NCBI GenBank assembly: GCA_016186625.1
Contig: JACPLG010000008.1
Coordinates: 147,142 to 211,141 of the forward strand
Direction: 5' to 3'
Length of the DNA: 64,000 nucleotides
From: Candidatus Levyibacteriota bacterium
GTDB taxonomy: Bacteria; Patescibacteriota; Microgenomatia; Levybacterales; UBA12049
Shown: positions 1 to 64,000 of the stretch, piece by piece
Position numbering within the stretch: position 1 is the stretch's first letter
Layout of the letters: every line of letters begins with the position of its first letter
The notes under the pieces: model-generated
The model's database searches: none
The model's input: the letters and a program-made list of their open reading frames with translations, nothing else
Told to the model about the DNA's origin: nothing
Position numbers and translations under genes: made by a program

Positions 1-263
1 TTAGGCCAGTTCTAAATTTATTTTCACTTCCCCTAAATGCAGTAACTCTTGGACTTTTTTCTTTTATTGCAAATGCGATTATTCTCTATATCCTAACAGT
101 TTTAGTCCCCGACATTTCTGTCTCAGAGTTTACTTTCAACGGCTTCTCTTTTGCCGGTTTTGTTGTTCCGGTAATTCACTTTAGCACTCTTTATGCCTTT
201 ATAGTCTCGGCCGCAGTCCTTTCACTCATAATCAACTTCTTCGACTGGTTGATTAAAAAATAA
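1..263 (+). CDS. C-terminal fragment of a small multi-pass membrane protein (holin-like/DUF360-like); 5' end lies outside the window
   Basis: Open frame from the window edge to TAA at 261-263. The translation (…LGLFSFIANAIILYILTVLVPDISVSEFTFNGFSFAGFVVPVIHFSTLYAFIVSAAVLSLIINFFDWLIKK) is strongly hydrophobic. Confidence 0.3.
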   Translation, partial: RPVLNLFSLPLNAVTLGLFSFIANAIILYILTVLVPDISVSEFTFNGFSFAGFVVPVIHFSTLYAFIVSAAVLSLIINFFDWLIKK

Positions 264-264
264 T

Positions 265-289
265 TAGCTTCCCACTTGACATGTGGGAA
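265..289. repeat. Palindrome family P copy 1: AGCTTCCCAC-TTGACAT-GTGGGAAC
   Basis: Inverted repeat of 7-8 bp arms with a 7-nt spacer, read directly. Near-identical copies are at 8146, 26783, 56276 and 63018. Confidence 0.6.
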
Positions 290-431
290 CGTAGACTTCC
301 GAAAAAGAAAAATAAAATAATAAACATCCCGACGTGCAAAGCTATTCCACATCGGAAGTGGAACAGCTCTACACCTAAGAATTGAAGCCCTGAACTTGCA
401 AAAAAAACCCATTTGGTAGATAATAAACCTC

Positions 432-641
432 GTGATTTTGATTATCCTTGAATCTTTTGTTGCGGTTGCTCTTATTGTGGTAATTCTCCTTCAAGCTCAG
501 GGTTCAGGACTCTCTGCAAGCTTTGGCGGAACAGGCGAATCGTTCAGAAGCAGACGAAGCGTTGAGAAATTACTGGTTGCGGCAACTATTATTTTGGCAA
601 TTGTTTTTGCGTTTTTATCAATATTACTTCTGATCCCCTAA
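432..641 (+). CDS. secG: Preprotein translocase subunit SecG
   Basis: 69 aa with two TM helices flanking a Gly/Ser-rich loop (QAQGSGLSASFGGTGESF), as is typical of SecG. Confidence 0.7.
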   Translation: MILIILESFVAVALIVVILLQAQGSGLSASFGGTGESFRSRRSVEKLLVAATIILAIVFAFLSILLLIP

Positions 642-653
642 AGCTTAGGACTT

Positions 654-2024
654 ATGATTTTTTTAAAGAGAAAAAGACTCATTTTTTGGCTCCTCAGAGC
701 GTATTTAAAAAAATGGGGAAAGACAATTGGGGCTTTTTTTATTTTTGGATTTTCCATAATTTTTTTACTTTTTTTTAATAGAAATCTTTTGTTTTCAAAA
801 ATACCTGTTGTGAATAGTCAAAGAGTAGGGGTGGCTGGAATCTATTCTTCACGGGACGTCCCGAGTAATTTACCGGAGATTATACTATCCAAATCATCAA
901 GGGGTCTAACAAAAATTTCGGAAAAAGGAGAGGTCACGGCTGATATTGCAAAATCATGGGAAATAAAAGACGACGGGAAAACTTTTGTTTTTTATTTAAA
1001 AGAAGGAATACGTTTTTCCGACGGGGAGGAACTGGACTCATCCGCCATCAACTATAATTTTGAGGACGCTACAATAGAGCGGCCTGCCAAGCAAGTTATA
1101 ATCTTTAAACTGAGGCATAAATATTCCCCGTTTTTAGTAACCCTTGCAAACCATAGAATATTCAAAGAAAATTACGTTGGAATTTCCGACTATAAAATTA
1201 AAAAAATTAAAAAAAACGACGAATTTATCAGAAGCATTGAGCTTGTTAATGCTTTGGACAAACAAAAAATAGAATATATTTTTTACGATACTCAGGAAGC
1301 GCTCAAGCATGCATATGTTTTGGGTGAAATCACTTCAATTATTGATATTAATGATTTGAATTATAAAAACAAAATAAGCTTTGAGAATTTTAACAATACA
1401 ACTACATCAAAAAATATAAATTACAATAAAATTGTTACGATTTTTTTCAATAATTCCGATCCGGTGCTTTCAGATAAAAAGATAAGAAAAGCTCTTGCAT
1501 ACTCTCTTCCCGACACATTTCCTGACGGCCAAAGAACCCGCACCCCTTATGTAAATGAATATTGGTTTAGCGATAAATCGCAAGACTATGAAAGAGATAT
1601 TGAATACGCAAGGCTGCTACTTGAGCAAACAGAGGCCTCAAAAAGCGCCACTATTAAAATTGAAGTCAAAGCTCTTCCCCAATACAAAACTTTAGCCGAG
1701 TCAGTTTCCAAAGAATGGGAAAAAATAGGAATAAAAACTAAAATAGAGGTAGTATATGGCGTTCCTTCCTCCTACCAGGTATTTTTGGGAGAACTGCCGG
1801 TTCTTAGGGACCCGGACCAGTACACGCTGTGGCATACCGGACAAGACAGTAATATCACAAATTATAGAAATCTTAGAATAGATAAGCTTCTTGAAGACGG
1901 TAGAAGAACTTATAATACTTCGGAGCGAAGAAAAATATATTCTGATTTCCAGAAATATCTTCTTGATGACATGCCTGCGGCATTTCTATTTTTTCCATAT
2001 ACTTACACAATAAGCCGAAAGTAA
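654..2024 (+). CDS. Membrane-anchored solute-binding protein, family 5 (peptide/oligosaccharide ABC-type SBP)
   Basis: N-terminal TM segment. Block GLTKISEKGEVTADIAKSWEIKDDGKTFVFYLKEGIRFSDGEELDSSAINYNFE matches the SBP_bac_5 signature region. Confidence 0.55.
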   Translation: MIFLKRKRLIFWLLRAYLKKWGKTIGAFFIFGFSIIFLLFFNRNLLFSKIPVVNSQRVGVAGIYSSRDVPSNLPEIILSKSSRGLTKISEKGEVTADIAKSWEIKDDGKTFVFYLKEGIRFSDGEELDSSAINYNFEDATIERPAKQVIIFKLRHKYSPFLVTLANHRIFKENYVGISDYKIKKIKKNDEFIRSIELVNALDKQKIEYIFYDTQEALKHAYVLGEITSIIDINDLNYKNKISFENFNNTTTSKNINYNKIVTIFFNNSDPVLSDKKIRKALAYSLPDTFPDGQRTRTPYVNEYWFSDKSQDYERDIEYARLLLEQTEASKSATIKIEVKALPQYKTLAESVSKEWEKIGIKTKIEVVYGVPSSYQVFLGELPVLRDPDQYTLWHTGQDSNITNYRNLRIDKLLEDGRRTYNTSERRKIYSDFQKYLLDDMPAAFLFFPYTYTISRK

Positions 2025-2057
2025 ATGGGACAAACCTCTCAAGTTTCGCAATATTCT

Positions 2058-2110
2058 GAGGTGTAAACTTAATTTCACCCCGGGTGTGAATTTCTCTTTA
2101 CACGCCAGGA
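2058..2110. repeat. REP-like nested hairpin family R copy 1 (GGTGTAAA…CACCCCGGGTGTG…TTTACAC), spanning the convergent 3' ends of the SBP gene and uvrC
   Basis: Outer arms GGTGTAAA/TTTACAC enclose the palindromic core CACCCGGGTG. Related copies are at 26824 and 55006. It overlaps the uvrC stop codon. Confidence 0.5.
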
Positions 2111-3390
2111 GTGAGGATAAATTTACTTCTTAGTTTTCGATGGTATACTAGTGCAAACCTATGTGCCTCATCACGAATTCTTCTAACGAGTATTAGCGCC
2201 GGTGAACTGTGAGAAAACCGAATTATTTTAAAATCAGATGTGATTAATAATTCTTCTCTTTTGGCAATTCCTATAACAGGAATAGATACGTTTTCCTCAA
2301 ATAAAGCTTTATTTACTACCGATACTTGTCCCTTTCCTCCATCAACAATAATCAAATTTGGAAACTCCCAATCTTTATGGTTAAGCCGTCTTTTAATAAC
2401 TTCCCTGATCATGGCAAAATCATTTGGGATTACCCTTGGCGGTCTTTTAATTTGAAATCTTCTGTATTCTTGGACATCTTTCTCCCCGTTTATAAAAACC
2501 ACCATAGAACCCGTAGCATGGATTCCTCCAATATTTGAGATATCATAACACTCGATTCGAAATAAACTTTTAACACCAACTCCGTTTAACTGAAGCGTTT
2601 TTTGAAGCTCGCTGAGTTCTTTGGTTCTTAAATCAGACCTTAGATTAGGATTTTGTTCATATTCAAAAGGACTTCTTCTTGGAGACGTGATTAACAATAT
2701 TGCATCAATTTTTTGCTGAATCTGCGCTGCCTTTTCAAAGTTTTCAGACCTACTTTGCTTATCTCGATCTTTTTCAAGGTCTTTTATTATTTTTTTTGCT
2801 TTACCTTCAAAAAAGTGGATGATATGCTTGATATTTTTGCGGTATTCTCTTAACTCTTGTTTATTTTTAAACATGGGAGGGCATGGACAAAGATCTAAGT
2901 GGTGGTAAAGACAGTATCTCTTAGGATGATTTACAACTGACTGGTACGGGAAAATTTTTCTGATCAGTTTCATGACTACTTTTAGATCATTTGAGCTAGG
3001 ATATGGTCCAAAATATATTGACTTCCCGTCTTCTTCTCTTCTTGCCAGTAAAACTTTTGGAATCTTCTCTCCATTTGTAATTTTTGCGCGAATATAACTC
3101 TTTCCGTCCGTTAGTCTTGCGTTATATTTTGGATTATATTTTTTAATAAGGTTTGCTTCCAGAAGAAGTGCCTCAATCTCGGAATCAACGGGAACTGTTT
3201 TTACCTTTTTTATTTTGCCGACTAAAGCCTGAGTTTTTGGTCCGAGATCCTTATTGAGAAAGTAAGACGAAACACGTTTTTTTAAATTCTTAGCTTTACC
3301 AACATAAAGAACTTCCCTATTTTCATCGATGAATAGATAAACCCCTTCTTTTGAAGACAATGATTGATATAGCTGCTGTTGTTGTAACAA
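2098..3390 (-). CDS. uvrC: Excinuclease ABC subunit C (short form lacking the C-terminal HhH)
   Basis: N-terminal GIY-YIG motif (GVYLFIDENREVLYVGKAKNLKKRVSSYF). Central UvrC domain with CxxC. C-terminal RNaseH-like endonuclease region (IIVDGGKGQVSVVNKAL…IPVIGIAK). Confidence 0.85.
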   Translation of the reverse strand: MLQQQQLYQSLSSKEGVYLFIDENREVLYVGKAKNLKKRVSSYFLNKDLGPKTQALVGKIKKVKTVPVDSEIEALLLEANLIKKYNPKYNARLTDGKSYIRAKITNGEKIPKVLLARREEDGKSIYFGPYPSSNDLKVVMKLIRKIFPYQSVVNHPKRYCLYHHLDLCPCPPMFKNKQELREYRKNIKHIIHFFEGKAKKIIKDLEKDRDKQSRSENFEKAAQIQQKIDAILLITSPRRSPFEYEQNPNLRSDLRTKELSELQKTLQLNGVGVKSLFRIECYDISNIGGIHATGSMVVFINGEKDVQEYRRFQIKRPPRVIPNDFAMIREVIKRRLNHKDWEFPNLIIVDGGKGQVSVVNKALFEENVSIPVIGIAKREELLITSDFKIIRFSHSSPALILVRRIRDEAHRFALVYHRKLRSKFILTPGV

Positions 3391-5194
3391 TTATGAGCCC
3401 TCCAACTAATGCGGCAATAAAATATATATGTTTGTAAAAAGGAAGAATAACTACCCCTTTTTCCAAAATATCTTTGCCGATTGCAATTCTAATTGTATCG
3501 GTTTCGTTTGTCAAAAAAGGTCTCGGATTAAATTTTACTGGAATAACTTTCCTGCCATATGGAGGAATTTTCTCAAAATATAAATTTTGAGAAAAGGGGT
3601 TAAGCTTTTCAGATGTCACCTTAACGTTTTGATCAGGAGCAAGAACCCCGGAATTATTAGTAAGGATAATTTCTCCGTTAATGGATAGTCCTCCAAAATA
3701 GGTTTTAGAAAAATTTGTTGAAGCGCTAAGAACTGGCATTTTCTTAACAAAAACTTTTGACACACTTACTTTGACGTCTTGAGCGCTTTTTTTACCTGGA
3801 ATTTTATAACCTCCAGCTGGGATAGGGTACTGACTGTCAACGCCCTTTACTACAAAAGCGAAATGGTCAAAATCAAAGACATTAAAGTAGTCAATTCCTC
3901 CTGTGGTGTTTTGCCAGGTTGGGTCAACCATAATCCATGCCTCCTTTTCAAAATCGTAATACTGCGGCCAACTATGCAAAACGTCTTTATATAAGGACAG
4001 AGGGCGCTTTGCGGAATTAGTTGTGTTTGCATATCCCTCAACGGAGCGTGCAGGAATTCCGGCAGCGCGCACAAGAGCTATGAAAAGATCTGTAAACTCA
4101 AGACACACCGCTGAATTTTTATTTTTTAAAACTCCTGCAGCTCCTGCCCTTACCTGGACATCCTTTACTCTTCCTTCATCATATTTCAGATTCTCAACAA
4201 CCCAGTTGTAGATTTTTTCAGGAGTTTTGAGCTCCGAAGCGAGCTTTTTTATTTCCGCGTCATTTGTATTCCAATACTCTTGAGATTTTAGAAAAGTTTG
4301 TTTTTGAACCTGGGTTAAAGGTTCTTTTCTGGGTTTATAAGAAACCCTAGCTACACCTTTTACCAAAACGTCCAAATCTTTTGATGGAAGGAGTCTATAT
4401 TTTGCAAGCCAGTTGCCATCCCCATCAACATAGACATCAATTGGCCTTGGGTTAATATCATCAATAAAAACGGTTTGATAATTATTATCAGACGGTATTG
4501 CAATCTCTGTTACTATTGGATACAAATTTTTATTCTGGAGATGATAGGTAAGTTCAAAGGAATAATTCTGGGTCTGCCCATATGCGATTGATATTCCACC
4601 ACTTCCCAAGTCATTTTTTGAAAAAGATAGGGAATTTGCGGAGGTTTTTACGTTTTTTACAAGAGGCTTTATGATGCTAGGACTACCAAAAGTTTGCGGA
4701 ACGGCTACAGTTGAGCTAAAGGTTTCATAATCTTGCTGATCCGAAATTCCGGGAATATTTATTTCCCAAATATCGCCGAAATTTTTTGCAATTTCGGAGG
4801 TTTCAAAATTTATTTTAAACTTTTGGGAATTGTTAATTCCTACAACTTTCTGATTAAAACTAAATGATAAAAGTGTCCCTTTGTTGTTTTTGCTAAGTTT
4901 GGGTTTCAACTCTCCTATTAAATCCGACCCTTTTATATTTTTGATTTCTTCAAAACCTGTCTGGATACTATATGAGTTTGCATAGAATTCCGATGTTTTA
5001 TTTTTTAGCTCAACATCAATTCCTACATTCGTAGTCCCATTTTCCGACACTTGGTAGGTAATGTTATAAAAGGTGGAAAAATTATTAGAGGCTAGAGCAC
5101 TCTTAGCAAATATAAGAGAAAGGATGAATATCGTAAATACCAGAGTAAACAGTCTCGCGAAGCGAGATCTGGCTTCGCCAGAATTTTTTTTCAT
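3323..5194 (-). CDS. Transglutaminase-like domain membrane/secreted protein
   Basis: N-terminal signal/TM. Transglutaminase core motif with catalytic Cys (AVCLEFTDLFIALVRAAGIPARSVEGY). C-terminal TM segment. Confidence 0.6.
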   Translation of the reverse strand: MKKNSGEARSRFARLFTLVFTIFILSLIFAKSALASNNFSTFYNITYQVSENGTTNVGIDVELKNKTSEFYANSYSIQTGFEEIKNIKGSDLIGELKPKLSKNNKGTLLSFSFNQKVVGINNSQKFKINFETSEIAKNFGDIWEINIPGISDQQDYETFSSTVAVPQTFGSPSIIKPLVKNVKTSANSLSFSKNDLGSGGISIAYGQTQNYSFELTYHLQNKNLYPIVTEIAIPSDNNYQTVFIDDINPRPIDVYVDGDGNWLAKYRLLPSKDLDVLVKGVARVSYKPRKEPLTQVQKQTFLKSQEYWNTNDAEIKKLASELKTPEKIYNWVVENLKYDEGRVKDVQVRAGAAGVLKNKNSAVCLEFTDLFIALVRAAGIPARSVEGYANTTNSAKRPLSLYKDVLHSWPQYYDFEKEAWIMVDPTWQNTTGGIDYFNVFDFDHFAFVVKGVDSQYPIPAGGYKIPGKKSAQDVKVSVSKVFVKKMPVLSASTNFSKTYFGGLSINGEIILTNNSGVLAPDQNVKVTSEKLNPFSQNLYFEKIPPYGRKVIPVKFNPRPFLTNETDTIRIAIGKDILEKGVVILPFYKHIYFIAALVGGLIIVTTTAAISIIVFKRRGLSIHR

Positions 5195-5228
5195 TTAATA
5201 TATTGTTTATCCCACCTAGATTATATAT

Positions 5229-8108
5229 CTAACGGGGTAAAACTTTTTTTAAAAATTGTCCAGTATAGGATTTGGAATTAGTAGAAATTTCTTTTGGTGT
5301 CCCTTCTGCTACGATTTGTCCGCCTCCTTCTCCACCATCAGGACCTAAGTCTATTATATAATCGGCGTTTTTAATAATATCAAGATTGTGCTCGATTATT
5401 ATTACCGTATTTCCCATATCAACGAGACGGCGCAGCACTTGCAGAAGTTTTTCAAGGTCTGCAAAATGAAGACCGGATGTCGGTTCATCAAGTAGATAAA
5501 GAGCATTGGACCCTCTTTTCGAAAGCTCTGTTGCCAATTTTACACGTTGTGCTTCACCTCCTGAAAGAGTCGGTGCAGGCTGTCCAAGTTTTATATAAGA
5601 TAGCCCTACGTCATTTAAAGTTTGGAGTCTATTGTTAAGAGCCGGAATAAAATTAAAGAATCCTGCTGCCTCAAAAACGCTCATAGAAAGAACGTCTGCA
5701 ATATTTTTTCCGCTAAATTGTACTTCCAAAGCCTCTTTATTGTATTGTTTTCCCTCACAAACCTCGCACTTTATATAAACGTCAGGTAAGAATTGCATTT
5801 CAATTTTGATCTGACCCTCGCCTTCACAAGCCTCACACCGTCCTCCTTTAACATTAAAAGAAAATCTTCCCGGTCCATAACCCTTAAGCCGGGCAGACTT
5901 GGTTTTGGCAAAAATATCTCTTATATAATTAAAAGCTCCGGTATAGGTTGCAGGGTTGCTCCTGGGAGTTCTTCCAATCGGGCTTTGGTCAATTAAATAA
6001 ATATGCTTAACGTGTTCAAACCCTTGAATACTTTTATACTTTCCGGGTTTTTGCCTATGGAACGGATTTTCAATCTGCATAAGCCCGTGGTACAAAATAT
6101 CATTGATAAGGGTTGATTTTCCCGATCCCGAGACTCCAGTCACCACAATTAGTTTTTTAAGGGGAAAAGTAACATCTATGTTTTTAAGATTATGCTCAGA
6201 AGCACCCCTTATGATTAATTTTTCTGAAATTCCGTTTGTTTGAACGCTTTCTATTTTTATTTTCCGTCTTCCCGAGAGATACTGTCCTGTTAGAGAATCT
6301 TTGTTTCTCTTTATTTGATCAATTGTTCCCTGAAAAACAATTCTCCCTCCCTCTTCTCCGGCAAGAGGCCCAAAGTCTATAACCTCATCCGAAGAGCGCA
6401 TTGTTTCCTCATCATGCTCAACAACAAGAACTGTATTTCCCAGATTTTTAAGCTTAATAAGTGTTTCAATTAGTTTTTTGTTGTCTTTCTGGTGAAGACC
6501 GATTGAAGGCTCGTCCAAAACATAAAGTACGCCGGTCAAGCCTGAGCCAATCTGAGATGCAAGTCTTATTCTTTGGGCTTCTCCACCAGCGAGTGTTTCA
6601 GCCCCCCGGGAAAGAGTTAAGTAATTGAGTCCAACATCAGTCAGAAAAGTCAGGCGCTCTTTAATCTCTTTTATAATCAAGCGTCCTATTGTATTTTCGC
6701 GTCCAGTTATTACTTTGTGAAGATTATCTACAAAAGCAAGCGACTCATCAATTGAAGTATCACAAGCCTCAATTATTGATTTATTATTTATAGTTACGGA
6801 TAATGCCTCTTTTTTAAGACGAGAGCCATTACACTGCGGACAAATTTCATATCTCATAAATTTTTCAATTTGAGATTTGAAAAACATCGACTCTGTATTT
6901 TGATATCGGTTCTTAAGCTCTTGTAAAATTCCAGGGAAAGTTTCGGTAATTGTGGTTCCTCTTCCCCATCTATTTTGCCCATGAACAGAGTACTGTCTAT
7001 CCCCTGTTCCTTTAAGAAGAAGATCTTTTTTAGTGCTGTGAATTTCCGATAGTCTTTGGTTTAGGGGAATTGCGTTTTCCTCACAAAAAGTTTTAAAGGT
7101 GCGGGAAAACCAGGTATCATGGGAGAGTAAATTTGAAAACGGCAATATTCCTCCTTCAAGAATTGTCAGATTGTTGTTAAAAATCAGGCCCGGATCAACG
7201 GTTAGAATTGTTCCCAGTCCGTCACATGTTGGACATGCACCGTGTGGAGTGTTAAATGAAAAGATTCTGGGTTCTATCTCTGGAAGTGAAATATTATCAA
7301 CCGGGCATGCGAATTTTGTCGAAAATAAATGATCTTCCATTTTCTTAGGACTGTCTGGTATCTCAAAACCGGAATCTTTAATAACACTTAAAACTGCCTC
7401 TCCATCGCCAAACTTTAGTGCCTGCTCAACATCTGTAGATAAGCGGGATCTGTCTGTTTTATTATTCAACATTAATTTATCAACAATAAGCTCAATTGAA
7501 TGCTTGTTTGTTTTAATTAAAACCAGCTCTTCTGAAAGATCATAAATAACCCTGTCAACTCGTACTTGTTTGTACCCGCGTTTTCTCAAATCTTCAAAAA
7601 GCTGTCCATACTCACCTTTTCTGTCTTTAACAATCGGGGCAAGAATCATAGCTTTAACGTTTTTTGAATTATTGTTCGAAGGAAAAGCCATTATCATATC
7701 TGTGATTTGTTCGGGAGCAAGATGTGAGATTTCCCTACCACATATCGGACAGTGGGGATGACCAATTCTGGCAAAAAGCAGGCGCAGATAATCATAGATT
7801 TCAGTAACTGTCCCAACAGTGGACCGGGGATTTCTGGAAGTTGATTTTTGGTCAATTGAAATTGCCGGCGAAAGTCCTTCAATAAGGTCCACGTCCGGCT
7901 TTTTCATTACTCCTAAAAATTGCCTTGCATAAGAAGAAAGACTTTCTACATATCGGCGCTGACCTTCTGCGTAAATCGTGTCAAATGCAAGAGAGGATTT
8001 TCCACTTCCTGAAAGTCCTGTAAAAACAACAAGTTTATTCTTGGGAATCTCAAGGTCTATATTCTTTAGATTATGCTCTCTTGCCCCTTTGATAATTATC
8101 TTATCCAT
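5229..8108 (-). CDS. uvrA: Excinuclease ABC subunit A
   Basis: 959 aa with two ABC ATPase modules ([12 protein letters not shown] and [11 protein letters not shown] Walker A motifs), zinc-finger CxxC pairs and signature LSGGE motifs. Confidence 0.95.
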
Positions 8109-8145
8109 ATTACTTTCCCTACGGTACTACGCATCTAAATCTAGC

Positions 8146-8166
8146 TTCCCACTTGACAAGTGGGAA
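8146..8166. promoter_or_regulatory. Palindrome family P copy 2 (TTCCCAC-TTGACAA-GTGGGAA), 38-58 bp upstream of the uvrA start codon
   Basis: Read directly. The spacer contains the -35-like hexamer TTGACA (8153-8158). It sits between the CAP-domain gene's 3' end and the uvrA start. Confidence 0.5.
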
Positions 8167-8316
8167 CACACTTCATACTTATGTGTTGATGAAAAATAAA
8201 CGGTTTTGCCGAAGAAATATTATAGAGGAAAAAATCTCCAGCGTCTAGGGTGTGGGTTGTAGGGCGTAGGACAACGATCTAAAACTAATCCCTAAACGCT
8301 ACACCCTACTCCCTAG

Positions 8317-8895
8317 TTAGGGTTTCCATGCTTCAAAGACAAAGTGATTTCCATTACTAACTACACATCCGTATGGCACGTCTTTACTTAAATTTTCGTT
8401 GTGGCCGGAAGAGGTGATCCAGCCGGGGACTACTTTATCCGGATCAGAATTCATGGCAATATTTTCTGCAACTTCTGACCAGGATGGATATGGAAGAGTT
8501 TTTGAGTCAATTCGCTGACGAAACTCGTCATGAGAAAAATTTGACATAATTTCAAAGACCCGAGTCTTGGCAAAAAAACATGTCTCGGAATTTGCAGCCA
8601 AAGGTGGAAGACCTTTTCCTGCCCGAAATGAATTAATTTGTTGTAGTAAGTCCGTGACACCAGCTTCTGGAGATTTTGACGGGTATACTAGTATATCCGT
8701 AACAGTTGGAGTTTGTTTGGGAGTGATTGTGGGCCTCCGGCTCGGAGAAGCCTCCGGCTCGGAGAGACTTATTGTTGGAGTTATGAATACTTCTTCACTG
8801 GTTATTCCCGCAATGTTTTGTTGGGGCGCGTTGGCTGAGGTTACAAATCCTATTAAAGCAGTTAAAATTGGTAAAGTTCCGAGGATAAAAAACAC
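8317..8895 (-). CDS. Secreted CAP/SCP (YkwD-like) domain protein with a Pro/Thr-rich linker
   Basis: Signal peptide, then PT-rich linker. CAP-like blocks (LLQQINSFRAGKGLPPLAANSETCFFAKTRVFEI … SSGHNENLSKDVPYGCVV). Confidence 0.5.
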   Translation of the reverse strand: MFFILGTLPILTALIGFVTSANAPQQNIAGITSEEVFITPTISLSEPEASPSRRPTITPKQTPTVTDILVYPSKSPEAGVTDLLQQINSFRAGKGLPPLAANSETCFFAKTRVFEIMSNFSHDEFRQRIDSKTLPYPSWSEVAENIAMNSDPDKVVPGWITSSGHNENLSKDVPYGCVVSNGNHFVFEAWKP

Positions 8896-8997
8896 CTTAT
8901 AGATCTTATTAAAAAAATCTTCTTAAATCAATCAGAAAAATTATGATTTTTTTTAATATTTATGGGATTTGTATTTTTCTGATCTATTTTGTCCGTA

Positions 8998-9026
8998 TTG
9001 ACTTGTAGTTTTTCACAACATAATAT
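8998..9026 (+). promoter_or_regulatory. Candidate sigma70-type promoter (TTGACT-17 nt-TAATAT)
   Basis: -35 TTGACT at 8998-9003, a 17-nt spacer, and -10 TAATAT at 9021-9026, read directly. Confidence 0.35.
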
Positions 9027-9103
9027 GTTGAAAATAATTAAGAGTTGGTTATCTAACTATATCAAGGTATATATAAAGCAATTCTGACCGCAAACGGAGG
9101 AAT

Positions 9104-9199
9104 ATGATAAATGTCCTAATTAGTTTAGACGGCAAAAAGACTTGTATAGAAATATACAGGTCTTTTTTGTTGCGTTTTAAAGACGCTGCCCATCTTTAA
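9104..9199 (+). CDS. Candidate 31-codon leader/small ORF (MINVLISLDGKKTCIEIYRSFLLRFKDAAHL) with a strong SD
   Basis: GGAGG at 9096-9100, four nt before the ATG. The ORF overlaps the terminator hairpin at 9138-9169. It is not in the six-frame track because it is under 60 aa. Confidence 0.25.
   Translation: MINVLISLDGKKTCIEIYRSFLLRFKDAAHL
9138..9169 (+). terminator. Intrinsic terminator (11-bp stem, GAAA loop, T6 tail)
   Basis: AGACTTGTATA-GAAA-TATACAGGTCT followed by TTTTTTG. Confidence 0.55.
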
Positions 9200-9250
9200 A
9201 AAAGCATTGTGAAGTGAAGTCCCGCACCCGTTCAGGTTTACATAAATGAT

Positions 9251-9508
9251 ATGTATTACGTTTATGTTTTGAGAAGTAAAAAAGACGGAAAGCTTTATAC
9301 AGGTTTTACAGACAATCCTGAAAAAAGACTTAAAAAACACAATGCAGGTGAAGTTTTATCAACAAAGGTAAGAGTTCCTTTTGAGATAGTTTATTTGGAA
9401 GGGTGCAAAAACAAAACTGATGCATTGCATAGAGAAATTTATTTAAAAACAAGTTGGGGAAAAAGATACGTGAAAAATAGAATTAAAAATTATCTTAGAT
9501 CCCATTGA
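9251..9508 (+). CDS. GIY-YIG nuclease superfamily protein (UPF0213-like)
   Basis: MYYVYVLRSKKDGKLYTGFTDNPEKRLKKHN matches the GIY-YIG core. Confidence 0.75.
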   Translation: MYYVYVLRSKKDGKLYTGFTDNPEKRLKKHNAGEVLSTKVRVPFEIVYLEGCKNKTDALHREIYLKTSWGKRYVKNRIKNYLRSH

Positions 9509-9541
9509 ATGGCTTTGAAGCCTATTCAATTGGGATAGAGG

Positions 9542-9605
9542 CCACAGTTGGATAGCTAACGCATCCAACGTGGTCCCATGAAGTGCTCCATAGGAGCTAC
9601 TTCAT
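9542..9605 (+). promoter_or_regulatory. Two adjacent hairpins in the 5' leader of the TasA-like gene, immediately before its SD
   Basis: CCACAGTTGGAT…ATCCAACGTGG and ATGAAGTGCTCC-ATAGG-AGCTACTTCAT, then AGGGAGGGGGTGA and ATG at 9626. Confidence 0.3.
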
Positions 9606-9625
9606 AGGGAGGGGGTGAGAAAATT

Positions 9626-10519
9626 ATGACAAATTTAATAAACACAAAAATAATTCTTTCAGGAGCAACAATTCTGGCAGCTGTAGCGCTCATTATAGGC
9701 GCCACATTTGCCTTCTTTAGCGACTCCGAAACTTCAATTGGAAATATATTTGCAACAGGTGAGCTGGATTTACAAATTGATGCAGAAGCACACTACGCAG
9801 GTTTAACTTGCGATGGGAGTGTTTGGGATGAAGATGTCCCGGATCAATCGACGAGACCCGATTTAATCGGCGATGACTGCGATGGCACATGGGCATTGAC
9901 CGATTTGGATGAAACTCATAAATTCTTCAATCTTACTGATATAAAGCCTGGAGATACAGGTGAGAATACAATCAGCATTCACGTGTTTGATAACGATGCT
10001 TGGGTTTATTTTGAAGTTAATCCAACATCCACTCCAAATGCCTTACAAAATGCACTGTTATTTAATGTATGGCTAGATCAAGGAGGTACACCTGGTTTTC
10101 AAGGACAAATAAACGATCCAACTGAGGGTGATAATATTAGACAACCAGTTACAGAACCTTTGTTAGCAAGTCCAGGAACTATCGATGTGGGCGGAGAGGC
10201 ATATGTATTAGGTCCAATTTTAGCTGCTGTAAGATCGTCTATTGATGCTGCAAGTGACGTATGTGATGATTCTGATACAGGAAGTGATCCAGATGGAGAC
10301 GGAGTAACAGATGGAAATGTGGGTGCATGTCAGGGGCTACCGATAGATGGTCATCTTGTTGGAAGCACAACTTATTACTTTGGTGTAGGCTGGGAATTGC
10401 CTAGCAGCACGGGAAATGAAGCACAAGCGCTAAGTTTTGTAGCGGATATGATATTCCAAGCAGTCCAATACAGAAACAATCCATCACCGGTATTTCCATT
10501 ACCAACGCCAACACCGTGA
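9626..10519 (+). CDS. TasA/camelysin (peptidase M73)-family secreted protein with a SipW-cognate signal peptide
   Basis: N-terminus …ATFAFFSDSETSIGNIFATGELDL is the SipW-dependent signal/cleavage-region motif. The downstream block DIKPGDTGENTISIHVFDN is characteristic of TasA/CalY. Confidence 0.65.
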   Translation: MTNLINTKIILSGATILAAVALIIGATFAFFSDSETSIGNIFATGELDLQIDAEAHYAGLTCDGSVWDEDVPDQSTRPDLIGDDCDGTWALTDLDETHKFFNLTDIKPGDTGENTISIHVFDNDAWVYFEVNPTSTPNALQNALLFNVWLDQGGTPGFQGQINDPTEGDNIRQPVTEPLLASPGTIDVGGEAYVLGPILAAVRSSIDAASDVCDDSDTGSDPDGDGVTDGNVGACQGLPIDGHLVGSTTYYFGVGWELPSSTGNEAQALSFVADMIFQAVQYRNNPSPVFPLPTPTP

Positions 10520-10530
10520 TGGTTAATTAA

Positions 10531-10600
10531 GGGTGGGGATGTTGGGAATTTGGCCACCGGCTCAGAGAGCCTTTGGCTCGGAGAGGAAGATTCCCCACCC
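10531..10600. repeat. Structured intergenic element (outer stem GGTGGGGA/TCCCCACC) containing a tandem CCGGCTCGGAGAG-like motif also found inside the CAP gene (8734-8765)
   Basis: Read directly. About 85% identity over 34 nt between 10557-10590 and 8741-8775. Confidence 0.3.
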
Positions 10601-10719
10601 TAGGGCTGAGAGAAAAAATAAACGTGTGATTTGCATAGAAGTTTATTGTTCGAGCATGTTAAGAATACGTTGGTGATGCTCAGCGCAAGCTTCTCGACTC
10701 TCCTTCGATAGACTCAGGA

Positions 10720-12069
10720 TTGCTCGAAGAAGAATTAGACAACGCTAAAAATATGAAAAGTATATTTAAAGTTATAAATTTAACTATTGCGGGTGTACTT
10801 ATTGCTGTTGCAATTGGAGTTGCCTATATTGCACTTCCCTTTTTTGGCAATCAGGCTTTAATTGTCCGCTCAGGATCCATGAGTCCTGCAATTGATGTGG
10901 GATCTGTAGCAGTTGTTTCTGCAAAGCAGAACCTTCTACCATTTAGTAAACCTGCTATTGCGCAAGTATATAAAACCGGAGATGTTATTGCATTTCGTTC
11001 AGAAAAAAACAAGGAGATAATAGTAACTCATAGAATTGTCAATGTAATTACAGAAAATAATAAAACGCTTTATAGGACTCAGGGGGATGCAAATGATGAT
11101 CCGGACGCTGGACTTGTAAAAAGTGAAAATGTTTTGGGAAAAGCCAACATAGTTATTCCGTATGTTGGAAAAGTCCTGGCTTTTGCCAAGTCAGACATAG
11201 GATTCCCTGCTCTTATATTATTTCCGGCGGTTCTTGTAATACTATTTGAGACCTGGTCAATCATAAAAGAAATTCGCAAACGAAAACAGCTAAATGACAG
11301 ATTTGGATTTGTGAATTTTGATCTTAGAAAGAAAAATAAAGTTAGCTTTTTTGGGCTTAGAGTTTTAATTCCTCTTTTAATATTCAGTCTTTTTATCCCA
11401 AGCACTATTGCCTTTTTCAGCGATTCAGAAACCTCAACCGGAAATGTCTTCCAAGCCGCGGAGAATTTTCCGCCGCAAACTGATCATCTTGTAATTAGTG
11501 AAGTTCAAATAGACGGAGGTATTGCTCAAAACAAAGACAATGATTTCATAGAATTGTATAATCCCACTTCGTCACCAATTAATTTAGAGGGATATAGACT
11601 TGTAAAAAGAACAGGCAATTCCCCTAATGACACAAATATAATTACTTTTACCTCATCACACATAATACCTGCTCATGATTATTTTTTATGGGCTCATGTG
11701 TCTGGAGGTCAAAATCCTAATAATTTTGGCATAAATATTGGGGCTGATGTAACATCATCAGATACGCTTTCTGCAAGCAATAGTGTCGCGATTAGGTTTG
11801 GAGATCTTAATACTGGAACCATCGTAGACGCATTAAGCTGGGATCCTGGCGCGTCATCACTGAAAGAAGGCTCTCAGTTTCCATCAAATCCTTCAGCAAA
11901 TCAAAGCATGGAAAGGAAGGCTTATTCAACATCAACACAGGCAACAATGGAAGGCGGAGCAGATGCTTCAAAGGGAAATGGATTTGATTCAAATGATAAT
12001 TCAGTTGATTTTATCTTAAGATTAGTTTCGCAGCCGCAAAATTCAAGTAGCACGCCTGAAATACCATGA
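10720..12069 (+). CDS. sipW: Signal peptidase I (SipW/archaeal type, S26) fused in-frame to a second TasA-type signal plus a lamin-tail domain (LTD)
   Basis: Residues 1-190 carry TM, SGSMSP catalytic box, …THRIVNV…, TM. Residues 198-449 start at in-frame GTG 11311 (VNFDLRKKNKVSFFGLRVLIPLLIFSLFIPSTIAFFSDSETSTGNVF), then HLVISEVQIDGG…DFIELYNPTSSPINLEGYRL, which is the LTD signature. Confidence 0.7.
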   Translation: MLEEELDNAKNMKSIFKVINLTIAGVLIAVAIGVAYIALPFFGNQALIVRSGSMSPAIDVGSVAVVSAKQNLLPFSKPAIAQVYKTGDVIAFRSEKNKEIIVTHRIVNVITENNKTLYRTQGDANDDPDAGLVKSENVLGKANIVIPYVGKVLAFAKSDIGFPALILFPAVLVILFETWSIIKEIRKRKQLNDRFGFVNFDLRKKNKVSFFGLRVLIPLLIFSLFIPSTIAFFSDSETSTGNVFQAAENFPPQTDHLVISEVQIDGGIAQNKDNDFIELYNPTSSPINLEGYRLVKRTGNSPNDTNIITFTSSHIIPAHDYFLWAHVSGGQNPNNFGINIGADVTSSDTLSASNSVAIRFGDLNTGTIVDALSWDPGASSLKEGSQFPSNPSANQSMERKAYSTSTQATMEGGADASKGNGFDSNDNSVDFILRLVSQPQNSSSTPEIP

Positions 12070-13166
12070 AAAAAAGAAGTATTAAAAAAAGATTATTAAC
12101 GATTGTTTCGTTGTCTTTGATTGTATTAGTAGCTTTGCAGACTAACCTTTTTGGACTTCTTGAGAGGAAAACCGCTTATGCCGTTGGGGATCTTAATGTC
12201 ATCTGGGGAGTGCCTGACGGGGATCCAATATTTGTAGTTGAAAATATGCTTCCCGGGGACATGGAGGATAGAAATGTTGATGTTATTAACGGTGCTTCTT
12301 CATCAAGAGACGTTGGAGTAAGAGGCGTTAAGACTGAGGAAATTGCAAGTTTTTCCGGGATTTTAGATTTTGTAATTTCAGAGAATGGTTCGCCTATTTA
12401 CGGAACAGGAAGTTCTACTGGTCCTAAAACCTTGCAGCAGTTTTTTGATGAGTCCGCTGGACCAAATGGACTTTTTCTTTCAACACTAAGTTCCGGAGAT
12501 ACAACTACATATAACTTTAAAGCTACTTTTCCAGAAGGATCTGGAAATGAATATCAGGGAGCAAGAGTTGTATTTGATCTTATTATAGGTATCTCAATTC
12601 CAATCCAGGGGTGTGAGGGCATTGATCTTTTACCAAATCCCATAATTGGAACTGAGAAAGCAGAAACTATCAGAGGAACGCCGGGAAATGATCTAATTCT
12701 GGGACTTGAGGGAGCGGACATAATTTATGGTATGGGCGGGCACGACTGCATAATCGGTGGTCCTGGAGCAGAGAATTCTATTTTTGGGGGTCCCGGGAAT
12801 GATGTTATTTTTGGAAATGAAGGCGCAGATTCAATTTATGGGCAAGGAGGAGACGATACTATGTTTGGAGGAGAGGGAGCAGATAAAATCAGTGGCGGAA
12901 CGGGGAACGATCACCTGATAGGAGGAGATGATGCAGACGTTTTGGAAGGAGGTCCTGGAAATGACCATCTTGAGGGAGGAGACGGACCGGATGATTTGAG
13001 AGGAGGGGCTGGAAATGATTTACTTGAAGGTCAAGACGGAGCAGACACAATGCGGGGTAACTCAGGACAGGATAACTTGATAGGAGGTGCAGGAAATGAC
13101 TTTGCTCATGGAGGCGGGGGCACTGATACCTGCGATGCCGAAACAGAGATAAGCTGCGAACTCTAA
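12066..13166 (+). CDS. Secreted protein with a TasA-like N-domain and C-terminal RTX-type Ca-binding nonapeptide repeats
   Basis: Signal peptide. ENMLPGDMEDRNVDVING block. About ten GGxGxDxL-type repeats (GGPGNDVIFGNEGADSIYGQGGDDTMFGGEGADKISGG…). ATGA overlap with the upstream gene. Confidence 0.55.
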   Translation: MKKRSIKKRLLTIVSLSLIVLVALQTNLFGLLERKTAYAVGDLNVIWGVPDGDPIFVVENMLPGDMEDRNVDVINGASSSRDVGVRGVKTEEIASFSGILDFVISENGSPIYGTGSSTGPKTLQQFFDESAGPNGLFLSTLSSGDTTTYNFKATFPEGSGNEYQGARVVFDLIIGISIPIQGCEGIDLLPNPIIGTEKAETIRGTPGNDLILGLEGADIIYGMGGHDCIIGGPGAENSIFGGPGNDVIFGNEGADSIYGQGGDDTMFGGEGADKISGGTGNDHLIGGDDADVLEGGPGNDHLEGGDGPDDLRGGAGNDLLEGQDGADTMRGNSGQDNLIGGAGNDFAHGGGGTDTCDAETEISCEL

Positions 13167-13729
13167 CTTATGGCCTCTGCAAAAACTAATAACCTTTTAA
13201 GAGTTGTCCCCACTGGCCAGCAGGTTTGGAGAATCAGCTGGTCTTTTGTTTGCTCCGTTAAGTATCTTACCTCATTAGGCCAAACATTTTTTTTGTCAAC
13301 AACAGCGTATCTATAAATTTTTCCGTCTTTTTTAATTTCTACCTCATCCCCTTTCTCAAGTTCACCAAGTCTAAAGAAAATTGTATTATAGCTTGCTATT
13401 TCTATTGGATTTCCGGAGGAATGGGCAAAAATAAATACACTTCCCCTTTCTCCTGGAAGAGGTGTTCCTTTTGCATGAGCAACTCCCCTTTTAAGAGCTT
13501 TTTTATATTCTCCTTCATTAAATGGATCAACTCCAAAAATGATTGGAGCCTGCGCCTTTATCTTAGAGACAGTAAGATAACTTCCTTTAAGCTCAGCCTC
13601 ACTTTTAATAGTTTTAGGAAGCAAATAAATTGAAATTATAGGGTAACCTATCAGGAAAAGAATGAGCAAAGACAAAACTATAAATAAGTTTCCAACGTGA
13701 TAGGATAATGGCTTGGTTTTTGTTTTCAT
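13163..13729 (-). CDS. Sortase (class D/E-like transpeptidase)
   Basis: N-terminal TM anchor. His in FIFAHSSGNP. Catalytic TLxTC as LILQTCWP. Conserved Arg (TTLKRLLV). Confidence 0.75.
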   Translation of the reverse strand: MKTKTKPLSYHVGNLFIVLSLLILFLIGYPIISIYLLPKTIKSEAELKGSYLTVSKIKAQAPIIFGVDPFNEGEYKKALKRGVAHAKGTPLPGERGSVFIFAHSSGNPIEIASYNTIFFRLGELEKGDEVEIKKDGKIYRYAVVDKKNVWPNEVRYLTEQTKDQLILQTCWPVGTTLKRLLVFAEAIS

Positions 13730-13777
13730 GGGTTGTATTATATAAAAAATCCCGATTGTAAAACCGGGATAATTTAG

Positions 13778-14893
13778 TTAAGCTGCCACAAGAAAATTTG
13801 GGGATCTTCCTGATCGCAACCGCAGGTACCACCCAAAGAAGAACATCATTATGCTTCCTATTATCATAAGTATTGTCCATAAGCCGCCGGTTACCGGAAG
13901 AATATCACCGGGACTAATTGCAGCGGCAAGCACTTCCCCTGCTTTTCCAACGCCATTACCTGCGCCATTTGCTCCATTTTGAGTGGGAACCTGGGGTGGA
14001 GCTGCGCCCGGAGGAATTTCTTTTTCTTTTTCTTTTTCACAGCACTCAACGTCAACTAAAGTTACATTTATCGGGCCATTTTCAATTACTGATTCAAAAA
14101 TTATATCACCGGTTGTTATTGAGACGCTTCCTCCGCTATTGTCATTTGCGCGATTTCCGCCTGTGTTTAGGTCCCAATTACTGTTATTTACAATAGTAGC
14201 GGAGTTATTAACCGAGATATCAATCAAGCTATCTATGTTTAGATTTATAGTGTTTACAGAGTCCGAGCCATTGCCATCGACTTTTAGAAAAACACTTTGG
14301 CCACCGTCTGCTATTCTAAGACTGGATATGTTGATCCATTTATTTTTAATAGTGTCCGTTGCATAAATGCTTCCAGTTGAAATTGAGACATTTCCTCCTG
14401 TGTTTCCATTTGCCTGGTTGTTACCTGTATTGACATACCCGTTAACATAATTTGAGATATTGGCATTTTGATTGATATTAATTGTAACTTGATTGTTTTG
14501 GGTTGAGCTGACAGAGTTCTGTGAGCCTGATCCATTTCCTGACACGCTGATATTTGTCCCCGGGGCACAGCAAACATTTGAAGCTACGGAGTTATTGATA
14601 TTCGAATTGTCGATTGAGGAATTTACCGAAGCATCTCCAGTGGTAATTGCCGTATTTCCACCTGTGTTATCATTTGCTTTATTGTTGCCGGTATCGGCAT
14701 TAATATCTACGTTGTTATTAACGTCTGCTTCATTGTTCTGATTAAGAGCGGTTGTGGATGTATTATTAACTGAGACATTGCTTTGCGAGTCGCTTCCGTT
14801 TCCAGAAACAGTAATCTCATCAGCATTTGCTAAAGCTGTTGTGAACAAAGTCGGCAGAAGAGCCAAGCATATAATTAAAATTTTCCTTGTCAT
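13778..14893 (-). CDS. Sortase-substrate surface protein with N/T/G-rich ~90-aa repeats and a C-terminal LPVTGG sorting signal
   Basis: Signal peptide. Repeats (VSGNGSDSQSNV…ADTGNNKANDNTGGNTAITTGDAS…CC). LPVTGG encoded at 13883-13900, followed by a hydrophobic segment and RLRSGRS tail. Confidence 0.65.
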   Translation of the reverse strand: MTRKILIICLALLPTLFTTALANADEITVSGNGSDSQSNVSVNNTSTTALNQNNEADVNNNVDINADTGNNKANDNTGGNTAITTGDASVNSSIDNSNINNSVASNVCCAPGTNISVSGNGSGSQNSVSSTQNNQVTININQNANISNYVNGYVNTGNNQANGNTGGNVSISTGSIYATDTIKNKWINISSLRIADGGQSVFLKVDGNGSDSVNTINLNIDSLIDISVNNSATIVNNSNWDLNTGGNRANDNSGGSVSITTGDIIFESVIENGPINVTLVDVECCEKEKEKEIPPGAAPPQVPTQNGANGAGNGVGKAGEVLAAAISPGDILPVTGGLWTILMIIGSIMMFFFGWYLRLRSGRSPNFLVAA

Positions 14894-14995
14894 TTTTTAT
14901 GGATGTTCACCCTGAGGCAGACTAGTGGACACCTGTAATTCTACTATTATTTATTATTTTTTGAATTACTGGCAAAAGAGTGTAAGAACTTTGTG

Positions 14996-17155
14996 TTAAA
15001 ACTTACTACTTTCTCTTGCTCTTATAATTTTCAACCCTCTTCTAATAAGTATTATTAATGCTAAGACGGGTGTTGCTAACAGCAACCAGGCCAAATTAAT
15101 TCTGGTTTTATCTTTATCTGCCAGGATCCCAAGGTTAGTATTTTGTGTTCCTGCAATAAGTTCGGCTGGAACACTTAGGTTTTCGTCACTTGACGGCCCA
15201 AAAGAGAAACTTGGATAAGAGAATGGTCCCGCAGCCGCAATGACATTGCTACTTCCCGCAACCGCCGTATTAGTGTTATTTGAATTTGCGGATACCCAAC
15301 CCCCACCGTTATTATCAGACGAGTTATTGCCAGAGGAGCTATTACTGGTTTGCGGACCTCCTTGGGCAAGCACTTCTCCCGAATCTTTGTGAGCCCCGGG
15401 AGTCAGGAAATCACCAGCCCAACTCCCAAAGACATTAACCATTGTTACAAGTAATTTTCCGCCAACTATATTGTTATTCACAAAGTTTACAATATTGGCT
15501 ATAACTCCCGCATCTCCTGTTGTAATTGAGGAGCTGCCTCCTGTATTGTCATTTGCGCTATTTCCTCCGGTGTTTGCCGAAAGATTGACATTATTTACCA
15601 CATTTGCGGTGTTGGTTTGATTGGTATTATTGTTGACTTCGGAGCTAACAGTGCCATTATTTGTTGATCCTGTCCCATTTCCCTCATTTGTGACTGTAAT
15701 TGCTCCAAACACGTCTTCGCTAAACTGTGTTCCGTCAGATCCTGCATAAAGAGATCCGGCCGGTGCTCCAAAGAGTTTTCCAACCCAATTTCCTGCCTCG
15801 TTTATGATGACCAGCCACATATTTCCACCTAGAAGATTCATATTTGCAATATTAAGAAGATTGGCATCAATTTTTACATTCCCTGTGCTAATAGTACTGC
15901 TTCCTCCGGTATTTCCGCTTGTTGAGTTGTCTCCTGTGGTTGCATCAATAGTGAGATGATTATCAATATTTGCCGTATTAAATTGATTTATAGTGTCATT
16001 AATATTCTGGGCAACATTAGCATTATTATCGGAATTACTTCCATTCCCTATGTTGGCCAGGCTAATATTCCCGCAAACCGGGCAAATTGTTCCAAAAACG
16101 CCCTCGGGAAGAATAATATCTCCTACCAAGTTTCCGAAAATGTTTACTACGCCATATACTACATTTCCAGAAAGATTATTGTTGAGGAATGTTAATAAGT
16201 TAGCAGCTACGTTAGCATCACCTGTTGTGATTGAGGAATCACCACCGGTATTTCCGCTGGCGGTATTATCACCAGAATTTGCCAAAAGATCCATGTTGTT
16301 AATTACTGTGCCATAATTTGTTTGATTAGTATCATTATTAACAGTGGAGTCTATATTCGCGCTGTTATCCGAGTTTGAGCCATTCCCAATGTTTGATGCT
16401 TCAAATACTCCGCAGCCTAAAATACAACTTGCCCCATAATCAAGTAGATAATCTCCAATGTGGTCATCTACTATATTAAACTCAGAGACTGCAACGCCAG
16501 CAACATTTGTATTTGCAGCTGTAATTATTGTTCCCGACGTATTAGCATCTCCTGTATTTATTGTAGAATTTCCTCCAGTATTATTTGATGCTGAGTTCTG
16601 TCCGCTTACTGCAGCGCCTGTCAAATCATTATTGATATTTGCGCTGTTATTCTGATTAGTATTATTGTTCTGGGCGAGTGTAGCCGAGCCGCTGTTGTTG
16701 GAATTTGATCCGTTCTCCGAATTCACAACTGAGACTGCGGGGCTAGATCCTGTTCCAGTCCCATTGCAGCATGGATTAGTTGTAGCAACATTTGTATTTG
16801 CGTTTGTCAGGATATTTCCATCGCTTGTTGCCGTTCCTGTATCAACAGTAGTGTCGCCAGTATTGCCATCATAATTGGTTCCTGTCTGGTTCTGTGGCTG
16901 GGTGCTTGTTGTATTCTCCGAAGACGTGGGACTTATCTCCTGGATCGTTTGGTTTTGTGTTGTATCAACAGATTGGCTTGTTGGCTCAGGGTTACTGCTT
17001 ATAGCTTGACTGGCCGATTGTCCACTTTGGGCCTGTTGTCCACTTTGGGCCTGTTGTGCTTCTTGGGCCAAGACATAAGATGAACCAAATATACCAAGGT
17101 TTAGAAAAAGGACTGTAATTAGAACTATTGATACAATTTTTTTTATCTTCCTCAT
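14996..17155 (-). CDS. Large secreted repeat protein, paralog of the 13778 and 17274 genes (NTGGxSxIxTGDA modules, paired Cys), with C-terminal TM plus basic tail
   Basis: Signal peptide. QQAQSGQ tandem. Repeated …GNGSNSDN…NTGGSSTISTGN… modules with CC/CxxC. C-terminus …INLAWLLLATPVLALIILIRRGLKIIRAR. Confidence 0.55.
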   Translation of the reverse strand: MRKIKKIVSIVLITVLFLNLGIFGSSYVLAQEAQQAQSGQQAQSGQSASQAISSNPEPTSQSVDTTQNQTIQEISPTSSENTTSTQPQNQTGTNYDGNTGDTTVDTGTATSDGNILTNANTNVATTNPCCNGTGTGSSPAVSVVNSENGSNSNNSGSATLAQNNNTNQNNSANINNDLTGAAVSGQNSASNNTGGNSTINTGDANTSGTIITAANTNVAGVAVSEFNIVDDHIGDYLLDYGASCILGCGVFEASNIGNGSNSDNSANIDSTVNNDTNQTNYGTVINNMDLLANSGDNTASGNTGGDSSITTGDANVAANLLTFLNNNLSGNVVYGVVNIFGNLVGDIILPEGVFGTICPVCGNISLANIGNGSNSDNNANVAQNINDTINQFNTANIDNHLTIDATTGDNSTSGNTGGSSTISTGNVKIDANLLNIANMNLLGGNMWLVIINEAGNWVGKLFGAPAGSLYAGSDGTQFSEDVFGAITVTNEGNGTGSTNNGTVSSEVNNNTNQTNTANVVNNVNLSANTGGNSANDNTGGSSSITTGDAGVIANIVNFVNNNIVGGKLLVTMVNVFGSWAGDFLTPGAHKDSGEVLAQGGPQTSNSSSGNNSSDNNGGGWVSANSNNTNTAVAGSSNVIAAAGPFSYPSFSFGPSSDENLSVPAELIAGTQNTNLGILADKDKTRINLAWLLLATPVLALIILIRRGLKIIRARESSKF

Positions 17156-17273
17156 TTATTTAAAACCTCTAATCTGAAATTTAATGTTTAAATTTTAAGT
17201 TATAAGTTTTAAATTTATCTTTTCGGGTAGGGTATCTTGCAAGTGCTAACAAGACACCCTACTCCATAAAAGA

Positions 17274-18515
17274 TTAAAGACCTAACAAGGCTAACAGATC
17301 CGAAAGACTAAAGTTGAAACTAAAGTCGAAATCGAAATCGAAATCTGGTAGTTCAAAGTCAGAGTCTTCTCCGAAAACATTGACATTTCCTGATGTGGAT
17401 ACGTCAACATTTGTCTCGGAATCGCCGGTTTCGATGGATGGATCTCCATCACCGCCGGACGTGTTATCCTCGGCATCGTTTTTGCCTGTGTCTGCATCAA
17501 CGTTTACGTCATTATTAACGTCAGCATCATTATCTTGATCTACATCCAGGTCAGAATTTAGATTGACATTAACAGTGTTATCGGAGTTGGACCCATTCCC
17601 GTCAACCTTAACGGTTAGGTCTCCAAATAGACATCCGCAATCTGCTGCAGCGTGATTAAAGTTAACCCATGTGTCAACATTAACGTTTGCTTCAGCATCT
17701 CCGGTGTCTATGACAACGTCACCGTCTCCGGTGTTATTGTTAGCGTCGTTGTTTCCTGTATCTAAGTCAACATCAACGTAATTTCTAACATCCGCGTCAT
17801 TGTCTTGATCAATATCAATATCGCTTTTAAGATTTGCGATTATGTCGTTGTCTGAGTTGGAGCCGTTTCCGGTTATCCAGAGGCTTAATGACCCTCCTCC
17901 TCCGTTGTTTCCTCCAACCACTGCGTGATTGAAGTTGGCTACGGTGTTAAGAGAAACATTGCCCTTCGCATTCCCGGTTTTGATAGAAACTCCTCCGTCT
18001 CCTGTATTACCGTTGGCGTCGTTTCTTCCTGTGTCAAGATCAACATTTACGTTATTGCGAACGTATGCGTCATTATTCTGATCAATGTTTATGTCGTTGT
18101 TTGAGTTAAGATTAACGGTATTATCAGAATTTGATCCGTTATTGCTGATTTTGACCTCAGTGTTGCCGTTATCGCAACAATCAACGCTTGCCCAGTTTCC
18201 ATTAAGGGTGTTGTTAACGCTAACATCTGCCTTCGCGTTTCCAGTCTCAATTGAGACCTCTCCGTTACCAGTGTTATTGTTGGCATCGTTGTTACCTGTG
18301 TCGGCATCAACGTTGACATTATTTCTAACATTGGCGTCGTTATTTTGGTCTACATTAACATCTCTATTAAGATTTACGACTGCATCATTGTTAGAGTTAG
18401 ACCCATTACCGTTTATGATAATGGTGGTTTCGGCAAAAGCTAATGGCAAAAGCGCATTAGCAAGTACTGCTCCGGTTGCGATTCCTGTAGCTAGTTTTGT
18501 TTTTAAATCTAACAT
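17274..18515 (-). CDS. Secreted repeat protein, paralog (GNGSNSxN…ADTGNNDANNNTGxGxVSIxTGNA modules with paired Cys; C-terminal DFDFDF)
   Basis: Start re-set to the in-frame ATG at 18513-18515 (MLDLKTKLATGIATGAVLANALLPLAFA signal). It is preceded by SD AGAGAGGGGGTGA. The track ORF extends to 18602 without a signal peptide. Confidence 0.5.
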   Translation of the reverse strand: MLDLKTKLATGIATGAVLANALLPLAFAETTIIINGNGSNSNNDAVVNLNRDVNVDQNNDANVRNNVNVDADTGNNDANNNTGNGEVSIETGNAKADVSVNNTLNGNWASVDCCDNGNTEVKISNNGSNSDNTVNLNSNNDINIDQNNDAYVRNNVNVDLDTGRNDANGNTGDGGVSIKTGNAKGNVSLNTVANFNHAVVGGNNGGGGSLSLWITGNGSNSDNDIIANLKSDIDIDQDNDADVRNYVDVDLDTGNNDANNNTGDGDVVIDTGDAEANVNVDTWVNFNHAAADCGCLFGDLTVKVDGNGSNSDNTVNVNLNSDLDVDQDNDADVNNDVNVDADTGKNDAEDNTSGGDGDPSIETGDSETNVDVSTSGNVNVFGEDSDFELPDFDFDFDFSFNFSLSDLLALLGL

Positions 18516-18732
18516 TAAGTAATTCACCCCCTCTCTTTTATTTATTTCTCCAGAATTTGGAGATTTATTCGTCGCCTGAGGCGACAGCACTTTTTTCCGC
18601 ACGTCCTAAACTCTCGTCTAAAACAAAAACGGAGGCCATTCCTCGTCCATACTACTAGGACAAGAAAAAGCCTCCGTTTGCGGTCAGCCATCTAGTTCTA
18701 CACCCTACGATATAACACTAAATAAGCAATTG

Positions 18733-18990
18733 TCAATACTTAAAATTTAAGTTTATCCCAGATCCGCTTCCTTTTCTAAGAACTAACCCTGCAATTTTTT
18801 TATTTTCTTTTAAAGAAACCTTTGTTTTTTTGATTATTCTAGTAGAGATTTGAGTTATATGTCCGTCCTGTACTATTATTTCAACACTGCCGTATTTAAT
18901 ACCACCAAGTGCTTTTAGGATTTCTTTTAATGCATCGGCATTGACTTCGCTTACATTCATATTTTTTATGGCAGCTTTAACAATTCTCAT
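18733..18990 (-). CDS. YezD/DUF2292-like small protein
   Basis: …LKALGGIKYGSVEIIVQDGHITQISTRIIKK pattern resembles the YezD family. Confidence 0.35.
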   Translation of the reverse strand: MRIVKAAIKNMNVSEVNADALKEILKALGGIKYGSVEIIVQDGHITQISTRIIKKTKVSLKENKKIAGLVLRKGSGSGINLNFKY

Positions 18991-19083
18991 ATAGGATGTC
19001 CTATATGAGCTATATATTAAAACTTATAAGCAGTAAAAGTAAACAAGAAAAATGCTTGAAAGAAGCAAGAATTATGTAAATTC

Positions 19084-19794
19084 TTACCTTTCAAGAGTTA
19101 GCTTTACCGCATCTTTTCTTCCTGTTATTTCTCCAACCATTAATATTATATTTTTGTCCGAATCATTAATTGGAAGACCAATCCTTGTATATTTTGTTGA
19201 ATTTGCCTGAATTTCAACCGGATCATTGTGAATCTCAGGAGCGAGTTGTTCCGCTGAATTATTTAATCTAACTCTAATATAGTCTTTTGCATTTATTTCA
19301 ATAGATTGTCTATAAGGATTTGTAATCTTAAGGTTCAGGATTAGAAATGTTCTTCCTTTTACGGCTCTGGCCAATTTTCCTTGATAGATAAATGCATCTT
19401 GAATATTTGCATTCTCAACCACATATTCAATTCTGCTTACTTCTTTTCCTTCAGAATCTCTAAGCGGAAATTCAAACTTTTTATTTAGCGTTTGAGTTGC
19501 TATGGGCTTTGGTGCATTTGCGCGCTCATCTAAGGAAATAGTGCCGCCTTGCGGAAAAAATCTTCCTCCTGCATAAAAAGCAACAGCCAAAAGAATGATA
19601 ATTAAAATAACAGGTCCTAGATTCTTTGGACGATTAAGTCCGTTTGAGTTAAAAGAGGGTTTTCTTATTCTTGAAGTAGCATATCGAAATCTGTTAGAAA
19701 AATCAGATCTTAAATTTATATTGTCAATCATTTCAAAAAAAAACTCCTGACGGACAGAAGCAAATGTAAGTGAATGTGATATTAACACTAGCAA
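19084..19794 (-). CDS. Membrane-anchored beta-sandwich-like protein (DUF4352-like)
   Basis: Single TM (VILIIILLAVAFYAGG), then a soluble domain with an FLILNLKITNPYRQSIEINAKDY block. Confidence 0.3.
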   Translation of the reverse strand: MLVLISHSLTFASVRQEFFFEMIDNINLRSDFSNRFRYATSRIRKPSFNSNGLNRPKNLGPVILIIILLAVAFYAGGRFFPQGGTISLDERANAPKPIATQTLNKKFEFPLRDSEGKEVSRIEYVVENANIQDAFIYQGKLARAVKGRTFLILNLKITNPYRQSIEINAKDYIRVRLNNSAEQLAPEIHNDPVEIQANSTKYTRIGLPINDSDKNIILMVGEITGRKDAVKLTLER

Positions 19795-19873
19795 TTCTAT
19801 CCTGTCAAGAGGTAGAAATATACAGTTGATATTAGATAAATATATTCCTTAGGCAACTTCATGTTATAATGCT

Positions 19874-21391
19874 TTGCCTATGAACATTCTAAATATTAAG
19901 GTGCTTAGAAATATTATTGAAGTGCTCCCTTTTGTTGCCGTTTTTTTTGCTTCACTTTATAGACCAACTGATCCTGATCTGGGATGGCATTTAAAATACG
20001 GAGAATATTTTGTCAGGACTGGCGGGGTACTTAGGGATAACATTTTTGCAACCATGATGCCGGATTACAAGTGGGTTAATCATTCATGGGCATCAGATGT
20101 TCTCGTTTTTCTAGCATATAATCTTTGGGGATTTTTAGGAGTAACCTTGTTGGGAGCTGCAATTGTTACCCTGACTTTTATATTTGTGTCTAAGGCATTC
20201 AATCTTTCTTTTTGGGACAAAGCATTCATTTTCCCAATTGTCTTATTCATTGTTAGTAATGTAAATGCCATCTCTTTCAGATCACAGCAAATGTCTTATC
20301 TTTTTACAGCACTTCTCTTTTACATCATTTCTCTTTATAACAAGAATCCAAAATATCTCTTTCTTACAATTCCGTTGTTTTTAATCTGGGCAAATTTCCA
20401 CGGCGGGTTCATTTTAGGCCTGACACTTCTTGGCGGATATGTTTTTCTTAAAAAAATTGTCGAAATTTATAAGAAATTTGAAATAAGAAAAGCAATTCTT
20501 GCTTTTAAATTTGAGTCAATTGTCATAACTGGAGTTGTAATTGCGACTCTTATTAATCCGTTTGGTTACGGGGTTTATCTTGAGACTTTCCGCCATTTCG
20601 GAAACCCTTGGTTAAAATACATTGCAGAGTGGGCACCATTTGTTGATATGTCGCGCCAATGGTGGAATCTTATAATTTTTGTCAATTTATTTTTAGCATC
20701 TGTTTTAATTTTATTTTTTACCGGAAGACTAGGAAAGGAAAAACTTCCTGTTGTGGGGCTCATAATTTTATTTATTCTACTCTCATTTTATGAGAGACGT
20801 TATGCATGGTCAATGTACTATATTTCCTTTCCAATACTTGTTGGAATCTCCGGCTTCTTTAAACCTAACTCAAAATCGAAACAATTTTTTATAGCAGGAG
20901 GAGTTTCAATTATTTTTCTTCTTATTGTTATATCAACAAAAGAACCGATTAAAAATTATCAGACAATGAATTGGCAAACATATTGCCAAACCCAATCAAA
21001 TCTATGCTCGTACAATGCTGTTCTTTTTTTATCAAAAAACAATCTGACAACCAATCTTTCCACACCATATAGCTGGGGCGGCTGGATGATCTGGAATTTT
21101 CCGGACGTTATGCCAAGCGTAGATGGCAGAATGGTTGCCTGGAAAGATGAAGAGGGTTATAGCGCTTTTGCAGAGTATTACACAAATGTGACGGATTGGG
21201 AAAGCATAGATAAATCAAAGTACGATGTTGTACTAGTACTCAAACAAAAACCAATGTTTAAAAGACTTAAGAGCTTAACAGCAGAAGGAAAATGGCGCTG
21301 GCTCTATGAGGATCCGATTTCTGCAGTTTTTGTTCGCAAGAATCCGAAAGAAATTACTCTTCCCAAAAAACTCATAATTCCTGAAAATTAA
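19874..21391 (+). CDS. Polytopic membrane protein, putative GT-C-type glycosyltransferase
   Basis: More than ten predicted TM helices. Acidic motif in the first loop (RPTDPDLGWHLKYGEY). Large C-terminal extracytoplasmic domain. Confidence 0.35.
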   Translation: MPMNILNIKVLRNIIEVLPFVAVFFASLYRPTDPDLGWHLKYGEYFVRTGGVLRDNIFATMMPDYKWVNHSWASDVLVFLAYNLWGFLGVTLLGAAIVTLTFIFVSKAFNLSFWDKAFIFPIVLFIVSNVNAISFRSQQMSYLFTALLFYIISLYNKNPKYLFLTIPLFLIWANFHGGFILGLTLLGGYVFLKKIVEIYKKFEIRKAILAFKFESIVITGVVIATLINPFGYGVYLETFRHFGNPWLKYIAEWAPFVDMSRQWWNLIIFVNLFLASVLILFFTGRLGKEKLPVVGLIILFILLSFYERRYAWSMYYISFPILVGISGFFKPNSKSKQFFIAGGVSIIFLLIVISTKEPIKNYQTMNWQTYCQTQSNLCSYNAVLFLSKNNLTTNLSTPYSWGGWMIWNFPDVMPSVDGRMVAWKDEEGYSAFAEYYTNVTDWESIDKSKYDVVLVLKQKPMFKRLKSLTAEGKWRWLYEDPISAVFVRKNPKEITLPKKLIIPEN

Positions 21392-21422
21392 AGTATTGCT
21401 AAAAGCCTATGTATGCAATACT
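21392..21422 (+). terminator. Hairpin AGTATTGC…GCAATACT downstream of the membrane protein gene
   Basis: 8-bp inverted repeat with a 15-nt loop, followed by ATTCTTGT. Confidence 0.3.
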
Positions 21423-21563
21423 ATTCTTGTAATGGCGCTACATGAAGATAGTTACTCCGCGGTTTTTGTGAGAAAATAATCAGCCTCAATAGATACATAT
21501 TGACAAGACATAGGTTTAGCTGAGATGCTGATATCAGGATAAAAAATCTGCTTAATTAGGTAA

Positions 21564-23378
21564 GTGGATCTTATTTTGGTGAGAAACAAATCGATTTCAA
21601 AGCTTTTGACAGTTGTTGGAATATCAGGCAGTACTTATCACTTCAAAAAAGAAAACGGACAAATCAATATTTATCAGGAGATTTCGGAAAATAAATTTCA
21701 AAAAATAAACAAAAAAATCGTCATTCAGAATTTGGTCGAAAATAAAGAAGATTTATCTGGAATTGATTTTTTATCCATCTCTTCCTTTAATAAGACTTTT
21801 ATGGGAGTGATTGGATTTGAGAATAATTTTTACGTTGCTAAGTCAAAAGACGGATTTATTTGGGCTCTTGGTAAAAAACTTTTAAAAAATTTAAAAAGCG
21901 CATACGTTGTCCCGGAGTACGAATTTGAAGGGGGAAAAGTTATATATTGGTCGGATGATGCCCTCCACGTTGGATTTTCCCAAGATTCGACCTGGACGCT
22001 TTATGATGACCCAATTTATGATCCTCGAAGCAAATCAAGAAATTTACTTGATATTCTGGGAGTATTTAATGGAAAAGACTTGTTATTTGTTCCATACGCC
22101 TCAAACATTAGCATAAACGGTATAGATCATTTCAGTCTTTCAGTTGCTCTGTTTTCAAAACAAGACCCAAGAAGGACAGAGTTTAGACTTTATTATCCAA
22201 TATGGAATATCCCAATGGATCTAGTTGATCAAATAGTTTCGCCAATTGCAGTACTGGAGATCAAAAACAAGATTTATTCTTTTTGGAGAGGAAAAGAGAA
22301 AATTTACAGCTTCCGCCATCCGCTTCTTGAACAAATAGTTTTTGATTATCCCAAAAATATCATAGCCGCCAATCTGCAGAAGTCAGCCCATAATCCTATC
22401 CTTTCACCTGATCCCAAAAACGGCTGGGAGTCATTGGCTGTATTTAATCCGGCAGCTTACTATGACGAAGATAAAAAAAAACTTCATCTTATGTATAGAG
22501 CTGTTGGATCCAACTGGCGGTCTGTCTTTGGACACGCAACAAGCGATGACGGCATCACTATTAATTCAAAAAGCAATCTTCCCGCCTATGTTCCCAGATC
22601 TTCATTTGAAGGACAGGAAGTTATGTTTAATCCAAATTCTCAATTTACATCAGGACCGGGAGCAGGAGGATGCGAAGACCCAAGGCTTACGAAGATCGGT
22701 GATAAAGTATACCTTACTTACGTTGCATACGATGGATGGTCTCAGCCTCGTGTCGGACTATCTTCAATCGCCTATGACGATTTCATAACAGAGTCCTGGA
22801 ATTGGTCACCTCCCGTTATAATTTCAAAACCCGGAGTTATTGATAAAAATGCAGTTATTTTCCCAGAGAAAATCCGCGGAAAGTATGTAATTATGCATAG
22901 AATTTTTCCGGATATACTAATTGACTTTGTGGATAGTCTTGATTTTGACGGACAAACGTTCCTTAAGGGTGAGTTTAAAATTTCGCCAAGAAGCTTTGGA
23001 TGGGACAGTAGGAAAATTGGCGCAGGTCCGCCTCCCATAAAAACAAAAGAAGGGTGGCTCCTTATTTACCACGCCGTTGACGATGCCAAGAGCCACCAGT
23101 ATCAGATCGGCGCAATGATCCTGGATCTTCTTGATCCTACGAAAGTTATTTGTAGGTCAAGCCAACCTCTGATAAGTCCTACTAACTGGTATGAAAATGA
23201 GGGATATAAATCCGGAGTGGTTTATCCGTGCGGAGCAGCATTGATTGATAGGAAACTTCACGTTTACTACGGTGGGGCAGATACATACATTTGCGTTGCA
23301 ACAGCGCCATTTGATTCTTTTCTAAACACCCTAAAAGCAGAAAGAAATCATAAGATGCGTGAGTTTTTCCTTAACTAA
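21564..23378 (+). CDS. Glycoside hydrolase family 130 (beta-mannoside phosphorylase-like) protein with two GH130/DUF377 beta-propeller domains
   Basis: HNPILSPDPKNGWESLAVFNPAAYY…, CEDPRLTKIGDKVYLTYVAYDG, GWLLIYHAVDD…YQIGAMILDLLDPTKV. Confidence 0.7.
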   Translation: MDLILVRNKSISKLLTVVGISGSTYHFKKENGQINIYQEISENKFQKINKKIVIQNLVENKEDLSGIDFLSISSFNKTFMGVIGFENNFYVAKSKDGFIWALGKKLLKNLKSAYVVPEYEFEGGKVIYWSDDALHVGFSQDSTWTLYDDPIYDPRSKSRNLLDILGVFNGKDLLFVPYASNISINGIDHFSLSVALFSKQDPRRTEFRLYYPIWNIPMDLVDQIVSPIAVLEIKNKIYSFWRGKEKIYSFRHPLLEQIVFDYPKNIIAANLQKSAHNPILSPDPKNGWESLAVFNPAAYYDEDKKKLHLMYRAVGSNWRSVFGHATSDDGITINSKSNLPAYVPRSSFEGQEVMFNPNSQFTSGPGAGGCEDPRLTKIGDKVYLTYVAYDGWSQPRVGLSSIAYDDFITESWNWSPPVIISKPGVIDKNAVIFPEKIRGKYVIMHRIFPDILIDFVDSLDFDGQTFLKGEFKISPRSFGWDSRKIGAGPPPIKTKEGWLLIYHAVDDAKSHQYQIGAMILDLLDPTKVICRSSQPLISPTNWYENEGYKSGVVYPCGAALIDRKLHVYYGGADTYICVATAPFDSFLNTLKAERNHKMREFFLN

Positions 23379-25318
23379 TGATTTCAGTAAAACGATATGG
23401 TGGCAATCCGATTCTAGTTCCCAGCAAAGATAATCTTTGGGAGTCCTACGCCGTTTATAACGCAAGCGTTATTAAAAAAGACGGAATTTACCATATGCTT
23501 TATAGAGCTATTTCAGAGCCAAAAGAATGGCAGAGTGAATATTTAAGAGTTTCTTCTATTGGACACGCAACAAGTACTAACGGACTCACGTTTGATAATA
23601 GGTCCCAGTTACTCACTCCGCAGTACGATTGGGAAAGATTTGGTTGTGAAGACCCAAGAGTTGAGATGTTGGAGGATACATATTTTATTTTTTATACAGC
23701 AATTTCAACTAATCCCCCATCACCTTCAGGAATAAAAATTGGGGTTGCGCTCACGCATGATTTCTCAAAAATTACGGAGAGACATCTTGTAACTCCTTTT
23801 AATGCAAAAGCAATGACACTTTTTCCGCAGAAGTTAAACGGTAAATACGTCGCAATATTAACTGCAGACACAGATAATCCTCCTGCAAAAATAGCAATAG
23901 CGCAATTTGATGAGATTTCAAACCTTTGGGATAAATCTTTCTGGACTGATTGGTACCAAAACATTGCTAATTATACGCTGCCATTACAAAGACGATCACA
24001 AGATCAGGTTGAGGTGGGTCTTAATCCTATAAAAACTGATAAAGGATGGGTGTTAGTGTATTCATATATACAAAACTACTTTACCCAAAATAAAGTTTTC
24101 GGCTTAGAGTCGGTTCTTCTTGATCAGGACAATCCCCTTTTAATACTTGGTAAAACAAATGGTCCCTTTATGGTTCCTGAGGCTTATTATGAAAAATATG
24201 GATTAATCCCGGATATTATTTTCCCATCAGGCGGAGTAGTTAAGGATGACAGACTCAGGCTATATTATGGTGCATCTGACACAACAGTTTGCAGTGCCGA
24301 TATCTCCATCAAAGAGCTGATAAACCAGACGTTATTAGGAGCTTTGCAAATTCCAATTGTAAGCGTACACTCCGGCCTCCATCTTGTCAGGTTTGATGGG
24401 AACCCAATTTTAACTCATATAGAAAATCATGAATGGGAAGAAAAAGCAGTTTTAAATCCCGGTGTTTATGAAAAAGATGGAAAAATTTACCTTTTTTATC
24501 GTGCGATGAACAATGATTTTGTGTCCAAAATAGGACTCGCAACAACACAAGACGGATTTCATATAGATGAAAGGCTCACTGATCCTATATATTCCCCAAG
24601 GGCTTTTTTTGAAAAAAACGATCAGGGTGCATTTGGCTGTGAGGATCCTCGTATTACACAAATCGATGACATGATCTATATGTTTTACACTGCTTATGAC
24701 GGAAAGTCTTCAAAAGTAGCATTCACTAGCATTCCTGTTTCCGATTTTACAAATAGAAATTGGACATGGAAAACTCCTGTTCCGATTTCAGACCCAAGTG
24801 TTATGGACAAAAATGCGGCGCTTTTTCCGCAGAAGTTAAAAGGGAAATTTGCAATCTTACATAGGCTTGATGTTAGAATTTGGATTGATTTTGTTGATAA
24901 ATTATCGGATTTTTCCGGAGATAAATGGTTGGGAGGAAAGCCGCTTTGTGAGCCAAGAAAAGATAAATGGGACAGTGAAAAAGTGGGAATCGGGGGACCT
25001 CCCATAAAAACAAAACTTGGCTGGCTTCTTTTATACCATGGAATATCTGCGCATGATAAAAAATACAGGCTTGGCATTATGGTTTTGGACAAGAAAGACC
25101 CAACAAAAATAATTCTTAGATTGGACAACCCGGTCCTGGAGCCAAAACTTAAGTATGAAAAAGAAGGAGTCCGCCCGGATGCGGTATTTTCCTGCGGAAG
25201 CGCATTACTTGACGACAGACTATTTGTTTATTATGGAGCAGCTGATTCTTCAATTGGAGTTGCCCAGATTGATTATTCTTCGCTCCTGTCAAAATTGGAA
25301 GAGATAATTTCTGCATGA
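23378..25318 (+). CDS. Second tandem GH130-family protein with two GH130 domains
   Basis: GNPILVPSKDNLWESYAVYNASV, CEDPRVEMLEDTYFIFYTA, GNPILTHIENHEWEEKAVLNPGVY, GWLLLYHGISAHDKKYRLGIMVLDKKDPTKI. TAATGA overlap with the upstream gene. Confidence 0.7.
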   Translation: MISVKRYGGNPILVPSKDNLWESYAVYNASVIKKDGIYHMLYRAISEPKEWQSEYLRVSSIGHATSTNGLTFDNRSQLLTPQYDWERFGCEDPRVEMLEDTYFIFYTAISTNPPSPSGIKIGVALTHDFSKITERHLVTPFNAKAMTLFPQKLNGKYVAILTADTDNPPAKIAIAQFDEISNLWDKSFWTDWYQNIANYTLPLQRRSQDQVEVGLNPIKTDKGWVLVYSYIQNYFTQNKVFGLESVLLDQDNPLLILGKTNGPFMVPEAYYEKYGLIPDIIFPSGGVVKDDRLRLYYGASDTTVCSADISIKELINQTLLGALQIPIVSVHSGLHLVRFDGNPILTHIENHEWEEKAVLNPGVYEKDGKIYLFYRAMNNDFVSKIGLATTQDGFHIDERLTDPIYSPRAFFEKNDQGAFGCEDPRITQIDDMIYMFYTAYDGKSSKVAFTSIPVSDFTNRNWTWKTPVPISDPSVMDKNAALFPQKLKGKFAILHRLDVRIWIDFVDKLSDFSGDKWLGGKPLCEPRKDKWDSEKVGIGGPPIKTKLGWLLLYHGISAHDKKYRLGIMVLDKKDPTKIILRLDNPVLEPKLKYEKEGVRPDAVFSCGSALLDDRLFVYYGAADSSIGVAQIDYSSLLSKLEEIISA

Positions 25319-25382
25319 CAAATGCTCCGAAGTTTTTTTAATCGACCTTGAAAAATAACCAAAATTAATGTCATACTAAAGT

Positions 25383-26777
25383 ATGGCGCTAAAACCTCTT
25401 GAAGTCCAATCACTTCCTTCCGCTCCACCATTCAAAAAGTTAATCGGTCCTAGCTTCATATTCCTAGGCCTTGGGCTTGGAAGCGGGGAGGTAATTCTCT
25501 GGCCGTATCTAAGTGCAAATTACGGTCTGGGAATCATTTGGGCGGCGATTCTTGGAGTGACTTTCCAATTCTTCATGAACATGGAGATCGAGCGCTATAC
25601 TTTGGTACACGGGGAAAGTGTTTTTGTTGGACTTGCCAGAAAGCTTAGATGGATTCCTTTTTGGTTTCTCTTATCAACTTTTATTCCCTGGATTTGGCCG
25701 GGCATTATAGCATCTTCTGCAAAATTATTTGGAGGTGCTGTTGGAGTTTCTGAAACGACAAATCTGACAATAATGCTTCTTGTTCTGATAGGCATCATTC
25801 TTTCATTTGGCCCAATTTTGTATAAAACTGTTGAATCATTTCAAAAAATTTTAGTGGCAATAGGAATTCCTAGTATTCTTGCATTGTCTTTAGTTCTTGC
25901 CCAAAAAAATGATTTTGTGGATCTTGCCAAAGGGGCTGTCGGGATCGGAAACGGTTATTTCCTTTTTCCCGAGGGAATAATTATGGCCTCATTTCTGGCC
26001 GCTTTTGCTTACGCCGGAGCAGGGGGAAATCTTAATCTTGCCCAGTCTTTTTATGTAAGAGAAAAAGGATACGGAATGGGTAAATACTCAGGGAGAATCA
26101 CAAGTTTATTTACCGGAAAGAAAGAAAGCGTATCACTTACCGGAACAAAGTTTGAAATGAACAGTTCAAATCTTTCAGAATTTAAAAGGTGGTGGAAAAA
26201 CATAAATATAGAACACTTCATAATTTTTTGGTTTATGGGAACAATTACGATATTGTTTTTAACACTCCTTTCCTACTCGACTGTTTTTGGCCTTGCGGGA
26301 AATGAGCAAGGAATTTCATTTGTTTTAAATGAAGGGAGAGTTATAGGAGAGAGGTTATTTCCAATTGCAGGGACTTTTTTTCTTATTATTGGCGGACTAA
26401 TGCTTTTTGGAACACAGCTTACTGTTTTTGATGCAACAAGTAGAATTCTTTCAGAAAATATCGTCATAGCCGCCCACTCAAAATTATCAGAAGTTCATAT
26501 TCCAAAGATGTATTATTTTGTTCTTTGGTTTCAAATTGCTGCAGGAATTGTTGTTCTTCTTCTAGGCTTTACAGAACCCTTAGCTCTTCTTGTGACCGCA
26601 GCAGTCTTAAACGCAATTGCCATGTTTGCCCACATAGGCTTGACTCTCTTTTTAAACCTAACTAGCCTTGAAAAGCCCGTCAGGCCGAGTTTTGTTCGCA
26701 TCAGCGCAATGTCTCTCGCCCTACTCTTTTACGGAGGCTTCAGTCTATTTGTTTTATATGACAGATTTTTAAGGTAA
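25383..26777 (+). CDS. Nramp-family transporter homolog lacking the canonical DPGN motif (possibly NRMT-like)
   Basis: 11-12 TM helices. N-terminal GPSFIFLGLGLGSGEVILWPYLSANYGLGIIWAAIL aligns to the Nramp TM1 region but without DPGN. Confidence 0.45.
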   Translation: MALKPLEVQSLPSAPPFKKLIGPSFIFLGLGLGSGEVILWPYLSANYGLGIIWAAILGVTFQFFMNMEIERYTLVHGESVFVGLARKLRWIPFWFLLSTFIPWIWPGIIASSAKLFGGAVGVSETTNLTIMLLVLIGIILSFGPILYKTVESFQKILVAIGIPSILALSLVLAQKNDFVDLAKGAVGIGNGYFLFPEGIIMASFLAAFAYAGAGGNLNLAQSFYVREKGYGMGKYSGRITSLFTGKKESVSLTGTKFEMNSSNLSEFKRWWKNINIEHFIIFWFMGTITILFLTLLSYSTVFGLAGNEQGISFVLNEGRVIGERLFPIAGTFFLIIGGLMLFGTQLTVFDATSRILSENIVIAAHSKLSEVHIPKMYYFVLWFQIAAGIVVLLLGFTEPLALLVTAAVLNAIAMFAHIGLTLFLNLTSLEKPVRPSFVRISAMSLALLFYGGFSLFVLYDRFLR

Positions 26778-26782
26778 CCGAG

Positions 26783-26803
26783 TTCCCACTTTCCATGTGG
26801 GAA
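26783..26803. repeat. Palindrome family P copy 3 (TTCCCAC-TTTCCAT-GTGGGAA)
   Basis: Read directly, 6 bp after the transporter stop codon. Confidence 0.55.
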
Positions 26804-26823
26804 GCTACTTTTTAATAAATACC

Positions 26824-26892
26824 CTGAGATGTAAACTTATTTCCACCCCGTATTTCCACCCCGGGTGTGGATTATCCTTTACACCCCAGGAC
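26824..26892. repeat. REP-like family R copy 2 (GATGTAAACTT…CCACCCCGGGTGTGG…TTTACACCCC)
   Basis: Read directly. It has an internal CCACCCCG duplication. Confidence 0.5.
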
Positions 26893-27033
26893 TATCCTAA
26901 GTTTTTTATAAATTTCTCAATCTCGTCCAAAAATCCGCTTTTGTTGATTCTATGCATAAGCCAGCAGTAAATAAAATTGTCAGGATTGTGTCGGGTAAAA
27001 AATCAAATTTAGAAATAAAATGTTTGGGAATTT

Positions 27034-27606
27034 ATGGAAAGATTAAGACATCTTGAAGTACCTTTGAATGGGCATCATTATGCTTCCGATGGTTCTGAGA
27101 TCGATACAGAGACCAAAGATCCTTATGAGAGAGTTTGCATCAGTAGCGTTGCTTTCCATGAAGGAGTTCATGCATTTTTAGCTATTAAAAGAGGAGTTGG
27201 GGTAAAACAGGCAAGTAGAATCCCTGGGCCCGGATACTTGGGGAAAACAGAGCCTTATGATTTTGATGGGGTAGCTGCAGTAGGACCTGCTGCCCTAGGA
27301 CTCGAAGGATGTGGGCATGATTTAAGACTCGCCTCTTATAAGGGAGTCAATATTGGTGCTGCAAAAGCAACAGGAAGACAGATGGTATCCGAAGACCCGA
27401 GAGGATTAAGAAGAGTATCAGCAGTAATTGAACAGAAAGGAAGCGCAACAGGAGGAGAATTAGAAGAAGCGCTCAATAAAGGAGAAAATGTCTTAGTAAG
27501 AATTAGAAGGCGCGATGGCACTACGGAAGAAAGACTTGAAGAGGACGTTAGAGGAGAGACTGTAATGGTTCCTTTCCAAGAGTACAAGCTTCCTAAAGCT
27601 GCTTAA
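27034..27606 (+). CDS. Hypothetical protein with HEGVH (HExxH-like) motif; GC content above local average
   Basis: SSVAFHEGVHAFLAIKRG. GC about 45% versus about 35% for the flanks. No recognisable family. Confidence 0.3.
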   Translation: MERLRHLEVPLNGHHYASDGSEIDTETKDPYERVCISSVAFHEGVHAFLAIKRGVGVKQASRIPGPGYLGKTEPYDFDGVAAVGPAALGLEGCGHDLRLASYKGVNIGAAKATGRQMVSEDPRGLRRVSAVIEQKGSATGGELEEALNKGENVLVRIRRRDGTTEERLEEDVRGETVMVPFQEYKLPKAA

Positions 27607-27762
27607 CTTGTTTTGTGCTATAGTTTTATTAGGTTAGGGGGTGATAAATATTAAAATCGCTCTTGTTGTAATTTTAGTACTTTTGGGATTTTACTTTCTT
27701 TTGTTTCACACTTCCCCATTTCCGTTAAGCCATGAAAGCTTAGGGTTTTATAACCACACCAT

Positions 27763-28299
27763 TCATAGAATTATAGGTGTTGTACTTTTTGTTGTAGCAC
27801 TACTTGCGTTTTGGAAGTGGAAGTAGTTAATCAAGAAACTTGAGAACACTTGCTCTAAAGTTTGCAAAATAAAGATTTTAAACTGTCCGGATCTTGAAAG
27901 CTGGGCCCCAACATATGTCGGATCTTGCCAGAAAAGTTTGAAGGCAGCAATTGCTAAGAATTGATGAGCTATAAATGATCCCGAAACCAAGTAAATAAAT
28001 TGGTAAGTAAACTTTTTTCGAAGATATAAAACAACTTCCGCCAGACCAAAAACGAGTATCGGGAGACTGCTGACAAAATACCTGATAGTATATCCTGCCG
28101 CATTCCAGGCATCATAGCTTGATATTAGAAGAAAATTTAATAGAAAAATTGTAATAAATATATTGCCAAAAAGCTTAAAACGTTTTCTATATAAAAATAA
28201 TCCTAAGAAGGCAATAAGTAAGATCGGCATATAAAAAATTACCCCTTGCTTGGTGTCAAAAATAGGATTATAAAGAGCAATAGAAAGAAAATTTTCCAC
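27763..28299 (-). CDS. Hypothetical multi-pass membrane protein
   Basis: Four or five hydrophobic helices. No recognisable motif. Confidence 0.3.
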   Translation of the reverse strand: MENFLSIALYNPIFDTKQGVIFYMPILLIAFLGLFLYRKRFKLFGNIFITIFLLNFLLISSYDAWNAAGYTIRYFVSSLPILVFGLAEVVLYLRKKFTYQFIYLVSGSFIAHQFLAIAAFKLFWQDPTYVGAQLSRSGQFKIFILQTLEQVFSSFLINYFHFQNASSATTKSTTPIIL

Positions 28300-28423
28300 A
28301 GACGAGGAATCTTTTTAAGCTTTTCTACCACAATGTAGTGAGTATACAACGAGGAAAGTCAAAGCCACAAGTTTTAATTAGGTCGCTTACTCGCAAGGAT
28401 ACTGCAGGAATTTTTCTCCAATA

Positions 28424-31078
28424 TTAAGCAGATAATGCTTTTATGAAGGATTTTACTTTTTCGCTGGGAAGTGACTTAAATATATCCTGTATAAGAAGTA
28501 TTATAAATGCAGAAAAAAGCGGCAACAACCATAAGGCTGGAGATAAAGGAGCAGTGGAAAATACAGTCCTTGCCGGAGTATAAAGTATTAAAATTGTGGC
28601 GGAGATGGATAAAATTGATGCTATAAAAAGGTATTTATTTATGAAAAGCGAACGCGTAAGGACTCTTTTTCTGAAAGAGCGGAAGCTGTATGCGTTCACA
28701 ACCTCAAGAAGTATTATGGTAACCAGGGCTGAGGTTCTTGCAACATCGGTACTCTGGCCAAAAATATTAAAAGTTATGTAATAAACCAAAAGCGCCGAGA
28801 CTGCCATAAAGCTTCCTAAAAAAATGATTACTCCAATATGGAGCTTATTAAGAATTGACGATCTTTTTCTGGGAGGGTAAGTCATAATATCCCCCGAAGA
28901 CGGGTTTAGCCCCAGGGTGATAGCCGGCATATTGTCTGTAACTAAATTTAAAAATAATATCTGAAGCGCAAGAAGGACCGGCACCTCCCAACCAAGAATA
29001 GGAGAGAGGAGAACTCCGACAAAGATTATACTCAGCTCCGCAAAATTATCACAAAGCTGATAGGTCACAAATTTTCTTATGTTATTAAATATAGTCCTGC
29101 CTTCTCTTATGGCGCTTACTATGGTTGCGAAATTATCATCTTTGAGCGTTAGGTCGGCAACAGATCTTGTCACATCTGTTCCGTTTTTACCCATTGCAAC
29201 GCCTATATGAGCCTCCTTTAGCGCTGGGGCATCATTAACCCCGTCTCCTGTCATAGTTACTATTTCCCCGTTTTTCTTAAGAGAGCGGACAAGTCTTAGC
29301 TTATGTTCCGGATTCACTCTTGCAAATATGGCCGTATCCAAAACCGCGGATTTCAATTCCTCATCCGACATCTTATCAATTTGCTCTCCGGTTAATATGT
29401 TTCCCGTGATATCCACCTGTTTTCCTATGGCCTCAGCTGTCTCACTACTATCACCGGTAATCATTTTTACTTTTATTTGCGCTTTTCTGCAGATATCTAT
29501 TGATTCTTTTATTTCATCTCTGGGGGGATCTTCAAGTGCCACAATTCCTAAGAAAACAAGATTTTCTTCCGAATAGTCGGTGGCACTGCCATCATTTGGT
29601 TTGTACGCTATTGCAAGCGTTCTCAATGCTTTTTCCGAAAGTTGCGAGTTAATTCTAAGGATATCTTTTTTCCTTTCTTCGGTAAGTCCTACCTCTTGGC
29701 CATTTTCAATAGTTTTTTTGCATTTGCCGATAATTATTTCTGTTGCTCCTTTTGCGTAAACAAAATTTCCGCTCCCTTCTTTTATCAGAACCGACATCAT
29801 TTTCCTCTCAGGGCTAAACGGTGTTTCTTGTTTCCTTTCTGCATTAAAGCTGTCGGCAAAAATTCCCGCCTTAATACCAAGGATCAAAAGCGCACCCTCA
29901 GTTTGATTTCCCAAAACGCTATATTCATCCCCGTCTTTCTCCTTTTCTATCTTTGAGTCATTGCATAAAATTGATGCTCTTATAAGAAGGCTCAAATATT
30001 TATCATTTTTAATGTCAATACTATTATTGTTTTTTTCGATTCTGCCCTCAGATTTATATCCAACGCCGCTCACTAAATATATGTCTTTATCAATAATAAT
30101 TTTCCTTACTGTCATCTCTCCTACTGTGAGAGTGCCTGTTTTATCTGTACAGATAATGGTGGTTTCCCCAAGAGTTTCAATTATAGACATTCTGTTTACT
30201 ATGGCGTTTTGTTTTGCCATGCGCTGTGCTCCTACGGCAAGTGTTGTAATTAAAACCACAGGAAAACCTTCAGGAAAGGCCGAAACGGAAAGGGCAATAA
30301 TAAGTATGAGTATCTCGGTTATGTGTTCCGCGGATAATGACGGAACCCGCATAAGCATTATCGCGCCGGTTGCTAAAGAAATAGAAATTGCAATTCCCAC
30401 CATAACTTTTGAGATGCTGTTAACTTTATCTTGGAGCGGCAATTCTTTTTCTACGGTTGAAATAAGTCCCGCTATTTGACCGAATTTGGTATCCATACCG
30501 GTATGAATAACTTTGGCAAAACACTTTCCGTTTACGAGGAAAGAGCCCATATACAACATATTTTTCTTGTCGTATTTATCCTCGGAAAGAACTTCCCGTT
30601 TTTCTATATCAGCCGACTCACCGGTAAGCACAGCCTCATTAACCTCTACATCTTCCCCCTCAATTAGTATGCAGTCCGCGGGAATTTTTTCTCCGCTTCT
30701 TAGAACAAGAATATCTCCAACTACTATCTCTGTTGTTGAAATCTCTTTCTCCTCCCCGTTTCTTACAACAGCGGTTAAGGGAAGTATCATCTTTTTAAGA
30801 GCCGCTATTGCTTTTTCCGCTCTATATTCCTGTATAAACCCCGTTGATACAACCAAAAAAACAACACCCAATATAACTGCACCTGTTATTTGTTTTCCTA
30901 CGGCAAAAGAAATTATTGCAGCAGCCAAAAGAAGATAGAAAATAAAATTTTTTCTAATTTGCCTGAAAAGAATCCTAAAAGGAGAAGTCTTTGAAACTTC
31001 CTTTATTTCATTGGGACCGTATTCCTTGAGTCTTTTAGCAGCCTCTATATCTGATAGGCCTATGATTTCTTTCTTCAT
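28424..31078 (-). CDS. P-type ATPase, type IIA-like (Ca2+/cation transporting)
   Basis: ICTDKTGTLT phosphorylation motif, TGES, MITGD, GDGVNDAPAL and 10 TM segments. Confidence 0.9.
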   Translation of the reverse strand: MKKEIIGLSDIEAAKRLKEYGPNEIKEVSKTSPFRILFRQIRKNFIFYLLLAAAIISFAVGKQITGAVILGVVFLVVSTGFIQEYRAEKAIAALKKMILPLTAVVRNGEEKEISTTEIVVGDILVLRSGEKIPADCILIEGEDVEVNEAVLTGESADIEKREVLSEDKYDKKNMLYMGSFLVNGKCFAKVIHTGMDTKFGQIAGLISTVEKELPLQDKVNSISKVMVGIAISISLATGAIMLMRVPSLSAEHITEILILIIALSVSAFPEGFPVVLITTLAVGAQRMAKQNAIVNRMSIIETLGETTIICTDKTGTLTVGEMTVRKIIIDKDIYLVSGVGYKSEGRIEKNNNSIDIKNDKYLSLLIRASILCNDSKIEKEKDGDEYSVLGNQTEGALLILGIKAGIFADSFNAERKQETPFSPERKMMSVLIKEGSGNFVYAKGATEIIIGKCKKTIENGQEVGLTEERKKDILRINSQLSEKALRTLAIAYKPNDGSATDYSEENLVFLGIVALEDPPRDEIKESIDICRKAQIKVKMITGDSSETAEAIGKQVDITGNILTGEQIDKMSDEELKSAVLDTAIFARVNPEHKLRLVRSLKKNGEIVTMTGDGVNDAPALKEAHIGVAMGKNGTDVTRSVADLTLKDDNFATIVSAIREGRTIFNNIRKFVTYQLCDNFAELSIIFVGVLLSPILGWEVPVLLALQILFLNLVTDNMPAITLGLNPSSGDIMTYPPRKRSSILNKLHIGVIIFLGSFMAVSALLVYYITFNIFGQSTDVARTSALVTIILLEVVNAYSFRSFRKRVLTRSLFINKYLFIASILSISATILILYTPARTVFSTAPLSPALWLLPLFSAFIILLIQDIFKSLPSEKVKSFIKALSA

Positions 31079-31148
31079 CTATCTATCGTATATAAATACT
31101 GGGACTAAATTCAAGGTTAGTTTGATTTTTTTGCAGTTAGTAATACAC

Positions 31149-32201
31149 TTACCAATTTCTTAAGAAAAAGGAAGCTACAGTAAAATAAACAACAATGCTT
31201 AATATATCCCGAATTACAGTAGCAAGAGGACCCGATCCTATTGCAGGATCAACCTTAAATCTGTCAAATACAAGGGGCAGGATAATCCCAACAATAGAGG
31301 ATAAAATAATCGTAAGAATAAATGATACTGAGATAATTAAGGCAAGTGTTAGGTTTCCCCAAAAAATTTGGGATATAACACCCGCCGCAGCGCCAATAAT
31401 AACTCCAATCAAAATACTTATGGCCAGCTCACGCCACATATATTTCATGAATGAGAGGTTTTTATCAAGCACAAGGCTTCTTATTATGATTGTTTGCGAC
31501 TGAACTCCTACGGCATCTCCTATATAAACAACCGCAGGTAAAAAAGCTGTAAGCAAAATCATTTGCCTAATTAAAGAATCAAATCCGCTGACAATTATTG
31601 CAGCAAAAATTCCGCCAATCAGTCCAACAATTAACCATGGAAGTCTTACTTTTATGTGGTCTGATACCGATGCATCAATTAGCTTAATCTCAGGATTGTT
31701 AAGTCTTCCGATTCCAGCAGTGTAGAGCATGTCCTCAACATTTTCCTCATGTAAAATATTAAGTATAGTATCAGATGTAATAACACCTAAAAACTTACCA
31801 TCCTTATCAATTACCGGTACAGCTTTTATGTTGTTTTTTACGGCCAGTAGTGCAGCTTTCTCCTGCGGGGAATGACCTCTCACAGTGATTAAATCAGTTG
31901 TCATTATGCCGGACAGTCGTGTATCACTCGCGTTTCTGAATATTTCCTTAATCGAAACTATTCCTCTTAGGTTATTTTTTTCATTCAGGATGTATATATA
32001 ATTTACGGAGTCATACTGATCAATTTTTTCAGTACTGAGAAGTTTTTCCGCTTCTCCAACTGTTGTAGTTGAAGATACTGTTGGAACTTTGCTTGTAGCA
32101 ACAAGATTGGCCATTTTTTTACCAACAGCGCTCCTATCATTGTCCATGATTTTAGTATAACAAGTTTTTTGGTACACTAAATGTCTAAAAATTGATAGCA
32201 A
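31149..32201 (-). CDS. mgtE: Magnesium transporter MgtE (CBS pair plus MgtE TM domain; short N-terminus)
   Basis: Two CBS domains followed by five TM helices with a conserved acidic/Gly-rich pore region. Confidence 0.7.
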   Translation of the reverse strand: MLSIFRHLVYQKTCYTKIMDNDRSAVGKKMANLVATSKVPTVSSTTTVGEAEKLLSTEKIDQYDSVNYIYILNEKNNLRGIVSIKEIFRNASDTRLSGIMTTDLITVRGHSPQEKAALLAVKNNIKAVPVIDKDGKFLGVITSDTILNILHEENVEDMLYTAGIGRLNNPEIKLIDASVSDHIKVRLPWLIVGLIGGIFAAIIVSGFDSLIRQMILLTAFLPAVVYIGDAVGVQSQTIIIRSLVLDKNLSFMKYMWRELAISILIGVIIGAAAGVISQIFWGNLTLALIISVSFILTIILSSIVGIILPLVFDRFKVDPAIGSGPLATVIRDILSIVVYFTVASFFLRNW

Positions 32202-32207
32202 GTTCAG

Positions 32208-33209
32208 ATGGATTGTTATAATCGTTCTATGAAAAACGTTACTAAAAAAAGAGCTTCACTAAATAGAATTAATTATGCAGGAAGCTTAGAGCCTGTAGTC
32301 GAACGTCTAGGTAAATTTTTTAAAATAGGCCAAGTCCAGGATTACTTGGTGATTGATATAGGATATGGTGACTGCAACGTAATAGTTAAAACAAATAAAG
32401 GCAAGTTTCTCGCAAAAATCTTTCAAAAAGAAAGAACACAACAAAACATAGTCCGTTATGTAAAGATCATGCAAAAGGTTTTAGAAGCCGGTGTTAAACA
32501 CCCATTTTTAGTCAAAAATCAACTGGGGAAAATAATATTTTATGATAGACACTTTAGTGGATTAAAACTTGTCTTAATGGATTATATTGAAGGTAAAACA
32601 CTTTACGAGTTAAATCGTAAGCCTAATTCTAACGAACTTAAAAAAATTGTTGAGCAGACAGCTAAAATTAACAGTATTAGTTACCGACCAAGTTATATTT
32701 TTGATTCATGGGCTATACCAAATATAGGAAGAATTTTTAATAATACAAAAAAATTTATTGACAGAAGTGATTTACCGTTAATTGAAAGAGTTATTAAGAG
32801 ATTTAATATAATTCCCATTAACTTACTGCCGAAGTGTTTTGTACATGGAGATCTTACAAAGACCAATGTTTTAAAGTCTGATAATGGTGATATTTATATT
32901 TTAGATTTCTCCATTGCTAACTGGTATCCAAGAATACAAGAACTTGCAGTTATAATCACTAATCTCTTGTATGATGAGCATGAATCTAGCAATTTGAAAG
33001 AAAAATCCGAACTTATTATAAAAGAATATGGAAAATTTAAGCGGTTAACTACAGAAGAACATAAATGGTTATATGATTACTCCCTAGCAGCTTTAGCAAT
33101 GGAAATTTTAGGAGCGCTCCAGGAAAAGTATATAAATAATAATGACACAGAAGAAACAGACTATTTACTAAAACTTGGTAGAGTAAGCTTGCGAAGGGAA
33201 TTTAACTGA
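32208..33209 (+). CDS. Phosphotransferase (APH/choline-kinase-like protein kinase fold)
   Basis: Brenner motif CFVHGDLTKTNVL and DFS (IYILDFSIANW). Confidence 0.6.
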   Translation: MDCYNRSMKNVTKKRASLNRINYAGSLEPVVERLGKFFKIGQVQDYLVIDIGYGDCNVIVKTNKGKFLAKIFQKERTQQNIVRYVKIMQKVLEAGVKHPFLVKNQLGKIIFYDRHFSGLKLVLMDYIEGKTLYELNRKPNSNELKKIVEQTAKINSISYRPSYIFDSWAIPNIGRIFNNTKKFIDRSDLPLIERVIKRFNIIPINLLPKCFVHGDLTKTNVLKSDNGDIYILDFSIANWYPRIQELAVIITNLLYDEHESSNLKEKSELIIKEYGKFKRLTTEEHKWLYDYSLAALAMEILGALQEKYINNNDTEETDYLLKLGRVSLRREFN

Positions 33210-33240
33210 AATACCTCTGAATAGAGTCTTCTGCCTTACA

Positions 33241-33400
33241 GTACCGCGTAGGGGAGTTCCTTCGGCTCCGCTCAGGGTAAACTTCTCATCTCCCAGCACT
33301 TCGCCAAAACTCAGCTTGCACTGAGCCGATTCGGTCTGAGCGGGTTCGACGTCCTGAGCTCACCGTCGAAGGACTCACGGTCGAATGACTTGCCGAAGTG
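33241..33400. other. GC-rich (~55%) non-coding block; candidate structured RNA of unknown class. Its first 16 nt are an inverted copy of the tRNA-Glu 3' end
   Basis: No ORF. Strong composition contrast. Local hairpins GGAG-TTCCTTCGG-CTCC and CTCAG…CTGAG. GTACCGCGTAGGGGAG (33241-33256) is the reverse complement of tRNA-Glu 34452-34467. Confidence 0.25.
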
Positions 33401-33472
33401 TGAGCCGTGGGGGATTCGAACCCTCGACCAAGAGCTTAAAAGGCTCCTGCTCTACCACTGAGCTAACGGCCC
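33401..33472 (-). tRNA. tRNA-Lys (anticodon UUU)
   Basis: Manual fold of GGGCCGTTAGCTCAGTGGTAGAGCAGGAGCCTTTTAAGCTCTTGGTCGAGGGTTCGAATCCCCCACGGCTCA. Anticodon loop is CTTTTAA. Confidence 0.85.
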
Positions 33473-33672
33473 TAAACGGGACAAAACTATTATACTATTT
33501 TGAGCGCAAACTTGACAAGCTTAAGTATAAAGGAATATATTGCCTTTAAGATATAAACGGTCCTCCTGCTTTTGCCGTTCGCCTTTTCAGTTCTATTCGA
33601 ACACGGCTCACGGAGCAAGCTTTGAAGGACATAAGATACTCTAGAAACTCATAAATTCGTTAAGAGTTTCTA

Positions 33673-34353
33673 ATGAAAGGGGGTGATAAAATGCTAGAAG
33701 AGACGAGAAATGCCCTAATTAGCTCTCTTAATACAAATATACAAGCTGTTGTAAATTTTGTTCCCGGACTCATTGCAGGACTTCTGATACTTCTAATAGG
33801 AATCGTAATTGGATCTATTGCAAAACAGTTAATTTTAAGCGCAGCAAAATCACTAAGAATTGATACATATCTAAAAAGATATGGAGTCCCTGAGCTCCGA
33901 GAAAATTATACATGGAGCAATATTTTGGCTGAAATTACAAGGTGGTTTGTAATAATCGTATTCTTAATTCCAACAGCTGATGTTTGGAGACTTCCCAGAA
34001 TAGGTACACTTCTTAACGAATTGTTATTCTATCTCCCAAACGTATTTGTTGCAGTAATAATTGCTCTTGTTGGATTTGTCCTTTCACGACTTGCGCATGA
34101 CGTAATCCTTGCCTCCGTTAAAGGAATTACAAAAGAATCTGCCAATATGGTTGCAACATCTGCTCAATGGGTAATTAATGGATTCGTAATTCTGGCTGTC
34201 TTAAACCAACTGGGAGTAGCATCGGATTTAATTAGAATATTATTTACCGGAATTGTTGCCATGGTGGCACTAGCAGGAGGAATTGCGTTTGGTCTAGGCG
34301 GACAAGAGAACGCGAGAGACATTCTTGATGGCATCCGTAAAAGACTTAGGTAA
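33673..34353 (+). CDS. Conserved-TM-helix repeat membrane protein (mechanosensitive-channel-like helix repeats)
   Basis: Repeated amphipathic TM modules (…IAGLLILLIGIVIGSIAKQLIL… / …VIIALVGFVLSRLAHDVIL…). Confidence 0.4.
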   Translation: MKGGDKMLEETRNALISSLNTNIQAVVNFVPGLIAGLLILLIGIVIGSIAKQLILSAAKSLRIDTYLKRYGVPELRENYTWSNILAEITRWFVIIVFLIPTADVWRLPRIGTLLNELLFYLPNVFVAVIIALVGFVLSRLAHDVILASVKGITKESANMVATSAQWVINGFVILAVLNQLGVASDLIRILFTGIVAMVALAGGIAFGLGGQENARDILDGIRKRLR

Positions 34354-34392
34354 TTTGTTTGAAGCTACCGTTTTAGAGTATAATATGAGTGC

Positions 34393-34466
34393 GCCGCGTT
34401 CGTCTAGTGGTCTAGGACACCTGGTTTTCAGCCAGGGAATCAGGGGTTCGACTCCCCTACGCGGTA
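34393..34466 (+). tRNA. tRNA-Glu (anticodon UUC)
   Basis: Manual fold. Acceptor GCCGCGT/ACGCGGT, D-stem GTCT/AGGA, anticodon stem CCTGG/CCAGG with loop TTTTCAG, T-arm AGGGG-TTCGACT-CCCCT. Confidence 0.85.
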
Positions 34467-34515
34467 CTTAATCCTATAGTTTGATTAACTTCTGAGTTTT
34501 TGATAAAATTCATTC

Positions 34516-34893
34516 ATGAGTAATCCGGAAAATGTTTCAAATTTCCCGCCTTCAAAAGTTATGCCCATGCAAGATTTGAGGTCGGCTCTATGGAGTCATG
34601 ATGCAGATAGAGCAACACGGGCATTGGTGCAGCTGGATAGAGTTTTAGTCCCTGATTACGAAAGCGTACACAGAGAAAGACTACTAGACCCTTTGTTCAT
34701 TGACGAAGTTAGGGAAATGGTTGCTGAGTGCCTAGATTCTGCAAGAAGGCGAAAAAAGTTAGGATATCTATTTTTTCTCACAGATGCAACTTTTTCATCT
34801 ATTGTCTTAAGGACTAAAGGTACAAGGCTGAACCCGGTTTTATCGGATTTTTCATCAGAAAGCGTCAAATCAAGATGGGAGAAAATAGCATAA
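34516..34893 (+). CDS. Hypothetical protein (first gene of the island downstream of tRNA-Glu)
   Basis: ORF only. No recognisable motif. Confidence 0.3.
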   Translation: MSNPENVSNFPPSKVMPMQDLRSALWSHDADRATRALVQLDRVLVPDYESVHRERLLDPLFIDEVREMVAECLDSARRRKKLGYLFFLTDATFSSIVLRTKGTRLNPVLSDFSSESVKSRWEKIA

Positions 34894-34965
34894 ATATTGC
34901 GGGACTTATCCCGTCAGAGCAAGGAAAGGAGGTGAAAAGTTCAATATAGAAAATGATGGATTAGA

Positions 34966-35871
34966 TTGGGATTGTGCTATAATGCGCTCATGGCAAGAAG
35001 AGGAAGACCCAGAAAAACACCAATTAATCCTGTTGTGCCAGCCCAAACTCAGCAAACTTCTATTCCAACAGAAGCATTTCTGTATTTTCTAATCCCAGAT
35101 GGAAAATCAATTAATGCAGATTCTGTGAATAGTGTAAAAAATGCAATCAGATCCGCTACTCTAAAAAAACTAAACTTTGTGGTCCAATCTGGTGGTGGCG
35201 ATCTTTATTCCGCAGTTAAGGTAATTCGCATTTTGAGGACAAAATTTACAAATATAATTGGTGTAGTTCCCACAAAAGCCATGAGCGCTGCGACGTTAAT
35301 GCTTCTGGGAACTGACGAGATTTATATGAGTGAAGAATCGCAATTAGGTCCTTTAGATTTACTTATGGAGCACCCAGTTGATGGTAGTATCATATCGGCA
35401 GTAGATGTTGTAGATACCCTCAACCACTTATCATCTACTACCATGAATAATGCTGTTGAAATGTATGAAAAAATGAGAGATTTACCTAATGGGGAGATTA
35501 TTGGAAAAAACCATGCGATGAAATTTGCTCTTGAGTCTACTATCGAGATAATTAAGGAAATATCAGCACAAATAGATCCTTATCATCGACAGAAAGCATT
35601 AAGAAAGCTTAAAATTGCTCAATGGTATGCTTACGATCTCCTTAGAACTGGTATGATGAAAACAGGAGCGAATCCTATGCGAACTGCAATAACATTTGTT
35701 TATAGCTTTCCAGACCATAACTATGCTATTTTTAAGGAAGATGCCAGAGACATGCTCCAATTAATAATAAAAGATTCAACGAGTTATCCATTTTGGAACG
35801 ATGTATGTACGGAAACTGAAAATTTGCTTCGTGGAGCAAAAAAACCAATAATAAACTATATTGAAAAATAA
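34966..35871 (+). CDS. ClpP/crotonase-fold serine protease of the SDH (serine dehydrogenase proteinase, PF01972-like) type
   Basis: …LNFVVQSGGGDLYSAVKVIRILRTKF…VVPTKAMSAATLMLLGTDEIYMSEESQLGPLD matches the SDH_sah/ClpP-like active-site region. Confidence 0.5.
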   Translation: MGLCYNALMARRGRPRKTPINPVVPAQTQQTSIPTEAFLYFLIPDGKSINADSVNSVKNAIRSATLKKLNFVVQSGGGDLYSAVKVIRILRTKFTNIIGVVPTKAMSAATLMLLGTDEIYMSEESQLGPLDLLMEHPVDGSIISAVDVVDTLNHLSSTTMNNAVEMYEKMRDLPNGEIIGKNHAMKFALESTIEIIKEISAQIDPYHRQKALRKLKIAQWYAYDLLRTGMMKTGANPMRTAITFVYSFPDHNYAIFKEDARDMLQLIIKDSTSYPFWNDVCTETENLLRGAKKPIINYIEK

Positions 35872-36059
35872 AATGCTATTTAATTTTTTGGAAGATACTA
35901 ATAAAGAAAAAAAGAAAAAAGAAAAGAAATTGCCTATAAGTGCTGAAATTACGAAGGATGCAGATAGGGTAACAGCCAGAGAGTTAGATGAATTTTTTAG
36001 AGAAGGAAAGGGTTTGGATGATGAAAAAGAAAAAACTTCTGCCTAAAGACAAAAAACTT

Positions 36060-37060
36060 AAAAACTGGCTCAAACAGGGTGGTCGGGAGAACTCTAAAAA
36101 AGACTTCTTTACTTTACTAAAACGGGCTGTATCGCTTTAACTTCCGCCACTTGCTTTAATAATCTTTCAAACATCAATCCTAAATATAATCGGTTATTGT
36201 ATCTCCAAGTGTATTCGTCAATGTAAGCCTGTAAATACTTTTTGCTAACTTTTCTATAAACTCCGTATATTCCTCTTTTCAAGTGAGACCACAAGTTCTC
36301 AACGCTGTTTGTGTGAAATAAATGCTGTCTGACATATTCTTTATTGGAATGATTTACGGTGTAGTGTTTATCAAATCCATGCTCGTATAGGTTTTTATAT
36401 GAACCAAGCTCATCGGTCATTATATGGGCTTTAGGGTCTACGTTCTGTTTTATTTGATTGATTAAAGTCCACTTACCAGTATTAGGAATACGCTTTGCAA
36501 AAGCTGTTCCTTTTCTTTTAACTATACCCATTACAATTTCTTTCTCTTCTACTCCGCCGTGCCATTCATAAGCTCGGTTTTTTCCTTTACCGCCGATATA
36601 TGTTTCGTCTATTTCAACAATCCCGTCTAAAAGCGAGGGTTCTTGTACCATTAAGGTTCTTATTTGCTTAAACATACGCCATGCGGTCTTATAGGTAACG
36701 CCCAACAATCTCTCTAGCTGTTTGGCGGATATTCCGCTTCTAGTCTGAACTATAAGGTACATAGCAAAAAACCATAAGTCTAAAGGAGTCGTAGATTTCT
36801 CAAAGATTGTTCCTGCTAACGGATAGATTTGATAACCACAAAACTTACAAGCAAATGAGGTTCTGCCTGTTACTGGATAGAAAACTGATAGCCTTTTGCA
36901 AGAGGGGCAATCCATGTCATCGGGGTATTTGAGCTTTTTAATAGCTTCAAGGCACTTTTCGTGTGTACCATATTTCCATTTGAATTGTCGGAGGCTAAAT
37001 CTACTCGTCATTGAAGCTAGTATAGCATACTATTTACTTGTTGTCAAGGGATAAGTGCCA
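36060..37060 (-). mobile_element. IS1595-family insertion sequence (approximate; terminal inverted repeats not resolved)
   Basis: Single transposase ORF. Boundaries estimated from flanking non-coding sequence only. Confidence 0.4.
36109..37011 (-). CDS. IS1595-family transposase (N-terminal zinc ribbon plus ISXO2-like DDE domain)
   Basis: CPSCKR…CKFCGYQ zinc ribbon. …GIVEIDETYIGGKGKNRAYEWHGG… DDE_Tnp_IS1595 signature. Confidence 0.8.
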   Translation of the reverse strand: MTSRFSLRQFKWKYGTHEKCLEAIKKLKYPDDMDCPSCKRLSVFYPVTGRTSFACKFCGYQIYPLAGTIFEKSTTPLDLWFFAMYLIVQTRSGISAKQLERLLGVTYKTAWRMFKQIRTLMVQEPSLLDGIVEIDETYIGGKGKNRAYEWHGGVEEKEIVMGIVKRKGTAFAKRIPNTGKWTLINQIKQNVDPKAHIMTDELGSYKNLYEHGFDKHYTVNHSNKEYVRQHLFHTNSVENLWSHLKRGIYGVYRKVSKKYLQAYIDEYTWRYNNRLYLGLMFERLLKQVAEVKAIQPVLVK

Positions 37061-37160
37061 ATATTGCTATCTTTTGACATATTTTGCCCTATTGACTTGG
37101 CCTTAGATTATATGTACCATGTATTTTACCCTCTAATACGAAAGTATTAAAAGGCAGGAA

Positions 37161-37211
37161 GTCTGGAGCAATCCAGACCGCCCCGAAAAAGCCCCGCAAG
37201 GGGTTTTTTTG
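37161..37211 (+). terminator. Tandem hairpins GTCTGGAGCAATCCAGAC and CCCCGCAAGGGG followed by T7 (bidirectional terminator-like)
   Basis: Read directly. GNRA-like GCAA loop and a U-tract on the + strand. Confidence 0.5.
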
Positions 37212-37271
37212 ATGGGAAAATAGCAACTTTTTGTTTGTTCCAATTTTCTCTTTCAACTATAATTAGATGTC

Positions 37272-38426
37272 ATGAGAAAAATGTTTAGGTATTTCCTTAT
37301 TGTTTCATTGTTAACGATTGTTGGATTGATTAATCCTATAAATATTAAACACGCACAGGCAATCTACGATCCCCTATCAGTTCCCAACAACAAAATTGGA
37401 ATTCATATTTTGTTTCCTGACGAAATTGACAAAGCAAAAGAACTAATTAATTCAAACGGCGGTGACTGGGGTTATGTGGTTATTCCCATAAGATCTGATG
37501 ATAAAGATTTAGAAAAGTGGCAAAAGTTTATGGATAGGGCAGCGGAGCTTCATATAATTCCTATCATAAGAATTGCCACCCACGGAGATTTTTTTGAATT
37601 ATCATCTTGGAAAAAACCCCAAGACGCAGACATATTAGACTTTGCAAATTTTCTTGATTCGCTTGATTGGCCTGTAAAAAATAGATACGTAATAATTTTT
37701 AATGAAGTGAATAGGTCTGATGAGTGGGAAGGGGAAGCCAACCCTGGGGAGTATGCAAGATTACTTTCCTACGCGGTAATTGTCTTCAAAGCAAAAAACC
37801 CAGACTACTTTATTATTTCAGCAGGCCTTGATAATGCGGCCGAAACTGACGGGGAAACGTATAACCAATTTGATTTCCTGCGTAGTATGAATCAGGAAGT
37901 TGCGGGTATCTTTAACCAGATTGACGGGATATCTTCTCACTCATATCCCAATCCCGCCTTTTCTCAACCTCCCTCAGTCCTAACACCAAAAAGCATATCT
38001 AGCTTTCAGTATGAAATCTCATATATCAGAAAATTCACAAATAAAAGCTTACCAGTTTTTATTACTGAAACAGGTTGGGATCAGACTAAATTTTCCGATC
38101 AGGCCATTTCAAATTTTTTTAAAGAGGCTCTTTATGGAGTTTGGAGCGATCCTTCGGTTGTAACAGTTTCACCGTTTCTTCTTAAAGCGGGAGCAGGGCC
38201 CTTTGAGAAATTCTCTTTTATAAAAGATAGGGATATAGAGAATGGAATTTATAGATCTTTTTTGGAGATTCCTAAGACAAAAGGTATTCCAGGAGAGAGC
38301 ACAAGAAGCGCTATCTTGGGAAATGTTCAGGTTGACATTCCGATAAAGGATTTTTCAGATTCCAACAAAAAAAACAATGACAAAAGCATAAAAAAAGTAA
38401 TAAAGTGGTTTATTCTTGGATTCTAG
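37272..38426 (+). CDS. Secreted/membrane-anchored TIM-barrel glycoside hydrolase (clan GH-A-like)
   Basis: Signal/TM. Putative acid/base IIFNEVN and nucleophile VFITETGW motifs at the expected spacing. Confidence 0.4.
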   Translation: MRKMFRYFLIVSLLTIVGLINPINIKHAQAIYDPLSVPNNKIGIHILFPDEIDKAKELINSNGGDWGYVVIPIRSDDKDLEKWQKFMDRAAELHIIPIIRIATHGDFFELSSWKKPQDADILDFANFLDSLDWPVKNRYVIIFNEVNRSDEWEGEANPGEYARLLSYAVIVFKAKNPDYFIISAGLDNAAETDGETYNQFDFLRSMNQEVAGIFNQIDGISSHSYPNPAFSQPPSVLTPKSISSFQYEISYIRKFTNKSLPVFITETGWDQTKFSDQAISNFFKEALYGVWSDPSVVTVSPFLLKAGAGPFEKFSFIKDRDIENGIYRSFLEIPKTKGIPGESTRSAILGNVQVDIPIKDFSDSNKKNNDKSIKKVIKWFILGF

Positions 38427-38453
38427 CTGTGGTATAATTGTCTTTTCTTATTT

Positions 38454-38978
38454 ATGAATCCGACTCTAGATATCTTTAGACTTAAATTTGAAAATATTAC
38501 ACATGGAGTTCTAACCTCTGAGGGCGTATTGGAAATAATAAAAAATTTCCTCGAAGAAGTGCCTGACGGGAAATACAGCCTTGTAATAGGGACTGATTCT
38601 CATGAGAAAAACGGATCAGGCTTGAGTAGTAAAAATATAAGTCTTGTTACTGCTATTATTGTACACAGACGAGGATTTGGCGGAAAATATTTCTGGAACA
38701 AAAAACATGTCTCAAATATTCATTCTCTTCGTGAAAAAATATACGCTGAGACTATGACATCTCTTGATTTTGCGGCAAGTTTTGTGCCGCTTCTTAAGAA
38801 AAACCTCAATGGCCACTCGCCTACTTACAATCTTGAAATTCACATTGATGTAGGAGAGCACGGAGACAGCCGAGATATGATAAAAGAAGTTGTTGGGTTA
38901 GTTACCGGAAACGGCTTTGTAGCCAAAACCAAACCTGAAGCGTATGGTGCTTCATATGTTGCAGACAAACACACCTAG
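38454..38978 (+). CDS. YkuK/DUF458-family RNase H-like protein
   Basis: …YSLVIGTDSHEKNG…IIVHRRGFGGKYFW… resembles the YkuK family. Confidence 0.5.
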   Translation: MNPTLDIFRLKFENITHGVLTSEGVLEIIKNFLEEVPDGKYSLVIGTDSHEKNGSGLSSKNISLVTAIIVHRRGFGGKYFWNKKHVSNIHSLREKIYAETMTSLDFAASFVPLLKKNLNGHSPTYNLEIHIDVGEHGDSRDMIKEVVGLVTGNGFVAKTKPEAYGASYVADKHT

Positions 38979-38988
38979 TCATTGGTTT

Positions 38989-39047
38989 GTCATCCTGAAC
39001 GTACGTGAAGGATCTTAAAGATTCTTCGTTTCGCTCAGAATGACAAA
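38989..39047. repeat. Hairpin element family H copy 1 (GTCATCCTGA…GAAGGATCTT…AGATTCTTC…CTCAGAATGACAAAG)
   Basis: Read directly. Second copy at 61878-61950. It overlaps the annotated ATG of the next gene. Confidence 0.45.
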
Positions 39048-39453
39048 GTGGTTTATGAGAACGAGAAAACTGGAGTGGGAGGATGCCCCTGATGTAAAAA
39101 GAGATATTGTAAAAATCGTTGATGCGCTGGACCTCAACCACATTAGGGCCTCAAGAGTCTTTACCTACAGGACGCAAGGAGGAAGGGCACGAGCATATGC
39201 CAGGACTTGGATGATGCCAAAAATTTTTCAACATGCATTAGGAATTGGTCCGGCATATGTTATTGAAGTTTTGACCAGATATTACGACAGACTAAGCGAG
39301 GATGAAAAATCAAAGGTTTTAATTCATGAACTGCTCCACATTCCAAAAAACTTCTCAGGGACTCTTTTATCTCATCGCGGAAGGTCAAGACATATAGGTA
39401 GAGATGCTAACGCCCTTTTTAAAGAATATAAAAGTAAAGTGTCAAATCGATAA
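39040..39453 (+). CDS. DUF45/YgjP-like metal-dependent hydrolase (HExxH…H)
   Basis: VLIHELLHIPKNFSGTLLSHRG resembles the YgjP/SprT-like zincin motif. The true start may be the downstream ATG at 39055. Confidence 0.5.
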   Translation: MTKWFMRTRKLEWEDAPDVKRDIVKIVDALDLNHIRASRVFTYRTQGGRARAYARTWMMPKIFQHALGIGPAYVIEVLTRYYDRLSEDEKSKVLIHELLHIPKNFSGTLLSHRGRSRHIGRDANALFKEYKSKVSNR

Positions 39454-39460
39454 AATTTGA

Positions 39461-40393
39461 ATGCCAAGAGGAAATGCAAAGTTAAGAATCAGCATTGGAG
39501 TCACCTCATTTAATGAGGAACAAAACATCGAAAGACTTATTCATTCTCTTCTTTTTCAAAAATTAAAATCTTCATCCATTTCTGAAATTTTGGTGGTATC
39601 TAGTGGATCAACGGATCAAACAAATAGCATTATAAAAAAAATACATAAAAAGAATCCAAAGGTAAAACTAATTACGCAAAAAAAGCGTCTTGGGAAGGCA
39701 TCAGCTGTGAACTTATTTCTTACTTCTGCAAAAGAAGATGTAGTAATTCTTTCAAGCGCCGATCTTCTAATTCCCTCTGACACGATCGAAAAAATGATAA
39801 AGCCTTTTAAAAGTAAGGATATTGGAATTGTGGGTTCCCGACCTATCCCAGTCAATGATCCGAAAACTTTCTTTGGATTCGCATCTCATCTTATTTGGGA
39901 TCTTCATCACCATATTTCGTTGAACAGCTCTAAAATGGGTGAATTTATTGCCTTTAGAAAAATTTTCAAAAGAATTCCAGTAACTTCAGCAGTGGACGAA
40001 GCAAGTATTGAGGCTTTGATTCGAGGACAAGGATACAAGGCATATTATGTTTCAAATGCAAGAGTTTACAATAAGGGCGCAGAGAATTTAAGAGAATTTA
40101 TTGCAAGAAGAAGACGTATATATGCCGGGCATCTGGAAACCAAGAACAAATACAGCTATAAAGTATCTACTATAAGTAACTCTAAGATATTGTTAGCGCT
40201 TCTTAAAAATTTTAAATTTACAAGAAGATTCATTATTTGGACACCTTTAGTAATAGCTCTTGAAATACTAAGTAGATTTCTTGGTTTAATTGATTATAAA
40301 TTTTATCCTAAGAAACATACTGTATGGAAAATAACGCCAAGCACAAAGACCTTAATAAATAGACAAACTCTAGAAAGAAAAAGATATACGTAA
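39461..40393 (+). CDS. Glycosyltransferase family 2
   Basis: ISIGVTSFNEEQNIERLIHSL…VVSSGSTDQT…, the GT-A DxD region. Confidence 0.7.
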   Translation: MPRGNAKLRISIGVTSFNEEQNIERLIHSLLFQKLKSSSISEILVVSSGSTDQTNSIIKKIHKKNPKVKLITQKKRLGKASAVNLFLTSAKEDVVILSSADLLIPSDTIEKMIKPFKSKDIGIVGSRPIPVNDPKTFFGFASHLIWDLHHHISLNSSKMGEFIAFRKIFKRIPVTSAVDEASIEALIRGQGYKAYYVSNARVYNKGAENLREFIARRRRIYAGHLETKNKYSYKVSTISNSKILLALLKNFKFTRRFIIWTPLVIALEILSRFLGLIDYKFYPKKHTVWKITPSTKTLINRQTLERKRYT

Positions 40394-40397
40394 CAAA

Positions 40398-41003
40398 CTA
40401 CCGTTTTTTAAAGCCGAGATCCTTTTGTTGTTTTTTTACAGTTAATTTTACTTCTATCTCTTCAAATCCTCCAAACCAATATGACCATAATCTTTCACAT
40501 AACTCTTGAGAAGTTCTATTTAGATTTGCGATGTAGGTTAATGTTGTACTTATGAGTCTTGGAATTCGAGAATTATTATCTGTGGTAACATAATTTAGCT
40601 TGATCTCGTCCAGGGCAAAATTTGACGTGGTATAAAAAGACCATTTAGAATCTTGCGAAAAATAATCAGTAAACATCCGAATACTTAGACCCCGCTTGTG
40701 AGTAGGATCAATCCATACAGTACTGTTGCAGGAACAATGAGGACCACGGATATATACTTTACAATTGTTCTTCCCAATTCTATATATCTCATTCATAACT
40801 TTTATGAGGTCGTCAACATGTTCTAAGATGTGATAGCAGTAGATCTTGTCATATGTATTAGTTTTTATGGGATATGGAAATTTATTTGCGTCATGGACAA
40901 TTTGTACTGTTGGAAGGGGTAAAACATCCATTCCGTCGGCGTTTGGGATCTTACTAAGTCCGCAACCTATATCTAGCGCCTTTATTTTTCTCATTAAAAT
41001 CAA
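40398..41003 (-). CDS. Class I SAM-dependent methyltransferase
   Basis: ALDIGCGLSKIPNADGMDV (motif I) and YDKIYCYHILEHV (Methyltransf_11-like). Confidence 0.65.
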   Translation of the reverse strand: MILMRKIKALDIGCGLSKIPNADGMDVLPLPTVQIVHDANKFPYPIKTNTYDKIYCYHILEHVDDLIKVMNEIYRIGKNNCKVYIRGPHCSCNSTVWIDPTHKRGLSIRMFTDYFSQDSKWSFYTTSNFALDEIKLNYVTTDNNSRIPRLISTTLTYIANLNRTSQELCERLWSYWFGGFEEIEVKLTVKKQQKDLGFKKR

Positions 41004-41044
41004 TATAGTATAACAAAAAAATAACTGTAGTTTTCAAAAAATCA

Positions 41045-41986
41045 ATGATTAAAAGAACTTTCAAAAAAGTAGGAGTAGTAATTGTTACATACAATTCAGA
41101 GAAATACATTAGGATGTGTTTGAAGTCAATACAAAGCAACTCCTATCCTAATTTTGAAACACTTGCTGTTGATAATTCCTCACAAGACAAAACAGCGCAG
41201 GTAATTAAAAAAGGATTTAAGAAGGTTGGATTTATTGAAAATAAAAAAAATTTGGGTTTTTCGGCAGCTAATAACATAGGAATAAAATATCTTCTTAATA
41301 AGAAATGTGACTATATTCTTCTTATTAATCCCGACACAGTCTCATCCCCCACTTTGATTGAAAAGCTTGTAAATTCATTTGAAATAAATAAAAAAATAGC
41401 AGTTGCGGGTTGTATCATAACCTATGCGAAAGATCGTAAAAAAATCTGGTTTGGAGGAGGGTATTTCAATAATTTTTTTTGTTATTCAAGACATAAATAC
41501 ATGAATAAGTCTCTTAAAAATGTTGAGATTAAATCAGGATACGTTGATTTTATAACCGGTGCATGCATGATGATAGACTCAAAGATATTTAAAAAAATGG
41601 GATTTTTGCCGGAAGATTATTTTTTATATTTTGAAGACTTATTTTTTTGTCAAAAAATAAAAGAGAAAGGATTTTTGTGCTATCTCTTAGCTCTTCCTCT
41701 TGCCTATCATTATGTTTCTACCTCAACAGGAGTAGCCCAAACAAATATTATGAGTCCACTTCGCGCTTACTTTTTTGCTCGAAATCCAATAATTTATATT
41801 AAAAAAAATGTAAAAGGATTCCGAAAAATTACAAATTTAGCCGGACAATTTTTGATCAGACTCCCCTTTTATGCATTCAAAATTATTTTTCAAAAAGAAA
41901 AAACCAGACCTTTTTTTTACTACTGTAGGGGAATTTTTGATGGGATACTTGGTAAATCTCCTAATCCAGTCCTAAATAATCGTTGA
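41045..41986 (+). CDS. Glycosyltransferase family 2
   Basis: VGVVIVTYNSEKYIRMCLKSI…LAVDNSSQDKT…FSAANNIG. Confidence 0.7.
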   Translation: MIKRTFKKVGVVIVTYNSEKYIRMCLKSIQSNSYPNFETLAVDNSSQDKTAQVIKKGFKKVGFIENKKNLGFSAANNIGIKYLLNKKCDYILLINPDTVSSPTLIEKLVNSFEINKKIAVAGCIITYAKDRKKIWFGGGYFNNFFCYSRHKYMNKSLKNVEIKSGYVDFITGACMMIDSKIFKKMGFLPEDYFLYFEDLFFCQKIKEKGFLCYLLALPLAYHYVSTSTGVAQTNIMSPLRAYFFARNPIIYIKKNVKGFRKITNLAGQFLIRLPFYAFKIIFQKEKTRPFFYYCRGIFDGILGKSPNPVLNNR

Positions 41987-43947
41987 TATTCAAATTTAAG
42001 ATCGTTAATTTCTTTCTGAGACGCTCCGCACTTTGAATATACCATCATAAGTATAGAATAAAATCGTCTGTTAATGGGATTTAACTTAATTCCCTTTTTG
42101 ATATTATCAATTGAACTTTCACAGTCATTTTCGAGGTTTAAATTGAGAACTCCGAGCTTTATATAAGCTGTTGAATATGAATTATCAGTTTTGACTGCTT
42201 CTCTAAAAAAGTTTATCGCTAAATTCGGATCTTGATAGTAATCATTAAGAATTGTGCCTACACTGGTAAAACCGAAAGAGTATGTTCTAGTGATACTGGG
42301 AGTAATCAAGTTTTGCTCTGAAGGAAGAAGGGTCTCTCTTTGCGAAATATGGAGTTTTTCTATATTTTCACCAACTGAGGTAATGTACTCATCTTTTTGA
42401 GGGATGTTCTTTTTATCAATAACCTCATAATAAATCCCTCTTGGAATAAAAAATAGATTGGTATCATAAGTTTCAAAAAAGAATGTTGAAAAGAAGCGTT
42501 GTTTTTTAATTATTTCCGGAAGTTTTATCTTTAGTGCGTCTTCTTGGGTAAATTTAGTATCAAGATTTTTTTCAAGAAATTCCTGATATAACTTTTTTTG
42601 AAAATAGTCGTTCCCTGCTCCTTTATTGTTGACTATTGTGACGTCAGGCCGAAAACCTAATACGAAGTGTACATACCAGCTGTTAAAAGTGTTTGAATCC
42701 GCATGAAGTAGTATTATCGCGTCTTGAGGAAGTGCGGATAAAAGATCAAGCCCCAGGTTATTTCCAATATTTGTTTTTGATAAATTGTTTTTTTCAAAAT
42801 TGTAAAAAAGCATTTGAGCGGGAACAATCAAAAAAACCATGAGAAAAATAGTTGGATCAATTTTTTTTGGTACTAATCGCTTGGTAATATTTCGAACAAA
42901 TAAAAATCCGTATGGTAAAAAAAATAAAAAAACTACAAATGACTCCATGTAAAATCTTTCAATAACCCCAAGCGAATCTGCATCAACAATTGGAGGTACA
43001 ATATAAAATATAAAGATCGGTCCTGAAACCAAAACAGCTGAAATCAGACTAATAAACTTTAATTTGTTGTCATTAATTAGGTAGAAAATTCCTCCGATGC
43101 AGATTAGTACAATTAAAATTGAATAATTGCTAAGAATTGAAGTGAAGTAAAAATCGAGTATTGGCAGCCTTTCAGAAATAGTTAAAACGCCTTTGGTAAA
43201 AGTCACATAATCCCCTCTTGTAACTAAATGAATAAAGTTTTGAAGATTTGAAGCATTATCCCAGTTAACAACCGGGTTTCTTGAAGCCGCAACCGGCACA
43301 TAAATGTACGGAGTAAGACCTAATATAAAGAAAAGAAATGACTTTAAAATTACTCTAAATTCTTTAATTAATTTTTTAAGAGATGGCAGAAAGAGGAGGA
43401 AAAGGGAGGGGAAAATTAAAATTATCTGATGCTGGTTTGTTACAGATAAACCTATCAAAAAAGATGAAATATATAGAAACTTTTTTTGCTTTGTTTCATA
43501 AAATCTTATAGCAAAATAAAAAAGTGCAGTTATAAAGAAATTGTTAAGAGCAAAAACTTCCGGGATTTCCGCAAAAAACCAAAACATATAAGAAAACGCA
43601 AGAATTGAGGTTGACAATAGGGCAATAAAAAAACTCTTAGTTTCCCTTTTGCAAAATTTATAGAAGAAAATAAGCGCTAGAAGTGATGATATTACTGATA
43701 TTAGAGCCACTTTACTTACCGGAGGAATCATTAACGGAAGGTGTGACAGAATAAATCCGGAAAAAGAAAATAGCGGGTATCCGGGAGGGTGTGGGACTCC
43801 AAATACAAAAGAAGCAGTTACAAGGTCACCTATATCCCCACTATAAATGTCTCTTGTAACATTGTTGAGATATACTAATGATGTAAAAATAAAAAAGGAG
43901 ACGAGAATTATTTTTTTCAGCAAGATTTGATTAACTCTGCCCATCAA
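41920..43947 (-). CDS. Large polytopic membrane protein with C-terminal TPR repeats (DUF2723/GT-C-like putative glycosyltransferase)
   Basis: About 12 TM helices at the N-terminus. C-terminal TPR-like repeats (…YSTAYIKLGVLNLNLENDCESSIDNIKKGIKLNP…). Confidence 0.45.
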   Translation of the reverse strand: MMGRVNQILLKKIILVSFFIFTSLVYLNNVTRDIYSGDIGDLVTASFVFGVPHPPGYPLFSFSGFILSHLPLMIPPVSKVALISVISSLLALIFFYKFCKRETKSFFIALLSTSILAFSYMFWFFAEIPEVFALNNFFITALFYFAIRFYETKQKKFLYISSFLIGLSVTNQHQIILIFPSLFLLFLPSLKKLIKEFRVILKSFLFFILGLTPYIYVPVAASRNPVVNWDNASNLQNFIHLVTRGDYVTFTKGVLTISERLPILDFYFTSILSNYSILIVLICIGGIFYLINDNKLKFISLISAVLVSGPIFIFYIVPPIVDADSLGVIERFYMESFVVFLFFLPYGFLFVRNITKRLVPKKIDPTIFLMVFLIVPAQMLFYNFEKNNLSKTNIGNNLGLDLLSALPQDAIILLHADSNTFNSWYVHFVLGFRPDVTIVNNKGAGNDYFQKKLYQEFLEKNLDTKFTQEDALKIKLPEIIKKQRFFSTFFFETYDTNLFFIPRGIYYEVIDKKNIPQKDEYITSVGENIEKLHISQRETLLPSEQNLITPSITRTYSFGFTSVGTILNDYYQDPNLAINFFREAVKTDNSYSTAYIKLGVLNLNLENDCESSIDNIKKGIKLNPINRRFYSILMMVYSKCGASQKEINDLKFEYQRLFRTGLGDLPSIPSKIPLQ

Positions 43948-43984
43948 TTTCTATAATACCTACTTGGAGTGGTAAAATACAATT

Positions 43985-44662
43985 ATGGTAACAGTTGTTC
44001 ACGGTTCTGATCAGATCTCATCAAGAAACTTTTTTTTAGAACAAAAAGATAAAGATTCATTAACATTTGATGCTGAAAATATTAATGTAGTGGATCTTGA
44101 GCAGTCTCTTCAAGGGGGAGGATTATTTGGTGCAACGACTAAAGTTTTTATTGAAAACCTATTTACCAAAAAAGGTCTCAAAAGCCTAGAAGATGTCGCT
44201 GAAGTTATCAATAAATCGAAAAATGCTGACATTTACCTTTGGGCCGATAGAGAGCAGGGAGTGAAAAATCTTTCTGCTTTTCCTAAATACCTGAACCAAA
44301 ACTTCAAAATTCCCCAAAATATCTGGCTTTTCCTTGATGGGATAAGACCTCATAATCCAGATAATGTTTTGCATTTTCATGAAACAATTTTAACGACCGA
44401 GCCTGAGATTGTTTTTGCAATGGTTATAAGACAATTCCGACTGATGTTGGGCCTGATGGAAAATTCAGACAATACAATTGATGAAGTAAAAAGACTTGCA
44501 CCGTGGCAAAGAGGAAAACTTACAAGGCAAGCTTCTATCTTTGGTTTGGAAAAACTTAAAAAAACATACAAAAAACTCTATAAAATTGACAAGTCTCAAA
44601 AAACCGGAACATCCAAATTAAGTCTTACCCAGAATATTGACATTCTGATGCTTGAAATATAA
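43985..44662 (+). CDS. Possible DNA polymerase III delta subunit (HolA-like, short)
   Basis: N-terminal pattern VVHGSD…SLQGGGLFGATTKVFIENL resembles the HolA N-domain. Weak. Confidence 0.35.
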   Translation: MVTVVHGSDQISSRNFFLEQKDKDSLTFDAENINVVDLEQSLQGGGLFGATTKVFIENLFTKKGLKSLEDVAEVINKSKNADIYLWADREQGVKNLSAFPKYLNQNFKIPQNIWLFLDGIRPHNPDNVLHFHETILTTEPEIVFAMVIRQFRLMLGLMENSDNTIDEVKRLAPWQRGKLTRQASIFGLEKLKKTYKKLYKIDKSQKTGTSKLSLTQNIDILMLEI

Positions 44663-44671
44663 GATACTTTT

Positions 44672-46066
44672 ATGCCGAAGCTAAAACGAACAATGTTTCG
44701 GGAGTATGATCTCCGCGGAAAGGAATCTGATGACGAGTTAAATGACTCGTCAATGTATTTTATCGGCAGGGGTTTTGGTACATTTCTTCGAAAAAGAAAT
44801 ATTGACACCGCAATCGTTGGCCACGATGCAAGAGGTACTTCAGAAAGCTTTCATGCAAATGCAATAAAGGGATTAACGCAGTGTGGAATTGATGTAATTG
44901 ATATTGGAACAGTAACAACCCCTATGGGGTATTGGGCACAATATTTTTTAAAAGTGAAAGGACTAGTAACCGTTACCGCATCTCACAATCCTGTTGGATG
45001 GAATGGTGTAAAACTTGGATCAGACCTTTCCTATACGCTTCTTACAGATGAACTTGTGGAAGTTTACAATACTATTGAAAAAGAAGAGTTTGAAAATGGC
45101 AATGGTACTGTTACAAAAAAAGAGATACTTGAAGACTACATAAAAGACCTTTTGTCTCGTGCGAAAATCACAAAAAAATTCAGGATTTTGGTAAATACGG
45201 GCAATGGCACTGCTGGGATTCTAATGCCAGAGCTTTTGAGAAGAGCGGGATGTGATGTTGTTGAGCATTTTACGAACATTGATCCCACTTATCCTAACTA
45301 CACTGCAAATCCTGACGGAACGGCCATGATGGAAGACACAGGTAAGCAAACTGTTGCTAATAAATGCGATTTAGGTATGGCATTTGATGGGGATTGTGAT
45401 AGGCTTGGCTTAACAGATGAGAAAGGAAATACTATTTGGCCTGATAGATATATAATACTGCTATCTCGATTAGTTCTATCTAAAAAACCTGGGGCAAAAA
45501 TTGTTTTTGACGTTAAAGTCTCAGAAGCGCTGCCAGAAGATATTAAAGCTCATGGGGGCGTACCAATTATGTGGAAAACAGGACATTCTTATATAAAGTC
45601 AAAGCTTGCTGAAGAAAAAGCAGCTATGGCAGGAGAAATGTCAGGACACATATTTTTTGTTGAAGATTTCTATGGATTTGATGATGGGGCATTTGCAGCA
45701 CTAAAAATGCTTGAATATCTTTCTACTCAAGATAAACCACTGTCTGAAATAGTTGCCGGGACACCCTATTATGTTTCAACACCAACGATTCAAGTAAAGG
45801 CTACGGATGAAGACAAATATAAAATTGTTGAAGATCTTACAAAAGAGTTTAAAGACGACGGGTATAAAGTAGTCGACATTAATGGAGCCAGAGTGTATTT
45901 TGGCGACGGATGGGGTTTGGTTCGTGCTTCTTCCAATACTCCGACACTTGTTTTAAGATTTGAATCAAAAACACAGGAAGGCTTAGACAGAATTCAAAAA
46001 TTGTTTAAAGAAAAACTTGATAAATTTGACGTAGTTAGTAAAGATTGGGATACTTCAGGTCACTGA
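44672..46066 (+). CDS. Phosphohexomutase (phosphomannomutase/phosphoglucomutase family)
   Basis: Active-site TASHNP (VTASHNPVGWNGVK), metal-binding DGDCDR and sugar-binding GEMSGH loops. Confidence 0.85.
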   Translation: MPKLKRTMFREYDLRGKESDDELNDSSMYFIGRGFGTFLRKRNIDTAIVGHDARGTSESFHANAIKGLTQCGIDVIDIGTVTTPMGYWAQYFLKVKGLVTVTASHNPVGWNGVKLGSDLSYTLLTDELVEVYNTIEKEEFENGNGTVTKKEILEDYIKDLLSRAKITKKFRILVNTGNGTAGILMPELLRRAGCDVVEHFTNIDPTYPNYTANPDGTAMMEDTGKQTVANKCDLGMAFDGDCDRLGLTDEKGNTIWPDRYIILLSRLVLSKKPGAKIVFDVKVSEALPEDIKAHGGVPIMWKTGHSYIKSKLAEEKAAMAGEMSGHIFFVEDFYGFDDGAFAALKMLEYLSTQDKPLSEIVAGTPYYVSTPTIQVKATDEDKYKIVEDLTKEFKDDGYKVVDINGARVYFGDGWGLVRASSNTPTLVLRFESKTQEGLDRIQKLFKEKLDKFDVVSKDWDTSGH

Positions 46067-46067
46067 T

Positions 46068-47111
46068 ATGATTGATTTAAATAACCCAAAAACTTTCAAA
46101 CATTTGGATCCAAAAGATGTTTTTGGTTCAACTGGTTTGCTTGCAGATCAAGTCAAACAAGTAGTATCGGATTTCAAATCTATAAATGCGCCCGAAGATT
46201 ATAAAAAAATTGACAACATTGTTATTTCAGGAATGGGAGGATCTGCATATGGCGGACATGTTGCTTCCTCTCTTCTCAAAGACCAGCTTTCAGTCCCTCT
46301 TTACGTAAATAATAATTACACGCTCCCTGAGTTTGTTAACGAACAAAGTTTGGTCATCTTAATCAGTTATTCAGGCTCAACAGAAGAAACATTAGCGTCA
46401 GTAGAAGATGCAAAAAATAGAGGAGCTAAGATTTCAGGACTCACAAGCGGTGGGAAACTCGCAGAGTCGTTAAAGGAATACTCCAGTTTTTACTATATTT
46501 TTGATCCCAAAAATAACCCTTCAGGCCAACCCAGACTTGGAACTGGGTACACTGTTTTTGGAACACTCTCAATAATAAATAAGCTTGGATTTTGTTCGGA
46601 TATTAATGAACAAGTAAATGAAGGAATTATAGAACTTGAAAATAATTCTGAAAATATTAAAAAAAAGTCTATTTCGCTTGCCAAAAAAATTCAGGGAAAC
46701 ATTCCGGTTATTTTTACCGCAGATTTTCTAGAAGGAAACTCCCATATCATTAGAAATCAATTTAACGAAACTAGCAAATCTTTCTCAAGCTTCTCCCCTG
46801 TTCCAGAGCTAAACCACCATTTGATGGAAGGACTTAAATATCCAAATGATAAGAAATTAACAATCCTCTTTCTCGACTCAGATTTGTACCCTCCCATAAT
46901 AAGGAAACGAATTAGACTTACTCAAGATGTTGTTTCGAAAAATAATATCCCTTTCGAAACCTATTCACCTTCCGGTAGCTCAAAACTTTCTCAAGTACTT
47001 GATGTTTTGTCGCTCGGAGGATATCTCACGTTTTATCTTGGAATTTTATATAACGAAGATCCAAGTTTAATTCCTTGGGTAGATTACTTCAAAGCGGAGC
47101 TTGCGAAATAA
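46068..47111 (+). CDS. Bifunctional phosphoglucose/phosphomannose isomerase (SIS-domain, archaeal type)
   Basis: SGMGGSAYGGHVASSLL SIS motif. Two SIS sub-domains. Confidence 0.7.
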   Translation: MIDLNNPKTFKHLDPKDVFGSTGLLADQVKQVVSDFKSINAPEDYKKIDNIVISGMGGSAYGGHVASSLLKDQLSVPLYVNNNYTLPEFVNEQSLVILISYSGSTEETLASVEDAKNRGAKISGLTSGGKLAESLKEYSSFYYIFDPKNNPSGQPRLGTGYTVFGTLSIINKLGFCSDINEQVNEGIIELENNSENIKKKSISLAKKIQGNIPVIFTADFLEGNSHIIRNQFNETSKSFSSFSPVPELNHHLMEGLKYPNDKKLTILFLDSDLYPPIIRKRIRLTQDVVSKNNIPFETYSPSGSSKLSQVLDVLSLGGYLTFYLGILYNEDPSLIPWVDYFKAELAK

Positions 47112-47137
47112 GTTCATACCTCACTATAATATAGGCA

Positions 47138-49402
47138 ATGCCTCAAGGAAATGTTGTTTGGTTTGATCAGGTAGACAAGGATGATGTTGGTTTAGTAGGT
47201 GGAAAAGGAGCTAATCTTGGCGAAATGACCAAAGCAGACTTTCCTGTTCCTCCCGGCTTCATTGTAACTTCCCATGCTTTCTTTGATTTTATTAAGGAAA
47301 ACAATCTTGAGCGGAAAATAAAGCATCTTTTAAATACACTTGACTTAAAAAATCCCCACTCTCTAAAACAAGTCTCGGAAATGATACAAAAGCTTATTGT
47401 TGCTTCCGACCTTTCAGATGAGCTAAAAAAGGGAATTTACCTTTCATATAAAACTTTGGGAGGAGTGCTTAAAGACCCTCTTGTTGCCGTTCGCTCCTCC
47501 GCAACAGCCGAAGATTTACCAAATGCTTCCTTTGCCGGACAGCAGGAAACTTTCTTAAACGTAAGAGGAGAAGCAAATTTAATTATTAAAATTAAAGAAT
47601 GCTGGGCGTCTTTGTATGAAGAGCGGGCAATTTTCTATAGGCACGAAAATAAATACGACAACATTAAAATCGGGATTGCTGTACCTGTGCAAAAAATGGT
47701 GGAATCGGAAAAGTCAGGCGTTATGTTTACAATTGATCCTGTTACCAATGACAAAACAAAAATAATAATAGAAGCAGTTTATGGCCTCGGAGAAATGATC
47801 GTTCAAGGAATCGTAAAACCAGACCATTATGAAGTAAACAAGTCAACAGATAAAATAATTCTTAAGGAAGTATCTTCTCAGGACAAAATGCTTAAGAAAG
47901 CAGGAGGAACAAATAAAGTTGTTAATGTTTCATTTTTGTCGAGAAGGAAACAAAAAATTTCAGACTCGGAAATCTTGGAACTTTATAAACTCGGTAAAAA
48001 ACTGGAAAGACACTATTACTTCCCCCAAGATGTGGAGTGGGCAATTGAAAATGGTACTGTTTATCTTGTGCAAACAAGACCCATCACGACAATAAGACCT
48101 AAAAAGGAAACGCAAAAAACTGAAAAAGTAAGCTTTGGAGAACTTATATTAAAAGGAGACGGTGCGAGCCCCGGAATTGTTACGGGTCACGTAAGAATTA
48201 TAAAAAACGCTTCGCAAATTGGAAGTGTTGAACCGGGAGAAGTTCTTGTTGCGCCCCAGACAAATCCAGACTACGTTCCTGCCATGAAAAAAGCATCGGC
48301 AATAGTCACCGATTCGGGAGGCAGAACTTCCCATGCAGCGATTGTTTCAAGAGAACTTGGAATTCCGGCAGTAGTAGGAGCGCAAACGGCTACAAAAGCA
48401 CTTAAGAACGGTGAGGTTATTACGGTTAACGGCGAAACAGGAGAAATTTTTAAAGGCGGAGACCTCACGCTCTCAACCCGGGCCGGCGAAACCTTTCCGG
48501 AAGAGGAGGAAATAAAAACAGCAACAAAAGTTTATATGAATCTTGCGGAGCCGGAGCTTGCATTAAAACAATCGCAAAGAAAAGCTGACGGCGTAGGACT
48601 TCTCCGAGCCGAGTTTATGATGGCAGGTATCGGAACCCACCCTAAAAAAATGATAAGAGACGGAAAAAAAAGCGTTTTCGTACGAGAGCTTGCGCAAAAC
48701 CTCGAAAAATTCTGCGATGCGTTTAGTCCCCGACCAGTTGTATATAGAGCTTCCGATTTTAAAACCAATGAATACAGAAATCTTACCGGAGGGAAAGAAT
48801 TTGAGCCCGTTGAGCCAAATCCAATGCTGGGATACAGGGGTGCTTTCCGCTACATTCACGACCCGAAAGTCTTTGAAATGGAACTAGATGCCATAAAGTA
48901 CGTCAGAAATAAAAAGGGTTTTAAAAATTTGTGGCTGATGGTGCCATTTGTCAGGAGTCCGAAAGAGCTCGTTGGTGTGCGGAAAATAATTTCTGAGTCT
49001 GGTCTTATCCGTTCTTCCACTTTTAAACTCTGGATGATGGTTGAAATTCCAAGTAACGTTATAATTCTTGAAAAATTTATTGAAGTTGGAATTGACGGAG
49101 TTTCAATAGGTACTAATGATTTAACAATGCTCATACTTGGAACCGATAGAGATAACAGTGAAGTTGCTCACGAGTTTGACGAAAGAGATGAGGCTGTTCT
49201 TTGGGCAGTTGAACGGACGATTAAAACCGCCGGAAAAATGGGCGTTACATCCTCGATATGCGGACAGGCTGCATCGTATCCAGAAATCTTAGAAACTGCA
49301 ATCAGGTCTGGCGTAACAAGCGTTTCAGTCAGCCCCGATTTGGTTGGTGCGGTTAGGAAGATCATTGCCGAAAAGGAAGAAAGAATATTTGAAAAACACT
49401 AA
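47138..49402 (+). CDS. ppsA: Phosphoenolpyruvate synthase (PEP-utilising enzyme family)
   Basis: N-terminal ATP-grasp. Phosphohistidine domain GGRTSHAAIVSRELGIPAVVG. C-terminal PEP-binding TIM barrel. Confidence 0.85.
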   Translation: MPQGNVVWFDQVDKDDVGLVGGKGANLGEMTKADFPVPPGFIVTSHAFFDFIKENNLERKIKHLLNTLDLKNPHSLKQVSEMIQKLIVASDLSDELKKGIYLSYKTLGGVLKDPLVAVRSSATAEDLPNASFAGQQETFLNVRGEANLIIKIKECWASLYEERAIFYRHENKYDNIKIGIAVPVQKMVESEKSGVMFTIDPVTNDKTKIIIEAVYGLGEMIVQGIVKPDHYEVNKSTDKIILKEVSSQDKMLKKAGGTNKVVNVSFLSRRKQKISDSEILELYKLGKKLERHYYFPQDVEWAIENGTVYLVQTRPITTIRPKKETQKTEKVSFGELILKGDGASPGIVTGHVRIIKNASQIGSVEPGEVLVAPQTNPDYVPAMKKASAIVTDSGGRTSHAAIVSRELGIPAVVGAQTATKALKNGEVITVNGETGEIFKGGDLTLSTRAGETFPEEEEIKTATKVYMNLAEPELALKQSQRKADGVGLLRAEFMMAGIGTHPKKMIRDGKKSVFVRELAQNLEKFCDAFSPRPVVYRASDFKTNEYRNLTGGKEFEPVEPNPMLGYRGAFRYIHDPKVFEMELDAIKYVRNKKGFKNLWLMVPFVRSPKELVGVRKIISESGLIRSSTFKLWMMVEIPSNVIILEKFIEVGIDGVSIGTNDLTMLILGTDRDNSEVAHEFDERDEAVLWAVERTIKTAGKMGVTSSICGQAASYPEILETAIRSGVTSVSVSPDLVGAVRKIIAEKEERIFEKH

Positions 49403-50664
49403 TGAAAATCAAACAAATTTTCGCCCGAGAAATATTAAATTCTAAAGGTTTTCCTACAGTTGAGACAACTGTAATTCTTGAAAATGGGATTTCCGAAACC
49501 TCATCCTGCCCAACCGGCACATCTGTTAGTAAATATGAAGCAGTTGAGCTTCGTGACAATGATCCGCAAAGATTTAACGGCTTTGGAGTTTTAAAAGCTG
49601 TTAATAATGTTTTAAACGTCATTGCGCCAAAACTTATTGGAAAAGATGTAGAAAACCAAGCAGAAATTGACAATACGCTAATAAGTCTTGATAGTAGTTC
49701 ACAAAAATCAAATCTAGGTGCAAATTCAATACTTCCTGTATCTATGGCCGTAGCTAAAACTGCAGCAAAAAATTTAAACATGCCCTTATTTGCATATCTG
49801 AGACATTATACGAGCCTTAGTAACGCTCAATTTAAGATTCCCACCCCAGCATTTAATATTATAAACGGCGGAAAACACGCAGGAAATAATCTTGATTTTC
49901 AGGAATTTTTGCTCATTCCCGCATCATCAATTCCCTATCAGGATGCTCTAAACATGGTTGTTACGATTTACCACTATCTTAAAAAAAGCTTAAAGGATAA
50001 AGGGGCTTCGACTCTTGTTGGAGATGAAGGAGGATTTGGTCCTAGCCTTAGAACAAATAGGGATGCTTTGATAATGTTAAGTGAGGCCATTGGAGAAACC
50101 GGCTATAGAATTTCCTATGATGTTTTTCTTGGAATTGATGCATCGGCAAATAATTTTCGGCAGGATGGAGCTTATATTATTAAAGACAAGGAAGGAAACT
50201 TAACATCAGAGGAACTAATAACAGTATACGAAGGGTTAAATGAAGAATATAACCTTTTCTATCTTGAAGATCCTCTTTCAGAAGATGACTGGGACGGTTG
50301 GGAAAAATTAAATAATGTCATTTCAAAAAATACGGTTATTATTGGAGACGACTTAATTGCAACCAATTTCAACAGGCTTCAAACCGCAATTAGCAAAAAT
50401 GCAATAGGTGGAGTAATCATAAAACCAAATCAGATTGGGACAGTTATAGAAGCACTGGCAGTAGTTGAGGCTGCAAGGCAATATGGACTTAAAATTATAG
50501 TATCTCATAGGTCTGGAGAAACAAATGATGATTTTATTGCGGACTTTGCTGTAGGGGTTGGTGCCGATTACGCTAAGTTGGGAGCGCCAACAAGAGGTGA
50601 GCGTGTTGCAAAATACAACAGACTTTTGGAAATTGAAAACCTAATCAGAGGATCTTCGGGCTAA
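49402..50664 (+). CDS. eno: Enolase
   Basis: SHRSGETND, IKPNQIGT and GAPTRGERVAKYN signatures. Confidence 0.95.
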   Translation: MKIKQIFAREILNSKGFPTVETTVILENGISETSSCPTGTSVSKYEAVELRDNDPQRFNGFGVLKAVNNVLNVIAPKLIGKDVENQAEIDNTLISLDSSSQKSNLGANSILPVSMAVAKTAAKNLNMPLFAYLRHYTSLSNAQFKIPTPAFNIINGGKHAGNNLDFQEFLLIPASSIPYQDALNMVVTIYHYLKKSLKDKGASTLVGDEGGFGPSLRTNRDALIMLSEAIGETGYRISYDVFLGIDASANNFRQDGAYIIKDKEGNLTSEELITVYEGLNEEYNLFYLEDPLSEDDWDGWEKLNNVISKNTVIIGDDLIATNFNRLQTAISKNAIGGVIIKPNQIGTVIEALAVVEAARQYGLKIIVSHRSGETNDDFIADFAVGVGADYAKLGAPTRGERVAKYNRLLEIENLIRGSSG

Positions 50665-51340
50665 ATAAGATAACAAATTCTCCGCGGACAGCTTCAGTTT
50701 CGTATTTTTTCTTCAAGTTTTCAACATTATCATTTATTCTTTCTTCATGAATTTTGGTAAGCTCTCGCATTAGAGTTATTTCCAAATTGCCAAAAACTTC
50801 CTGCAAGCTTTTTAAAGTTTTGACAAGTTTGTGAGGGGCTTCATAAATAACTGCTGTTGCCTCCAAGTTACTGTTTGCTTCTTTAAGATTCCTAAGTAGC
50901 TTAAGCCTTTTCCCCTCTTTTTTTGGTAAAAATCCTAAAAAAATAAATTTGTCGGTTGGAAGCCCTGAAGAGACTAGAGCTGACACCACGGCTGAAGGGC
51001 CAGGAATAGAAATGACATTAATTCCCTCTTCCAATGCTAAGCGAACAAGCCTAAAACCCGGATCGGAAATTCCCGGCGTCCCGGAATCAGAGATAAGAGC
51101 TAGGTCTTGCCCGTTTTTTAAAATATTTAAAATATTAGGAATTCTTGCCATTTCTACCTGCTCATAGTAAGAAACTAGCATATGGTGATTCTCAATTCCT
51201 AAACTTTTTAGAAGCGTGCCGGTCTTTCTTGTGTCCTCACAGGCGATGTAGTTCACCTTTTTCAAAATATTGATTGCTCGCAATGTTATGTCTTGCAAGT
51301 TTCCAATAGGCGTTGCTACAATGAAAAGAGTGCCAAACAT
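50645..51340 (-). CDS. rsmI: 16S rRNA (cytidine1402-2'-O)-methyltransferase RsmI (tetrapyrrole methylase fold)
   Basis: LFIVATPIGNLQDITLRAINILKKVNYIACEDTRKT. Confidence 0.85.
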   Translation of the reverse strand: MFGTLFIVATPIGNLQDITLRAINILKKVNYIACEDTRKTGTLLKSLGIENHHMLVSYYEQVEMARIPNILNILKNGQDLALISDSGTPGISDPGFRLVRLALEEGINVISIPGPSAVVSALVSSGLPTDKFIFLGFLPKKEGKRLKLLRNLKEANSNLEATAVIYEAPHKLVKTLKSLQEVFGNLEITLMRELTKIHEERINDNVENLKKKYETEAVRGEFVILFSPKIL

Positions 51341-51389
51341 GGTTATAATGATTGAATTGTTAAATGGTCTTTAGCCATTTTTTTCTTTT

Positions 51390-52028
51390 ATGCATCAAAT
51401 TGTTGAAATTCTAACAAGCTTAATTATACAGTTTATAGAAGGGACTGGCTACATGGGTATTTTTATCCTAATGACCTTGGAATCCGCTCTTATACCGCTT
51501 CCCTCGGAAATTACAATGCCTTTTTCTGGATTTCTTGTACAGCAGGGCAAACTCAATTTTTGGCTAGTTGTTTTGGCTGGTACATTTGGTAATCTGGTCG
51601 GTTCTTTAATTGCTTATGGAATTGGTTATTATCTTGAAGAACATGTAATTTTAAAGTGGATTAGAAAATGGGGCAAGCTCCTACTTCTTACAGAACATGA
51701 ATATGAGAGATCGCTTAGGTGGCTTAGAAAATACGGAGATGCTGTTGCTTTTTTCTCAAGACTACTTCCTGCTATTAGAACATTTATTTCCCTCCCAGCA
51801 GGTCTTTCAGAGATGAATGTTTGGAAATTTTCTTTCTATACATTTGTTGGTTCGCTCCTTTGGTCAATTGCCCTAACCTACATTGGTGTACGCTTCGGTT
51901 CCCAATGGGATAAGCTAGAGCCTTACTTCAGACAGTTCCAGATAGCGTTAGGAGCAATATTCGTAATCGGCCTACTCTGGTACATCAACCACAAGTTGAA
52001 GATCATCAAACTTCCAAAAATTCGCTAG
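51390..52028 (+). CDS. DedA/SNARE-associated family membrane protein
   Basis: …LPSEITMPFSGFLVQQGKLNFWLVVLAGTFGNLVGSLIAYGIGYY… DedA core. Confidence 0.8.
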   Translation: MHQIVEILTSLIIQFIEGTGYMGIFILMTLESALIPLPSEITMPFSGFLVQQGKLNFWLVVLAGTFGNLVGSLIAYGIGYYLEEHVILKWIRKWGKLLLLTEHEYERSLRWLRKYGDAVAFFSRLLPAIRTFISLPAGLSEMNVWKFSFYTFVGSLLWSIALTYIGVRFGSQWDKLEPYFRQFQIALGAIFVIGLLWYINHKLKIIKLPKIR

Positions 52029-52660
52029 TATGATTTGAAGCGGCGGACTATTCCTACAGCTATTCCTTGGATTTTGATCTGACTCGGATAAATTGGCTCC
52101 ATACTCGAATTAGCAGGCCTAAGTATTACCCTGTCCCCTTCTTTATAGAATTTCTTAAGAGTTGAAAGGCTGTCATCAACTAGGGCAACTACTATGTCCC
52201 CGTTGTTGGCTACATCTGATTTTTCAATCACCACAAAATCTCCATCCAATATCCCTTCTTCAATCATGGAGTCTCCTTTTACCTGAAGAACGTATGCTGT
52301 TTTTTTGCCGGATATCATAGAAGCTGAAATTTGAAATGTGGCATTTGGGTCTGTGTGAGGTTCAAGCGGTTTTCCTGCAGCAATAAACCCCATTAGCGGA
52401 AGCTCAATTGAAGGAGGTTGTCCTATTAATCCTTGAGCAGCTTTTTCATCAATAATTTTTAAAACCCTAGTATTTCCTTCAACTTTCTGGACATAACCTT
52501 TTTCAACAAGAGCTCTTATTATAGAGTGGACTGTTGAATTACTTTTGTGTCCCGTTGCATTGGAAATTTCCGAAAGAGTTGGAGAATATCCGTGAGTTTT
52601 TTGGAACTGAGCCAAAAACTCCAAAACATCCCTTTCTTTTCTATATAGTACTCCTGGCAT
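52025..52660 (-). CDS. lexA: LexA repressor (wHTH plus S24 autopeptidase)
   Basis: N-terminal wHTH (LSEISNATGHKSNSTVHSIIRALVEKGYV). Cleavage-site AAG. S24 Ser/Lys (GDSM…K). Confidence 0.85.
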   Translation of the reverse strand: MPGVLYRKERDVLEFLAQFQKTHGYSPTLSEISNATGHKSNSTVHSIIRALVEKGYVQKVEGNTRVLKIIDEKAAQGLIGQPPSIELPLMGFIAAGKPLEPHTDPNATFQISASMISGKKTAYVLQVKGDSMIEEGILDGDFVVIEKSDVANNGDIVVALVDDSLSTLKKFYKEGDRVILRPANSSMEPIYPSQIKIQGIAVGIVRRFKSY

Positions 52661-52968
52661 ATTTATTCACACTGAGCTAAGTCGAATGTGTGTATATTTT
52701 ATACGAAAAAAAATAGAATTTTGCAAGAGGACGTAATGAATCAATCTATGTCAATTTTATAATTTTGTCATGTGTGATAAAATTAATGTTCGTATTTCCT
52801 CTCTCGAATAAATATAAAATAGTAAATATTAAAAATATATATAAAAATCAAAATCAAAATCACCAAGCGTTCTAGGGAATATTTGATATTTACTATGTAT
52901 ATTTGCTATTTGCTTTTTAATATTTGAAATTAATGACGCTGACAAATAATAAGTAGTAACGATAATTA

Positions 52969-55005
52969 TTGTTTATGGATTTTAAACTCGTATCAGACTT
53001 TGCGCCTGCCGGTGATCAACCACAGGCAATTGAAAAACTTACCAAAAGCATTGAGTCGGAAAACAGGCACTCTGTCCTTCTTGGTGTTACCGGTAGTGGA
53101 AAAACGTTTACAATGGCAAATGTAATTCAAAATCTCCAGCGTCCAACTCTAATTATTTCTCACAACAAAACATTGGCAGCCCAACTTTATCAGGAGTTTA
53201 GAGACTTTTTTCCGCAAAATACGGTAAGCTATTTTGTTTCATATTACGATTATTACCAGCCCGAGGCATATATGCCAACAACTGACACATATATTGAAAA
53301 AGAATCAGAAGTAAATGAGGAGATTGACAAGCTTAGACTTCTTGCTACAACTTCCCTCCTGACAAGAAAAGACGTTATAGTTGTTGCCTCAGTTTCTTGC
53401 ATCTATAATATCGGTTCTCCTTTTGAGTACAGAAAATTTGTAGCCTTACTTGAGATTGGGACAGAAACTGACCAGAAAGACATGATGCTTAAGCTTGCTG
53501 ATCTTCAATACTCAAGAAACGATTACTCATTCCAGCGAGGAACTTTTCGCTCCCGTGGTGAGTCAATTGATGTCTTCCCGGCTTACATGGACAACGGAAT
53601 CAGAATTGATATAGCAAACAATAAAATAATAGGTCTTGAAGAGTTTGATCCACTTTTAGGAAAGACGGTAAGTAAACTTGACCATGCAGTAATTTATCCT
53701 GCCAAGCATTATATGACAGATCCCAGGACTTATGGTGATGTGTTCAAACATATCCGAGCCGATATGGAAAAGAGAGAAAAAGAACTTAAAAAAAAAGGTA
53801 AGCTTCTGGAAGCACAGAGGATAAGGCAGCGGACAACATATGATCTAGAAATGATTCAAGAGCTTGGATTTGTTAACGGTATTGAAAACTATTCAAGGTA
53901 TTTTGACGGTAGAAAGCCCGGAGAACCTCCCCACACTCTTCTTGATTATATGGAAGAATGTTCAAGTAAGTGGCTTTGTTTTATTGACGAATCTCATATG
54001 AGCCTTCCTCAGATTCGGGGAATGTATAACGGGGACAGAGCTAGAAAACAAATGCTAATCGATTATGGTTTTAGGTTACCTTCAGCGCTTGATAATAGAC
54101 CTTTGCGCTTTGATGAATTTATGCAGCGTACTCATCAAATGGTTTATGTTTCGGCAACACCCGATGAATATGAAATATCTCTTGCCACAGAAGCACGCCT
54201 GCCAGCGCCTGAGCGCAGCGATGGCGGGCAGGAAAAAAATGCAATAGTTGAGCAGTTGGTGCGCCCAACCGGCTTAGTTGACCCAACTATAACCGTTAAA
54301 CAAACAAAAGGGCAAATTGAAGATCTTATATCTGAAATTGGCAAGCGAGTTAAGAAACACCAAAGAGTTTTGGTTACAACGCTAACAAAACGTATGTCTG
54401 AGGATTTGGCAACTTATTTATCAGAACGGGGAATCTTGGTGTCTTACCTTCATTCTGATATAGAAACGCTAGAGCGCCAGGATGAGCTTGATCGGTTGCG
54501 CTCAGGAAAATACGATGTTTTAGTCGGAATTAACCTTCTTAGGGAAGGATTGGACCTTCCGGAAGTTTCTCTTGTTACTATTTTAGACGCTGATAAAGAA
54601 GGGTTTTTGAGAAGTAGAACTTCACTCATTCAGATTATGGGACGAGCCGCAAGAAATGTTGATTCAGAAGTCATAATGTATGCAGATAACATTACGGGAT
54701 CAATGAAAGAGGCAATTGCAGAGGTTGAAAGGAGAAGAAAAGTGCAACTTAAATATAATAAAAAGCATAAAATTACTCCTAAATCCATACAAAAAGCTAT
54801 CAGGGCAAGATTGGTTGAAGAGATAGAAGAAGACCAGAAATCTGCGGATTTTCTTTTAAGGCTGCAGGAAAAAGAAGTCTTAATGCCGGATGAGAAAGAA
54901 AGGCTGGTTAAGCAGCTTCGTCAGCAAATGCTCCAAGCTGCAAAAGAACTAGACTTCGAAACCGCAGCAATTTTAAGAGATCAAATTAAGGTCCTAAGGC
55001 AATAG
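52969..55005 (+). CDS. uvrB: Excinuclease ABC subunit B
   Basis: GVTGSGKTFTMANVI Walker A, helicase motifs, beta-hairpin and C-terminal UVR domain (…ETAAILRDQIKVLRQ). Confidence 0.95.
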   Translation: MFMDFKLVSDFAPAGDQPQAIEKLTKSIESENRHSVLLGVTGSGKTFTMANVIQNLQRPTLIISHNKTLAAQLYQEFRDFFPQNTVSYFVSYYDYYQPEAYMPTTDTYIEKESEVNEEIDKLRLLATTSLLTRKDVIVVASVSCIYNIGSPFEYRKFVALLEIGTETDQKDMMLKLADLQYSRNDYSFQRGTFRSRGESIDVFPAYMDNGIRIDIANNKIIGLEEFDPLLGKTVSKLDHAVIYPAKHYMTDPRTYGDVFKHIRADMEKREKELKKKGKLLEAQRIRQRTTYDLEMIQELGFVNGIENYSRYFDGRKPGEPPHTLLDYMEECSSKWLCFIDESHMSLPQIRGMYNGDRARKQMLIDYGFRLPSALDNRPLRFDEFMQRTHQMVYVSATPDEYEISLATEARLPAPERSDGGQEKNAIVEQLVRPTGLVDPTITVKQTKGQIEDLISEIGKRVKKHQRVLVTTLTKRMSEDLATYLSERGILVSYLHSDIETLERQDELDRLRSGKYDVLVGINLLREGLDLPEVSLVTILDADKEGFLRSRTSLIQIMGRAARNVDSEVIMYADNITGSMKEAIAEVERRRKVQLKYNKKHKITPKSIQKAIRARLVEEIEEDQKSADFLLRLQEKEVLMPDEKERLVKQLRQQMLQAAKELDFETAAILRDQIKVLRQ

Positions 55006-55048
55006 CTTTACACCCCGGGTGTGAATTTACCTTTACACCCTAGGGAGA
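55006..55048. repeat. REP-like family R copy 3 (TTTACACCCCGGGTGTGAATTTACCTTTACACCC) between the convergent uvrB and DUF763-like genes
   Basis: Read directly. It starts 1 nt after the uvrB stop. Confidence 0.5.
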
Positions 55049-55052
55049 CGAT

Positions 55053-56282
55053 TTATTTTAGGAGCCGATGCAAGGCCTTGTCTTTTTCGGATGGGGAGAT
55101 TTTGGATCTTCGAACTGCATGCTGGAGTATTCCAATTGTTTGATCATAAGTTGTGCGATCGATTGGATATGGAGTTACATCTTTACCCCCGTGGGCAAAA
55201 GAATAGCGGGCCGGATCTTGGTAAGATGGCTCTGCCCCATAAATTATTTCGCTAACTAAACTTAAAGCTCGAATTGTTTTTCCTCCGACTCCTTTTATAG
55301 AAAGTAAACTTTCAAAATCCTCTGGATTCTCATAAGTAACTCTTTGCAGAATCCTTTCAAGATATTTGCTTTTTGTGAAATCCTCCATCTCAACTGCATG
55401 ATGCTTAAACTCTACCCCATCAAACTCGGCAAATACAAACACTTGTTGCTGGTTTTTCAAGGCGTCCCCTTGAAAAGCTTGATATGGCGATGTTTTTAAT
55501 GCTATCATACGAGAGACTGCCCCCGAGTGTTTTCGAAGTAGCTCAATGTCTTTCATTAAAGTTTTATATCCTGATTCAACTAATTCAATTGAAATATCTT
55601 TATTCTTTTTACTCTTCTTATCAACTAAATTTCTGGTTGATTTCCTAAATAACTGAGATACAATTCCTTTGTGAGGTTCCTGCGTAAACTCAATATCGGC
55701 CGGATTATCACTATACCAGTGGTAACGGCGGGCAGTTGCATTCTGGGTATTCATTCCCTGTTGGACAACAGTCCAGGCGCCATTTTTACTAAAGAAAAAA
55801 GCGTGATGATAAAGAGTGTAATCGTCCTGAATTAGGGAACTATCTACCTTTGCAGACATTTTTGAGGAATAAACAAGGTTATTCGTTGTTTTTTCAGGCA
55901 AGCTCAAAACTCCTCCCCACTGCTCGATTTCGTCTGGAGTTTTTCTGCTAGTAGCTCCTTTTCCGCCAGCAATAAATACACCCAGTTCTAACTCTCTTCC
56001 GCGAATGGCCTCTTTTAAAGCTGCAGTTAAAATAGTCGTAAGACCTGAAGCATTCCAGTCAAACGCCAGGACTGTTCCCAAGGACTGAAACCACACCGGA
56101 TCAGCTACCCTTTTTATATATTCATCTGGCCCATACTCCTCAATTAAAACATCTGTCATGCTCCTGCCGAGCTTGACCATCCTCTCAAAGAGCCACGGAG
56201 GACATTTCCCAGCATCAAGTGTCATTGTTGCAATACCGCGTTTCATATTTTGGAAAAGAATATTTAAACTCTTCCTTCCCAC
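55053..56282 (-). CDS. Conserved hypothetical protein (DUF763-like)
   Basis: Family assignment is from memory of the DUF763 pattern (…DPVWFQSLGT…). The annotated GTG start lies inside palindrome P copy 4, and the real start may be Met13 (56244-56246). Confidence 0.3.
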   Translation of the reverse strand: MGRKSLNILFQNMKRGIATMTLDAGKCPPWLFERMVKLGRSMTDVLIEEYGPDEYIKRVADPVWFQSLGTVLAFDWNASGLTTILTAALKEAIRGRELELGVFIAGGKGATSRKTPDEIEQWGGVLSLPEKTTNNLVYSSKMSAKVDSSLIQDDYTLYHHAFFFSKNGAWTVVQQGMNTQNATARRYHWYSDNPADIEFTQEPHKGIVSQLFRKSTRNLVDKKSKKNKDISIELVESGYKTLMKDIELLRKHSGAVSRMIALKTSPYQAFQGDALKNQQQVFVFAEFDGVEFKHHAVEMEDFTKSKYLERILQRVTYENPEDFESLLSIKGVGGKTIRALSLVSEIIYGAEPSYQDPARYSFAHGGKDVTPYPIDRTTYDQTIGILQHAVRRSKISPSEKDKALHRLLK

Positions 56283-56296
56283 ATGTCAAGTGGGAA
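56276..56296. promoter_or_regulatory. Palindrome family P copy 4 (TTCCCAC-ATGTCAA-GTGGGAA); on the minus strand the spacer reads TTGACAT
   Basis: On the minus strand: TTGACA, a 17-nt spacer, TAAATA, then ATG (Met13 of the DUF763-like ORF) 14 nt later. Confidence 0.45.
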
Positions 56297-56308
56297 CGCA
56301 ATTTATAA

Positions 56309-56674
56309 TCAAAAACCGCTAATGTTCTCTACATGCTCTATGTTACTCGCATCTCCAGAATAATCAAGCAGAACCGAAATTGCGTCTATTCTTAGGGACT
56401 GCGGAAGTTTCGGATTTAGGACTTTATAAAACTGGGCAGTTTTGACAAGGGAATGTAGTTTAAAAGGCGTAATTTGTTCAAAGGGTGCTCCAAACTGATA
56501 TGACGTTCTGGTCTTCACTTCAACGAAAACCAAGGTCCGACCTTGAAGCGCGATAATGTCAATTTCTCCGTAACCTTTGCGGAAATTCCTGTCAATTATT
56601 TTATAACCTCGTTTCCGCAGAAACTGTACGGCTAACTCTTCACCCAATTTGGCAGTGGGATTAGAGATTTTCAT
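56309..56674 (-). CDS. YraN/UPF0102-family endonuclease
   Basis: GEELAVQFLRKRGYKIIDRNFRKGYGEIDIIA…VFVEVKTR. Confidence 0.75.
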   Translation of the reverse strand: MKISNPTAKLGEELAVQFLRKRGYKIIDRNFRKGYGEIDIIALQGRTLVFVEVKTRTSYQFGAPFEQITPFKLHSLVKTAQFYKVLNPKLPQSLRIDAISVLLDYSGDASNIEHVENISGF

Positions 56675-56678
56675 CTTT

Positions 56679-56969
56679 TTACGGATTAAGCCTTGGGGAT
56701 TTAAGAAAATTAAGTTTTGCCCGCCTTATGTTCATTTTTGGTTTTGCTTTAAAATCTACTTTATCTACATTCGGGTTTCCTACGTGCCAAATTCTCTCCA
56801 CCGCAACATCACCTACGTGTTTTTGAACAGTATAGCTTTTATTTTCTCCGCGTCCTCTTATTTGAAGAACCTGACCCTCAAAAATCTGCGTCCTTGTCTT
56901 TTCTCCCTCTTTAATTTTAGTGTGAACCTTAACAATATCCCCAACCTTGAAATTAATTGAATTTAACAT
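56679..56969 (-). CDS. rplS: 50S ribosomal protein L19
   Basis: …FKVGDIVKVHTKIKEGEKTRTQIFEGQVLQIRGRG…. Confidence 0.9.
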   Translation of the reverse strand: MLNSINFKVGDIVKVHTKIKEGEKTRTQIFEGQVLQIRGRGENKSYTVQKHVGDVAVERIWHVGNPNVDKVDFKAKPKMNIRRAKLNFLKSPRLNP

Positions 56970-57048
56970 AGCACCTAATTATAGCTGATAAAAATACTTT
57001 GTTCAATAATATTACCATTACGGGTATACTAGTATATCCGTAAAATCA

Positions 57049-58650
57049 TTAATTTCTATTTTTAAATACCGATTCGATGAATCCCAGAAAAATAGGATGT
57101 GGATTTAGAGGTCGGCTTTTGTATTCGGGATGGCCTTGGGTACCTAGATAAAATGGGTGTTTACTTTCCGATAATTCAATTATTTCAGCCAACCCTTCTT
57201 CTACAGACTTGGCTGCAACAATAAACCCGGATTTTTCAAACTTCTCCGCGTAATCATTATTAAACTCATATCTATGCCTATGGCGTTCAGAAGTCAGGCA
57301 TTTTGATTTGTCAATAAAATCATTGTATCTATCATAAAGCTTAAAAGCTCTCGTCCCCTTTTTAACCGTTGCTTCCCAGCGTCCAAGCCTCATCGTCCCT
57401 CCATAAGCGCGTCTTTGCATAAATTCTTTTTGCTTGGGCATAAGATGGATTACTAAATTCTTTCCACTGGGATCATTTTCCTCGGTATTCGCATCTTTCA
57501 ACTCCAAAACATCCCGAGCATAGGATATTACTGCCAGCTGCATTCCATAACATAGCCCAAGATATGGAATTTTTTTCTGCCTGGCATACCCTGCAGTCTT
57601 AATCATCCCCTCAGCTCCCCTCGATCCCCATCCTATTGGGACAATTATGCCGTCTGGTTTTCCGATTAGTTTTTCTAAATCAGGATTTTCTTCTGCTTTT
57701 TCCGCGTTAATCCAGTGTGTTTTAACATGGACTCCAAGCTCATATGAGGCGTGATCAATTGCGTCAAAAAGAGCAGCGTAGCTATCTCTTAACTGATAAT
57801 CACCTGTCCCAAAATACTTACCTACAATGGCAATTTCAACAAATTCATTTTGATTTTGAACTTTTTTAACCTTGCCAACAAATCTTTGCCATTTTGACAA
57901 ATTTGAATCTTTAACTTTTAAATTTAATTTTCTTAAAATTTTTTTCCCTAGACTTTGTTTGTCTAAGATTAATGGAACCTCATAAACAGATGGAAGGTCT
58001 GGACTAGAGATCACATTTTCGGAAGGAACATTACAAAAAAGAGCTAAGCGGTCTCGTCTTCTTTGGTCAAGATATTTTTCTGAGCGGCAAATTATAAAAT
58101 CTGGCTGTATTCCCAAAGAATTTAACGTCCTGACAGATAGTTGCGTTGGTTTGGTTTTGGGTTCCCCAAGGTGTTTTGGTGTTGGGACGTAGCTGACGTG
58201 AACGTGAATCACGTCACCTGGGTTTTTCAACGTCATTATACGTGAGGCCTCGTAGTAAAAAACGTTTTGATACTCCCCGGCAGTTCCGCCGATGAAGTTA
58301 TCCTTTCCCATGTCTTCACCCAGAAATTTTTCATATGTCCCTATATCCATATCAGCCTCAGTCCCATCTTCGCAAAGGAAAGTATCACCATGCTCAATTG
58401 GATTAATTGTTCCTGCGTCAAGATTTAAGTAGTTTTCAAATTTTATTGGAGCGATCTTGTATCCTGCAGCTTTTAGAAGGAGTGATATTGAAGCTGATGT
58501 AATGCCTTTCCCGATACCTGAAATGACTCCCCCGGAGACAAATATATACTTTGTTCGCCTTAAGTTCCTATTACTATCGGGCACGATTAATAATACCACA
58601 ATTTGATATACTTGACAACATCTTAATAAAGGAGTAAAAATAAACTGCAA
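57049..58650 (-). CDS. pyrG: CTP synthase
   Basis: …KYIFVSGGVISGIGKG… synthetase domain. GATase domain with LGLCYGMQ. The ~37-aa N-terminal extension in the track ORF is probably spurious or starts at a non-ATG codon. Confidence 0.9.
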   Translation of the reverse strand: MQFIFTPLLRCCQVYQIVVLLIVPDSNRNLRRTKYIFVSGGVISGIGKGITSASISLLLKAAGYKIAPIKFENYLNLDAGTINPIEHGDTFLCEDGTEADMDIGTYEKFLGEDMGKDNFIGGTAGEYQNVFYYEASRIMTLKNPGDVIHVHVSYVPTPKHLGEPKTKPTQLSVRTLNSLGIQPDFIICRSEKYLDQRRRDRLALFCNVPSENVISSPDLPSVYEVPLILDKQSLGKKILRKLNLKVKDSNLSKWQRFVGKVKKVQNQNEFVEIAIVGKYFGTGDYQLRDSYAALFDAIDHASYELGVHVKTHWINAEKAEENPDLEKLIGKPDGIIVPIGWGSRGAEGMIKTAGYARQKKIPYLGLCYGMQLAVISYARDVLELKDANTEENDPSGKNLVIHLMPKQKEFMQRRAYGGTMRLGRWEATVKKGTRAFKLYDRYNDFIDKSKCLTSERHRHRYEFNNDYAEKFEKSGFIVAAKSVEEGLAEIIELSESKHPFYLGTQGHPEYKSRPLNPHPIFLGFIESVFKNRN

Positions 58651-58743
58651 GGAGGCAGGATCATGATGACTTTAAAGAACTGGGCTGGGACCCAGTTTTT
58701 TGTTGGAGGAAAGCTTCTTTAATTGATATAATTTCGGTTACTG

Positions 58744-58814
58744 CGGGATTGGTTCAGTGGTAGAACGTTTCCTTCCCAAGGAAGAAATGCGAGTTCGATT
58801 CTCGTATCCCGCTC
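58744..58814 (+). tRNA. tRNA-Gly (anticodon CCC)
   Basis: Manual fold. Acceptor GCGGGAT/ATCCCGC, anticodon stem TTTCC/GGAAG with loop TTCCCAA, T-arm GCGAG-TTCGATT-CTCGT. Confidence 0.8.
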
Positions 58815-58816
58815 AA

Positions 58817-59227
58817 CTATTTTGCGTTGGGGATTATGAGCTGTGTTCCCGGAGGAACATAATCAGGATTTTCAAGTTTGTTTGCCTCAACAATTTCAAC
58901 ATACCTGTATCCGTCACCATAGAATCTGACTGCTACGTCCCAGATAGACTCACCTTCTTTTAAAATATACGTTCTTTGGGATATGGGAGTTGTTGACTGC
59001 GGAATGTTAGTTGTGTCAAGATCTGACGGAGCTTGTATACGAGTTTCTCTTATCAGTAGAAAAAAGACCACAACAAGTCCAATAACAACTACAGCTCCCA
59101 GAATAAGACTTACATAAGACTCACTTAAGCGGATTTTTGAAGATATATCCTGATAAAGGTTTCCTTTTGTATCTTCTAACTGTCCCGTTTCAACCGGAGT
59201 TATTTTCTTTGTTCTCTTCTTTGCCAT
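58817..59227 (-). CDS. LysM-domain membrane-anchored protein
   Basis: N-terminal TM. C-terminal LysM (YILKEGESIWDVAVRFYGDGYRYVEIVEANKLENPDYVPPGTQLIIP). Confidence 0.7.
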   Translation of the reverse strand: MAKKRTKKITPVETGQLEDTKGNLYQDISSKIRLSESYVSLILGAVVVIGLVVVFFLLIRETRIQAPSDLDTTNIPQSTTPISQRTYILKEGESIWDVAVRFYGDGYRYVEIVEANKLENPDYVPPGTQLIIPNAK

Positions 59228-59349
59228 TTCCGTGACAGTTTGACTATATTACAACAACTAAATTAAAAAATGCAAGCCCTAATTTGAAGCAAAAATATTT
59301 GACCGTGTATCCACTCTTCTGTTAAAATACGACTGCGGCAATTCAAATT

Positions 59350-59423
59350 TGGGTTCGTAGTGAAGAGGCCTATCACGCCTCCCTGTCACGGAGGAGATCG
59401 CCGGTTCGAATCCGGTCGGACCC
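59350..59423 (+). tRNA. tRNA-Asp (anticodon GUC)
   Basis: Manual fold. Acceptor GGGTTCG/CGGACCC, anticodon stem CCTCC/GGAGG with loop CTGTCAC, T-loop TTCGAAT. Confidence 0.85.
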
Positions 59424-59452
59424 GCAAAGATAATTTAGAGTAATAATTTAAC

Positions 59453-61213
59453 GTGACAAACAAAGAGATTGCAAAGCTTTTTCGCGCTGTTGCTGCTTCT
59501 TATTCCATAAAAAACGAGAAGAAATTTCGTTTCCAAATTATCGCCTACCAAAAAGCAGCAGACGCTGTTGATGGACTAACTACTCAACTTGAAGATCTTT
59601 ATAAAGAGGGCGAACTTGAAGAAATCCCAGGAATCGGAGCAACGATTAAAGGAAGACTTGAAGAACTCTTTAAAAAAGGGAAAGTTAAACACTTTGAAGA
59701 TGTTATGAAAGGTATTCCTCCGTCTGTTTTTGTTTTAATGGAGATACCTTCAATTGGACCAAAGAAAGCATTTAGAATTTCCTCCCACTTCCATATTAAA
59801 AATCCGCAGACTTGCATAAATGAGGTTGAAAAATTAGCAAAAAGTGGAAAAATTGCAAAACTTGAAGGATTCGGAGAAAAGTCCGAAGCCGATATTCTCC
59901 GAGCGATTTCGGAGTTTAAAGAAGGGAAAGGAAAAACTACAAGAATACTCCTTTCTTATGCGGGTGAGGTTGCTGATCAAATTTTAGATTATCTTAAGAA
60001 ATTTGAATACGTTAAAGATGCAGCGCCTTTGGGAAGCTTAAGAAGGATGAAGCCACTTGTAGGAGACATAGATATTGCCGCAACAACAACAAAACCAAAG
60101 CAACTGATTGAACATTTTATAAAATACAAAAGAGTTGATCGTATAATAGAAAAAGGGCCAACTACTGCTTCAATTTTAACAACAGCCGGGAACCAGATAG
60201 ATCTTATGGTTTTATCCCCTAAAAAGTGGGGTTCCCTTCTTCAACATTTTACAGGAAGCAAAGATCATAATGTTGCTTTAAGAGAATATGCCTTGAAGAA
60301 AAGTTTATCGCTCTCAGAAAAAGGAATAAAAAATTTAAAAACAGGAAAAATGAATGAGTTTTCCAAAGAAGAGGAATTTTATAAAAGTCTTGGACTCTCC
60401 TGGATCCCTCCTGAGATGAGAGAAAACACAGGTGAAATAGAACTTGCGTTAAAAAACAAACTACCAAAGATTGTTGAACTAGGAAACATAAAAGGAGACT
60501 TTCATATTCACACAAGTTTTCCTGTTGAACCAAGCCATGATCTTGGAAAAAATTCAATTTCCGAAATGCTTCAAAAAGCCAAGGAATTAGGATACGAGTA
60601 TCTTGGTTTTTCAGAGCACAATCCATCCCAAAGCAAACACACAAAGCAAGAGATAATTGACCTTATTTTAAAAAGAAACGAAGAAGTTGAGAGGCAAAAC
60701 AATCTACACGGAGTAAAAACATTTAAGCTTATGGAAACAGACATTCTCCCTAACGGAGAGCTAGCGCTGCCTGAAGAAGCTTTGGAAAAACTGGACGCAA
60801 CAATTGTTTCGATCCATTCTGTTTTTAAGATGGGCAGAACCGAGATGACCAAACGGGTTCTTACCGGACTCTCCCACCCAAAAGCAAAAATATTAGCTCA
60901 TCCTACAGGAAGACTTTTAAATGAAAGATACGGCTATGATCTGAATTTTGATGAAATTTTTGAATTCTGTAAAAAAAATAATAAAGCTCTGGAAATAAAT
61001 GCTTATCCAAACCGTCTTGATCTCTACGATGAGTTGATACGAAAAGCAGTTGATGGGAAAGTTTTGCTTTCTATAGACACGGACAGTCACGCGGTCTACC
61101 AAATGGAACTTATGAGATACGGAGTCGCACAGGCTCGCCGTGGCTGGGCAACAAAATCTGATATAATAAATGCACTTTCATACGATGAGGTTAAAAAATG
61201 GTTCAGTTTGTAA
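59453..61213 (+). CDS. polX: DNA polymerase X family protein with C-terminal PHP domain
   Basis: HhH motifs. Pol-beta-like nucleotidyltransferase GDIDIAATT. PHP metal site GDFHIHTSF. Confidence 0.85.
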   Translation: MTNKEIAKLFRAVAASYSIKNEKKFRFQIIAYQKAADAVDGLTTQLEDLYKEGELEEIPGIGATIKGRLEELFKKGKVKHFEDVMKGIPPSVFVLMEIPSIGPKKAFRISSHFHIKNPQTCINEVEKLAKSGKIAKLEGFGEKSEADILRAISEFKEGKGKTTRILLSYAGEVADQILDYLKKFEYVKDAAPLGSLRRMKPLVGDIDIAATTTKPKQLIEHFIKYKRVDRIIEKGPTTASILTTAGNQIDLMVLSPKKWGSLLQHFTGSKDHNVALREYALKKSLSLSEKGIKNLKTGKMNEFSKEEEFYKSLGLSWIPPEMRENTGEIELALKNKLPKIVELGNIKGDFHIHTSFPVEPSHDLGKNSISEMLQKAKELGYEYLGFSEHNPSQSKHTKQEIIDLILKRNEEVERQNNLHGVKTFKLMETDILPNGELALPEEALEKLDATIVSIHSVFKMGRTEMTKRVLTGLSHPKAKILAHPTGRLLNERYGYDLNFDEIFEFCKKNNKALEINAYPNRLDLYDELIRKAVDGKVLLSIDTDSHAVYQMELMRYGVAQARRGWATKSDIINALSYDEVKKWFSL

Positions 61214-61324
61214 GGCCTCCGGCCCGGTAGCCAACTTAGAGAAGTCTCTGACTCACAGAGTTGGGATTTCTGCAAACCGAAAGGTTCTCGGAACCGTAGG
61301 TCTGGTCATGAGGGAGGTGATTTT

Positions 61325-61876
61325 ATGAATTCTACAATAATTATTGCGGCTATTGTGGGAGCTTTGGTTCTTTTTGCTCTTTACTTATACAATACTTTAA
61401 TTTCGGCAAGGCTACGAGTTAGTGAGGCATTTTCCCAGATTGACGTCCAGCTTAAAAGAAGAACAGACCTAATTCCTAATTTAATAGAAACAGTCAAGGG
61501 ATATGCAAAACATGAAAAGAGTACTTTTGAAAAAGTAACAGAACTAAGAACCAGCTTAATGCAGGCAAAAACACCTGAAAAAAAATCTGAGGTAAATAAT
61601 ATGCTAACTGATGCGCTCAAGTCAATTTTTGCTGTAGCGGAAGGATATCCACAGCTTCGCGCCAGTGAGAATTTTAAGGAGTTACAAGAGGAGCTGGAGG
61701 ATACAGAGAATAAAATTGCTTACTCAAGACAGTTTTATAACAGCAATGTTTTGGATTACAATACCAAACTTCAAATTTTTCCAAATGTAATCTTTGCCAG
61801 GATTTTAAATTTCAAGCCCGCCCAGTTCTTCGGAACGGCTGAGGAGGAAAGAAAACCTGTTAAAGTTACATTTTAA
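61325..61876 (+). CDS. lemA: LemA-family membrane protein
   Basis: N-terminal TM, then the LemA pattern …[37 protein letters not shown]…. Confidence 0.8.
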
Positions 61877-61877
61877 T

Positions 61878-61950
61878 GTCATCCTGAGGGATGGTGAGCA
61901 TAGTCTAACCATAGTCGAAGGATTCTTCGGAATGTCCTCAGAATGACAAA
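61878..61950. repeat. Hairpin element family H copy 2 (GTCATCCTGAGG…CGAAGGATTCTTCG…CCTCAGAATGACAAAATG)
   Basis: Read directly, between the lemA stop (61876) and htpX start (61958). Confidence 0.45.
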
Positions 61951-61957
61951 ATGACCT

Positions 61958-62845
61958 ATGAATATTTACAGCGCAATCTCTTCCAACAAATGGAAGACTT
62001 GGATAATAATGGTGCTTTTCGTAGTGTTTGTCACAACTCTGGTATATGTTATGAGTAAAGCCCTTGGGCTAAGCGCATTTGGAACGGCCGGTATTGCGCT
62101 AATCTTTGCGGGCCTTATGAGCATTGGAAGTTATTATTATTCTGATAAACTTGTACTTGCAACAACAGGCGCACGCCCCGCAACAAAGAAGGAGTTTCCG
62201 GATTATTATAGAACTGTCGAAAACCTCTCTATTGGAGCAGGACTTCCTATGCCTAAAATATATGTCATCAATGATCCTTCTCCAAATGCTTTTGCAACAG
62301 GCCGTGATCCAAAACACGCTGTAGTTGCTGCTACTACAGGGCTTTTAGGCATGATGAAAGAATCAGAGCTCGAAGGTGTAATTGCCCATGAACTTTCCCA
62401 TATTAAAAATTATGATATAAGACTTATGGGGATTTTGGCTATACTTGTTGGATTTGTAGTGATTCTTTCTGATCTTTTTATAAGAGCCACTTTCTTCTCA
62501 AGATCCGACAGAAATCAAGGAGGTGCTATTTTTTTAATAATAGCAATTGTCCTTGCAATCCTCTCCCCTATTGCCGCAATGCTTATTCAAACAGCGGTAT
62601 CCAGAAAAAGAGAATTTTTGGCAGATGCATCAGGAGTTCTATTAACACGTTATCCTGAAGGTCTTGCGTCCGCCCTTGAGAAGCTCAGGAACGATCATAC
62701 CCCCCCAAAAACAGCAAGCAATGCTACAGCGCATTTATTTATAGAGAACCCATTTGAGCATAAAAAAGTAAAAAACTTTTTTACAGGGCTTTTTAATACT
62801 CACCCACCACTTGATGAAAGGATCAAAATCCTCCGAAACATGTAG
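61958..62845 (+). CDS. htpX: Zn-dependent protease HtpX (M48)
   Basis: HELSHIKNYD HExxH motif, four TM helices, C-terminal …FNTHPPLDERI…. Confidence 0.85.
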   Translation: MNIYSAISSNKWKTWIIMVLFVVFVTTLVYVMSKALGLSAFGTAGIALIFAGLMSIGSYYYSDKLVLATTGARPATKKEFPDYYRTVENLSIGAGLPMPKIYVINDPSPNAFATGRDPKHAVVAATTGLLGMMKESELEGVIAHELSHIKNYDIRLMGILAILVGFVVILSDLFIRATFFSRSDRNQGGAIFLIIAIVLAILSPIAAMLIQTAVSRKREFLADASGVLLTRYPEGLASALEKLRNDHTPPKTASNATAHLFIENPFEHKKVKNFFTGLFNTHPPLDERIKILRNM

Positions 62846-62880
62846 TTTCAATTTTGGAATTTTAATTTTCATTGAAAATT

Positions 62881-64000
62881 ATGATTAATGTAATTTCAAT
62901 AATCCTCGGCAAAGCAATTATTTTTCTATCAAATACTCTTAATCTGGGTTCAGGCTCTACCTGGCCGGGACATATTGCGCTGAGTATCAATCCGAATTTT
63001 ATAAAAGATATTCTACGTTCCCACATGGAAAGTGGGAAGCTAAAAGTTATAATTATTGCAGGGACTAACGGTAAGACAACAACAGGCAGACTTGTTACTT
63101 CAATTATTAGGGAAAACGGAAAAACTTATCTTCAAAATAAAGCCGGTGCCAACCTTATAAATGGCCTTGCCTCTGCAATAATAAAAGGTGCATCAATCTT
63201 TAGCCTTGCAAGGAGAGACCCTGGAAGGCTAAATCAGGACTATTTAATTTTTGAATCGGATGAAAATGCACTTCCTGAAGTATTACAACAAACAAATCCC
63301 GATTATGTTATTGTTCTAAACCTCTTCCGTGATCAACTGGATAGATACGGTGAAGTAAACACTATTGCCAAAAAATGGCAAAAAGCTTTTGAAAAACTAG
63401 ATAATAAAACAGTTTTGATTTTAAATACAGATGATCCTCAGGTTTCATTTCTCTCAAAAAAAACAAATGCAAAAGTACTGTTTTTTGGACTTGACAAAAC
63501 AAATGGTGAAAATAAGTTAAAACACGGAGCAGATAGTATTTATTGCCCTAAGTGTTTCCATATGTTGGATTTCACAGAAGTTCACTTTTCGCATCTTGGA
63601 TCGTGGTCATGTACAAATTGCAATCTCAAAAGGCCCAAACCTGACCTGTCAAATCTTTCATACTACCCTCTTCCCGGAACATACAATAAATATAATAGTC
63701 TCGCAGCAGCACTTTTTGCCAAAGCGGAAAAAATTTCTTCTAAAAAAGTAAAAAAAGCTTTTAAGTCTTTTACTCCTGCTTTTGGAAGACAGGAGAAAAT
63801 AAAATATAAAGGAAGATATGTTCAATTATTTTTATCTAAGAATCCGACAAGCTTTAATGAGTCTCTTTCAACCGTAAAGGAGCTTGGAGGTAAAAATTTT
63901 CTGCTTGTACTAAATGACAGAATTCCTGACGGACTGGATGTCTCATGGATTTGGGATATAAATTTCGAAGAAATCTTAGATAAAAATTTTAATATAACTG
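62881..64000 (+). CDS. murT: Mur-ligase-family protein, MurT-like (lipid II isoglutaminyl synthase subunit). 3' end lies outside the window
   Basis: GTNGKTTT P-loop. Cys4 ribbon CPKCFHMLDF…CTNCNLKRP. It contains palindrome P copy 5 in-frame (RSHMESGKL). Confidence 0.55.
   Translation, partial: MINVISIILGKAIIFLSNTLNLGSGSTWPGHIALSINPNFIKDILRSHMESGKLKVIIIAGTNGKTTTGRLVTSIIRENGKTYLQNKAGANLINGLASAIIKGASIFSLARRDPGRLNQDYLIFESDENALPEVLQQTNPDYVIVLNLFRDQLDRYGEVNTIAKKWQKAFEKLDNKTVLILNTDDPQVSFLSKKTNAKVLFFGLDKTNGENKLKHGADSIYCPKCFHMLDFTEVHFSHLGSWSCTNCNLKRPKPDLSNLSYYPLPGTYNKYNSLAAALFAKAEKISSKKVKKAFKSFTPAFGRQEKIKYKGRYVQLFLSKNPTSFNESLSTVKELGGKNFLLVLNDRIPDGLDVSWIWDINFEEILDKNFNIT
63018..63038. repeat. Palindrome family P copy 5 (TTCCCAC-ATGGAAA-GTGGGAA), located inside the murT-like coding sequence
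   Basis: Read directly. The same extended consensus (AGCTTCCCAC…GTGGGAAC on the minus strand) as the intergenic copies. Confidence 0.55.

What the first reader, a model, noticed from the sequence alone, without database searches (positions are those of the whole stretch)
13778..18515. Three paralogous surface proteins built from an apparently novel ~90-aa Asn/Thr/Gly-rich module ending in paired cysteines
All three proteins repeat a unit of the form GNGS(N/D)S.N…(N/D)-rich…ADTGNN.AN.NTG(G/D)G.VSI.TG(D/N)A…CC. The low-complexity but ordered pattern suggests a beta-solenoid. One ends in LPVTGG, one in a TM helix plus basic tail, and one in DFDFDF. I do not recognise the module as a named repeat family. 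Tandem paralogs of this kind often mediate variable adhesion.
Basis: seen in the sequence. Interest (0 to 1): 0.6.

Follow-up and report, generated by a model that had tools for sequence, protein, structure and literature searches.

The report
Conserved surface-protein operon, new repeat module
Three neighbouring genes of an uncultured groundwater bacterium (Levybacteria, Microgenomatia) encode secreted proteins built from a roughly 90-residue asparagine-rich repeat that matches no known family, and together with a sortase they form an operon kept across the whole class, so they probably build a fixed cell-surface structure rather than variable adhesins.

Summary
Three minus-strand genes carry 3, 4 and 4 copies of one ~90-aa module, plus a half copy in B: A 13778-14893, B 14996-17155, C 17274-18515. 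The module occurs nowhere else in the window. It matches nothing in Pfam, NCBIfam or PDB sequences. It does occur in 3,289 protein clusters, and every one that carries a name is a Patescibacteria 'hypothetical protein'.

Cysteine pairs follow only some modules. The genes are not variable either: the order TM protein, DUF2292, C, B, A, sortase and the module counts (4/4/3) recur in about 60 species-level genomes.

A has LPVTG plus a TM helix and basic tail, so it is a sortase substrate. B ends in a conserved (I/V)NLAW motif, TM helix and basic tail. C has no anchor and ends in an acidic-aromatic tail.

AlphaFold2 gives an all-beta model of C (pLDDT 73) with one 31-residue strand run per module. 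A single module alone gets no secondary structure. This suggests that one module forms one rung of a very wide beta-solenoid.

My best reading (about 0.5) is an envelope scaffold in which anchored A and B carry stacked C.

In passing: a covarying 5' leader hairpin with an invariant 19-mer precedes this operon and other surface-protein genes.

The parts
17274..18515 (-). Gene C: secreted 413-aa protein with a signal peptide (..LAFA|ET), 4 modules and an acidic-aromatic C-terminal tail (ELPDFDFDFDFSFNFSLSDLLALLGL). It has no anchor. The mature protein has pI ~4.05, with 71 acidic and 12 basic residues.
18162..18428 (-). C module 1 (aa 30-118), ending ..VDCCDNGN
17889..18161 (-). C module 2 (aa 119-209), ending Gly-rich with no Cys
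17619..17888 (-). C module 3 (aa 210-299), ending ..NFNHAAADCGC
17346..17618 (-). C module 4 (aa 300-390), with a GDGDPS insertion and no Cys
14996..17155 (-). Gene B: 719-aa protein. It has an N-terminal signal or anchor, a Q/S/T-rich linker, a half-module ending in CC (aa ~96-130), and 4 long modules of 110-121 aa, each with an extra hydrophobic VNxFGxWxGD segment. It ends with an S/N/G linker and a C-terminal RINLAW motif, TM helix and basic tail.
16406..16735 (-). B module 1 (aa 141-250)
16067..16405 (-). B module 2 (aa 251-363)
15701..16066 (-). B module 3 (aa 364-485)
15356..15700 (-). B module 4 (aa 486-600)
13778..14893 (-). Gene A: 371-aa protein with a signal peptide, 3 modules, a P/G/A-rich linker, and LPVTGG followed by a TM helix and RLRSGRSP (a sortase sorting signal). 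It is 100% identical to Candidatus Levybacteria HYW63_03410.
14555..14818 (-). A module 1 (aa 26-113), ending ..NVCCAPGT
14291..14554 (-). A module 2 (aa 114-201), no Cys
14024..14290 (-). A module 3 (aa 202-290), ending ..VECCEKE
13163..13729 (-). Sortase gene, last in the operon (PF04203, E 3.5e-23). A His is present in FIFAHSSG, the active-site-like motif LQTC is present, and an Arg lies in KRLLVF.
13749..13770 (-). Terminator-like hairpin with a T-run between A and the sortase gene. It may act as a partial terminator that sets the ratio of structural protein to enzyme.
   Evidence: pattern match only
18623..18691 (-). Conserved 5' leader RNA element. The invariant GCUGACCGCAAACGGAGGC runs into a 23-bp covarying hairpin, followed by a U-tract.
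18707..18736 (-). Promoter-like TTGACA-N18-TATCGT just upstream of the leader. The TTGACA box is conserved in most relatives aligned.
18733..18990 (-). DUF2292 small protein gene, syntenic upstream of C in most genomes
19084..19794 (-). 236-aa protein with one TM helix and an extracytoplasmic domain. It is the first gene of the conserved block (called 'up236' in my analysis).
9080..9171 (+). Second, diverged copy of the leader motif (TCTGACCGCAAACGGAGGA), followed by a different terminator-like hairpin. It lies upstream of the M73/TasA-like, SipW-LTD and RTX operon.
9626..13166 (+). Convergent neighbouring operon: camelysin/TasA-like (PF12389) 9626-10519, SipW-type signal peptidase fused to an LTD domain 10720-12069, and an RTX-repeat protein 12066-13166. 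It adjoins the A-B-C block in many genomes.

Best explanation
The three genes form the structural core of a conserved six-gene envelope operon specific to Microgenomatia: TM protein, DUF2292, C, B, A, sortase. All three proteins are exported. They consist almost entirely of one previously unclassified ~90-aa Asn/Asp/Thr/Gly-rich module.

The modules are not autonomous domains. They stack on one another, probably in parallel and in register, with one module per rung. This would give a short, very wide beta-solenoid of 3-5 rungs stabilised by Asn/Gln/Thr ladders and Gly arcs.

Each paralog has its own attachment. A is cut at LPVTG by the operon's sortase and joined to the cell wall. B is held in the membrane by a C-terminal helix preceded by a conserved (I/V)NLAW motif. 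C is released, is strongly acidic and has no anchor.

I infer that the open solenoid ends let the paralogs associate end to end. On this view, anchored A and B act as a base or template and C is the distal, repeating subunit of a fibre or layer on the cell surface. The CC and CxC pairs may add disulfide cross-links.

Shown here: the module, the domain counts, the sorting signals, the synteny, the distribution and the absence of known-family matches. Inferred from the models: the stacking geometry. Inferred without a direct test: co-assembly and the role of the cysteines.
For: Module and counts.

No known family. hhalign against CsgA and against the RTX neighbour gave 0.3% probability.

Large uncharacterised family: 3,289 clusters at 50% identity with E<=1e-3, and 774 with E<=1e-30. 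Every named member is a Patescibacteria hypothetical protein. Relatives with 8-10 modules carry no other Pfam domain, which points to a structural rather than an enzymatic role.

Conserved operon. Module counts are C=4 (50 ORFs), B=4 (51 of 66) and A=3 (43 of 48).

Sorting signals: LP[VAIRM]TG, a TM helix and a basic tail in A orthologues. K-K-x-(I/V)-x-(I/V)-N-L-A-W, a TM helix and a basic tail in about 50 of 57 B orthologues. The sortase domain scores E 3.5e-23.

Architecture: the AF2 model of C has pLDDT 73 and pTM 0.66 and is all-beta. Each module contains one uninterrupted 31-residue strand run (42-72, 131-161, 222-252, 312-342), which is too long to find a partner inside its own module. 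The same module alone, with a 99-sequence alignment, gives pTM 0.31 and no assigned secondary structure. All top-50 Foldseek PDB hits are beta-helix or solenoid proteins, led by the functional amyloids FapC and CsgA, though none is significant. The invariant residues are N, Q, T, S and G rather than hydrophobic core residues. Within-protein module identity in C (0.51) exceeds cross-species identity between non-equivalent modules (0.36-0.47), as expected if neighbouring rungs co-evolve.

Context from the literature: sortase is near-ubiquitous in Microgenomates, and MdbA-like disulfide oxidoreductases are enriched in CPR (PMC6744442). There is a precedent for a Cys-Cys motif that makes inter-subunit disulfides in Ena pili (10.1101/2020.08.21.260141).
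Against: I could not inspect model coordinates, so parallel in-register stacking is inferred only from secondary-structure strings and hit lists. pLDDT is moderate (73). A rung of ~90 residues is outside what I know of solved soluble beta-solenoids. The 'no secondary structure' result for the single module was reported as 'DSSP gave nothing' and could be a technical failure.

Nothing tests co-assembly of A, B and C. Two-module paralogs carry a Cys pair in only one module, so the disulfide partners are unknown. Elevated within-protein identity could also come from gene conversion or composition drift. There are no expression or proteomic data.
Confidence: 0.5

Rival explanations
1. The three are independent, monomeric surface proteins that do not co-assemble. 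Each displays an acidic Asn/Asp-rich beta-solenoid face that binds something outside the cell: host-cell surface, divalent cations or mineral. The three anchoring modes simply place them at different depths of the envelope.
For: All three are very acidic (pI ~4.05-4.1; C has 71 acidic and 12 basic residues). Flat beta-solenoid faces are common ligand-, ice- or surface-binding platforms, and Foldseek's weak hits include adhesins and ice-binding proteins. [quoted passage not shown] An RTX calcium-binding protein is encoded next door.
Against: Strict co-inheritance of all three paralogs in fixed order, with one sortase, in about 60 genomes suggests that they work together. C has no anchor at all and would be lost unless it binds something on the cell. 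Positional identity of the modules and fixed copy numbers fit a defined assembly better than generic sticky surfaces.
Confidence: 0.25
2. One reading: beads-on-a-string adhesins made of autonomous repeat domains, as in Cna-B/SdrD/Rib-type stalks. Tandem paralogy and repeat number would vary between strains to change adhesion or evade recognition.
For: Tandem paralogs with internal repeats, an LPXTG anchor and an adjacent sortase resemble Gram-positive MSCRAMM loci. Across the whole family, copy number ranges from 2 to 10.
Against: Orthologues keep 4/4/3 modules and their lengths across class-level divergence. There is no DNA-level repeat. A single module gets no secondary structure and pTM 0.31. 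There are no hits to any Gram-positive stalk or pilin domain. Only one of the three proteins has a sortase signal.
Confidence: 0.1
3. A sortase-polymerised pilus of the Gram-positive type, with C, B and A as tip, shaft and base pilins joined covalently by the sortase.
For: The operon layout, with several secreted paralogs followed by a sortase whose best NCBIfam similarity is to class C/D sortases, though far below cutoff. A carries LPVTG.
Against: B and C lack any LPXTG-like motif. The window copies contain only 7-8 lysines each. I made no explicit search for the YPKN pilin motif or the E-box. There are no SpaA or Cna-B type domains. Polymerisation by sortase requires a sorting signal on every shaft subunit.
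Confidence: 0.07
4. The ORFs are low-complexity or compositional artefacts without real function.
For: Asn reaches 16-20% and the composition is skewed. One database copy of a relative is mis-named 'Dentin sialophosphoprotein'.
Against: There are hundreds of full-length homologues with position-specific invariant residues, conserved signal peptides, sorting signals and synteny.
Confidence: 0.01

Closest known systems
Curli (CsgA major subunit with the cell-associated nucleator CsgB) and Fap functional amyloids
   Same: These are secreted subunits built from imperfect repeats that stack as rungs of a beta-solenoid, stabilised by Asn/Gln ladders and Gly turns. An anchored paralog templates a free paralog. 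The best (non-significant) Foldseek hits were FapC (9u4u) and CsgA (8c50).
   Different: There is no sequence relationship (hhalign 0.3% to CsgA; no Curlin_rpt hit). The repeat is ~90 aa rather than ~22 aa (CsgA) or ~35-40 aa (FapC); those two figures are from memory. The host is a monoderm CPR bacterium, and no other Pfam-recognisable export component lies in the conserved block; I did not search specifically for CsgG/E/F or FapF. Anchoring is by sortase and a TM helix. Amyloid properties are untested.
LPXTG cell-wall-anchored surface proteins and their housekeeping or dedicated sortases (Gram-positive bacteria)
   Same: Protein A has a signal peptide, LPVTG, a hydrophobic stretch and a basic tail, and a sortase gene follows it directly.
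   Different: The passenger region is a new module, not an Ig, Cna-B or other known domain. The paralogs B and C in the same operon use other C-terminal signals. In Woese- and Gottesmanbacteria-type genomes the A orthologue has (I/V)LGLSxTS in place of LPXTG.
TasA/TapA/SipW biofilm-fibre system of Bacillus
   Same: A TasA/camelysin-like protein (PF12389) and a SipW-type signal peptidase are encoded immediately beside the block in many genomes. They are preceded by the same conserved leader motif.
   Different: A, B and C are unrelated to TasA in sequence and have ordinary signal peptides. The link is neighbourhood and a shared leader, not homology.
Bacillus endospore appendages (Ena pili)
   Same: These are Gram-positive-type surface fibres in which a conserved Cys-Cys motif forms inter-subunit disulfides (10.1101/2020.08.21.260141). 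They offer a possible model for the CC and CxC pairs here.
   Different: Ena subunits are jellyroll domains (DUF3992) assembled by beta-sheet augmentation. No homology was detected, and the disulfide pattern here is unknown.
Parallel beta-helix passenger domains of autotransporter, TPS and phage tailspike proteins
   Same: They are all-beta repetitive surface proteins with stacked rungs, and they dominate the Foldseek hit list.
   Different: From memory, their rungs are about 18-30 residues. There is no sequence or significant structural match (TM below 0.1). They use different secretion routes.

Membership tests
LPXTG sortase substrate (protein A) | N-terminal signal peptide | tested here: met
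   MTRKILIICLALLPTLFTTALANA|DE, read from the sequence. Conserved in homologues. No dedicated predictor was available.
LPXTG sortase substrate (protein A) | C-terminal LPXTG motif followed by a hydrophobic segment and a positively charged tail | tested here: met
   ILPVTGG, LWTILMIIGSIMMFFFGWYL, RLRSGRSP. LP[VAIRM]TG is conserved in most A orthologues.
LPXTG sortase substrate (protein A) | A sortase encoded in the genome or locus | tested here: met
   PF04203, E 3.5e-23, for the next gene downstream. Syntenic in most loci.
LPXTG sortase substrate (proteins B and C) | LPXTG-type motif before a TM helix and a basic tail | tested here: not met
   B has RINLAW before its TM helix. C has no TM helix at all.
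Curli / Curlin_rpt (PF07012) | Sequence match to the ~22-aa Sx5QxGxGNxAx3Q repeat | tested here: not met
   No Pfam hit at E<=1. hhalign of the module profile against E. coli CsgA gave 0.3% probability.
Curli / Curlin_rpt (PF07012) | Amyloid properties (ThT binding, SDS resistance, cross-beta diffraction) | not testable with these tools
   Needs purified protein.
RTX beta-roll (PF00353) | GGxGxDxUx nonapeptide repeats | tested here: not met
   No PF00353 hit on A, B or C, whereas the neighbouring gene scores 1.8e-39. hhalign of the module against that neighbour gave 0.3%.
Known beta-helix / DUF11 / Gram-positive stalk or pilin domains (Pfam) | Any Pfam-A or NCBIfam model above threshold | tested here: not met
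   Only noise for the three proteins, for 99 diverse modules and for ten large relatives.
Beta-solenoid fold class (structural, not a homology family) | Repeats stack as successive rungs, with strands pairing between repeats rather than within them | tested here: inconclusive
   The full-length AF2 model shows one 31-residue strand run per module. The single-module model has no secondary structure. The Foldseek hit list is all solenoids but none is significant. Coordinates could not be inspected.
Sortase-assembled Gram-positive pilus | Every polymerised subunit has a sorting signal and a pilin-motif lysine | tested here: not met
   Only A has a sorting signal. No pilin domains were found. The pilin-motif lysine was not searched for explicitly.

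The most novel reading that the evidence does not exclude
Microgenomatia build their main cell-surface structure from a new kind of functional-amyloid-like protein: a 'giant-rung' beta-solenoid in which each ~90-residue module is a single serpentine layer. Three ancient paralogs divide the work. A is the wall-anchored base (via sortase). B is the membrane-anchored base, carrying a new (I/V)NLAW C-terminal sorting signal. C is the free stacking subunit. The operon, the 2-module paralog genes and the TasA-like/SipW/RTX operon would be co-regulated through a shared, previously undescribed leader RNA (CUGACCGCAAACGGAGG plus a terminator hairpin), which a dedicated RNA-binding antiterminator may read.
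Probability: 0.22. Interest if true: 0.8.

Novelty: new variant of a known kind. Interest (0 to 1): 0.6.

Why it matters
Microgenomatia (OP11) are abundant in groundwater and have no cultured representative. A 2026 review lists little about their surface beyond type IV pili and occasional S-layers (PMC13293708). The 2019 CPR protein-family survey left the Microgenomates-enriched families as hypothetical proteins (PMC6744442).

This operon offers a concrete, near-universal candidate for an envelope structure in that class. It provides a new repeat domain family of thousands of members that could be curated. It also yields a candidate new C-terminal sorting signal, a variant sortase motif, and a candidate regulatory RNA that links several surface-protein operons.

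If the one-module-per-rung model is right, it would extend the known size range of beta-solenoid rungs. All of these proposals can be tested with recombinant protein and existing metaproteomic or cryo-ET material.

Tried and rejected
- Pfam and NCBIfam scans of the three proteins, of 99 separate modules and of ten large relatives gave nothing above noise.
- PDB sequence searches with protein C and with the module profile gave 0 hits at E<=10.
- Foldseek of the C model against PDB and BFVD gave no significant match.
- hhalign of the module profile against E. coli CsgA and against the neighbouring RTX protein showed no relation.
It worked with a 10-sequence alignment.
- A viral contig scan found no relatives.
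- Tandem Repeats Finder found no ~270-nt DNA repeat, so I rejected recent duplication and slippage.
- I considered inter-rung disulfide stapling between modules 1 and 3 across the Gly-rich module 2. I set it aside because 2-module paralogs carry a Cys pair in one module only.
- I considered the NGS sequon as a glycosylation site, together with the neighbouring 505-aa multi-TM protein as its transferase. That neighbour is syntenic in only 11 loci and has no family hit, so I did not pursue it.
- I considered C's [LWF]P[DE][FW] tail as a sortase motif and rejected it, because no TM helix or basic tail follows.
- Rfam has no match for the leader RNA, either at gathering thresholds or at E<=10.
- Literature searches for Microgenomates or Patescibacteria with sortase, LPXTG, S-layer or amyloid found no description of these proteins.
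Full report
**What is there**

The region holds three ORFs on the minus strand:
- A: 13778-14893, 371 aa.
- B: 14996-17155, 719 aa.
- C: 17274-18602 as the longest ORF. Its real start is almost certainly ATG 18515 (413 aa). A GAGGGGGTG ribosome-binding site precedes that ATG, and 47 homologues begin their signal peptide there.

Protein A is 100% identical to a hypothetical protein of a Candidatus Levybacteria MAG. The window therefore comes from a member of the Microgenomatia (OP11) within the Patescibacteria/CPR.

**The module**

Cutting the proteins at the GNGS anchors gives 11 units that align over about 89 columns. They share 36-60% identity to the first unit. Twelve positions are invariant (N8 G9 S12 N36 G45 N47 N52 G54 G56 I60 T62 G63) and seven more are nearly invariant.

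An HMM built from these units, run on a six-frame translation of all 64 kb, hits only these three ORFs:
- four copies in C;
- four in B, plus a weak C-terminal half-copy at residues 62-131;
- three in A.

The period is 88-90 aa in A and C. It is 110-121 aa in B, where each unit carries an extra hydrophobic VNxFGxWxGD segment.

No tandem repeat of about 270 nt exists at the DNA level, so the duplications are old.

CC or CxC follows modules 1 and 3 of A and C. In B, pairs follow the half-module and modules 1 and 2 (CC, CxxxC, CxxC). Module 2 of A and C ends in a Gly-rich stretch, and the last modules of B and C have no cysteine.

**Known families**

- None of the three proteins has a Pfam-A or NCBIfam hit above noise.
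- Ninety-nine diverse modules taken from homologues also have none.
- Ten large relatives with up to 10 modules have none.
- PDB sequences give no hit at E<=10 with protein C or with the module profile.
- hhalign of the module profile against E. coli CsgA and against the RTX protein encoded next door gives 0.3% probability.

By the libraries available here (Pfam 2025, NCBIfam June 2026, PDB 2026), the module is unclassified.

It is not rare. An exhaustive HMMER search of 1.84 billion cluster representatives finds 3,289 proteins at E<=1e-3, 2,174 at E<=1e-10 and 774 at E<=1e-30, each with 2 to 10 modules. Every source name retrieved is 'hypothetical protein', apart from one spurious 'Dentin sialophosphoprotein'. 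The named organisms are Levy-, Gottesman-, Davies-, Woese-, Chisholm- and Roizmanbacteria, Microgenomates, or unspecified Patescibacteria/Parcubacteria group. No relatives were found in viral contigs.

**Conservation and synteny**

C and A each have hundreds of full-length orthologues of nearly constant length, about 400-430 aa and 365-405 aa, at 40-70% identity.

I examined 68 loci recovered from one genome per species and called ORFs on them. The order is up236 (a one-TM protein), DUF2292, C, B, A, sortase. This order is kept in roughly 60 of the loci, across at least five candidate phyla of the old nomenclature.

Module counts are fixed: four in 50 C-class ORFs, four in 51 of 66 B-class ORFs, and three in 43 of 48 A-class ORFs. 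The C class here also contains a 2-module paralog and truncated ORFs.

Modules at the same position in different species are more alike than modules at different positions. In C the values are 0.45-0.57 against 0.36-0.47; in A they are 0.44-0.45 against 0.35-0.37. The module array therefore predates the divergence of these lineages.

These are fixed, co-inherited paralogs, not a variable adhesin repertoire.

A fourth paralog family has about 200 aa, two modules and a signal peptide but no anchor. It often sits beside the neighbouring RTX-SipW-TasA-like operon. It is absent from this window.

**Three attachment modes**

*A is a textbook sortase substrate.* It has a signal peptide, three modules, a Pro/Gly/Ala linker, LPVTGG, a hydrophobic helix and RLRSGRSP. 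LP[VAIRM]TG is conserved in most orthologues. In Woese- and Gottesmanbacteria-type loci the same position reads (I/V)LGLSxTS before the helix, usually still with a sortase gene next to it. The next gene (13163-13729) is a sortase (PF04203, E 3.5e-23).

*B ends in a tripartite signal.* The conserved K-K-x-(I/V)-x-(I/V)-N-L-A-W motif runs into a TM helix and then a basic tail. It is present in about 50 of 57 orthologues. No NCBIfam C-terminal sorting-domain model matches it.

*C has no anchor.* Its conserved tail is [LWF]P[DE][FW], then alternating acidic and aromatic residues, then FxLxDLLxxLG. The tail is modelled as a short helix at low confidence.

All three mature proteins are acidic, with pI about 4.05-4.1. 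C has 71 acidic and 12 basic residues.

**Architecture**

AlphaFold2 on C with 48 homologues gives mean pLDDT 73 and pTM 0.66. The structure is all-beta and the pattern repeats in each module: a 7-residue strand, the GNGSNS loop, an uninterrupted 31-residue strand run (42-72, 131-161, 222-252, 312-342), the TGxNxAxxNTGG loop, and two or three shorter strands.

The other strands within a module add up to fewer residues than the 31-residue run, and they are short. The four long runs must therefore pair with one another.

As a test, I predicted a single module with a 99-sequence alignment of diverse modules. The result was pTM 0.31 and pLDDT 66, with no secondary structure assigned. That is what a lone solenoid rung would give, and not what an autonomous domain would give.

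Foldseek finds nothing significant (best E 0.05, TM below 0.2). However, every one of the top 50 PDB hits is a beta-helix or solenoid protein. The functional amyloids FapC and CsgA appear at ranks 1 and 5.

The invariant positions are Asn, Gln, Thr, Ser and Gly, which are ladder and arc residues, rather than hydrophobic core positions. Within-protein module identity in C (0.51) is higher than cross-species identity between non-equivalent modules. That fits co-evolving neighbouring rungs, although gene conversion would give the same result.

I conclude, with moderate confidence, that one module forms one rung of a short and unusually wide solenoid.

Caveats:
- I could not inspect coordinates.
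- The 'DSSP gave nothing' message could be a technical failure.

**Most likely mechanism**

Taken together, the anatomy points to one envelope structure made of three parts. The relevant features are:
- stackable units with open ends;
- one covalently wall-anchored paralog, one membrane-anchored paralog and one free paralog;
- strict co-inheritance with a single sortase;
- no enzymatic domain anywhere in the family.

On this view A and B act as a base or template and C is the distal subunit that stacks on them, and probably on itself, to give a fibre or a layer. The nearest functional analogy is CsgB/CsgA in curli.

The CC and CxC pairs may add covalent cross-links. Ena pili provide a precedent for a Cys-Cys motif that forms inter-subunit disulfides, and CPR genomes are enriched in MdbA-like oxidoreductases.

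Co-assembly and the role of the cysteines are inferences. I put the whole picture at about 0.5. The minimal claim, that these are conserved sortase-linked surface structural proteins made of a new module, I put near 0.9.

The main rival (0.25) is that the three act separately as acidic binding surfaces. Sortase-polymerised pili, variable adhesins and artefact are each contradicted by specific tests (see the rivals section).

**A shared leader RNA (found in passing)**

The 217-nt gap between DUF2292 and C contains, in order:
- a promoter-like TTGACA-N18-TATCGT;
- the sequence GCTGACCGCAAACGGAGGC;
- a long hairpin whose base is always AAACGGAGG/CCUCCGUUU;
- a U-tract.

The 19-mer is identical in 34 of the related loci, although their proteins are only about 50% identical. 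Allowing two mismatches in its 17-nt core, it occurs 68 times in those loci.

In a 34-sequence alignment, the 23-bp hairpin has 14 pairs with compensatory double changes.

A covariance model scores the window copy at 68.9 bits (E 2.6e-18). It also finds a diverged second copy at 9080-9171, at 19.2 bits (where 0 matches were expected by chance). That second copy lies upstream of the TasA-like/SipW/RTX operon.

In other genomes the same core precedes 2-module paralog genes, RTX genes or the TasA-like gene.

Rfam has no match.

The core can also form a CCG-NNNN-CGG mini-hairpin that competes with the 5' arm of the terminator hairpin. That is the layout of a protein-dependent antiterminator. It could equally be an mRNA-stabilising 5' structure or a palindromic DNA operator.

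Whatever its mechanism, it ties the A-B-C-sortase operon to the other secreted-protein operons as one probable regulon.

**Novelty and literature**

Searches of the open literature found no description of these proteins. The CPR protein-family survey notes that sortase is near-ubiquitous in Microgenomates and that the 35 Microgenomates-enriched families are mostly hypothetical (PMC6744442). A 2026 review mentions only type IV pili and occasional S-layers for the phylum (PMC13293708).

I rate the finding a new variant of a known kind. Sortase-linked repetitive surface proteins and solenoid fibres are known. This module, its proposed rung size, the three-way anchoring scheme, the (I/V)NLAW signal and the leader RNA are not.

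Noticed in passing
window 18623-18691 (-); second copy 9080-9171 (+); loci L006-L071, about 150-200 nt upstream of the C gene: An ultra-conserved leader element. The invariant GCUGACCGCAAACGGAGGC runs into a 23-bp hairpin (14 pairs with compensatory changes) and a U-tract. It has no Rfam match. It is found upstream of the C-B-A-sortase operon in at least 50 genomes, and also upstream of 2-module paralog, RTX and TasA-like genes. It is a candidate regulon-wide antiterminator, leader or stabiliser RNA.
   Followed up: partly
window 14996-15130 (C-terminus of B); B orthologues in L007-L069: A conserved C-terminal tripartite signal of K-K-x-(I/V)-x-(I/V)-N-L-A-W, a TM helix and a basic tail, present in about 50 of 57 B orthologues. 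No NCBIfam sorting-domain model matches it. It may be a new sorting signal.
   Followed up: partly
A orthologues in L010, L012, L014, L016-L018, L020, L023, L027, L030, L048, L061, L069: In Woese- and Gottesmanbacteria-type genomes the LPXTG of protein A is replaced by (I/V)LGLS[DKNA]TS (or VLGLSAAAG / VMGIAAASN) before the TM helix. A sortase gene is usually still adjacent. This may be a variant sortase recognition motif.
   Followed up: no
window 10720-12069 (+): A single 449-aa ORF fuses a SipW-type signal peptidase (aa ~23-190) to a lamin-tail-domain protein. That second part carries its own SipW-dependent-type signal peptide (TIGR04088 hit at aa 222-247). In L021 and L025 two separate adjacent ORFs both match this query.
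   Followed up: no
window 9251-9508 (+): A small 85-aa GIY-YIG nuclease gene sits between the second leader copy and the TasA-like gene, like an inserted mobile or homing element. A short conserved possible leader peptide (MxxVxIxLD...) follows the motif at about 9104.
   Followed up: no
window 19874-21391 (+) and 21564-23378 (+): A 505-aa multi-TM protein with no Pfam hit, possibly a GT-C-type glycosyltransferase, lies divergent from the operon and is syntenic in 11 Levybacteria-type loci. A GH130 mannoside phosphorylase follows it. The module's most conserved motif, N-G-S, is an N-glycosylation sequon. No link was tested.
   Followed up: partly
window 13163-13166: The convergent RTX-repeat gene (ends 13166) and the sortase gene (ends 13163) overlap by 4 nt at their stop codons. 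In many relatives a ~200-aa 2-module paralog lies between them. It is missing here.
   Followed up: partly
loci L008, L011, L012, L016, L060 and others (record titles): Many genome contigs records that carry this Microgenomatia-specific operon are titled 'uncultured Gammaproteobacteria bacterium', and one is titled 'Candidatus Nanoarchaeia archaeon'. These are evidently taxonomic mislabels of the deposited MAGs.
   Followed up: no
P0422 (Woesebacteria, 1046 aa): One database protein is a B-A fusion: B with its INFAW-TM signal runs straight into A with its signal peptide. This is probably a gene-calling read-through and not a real fusion.
   Followed up: no
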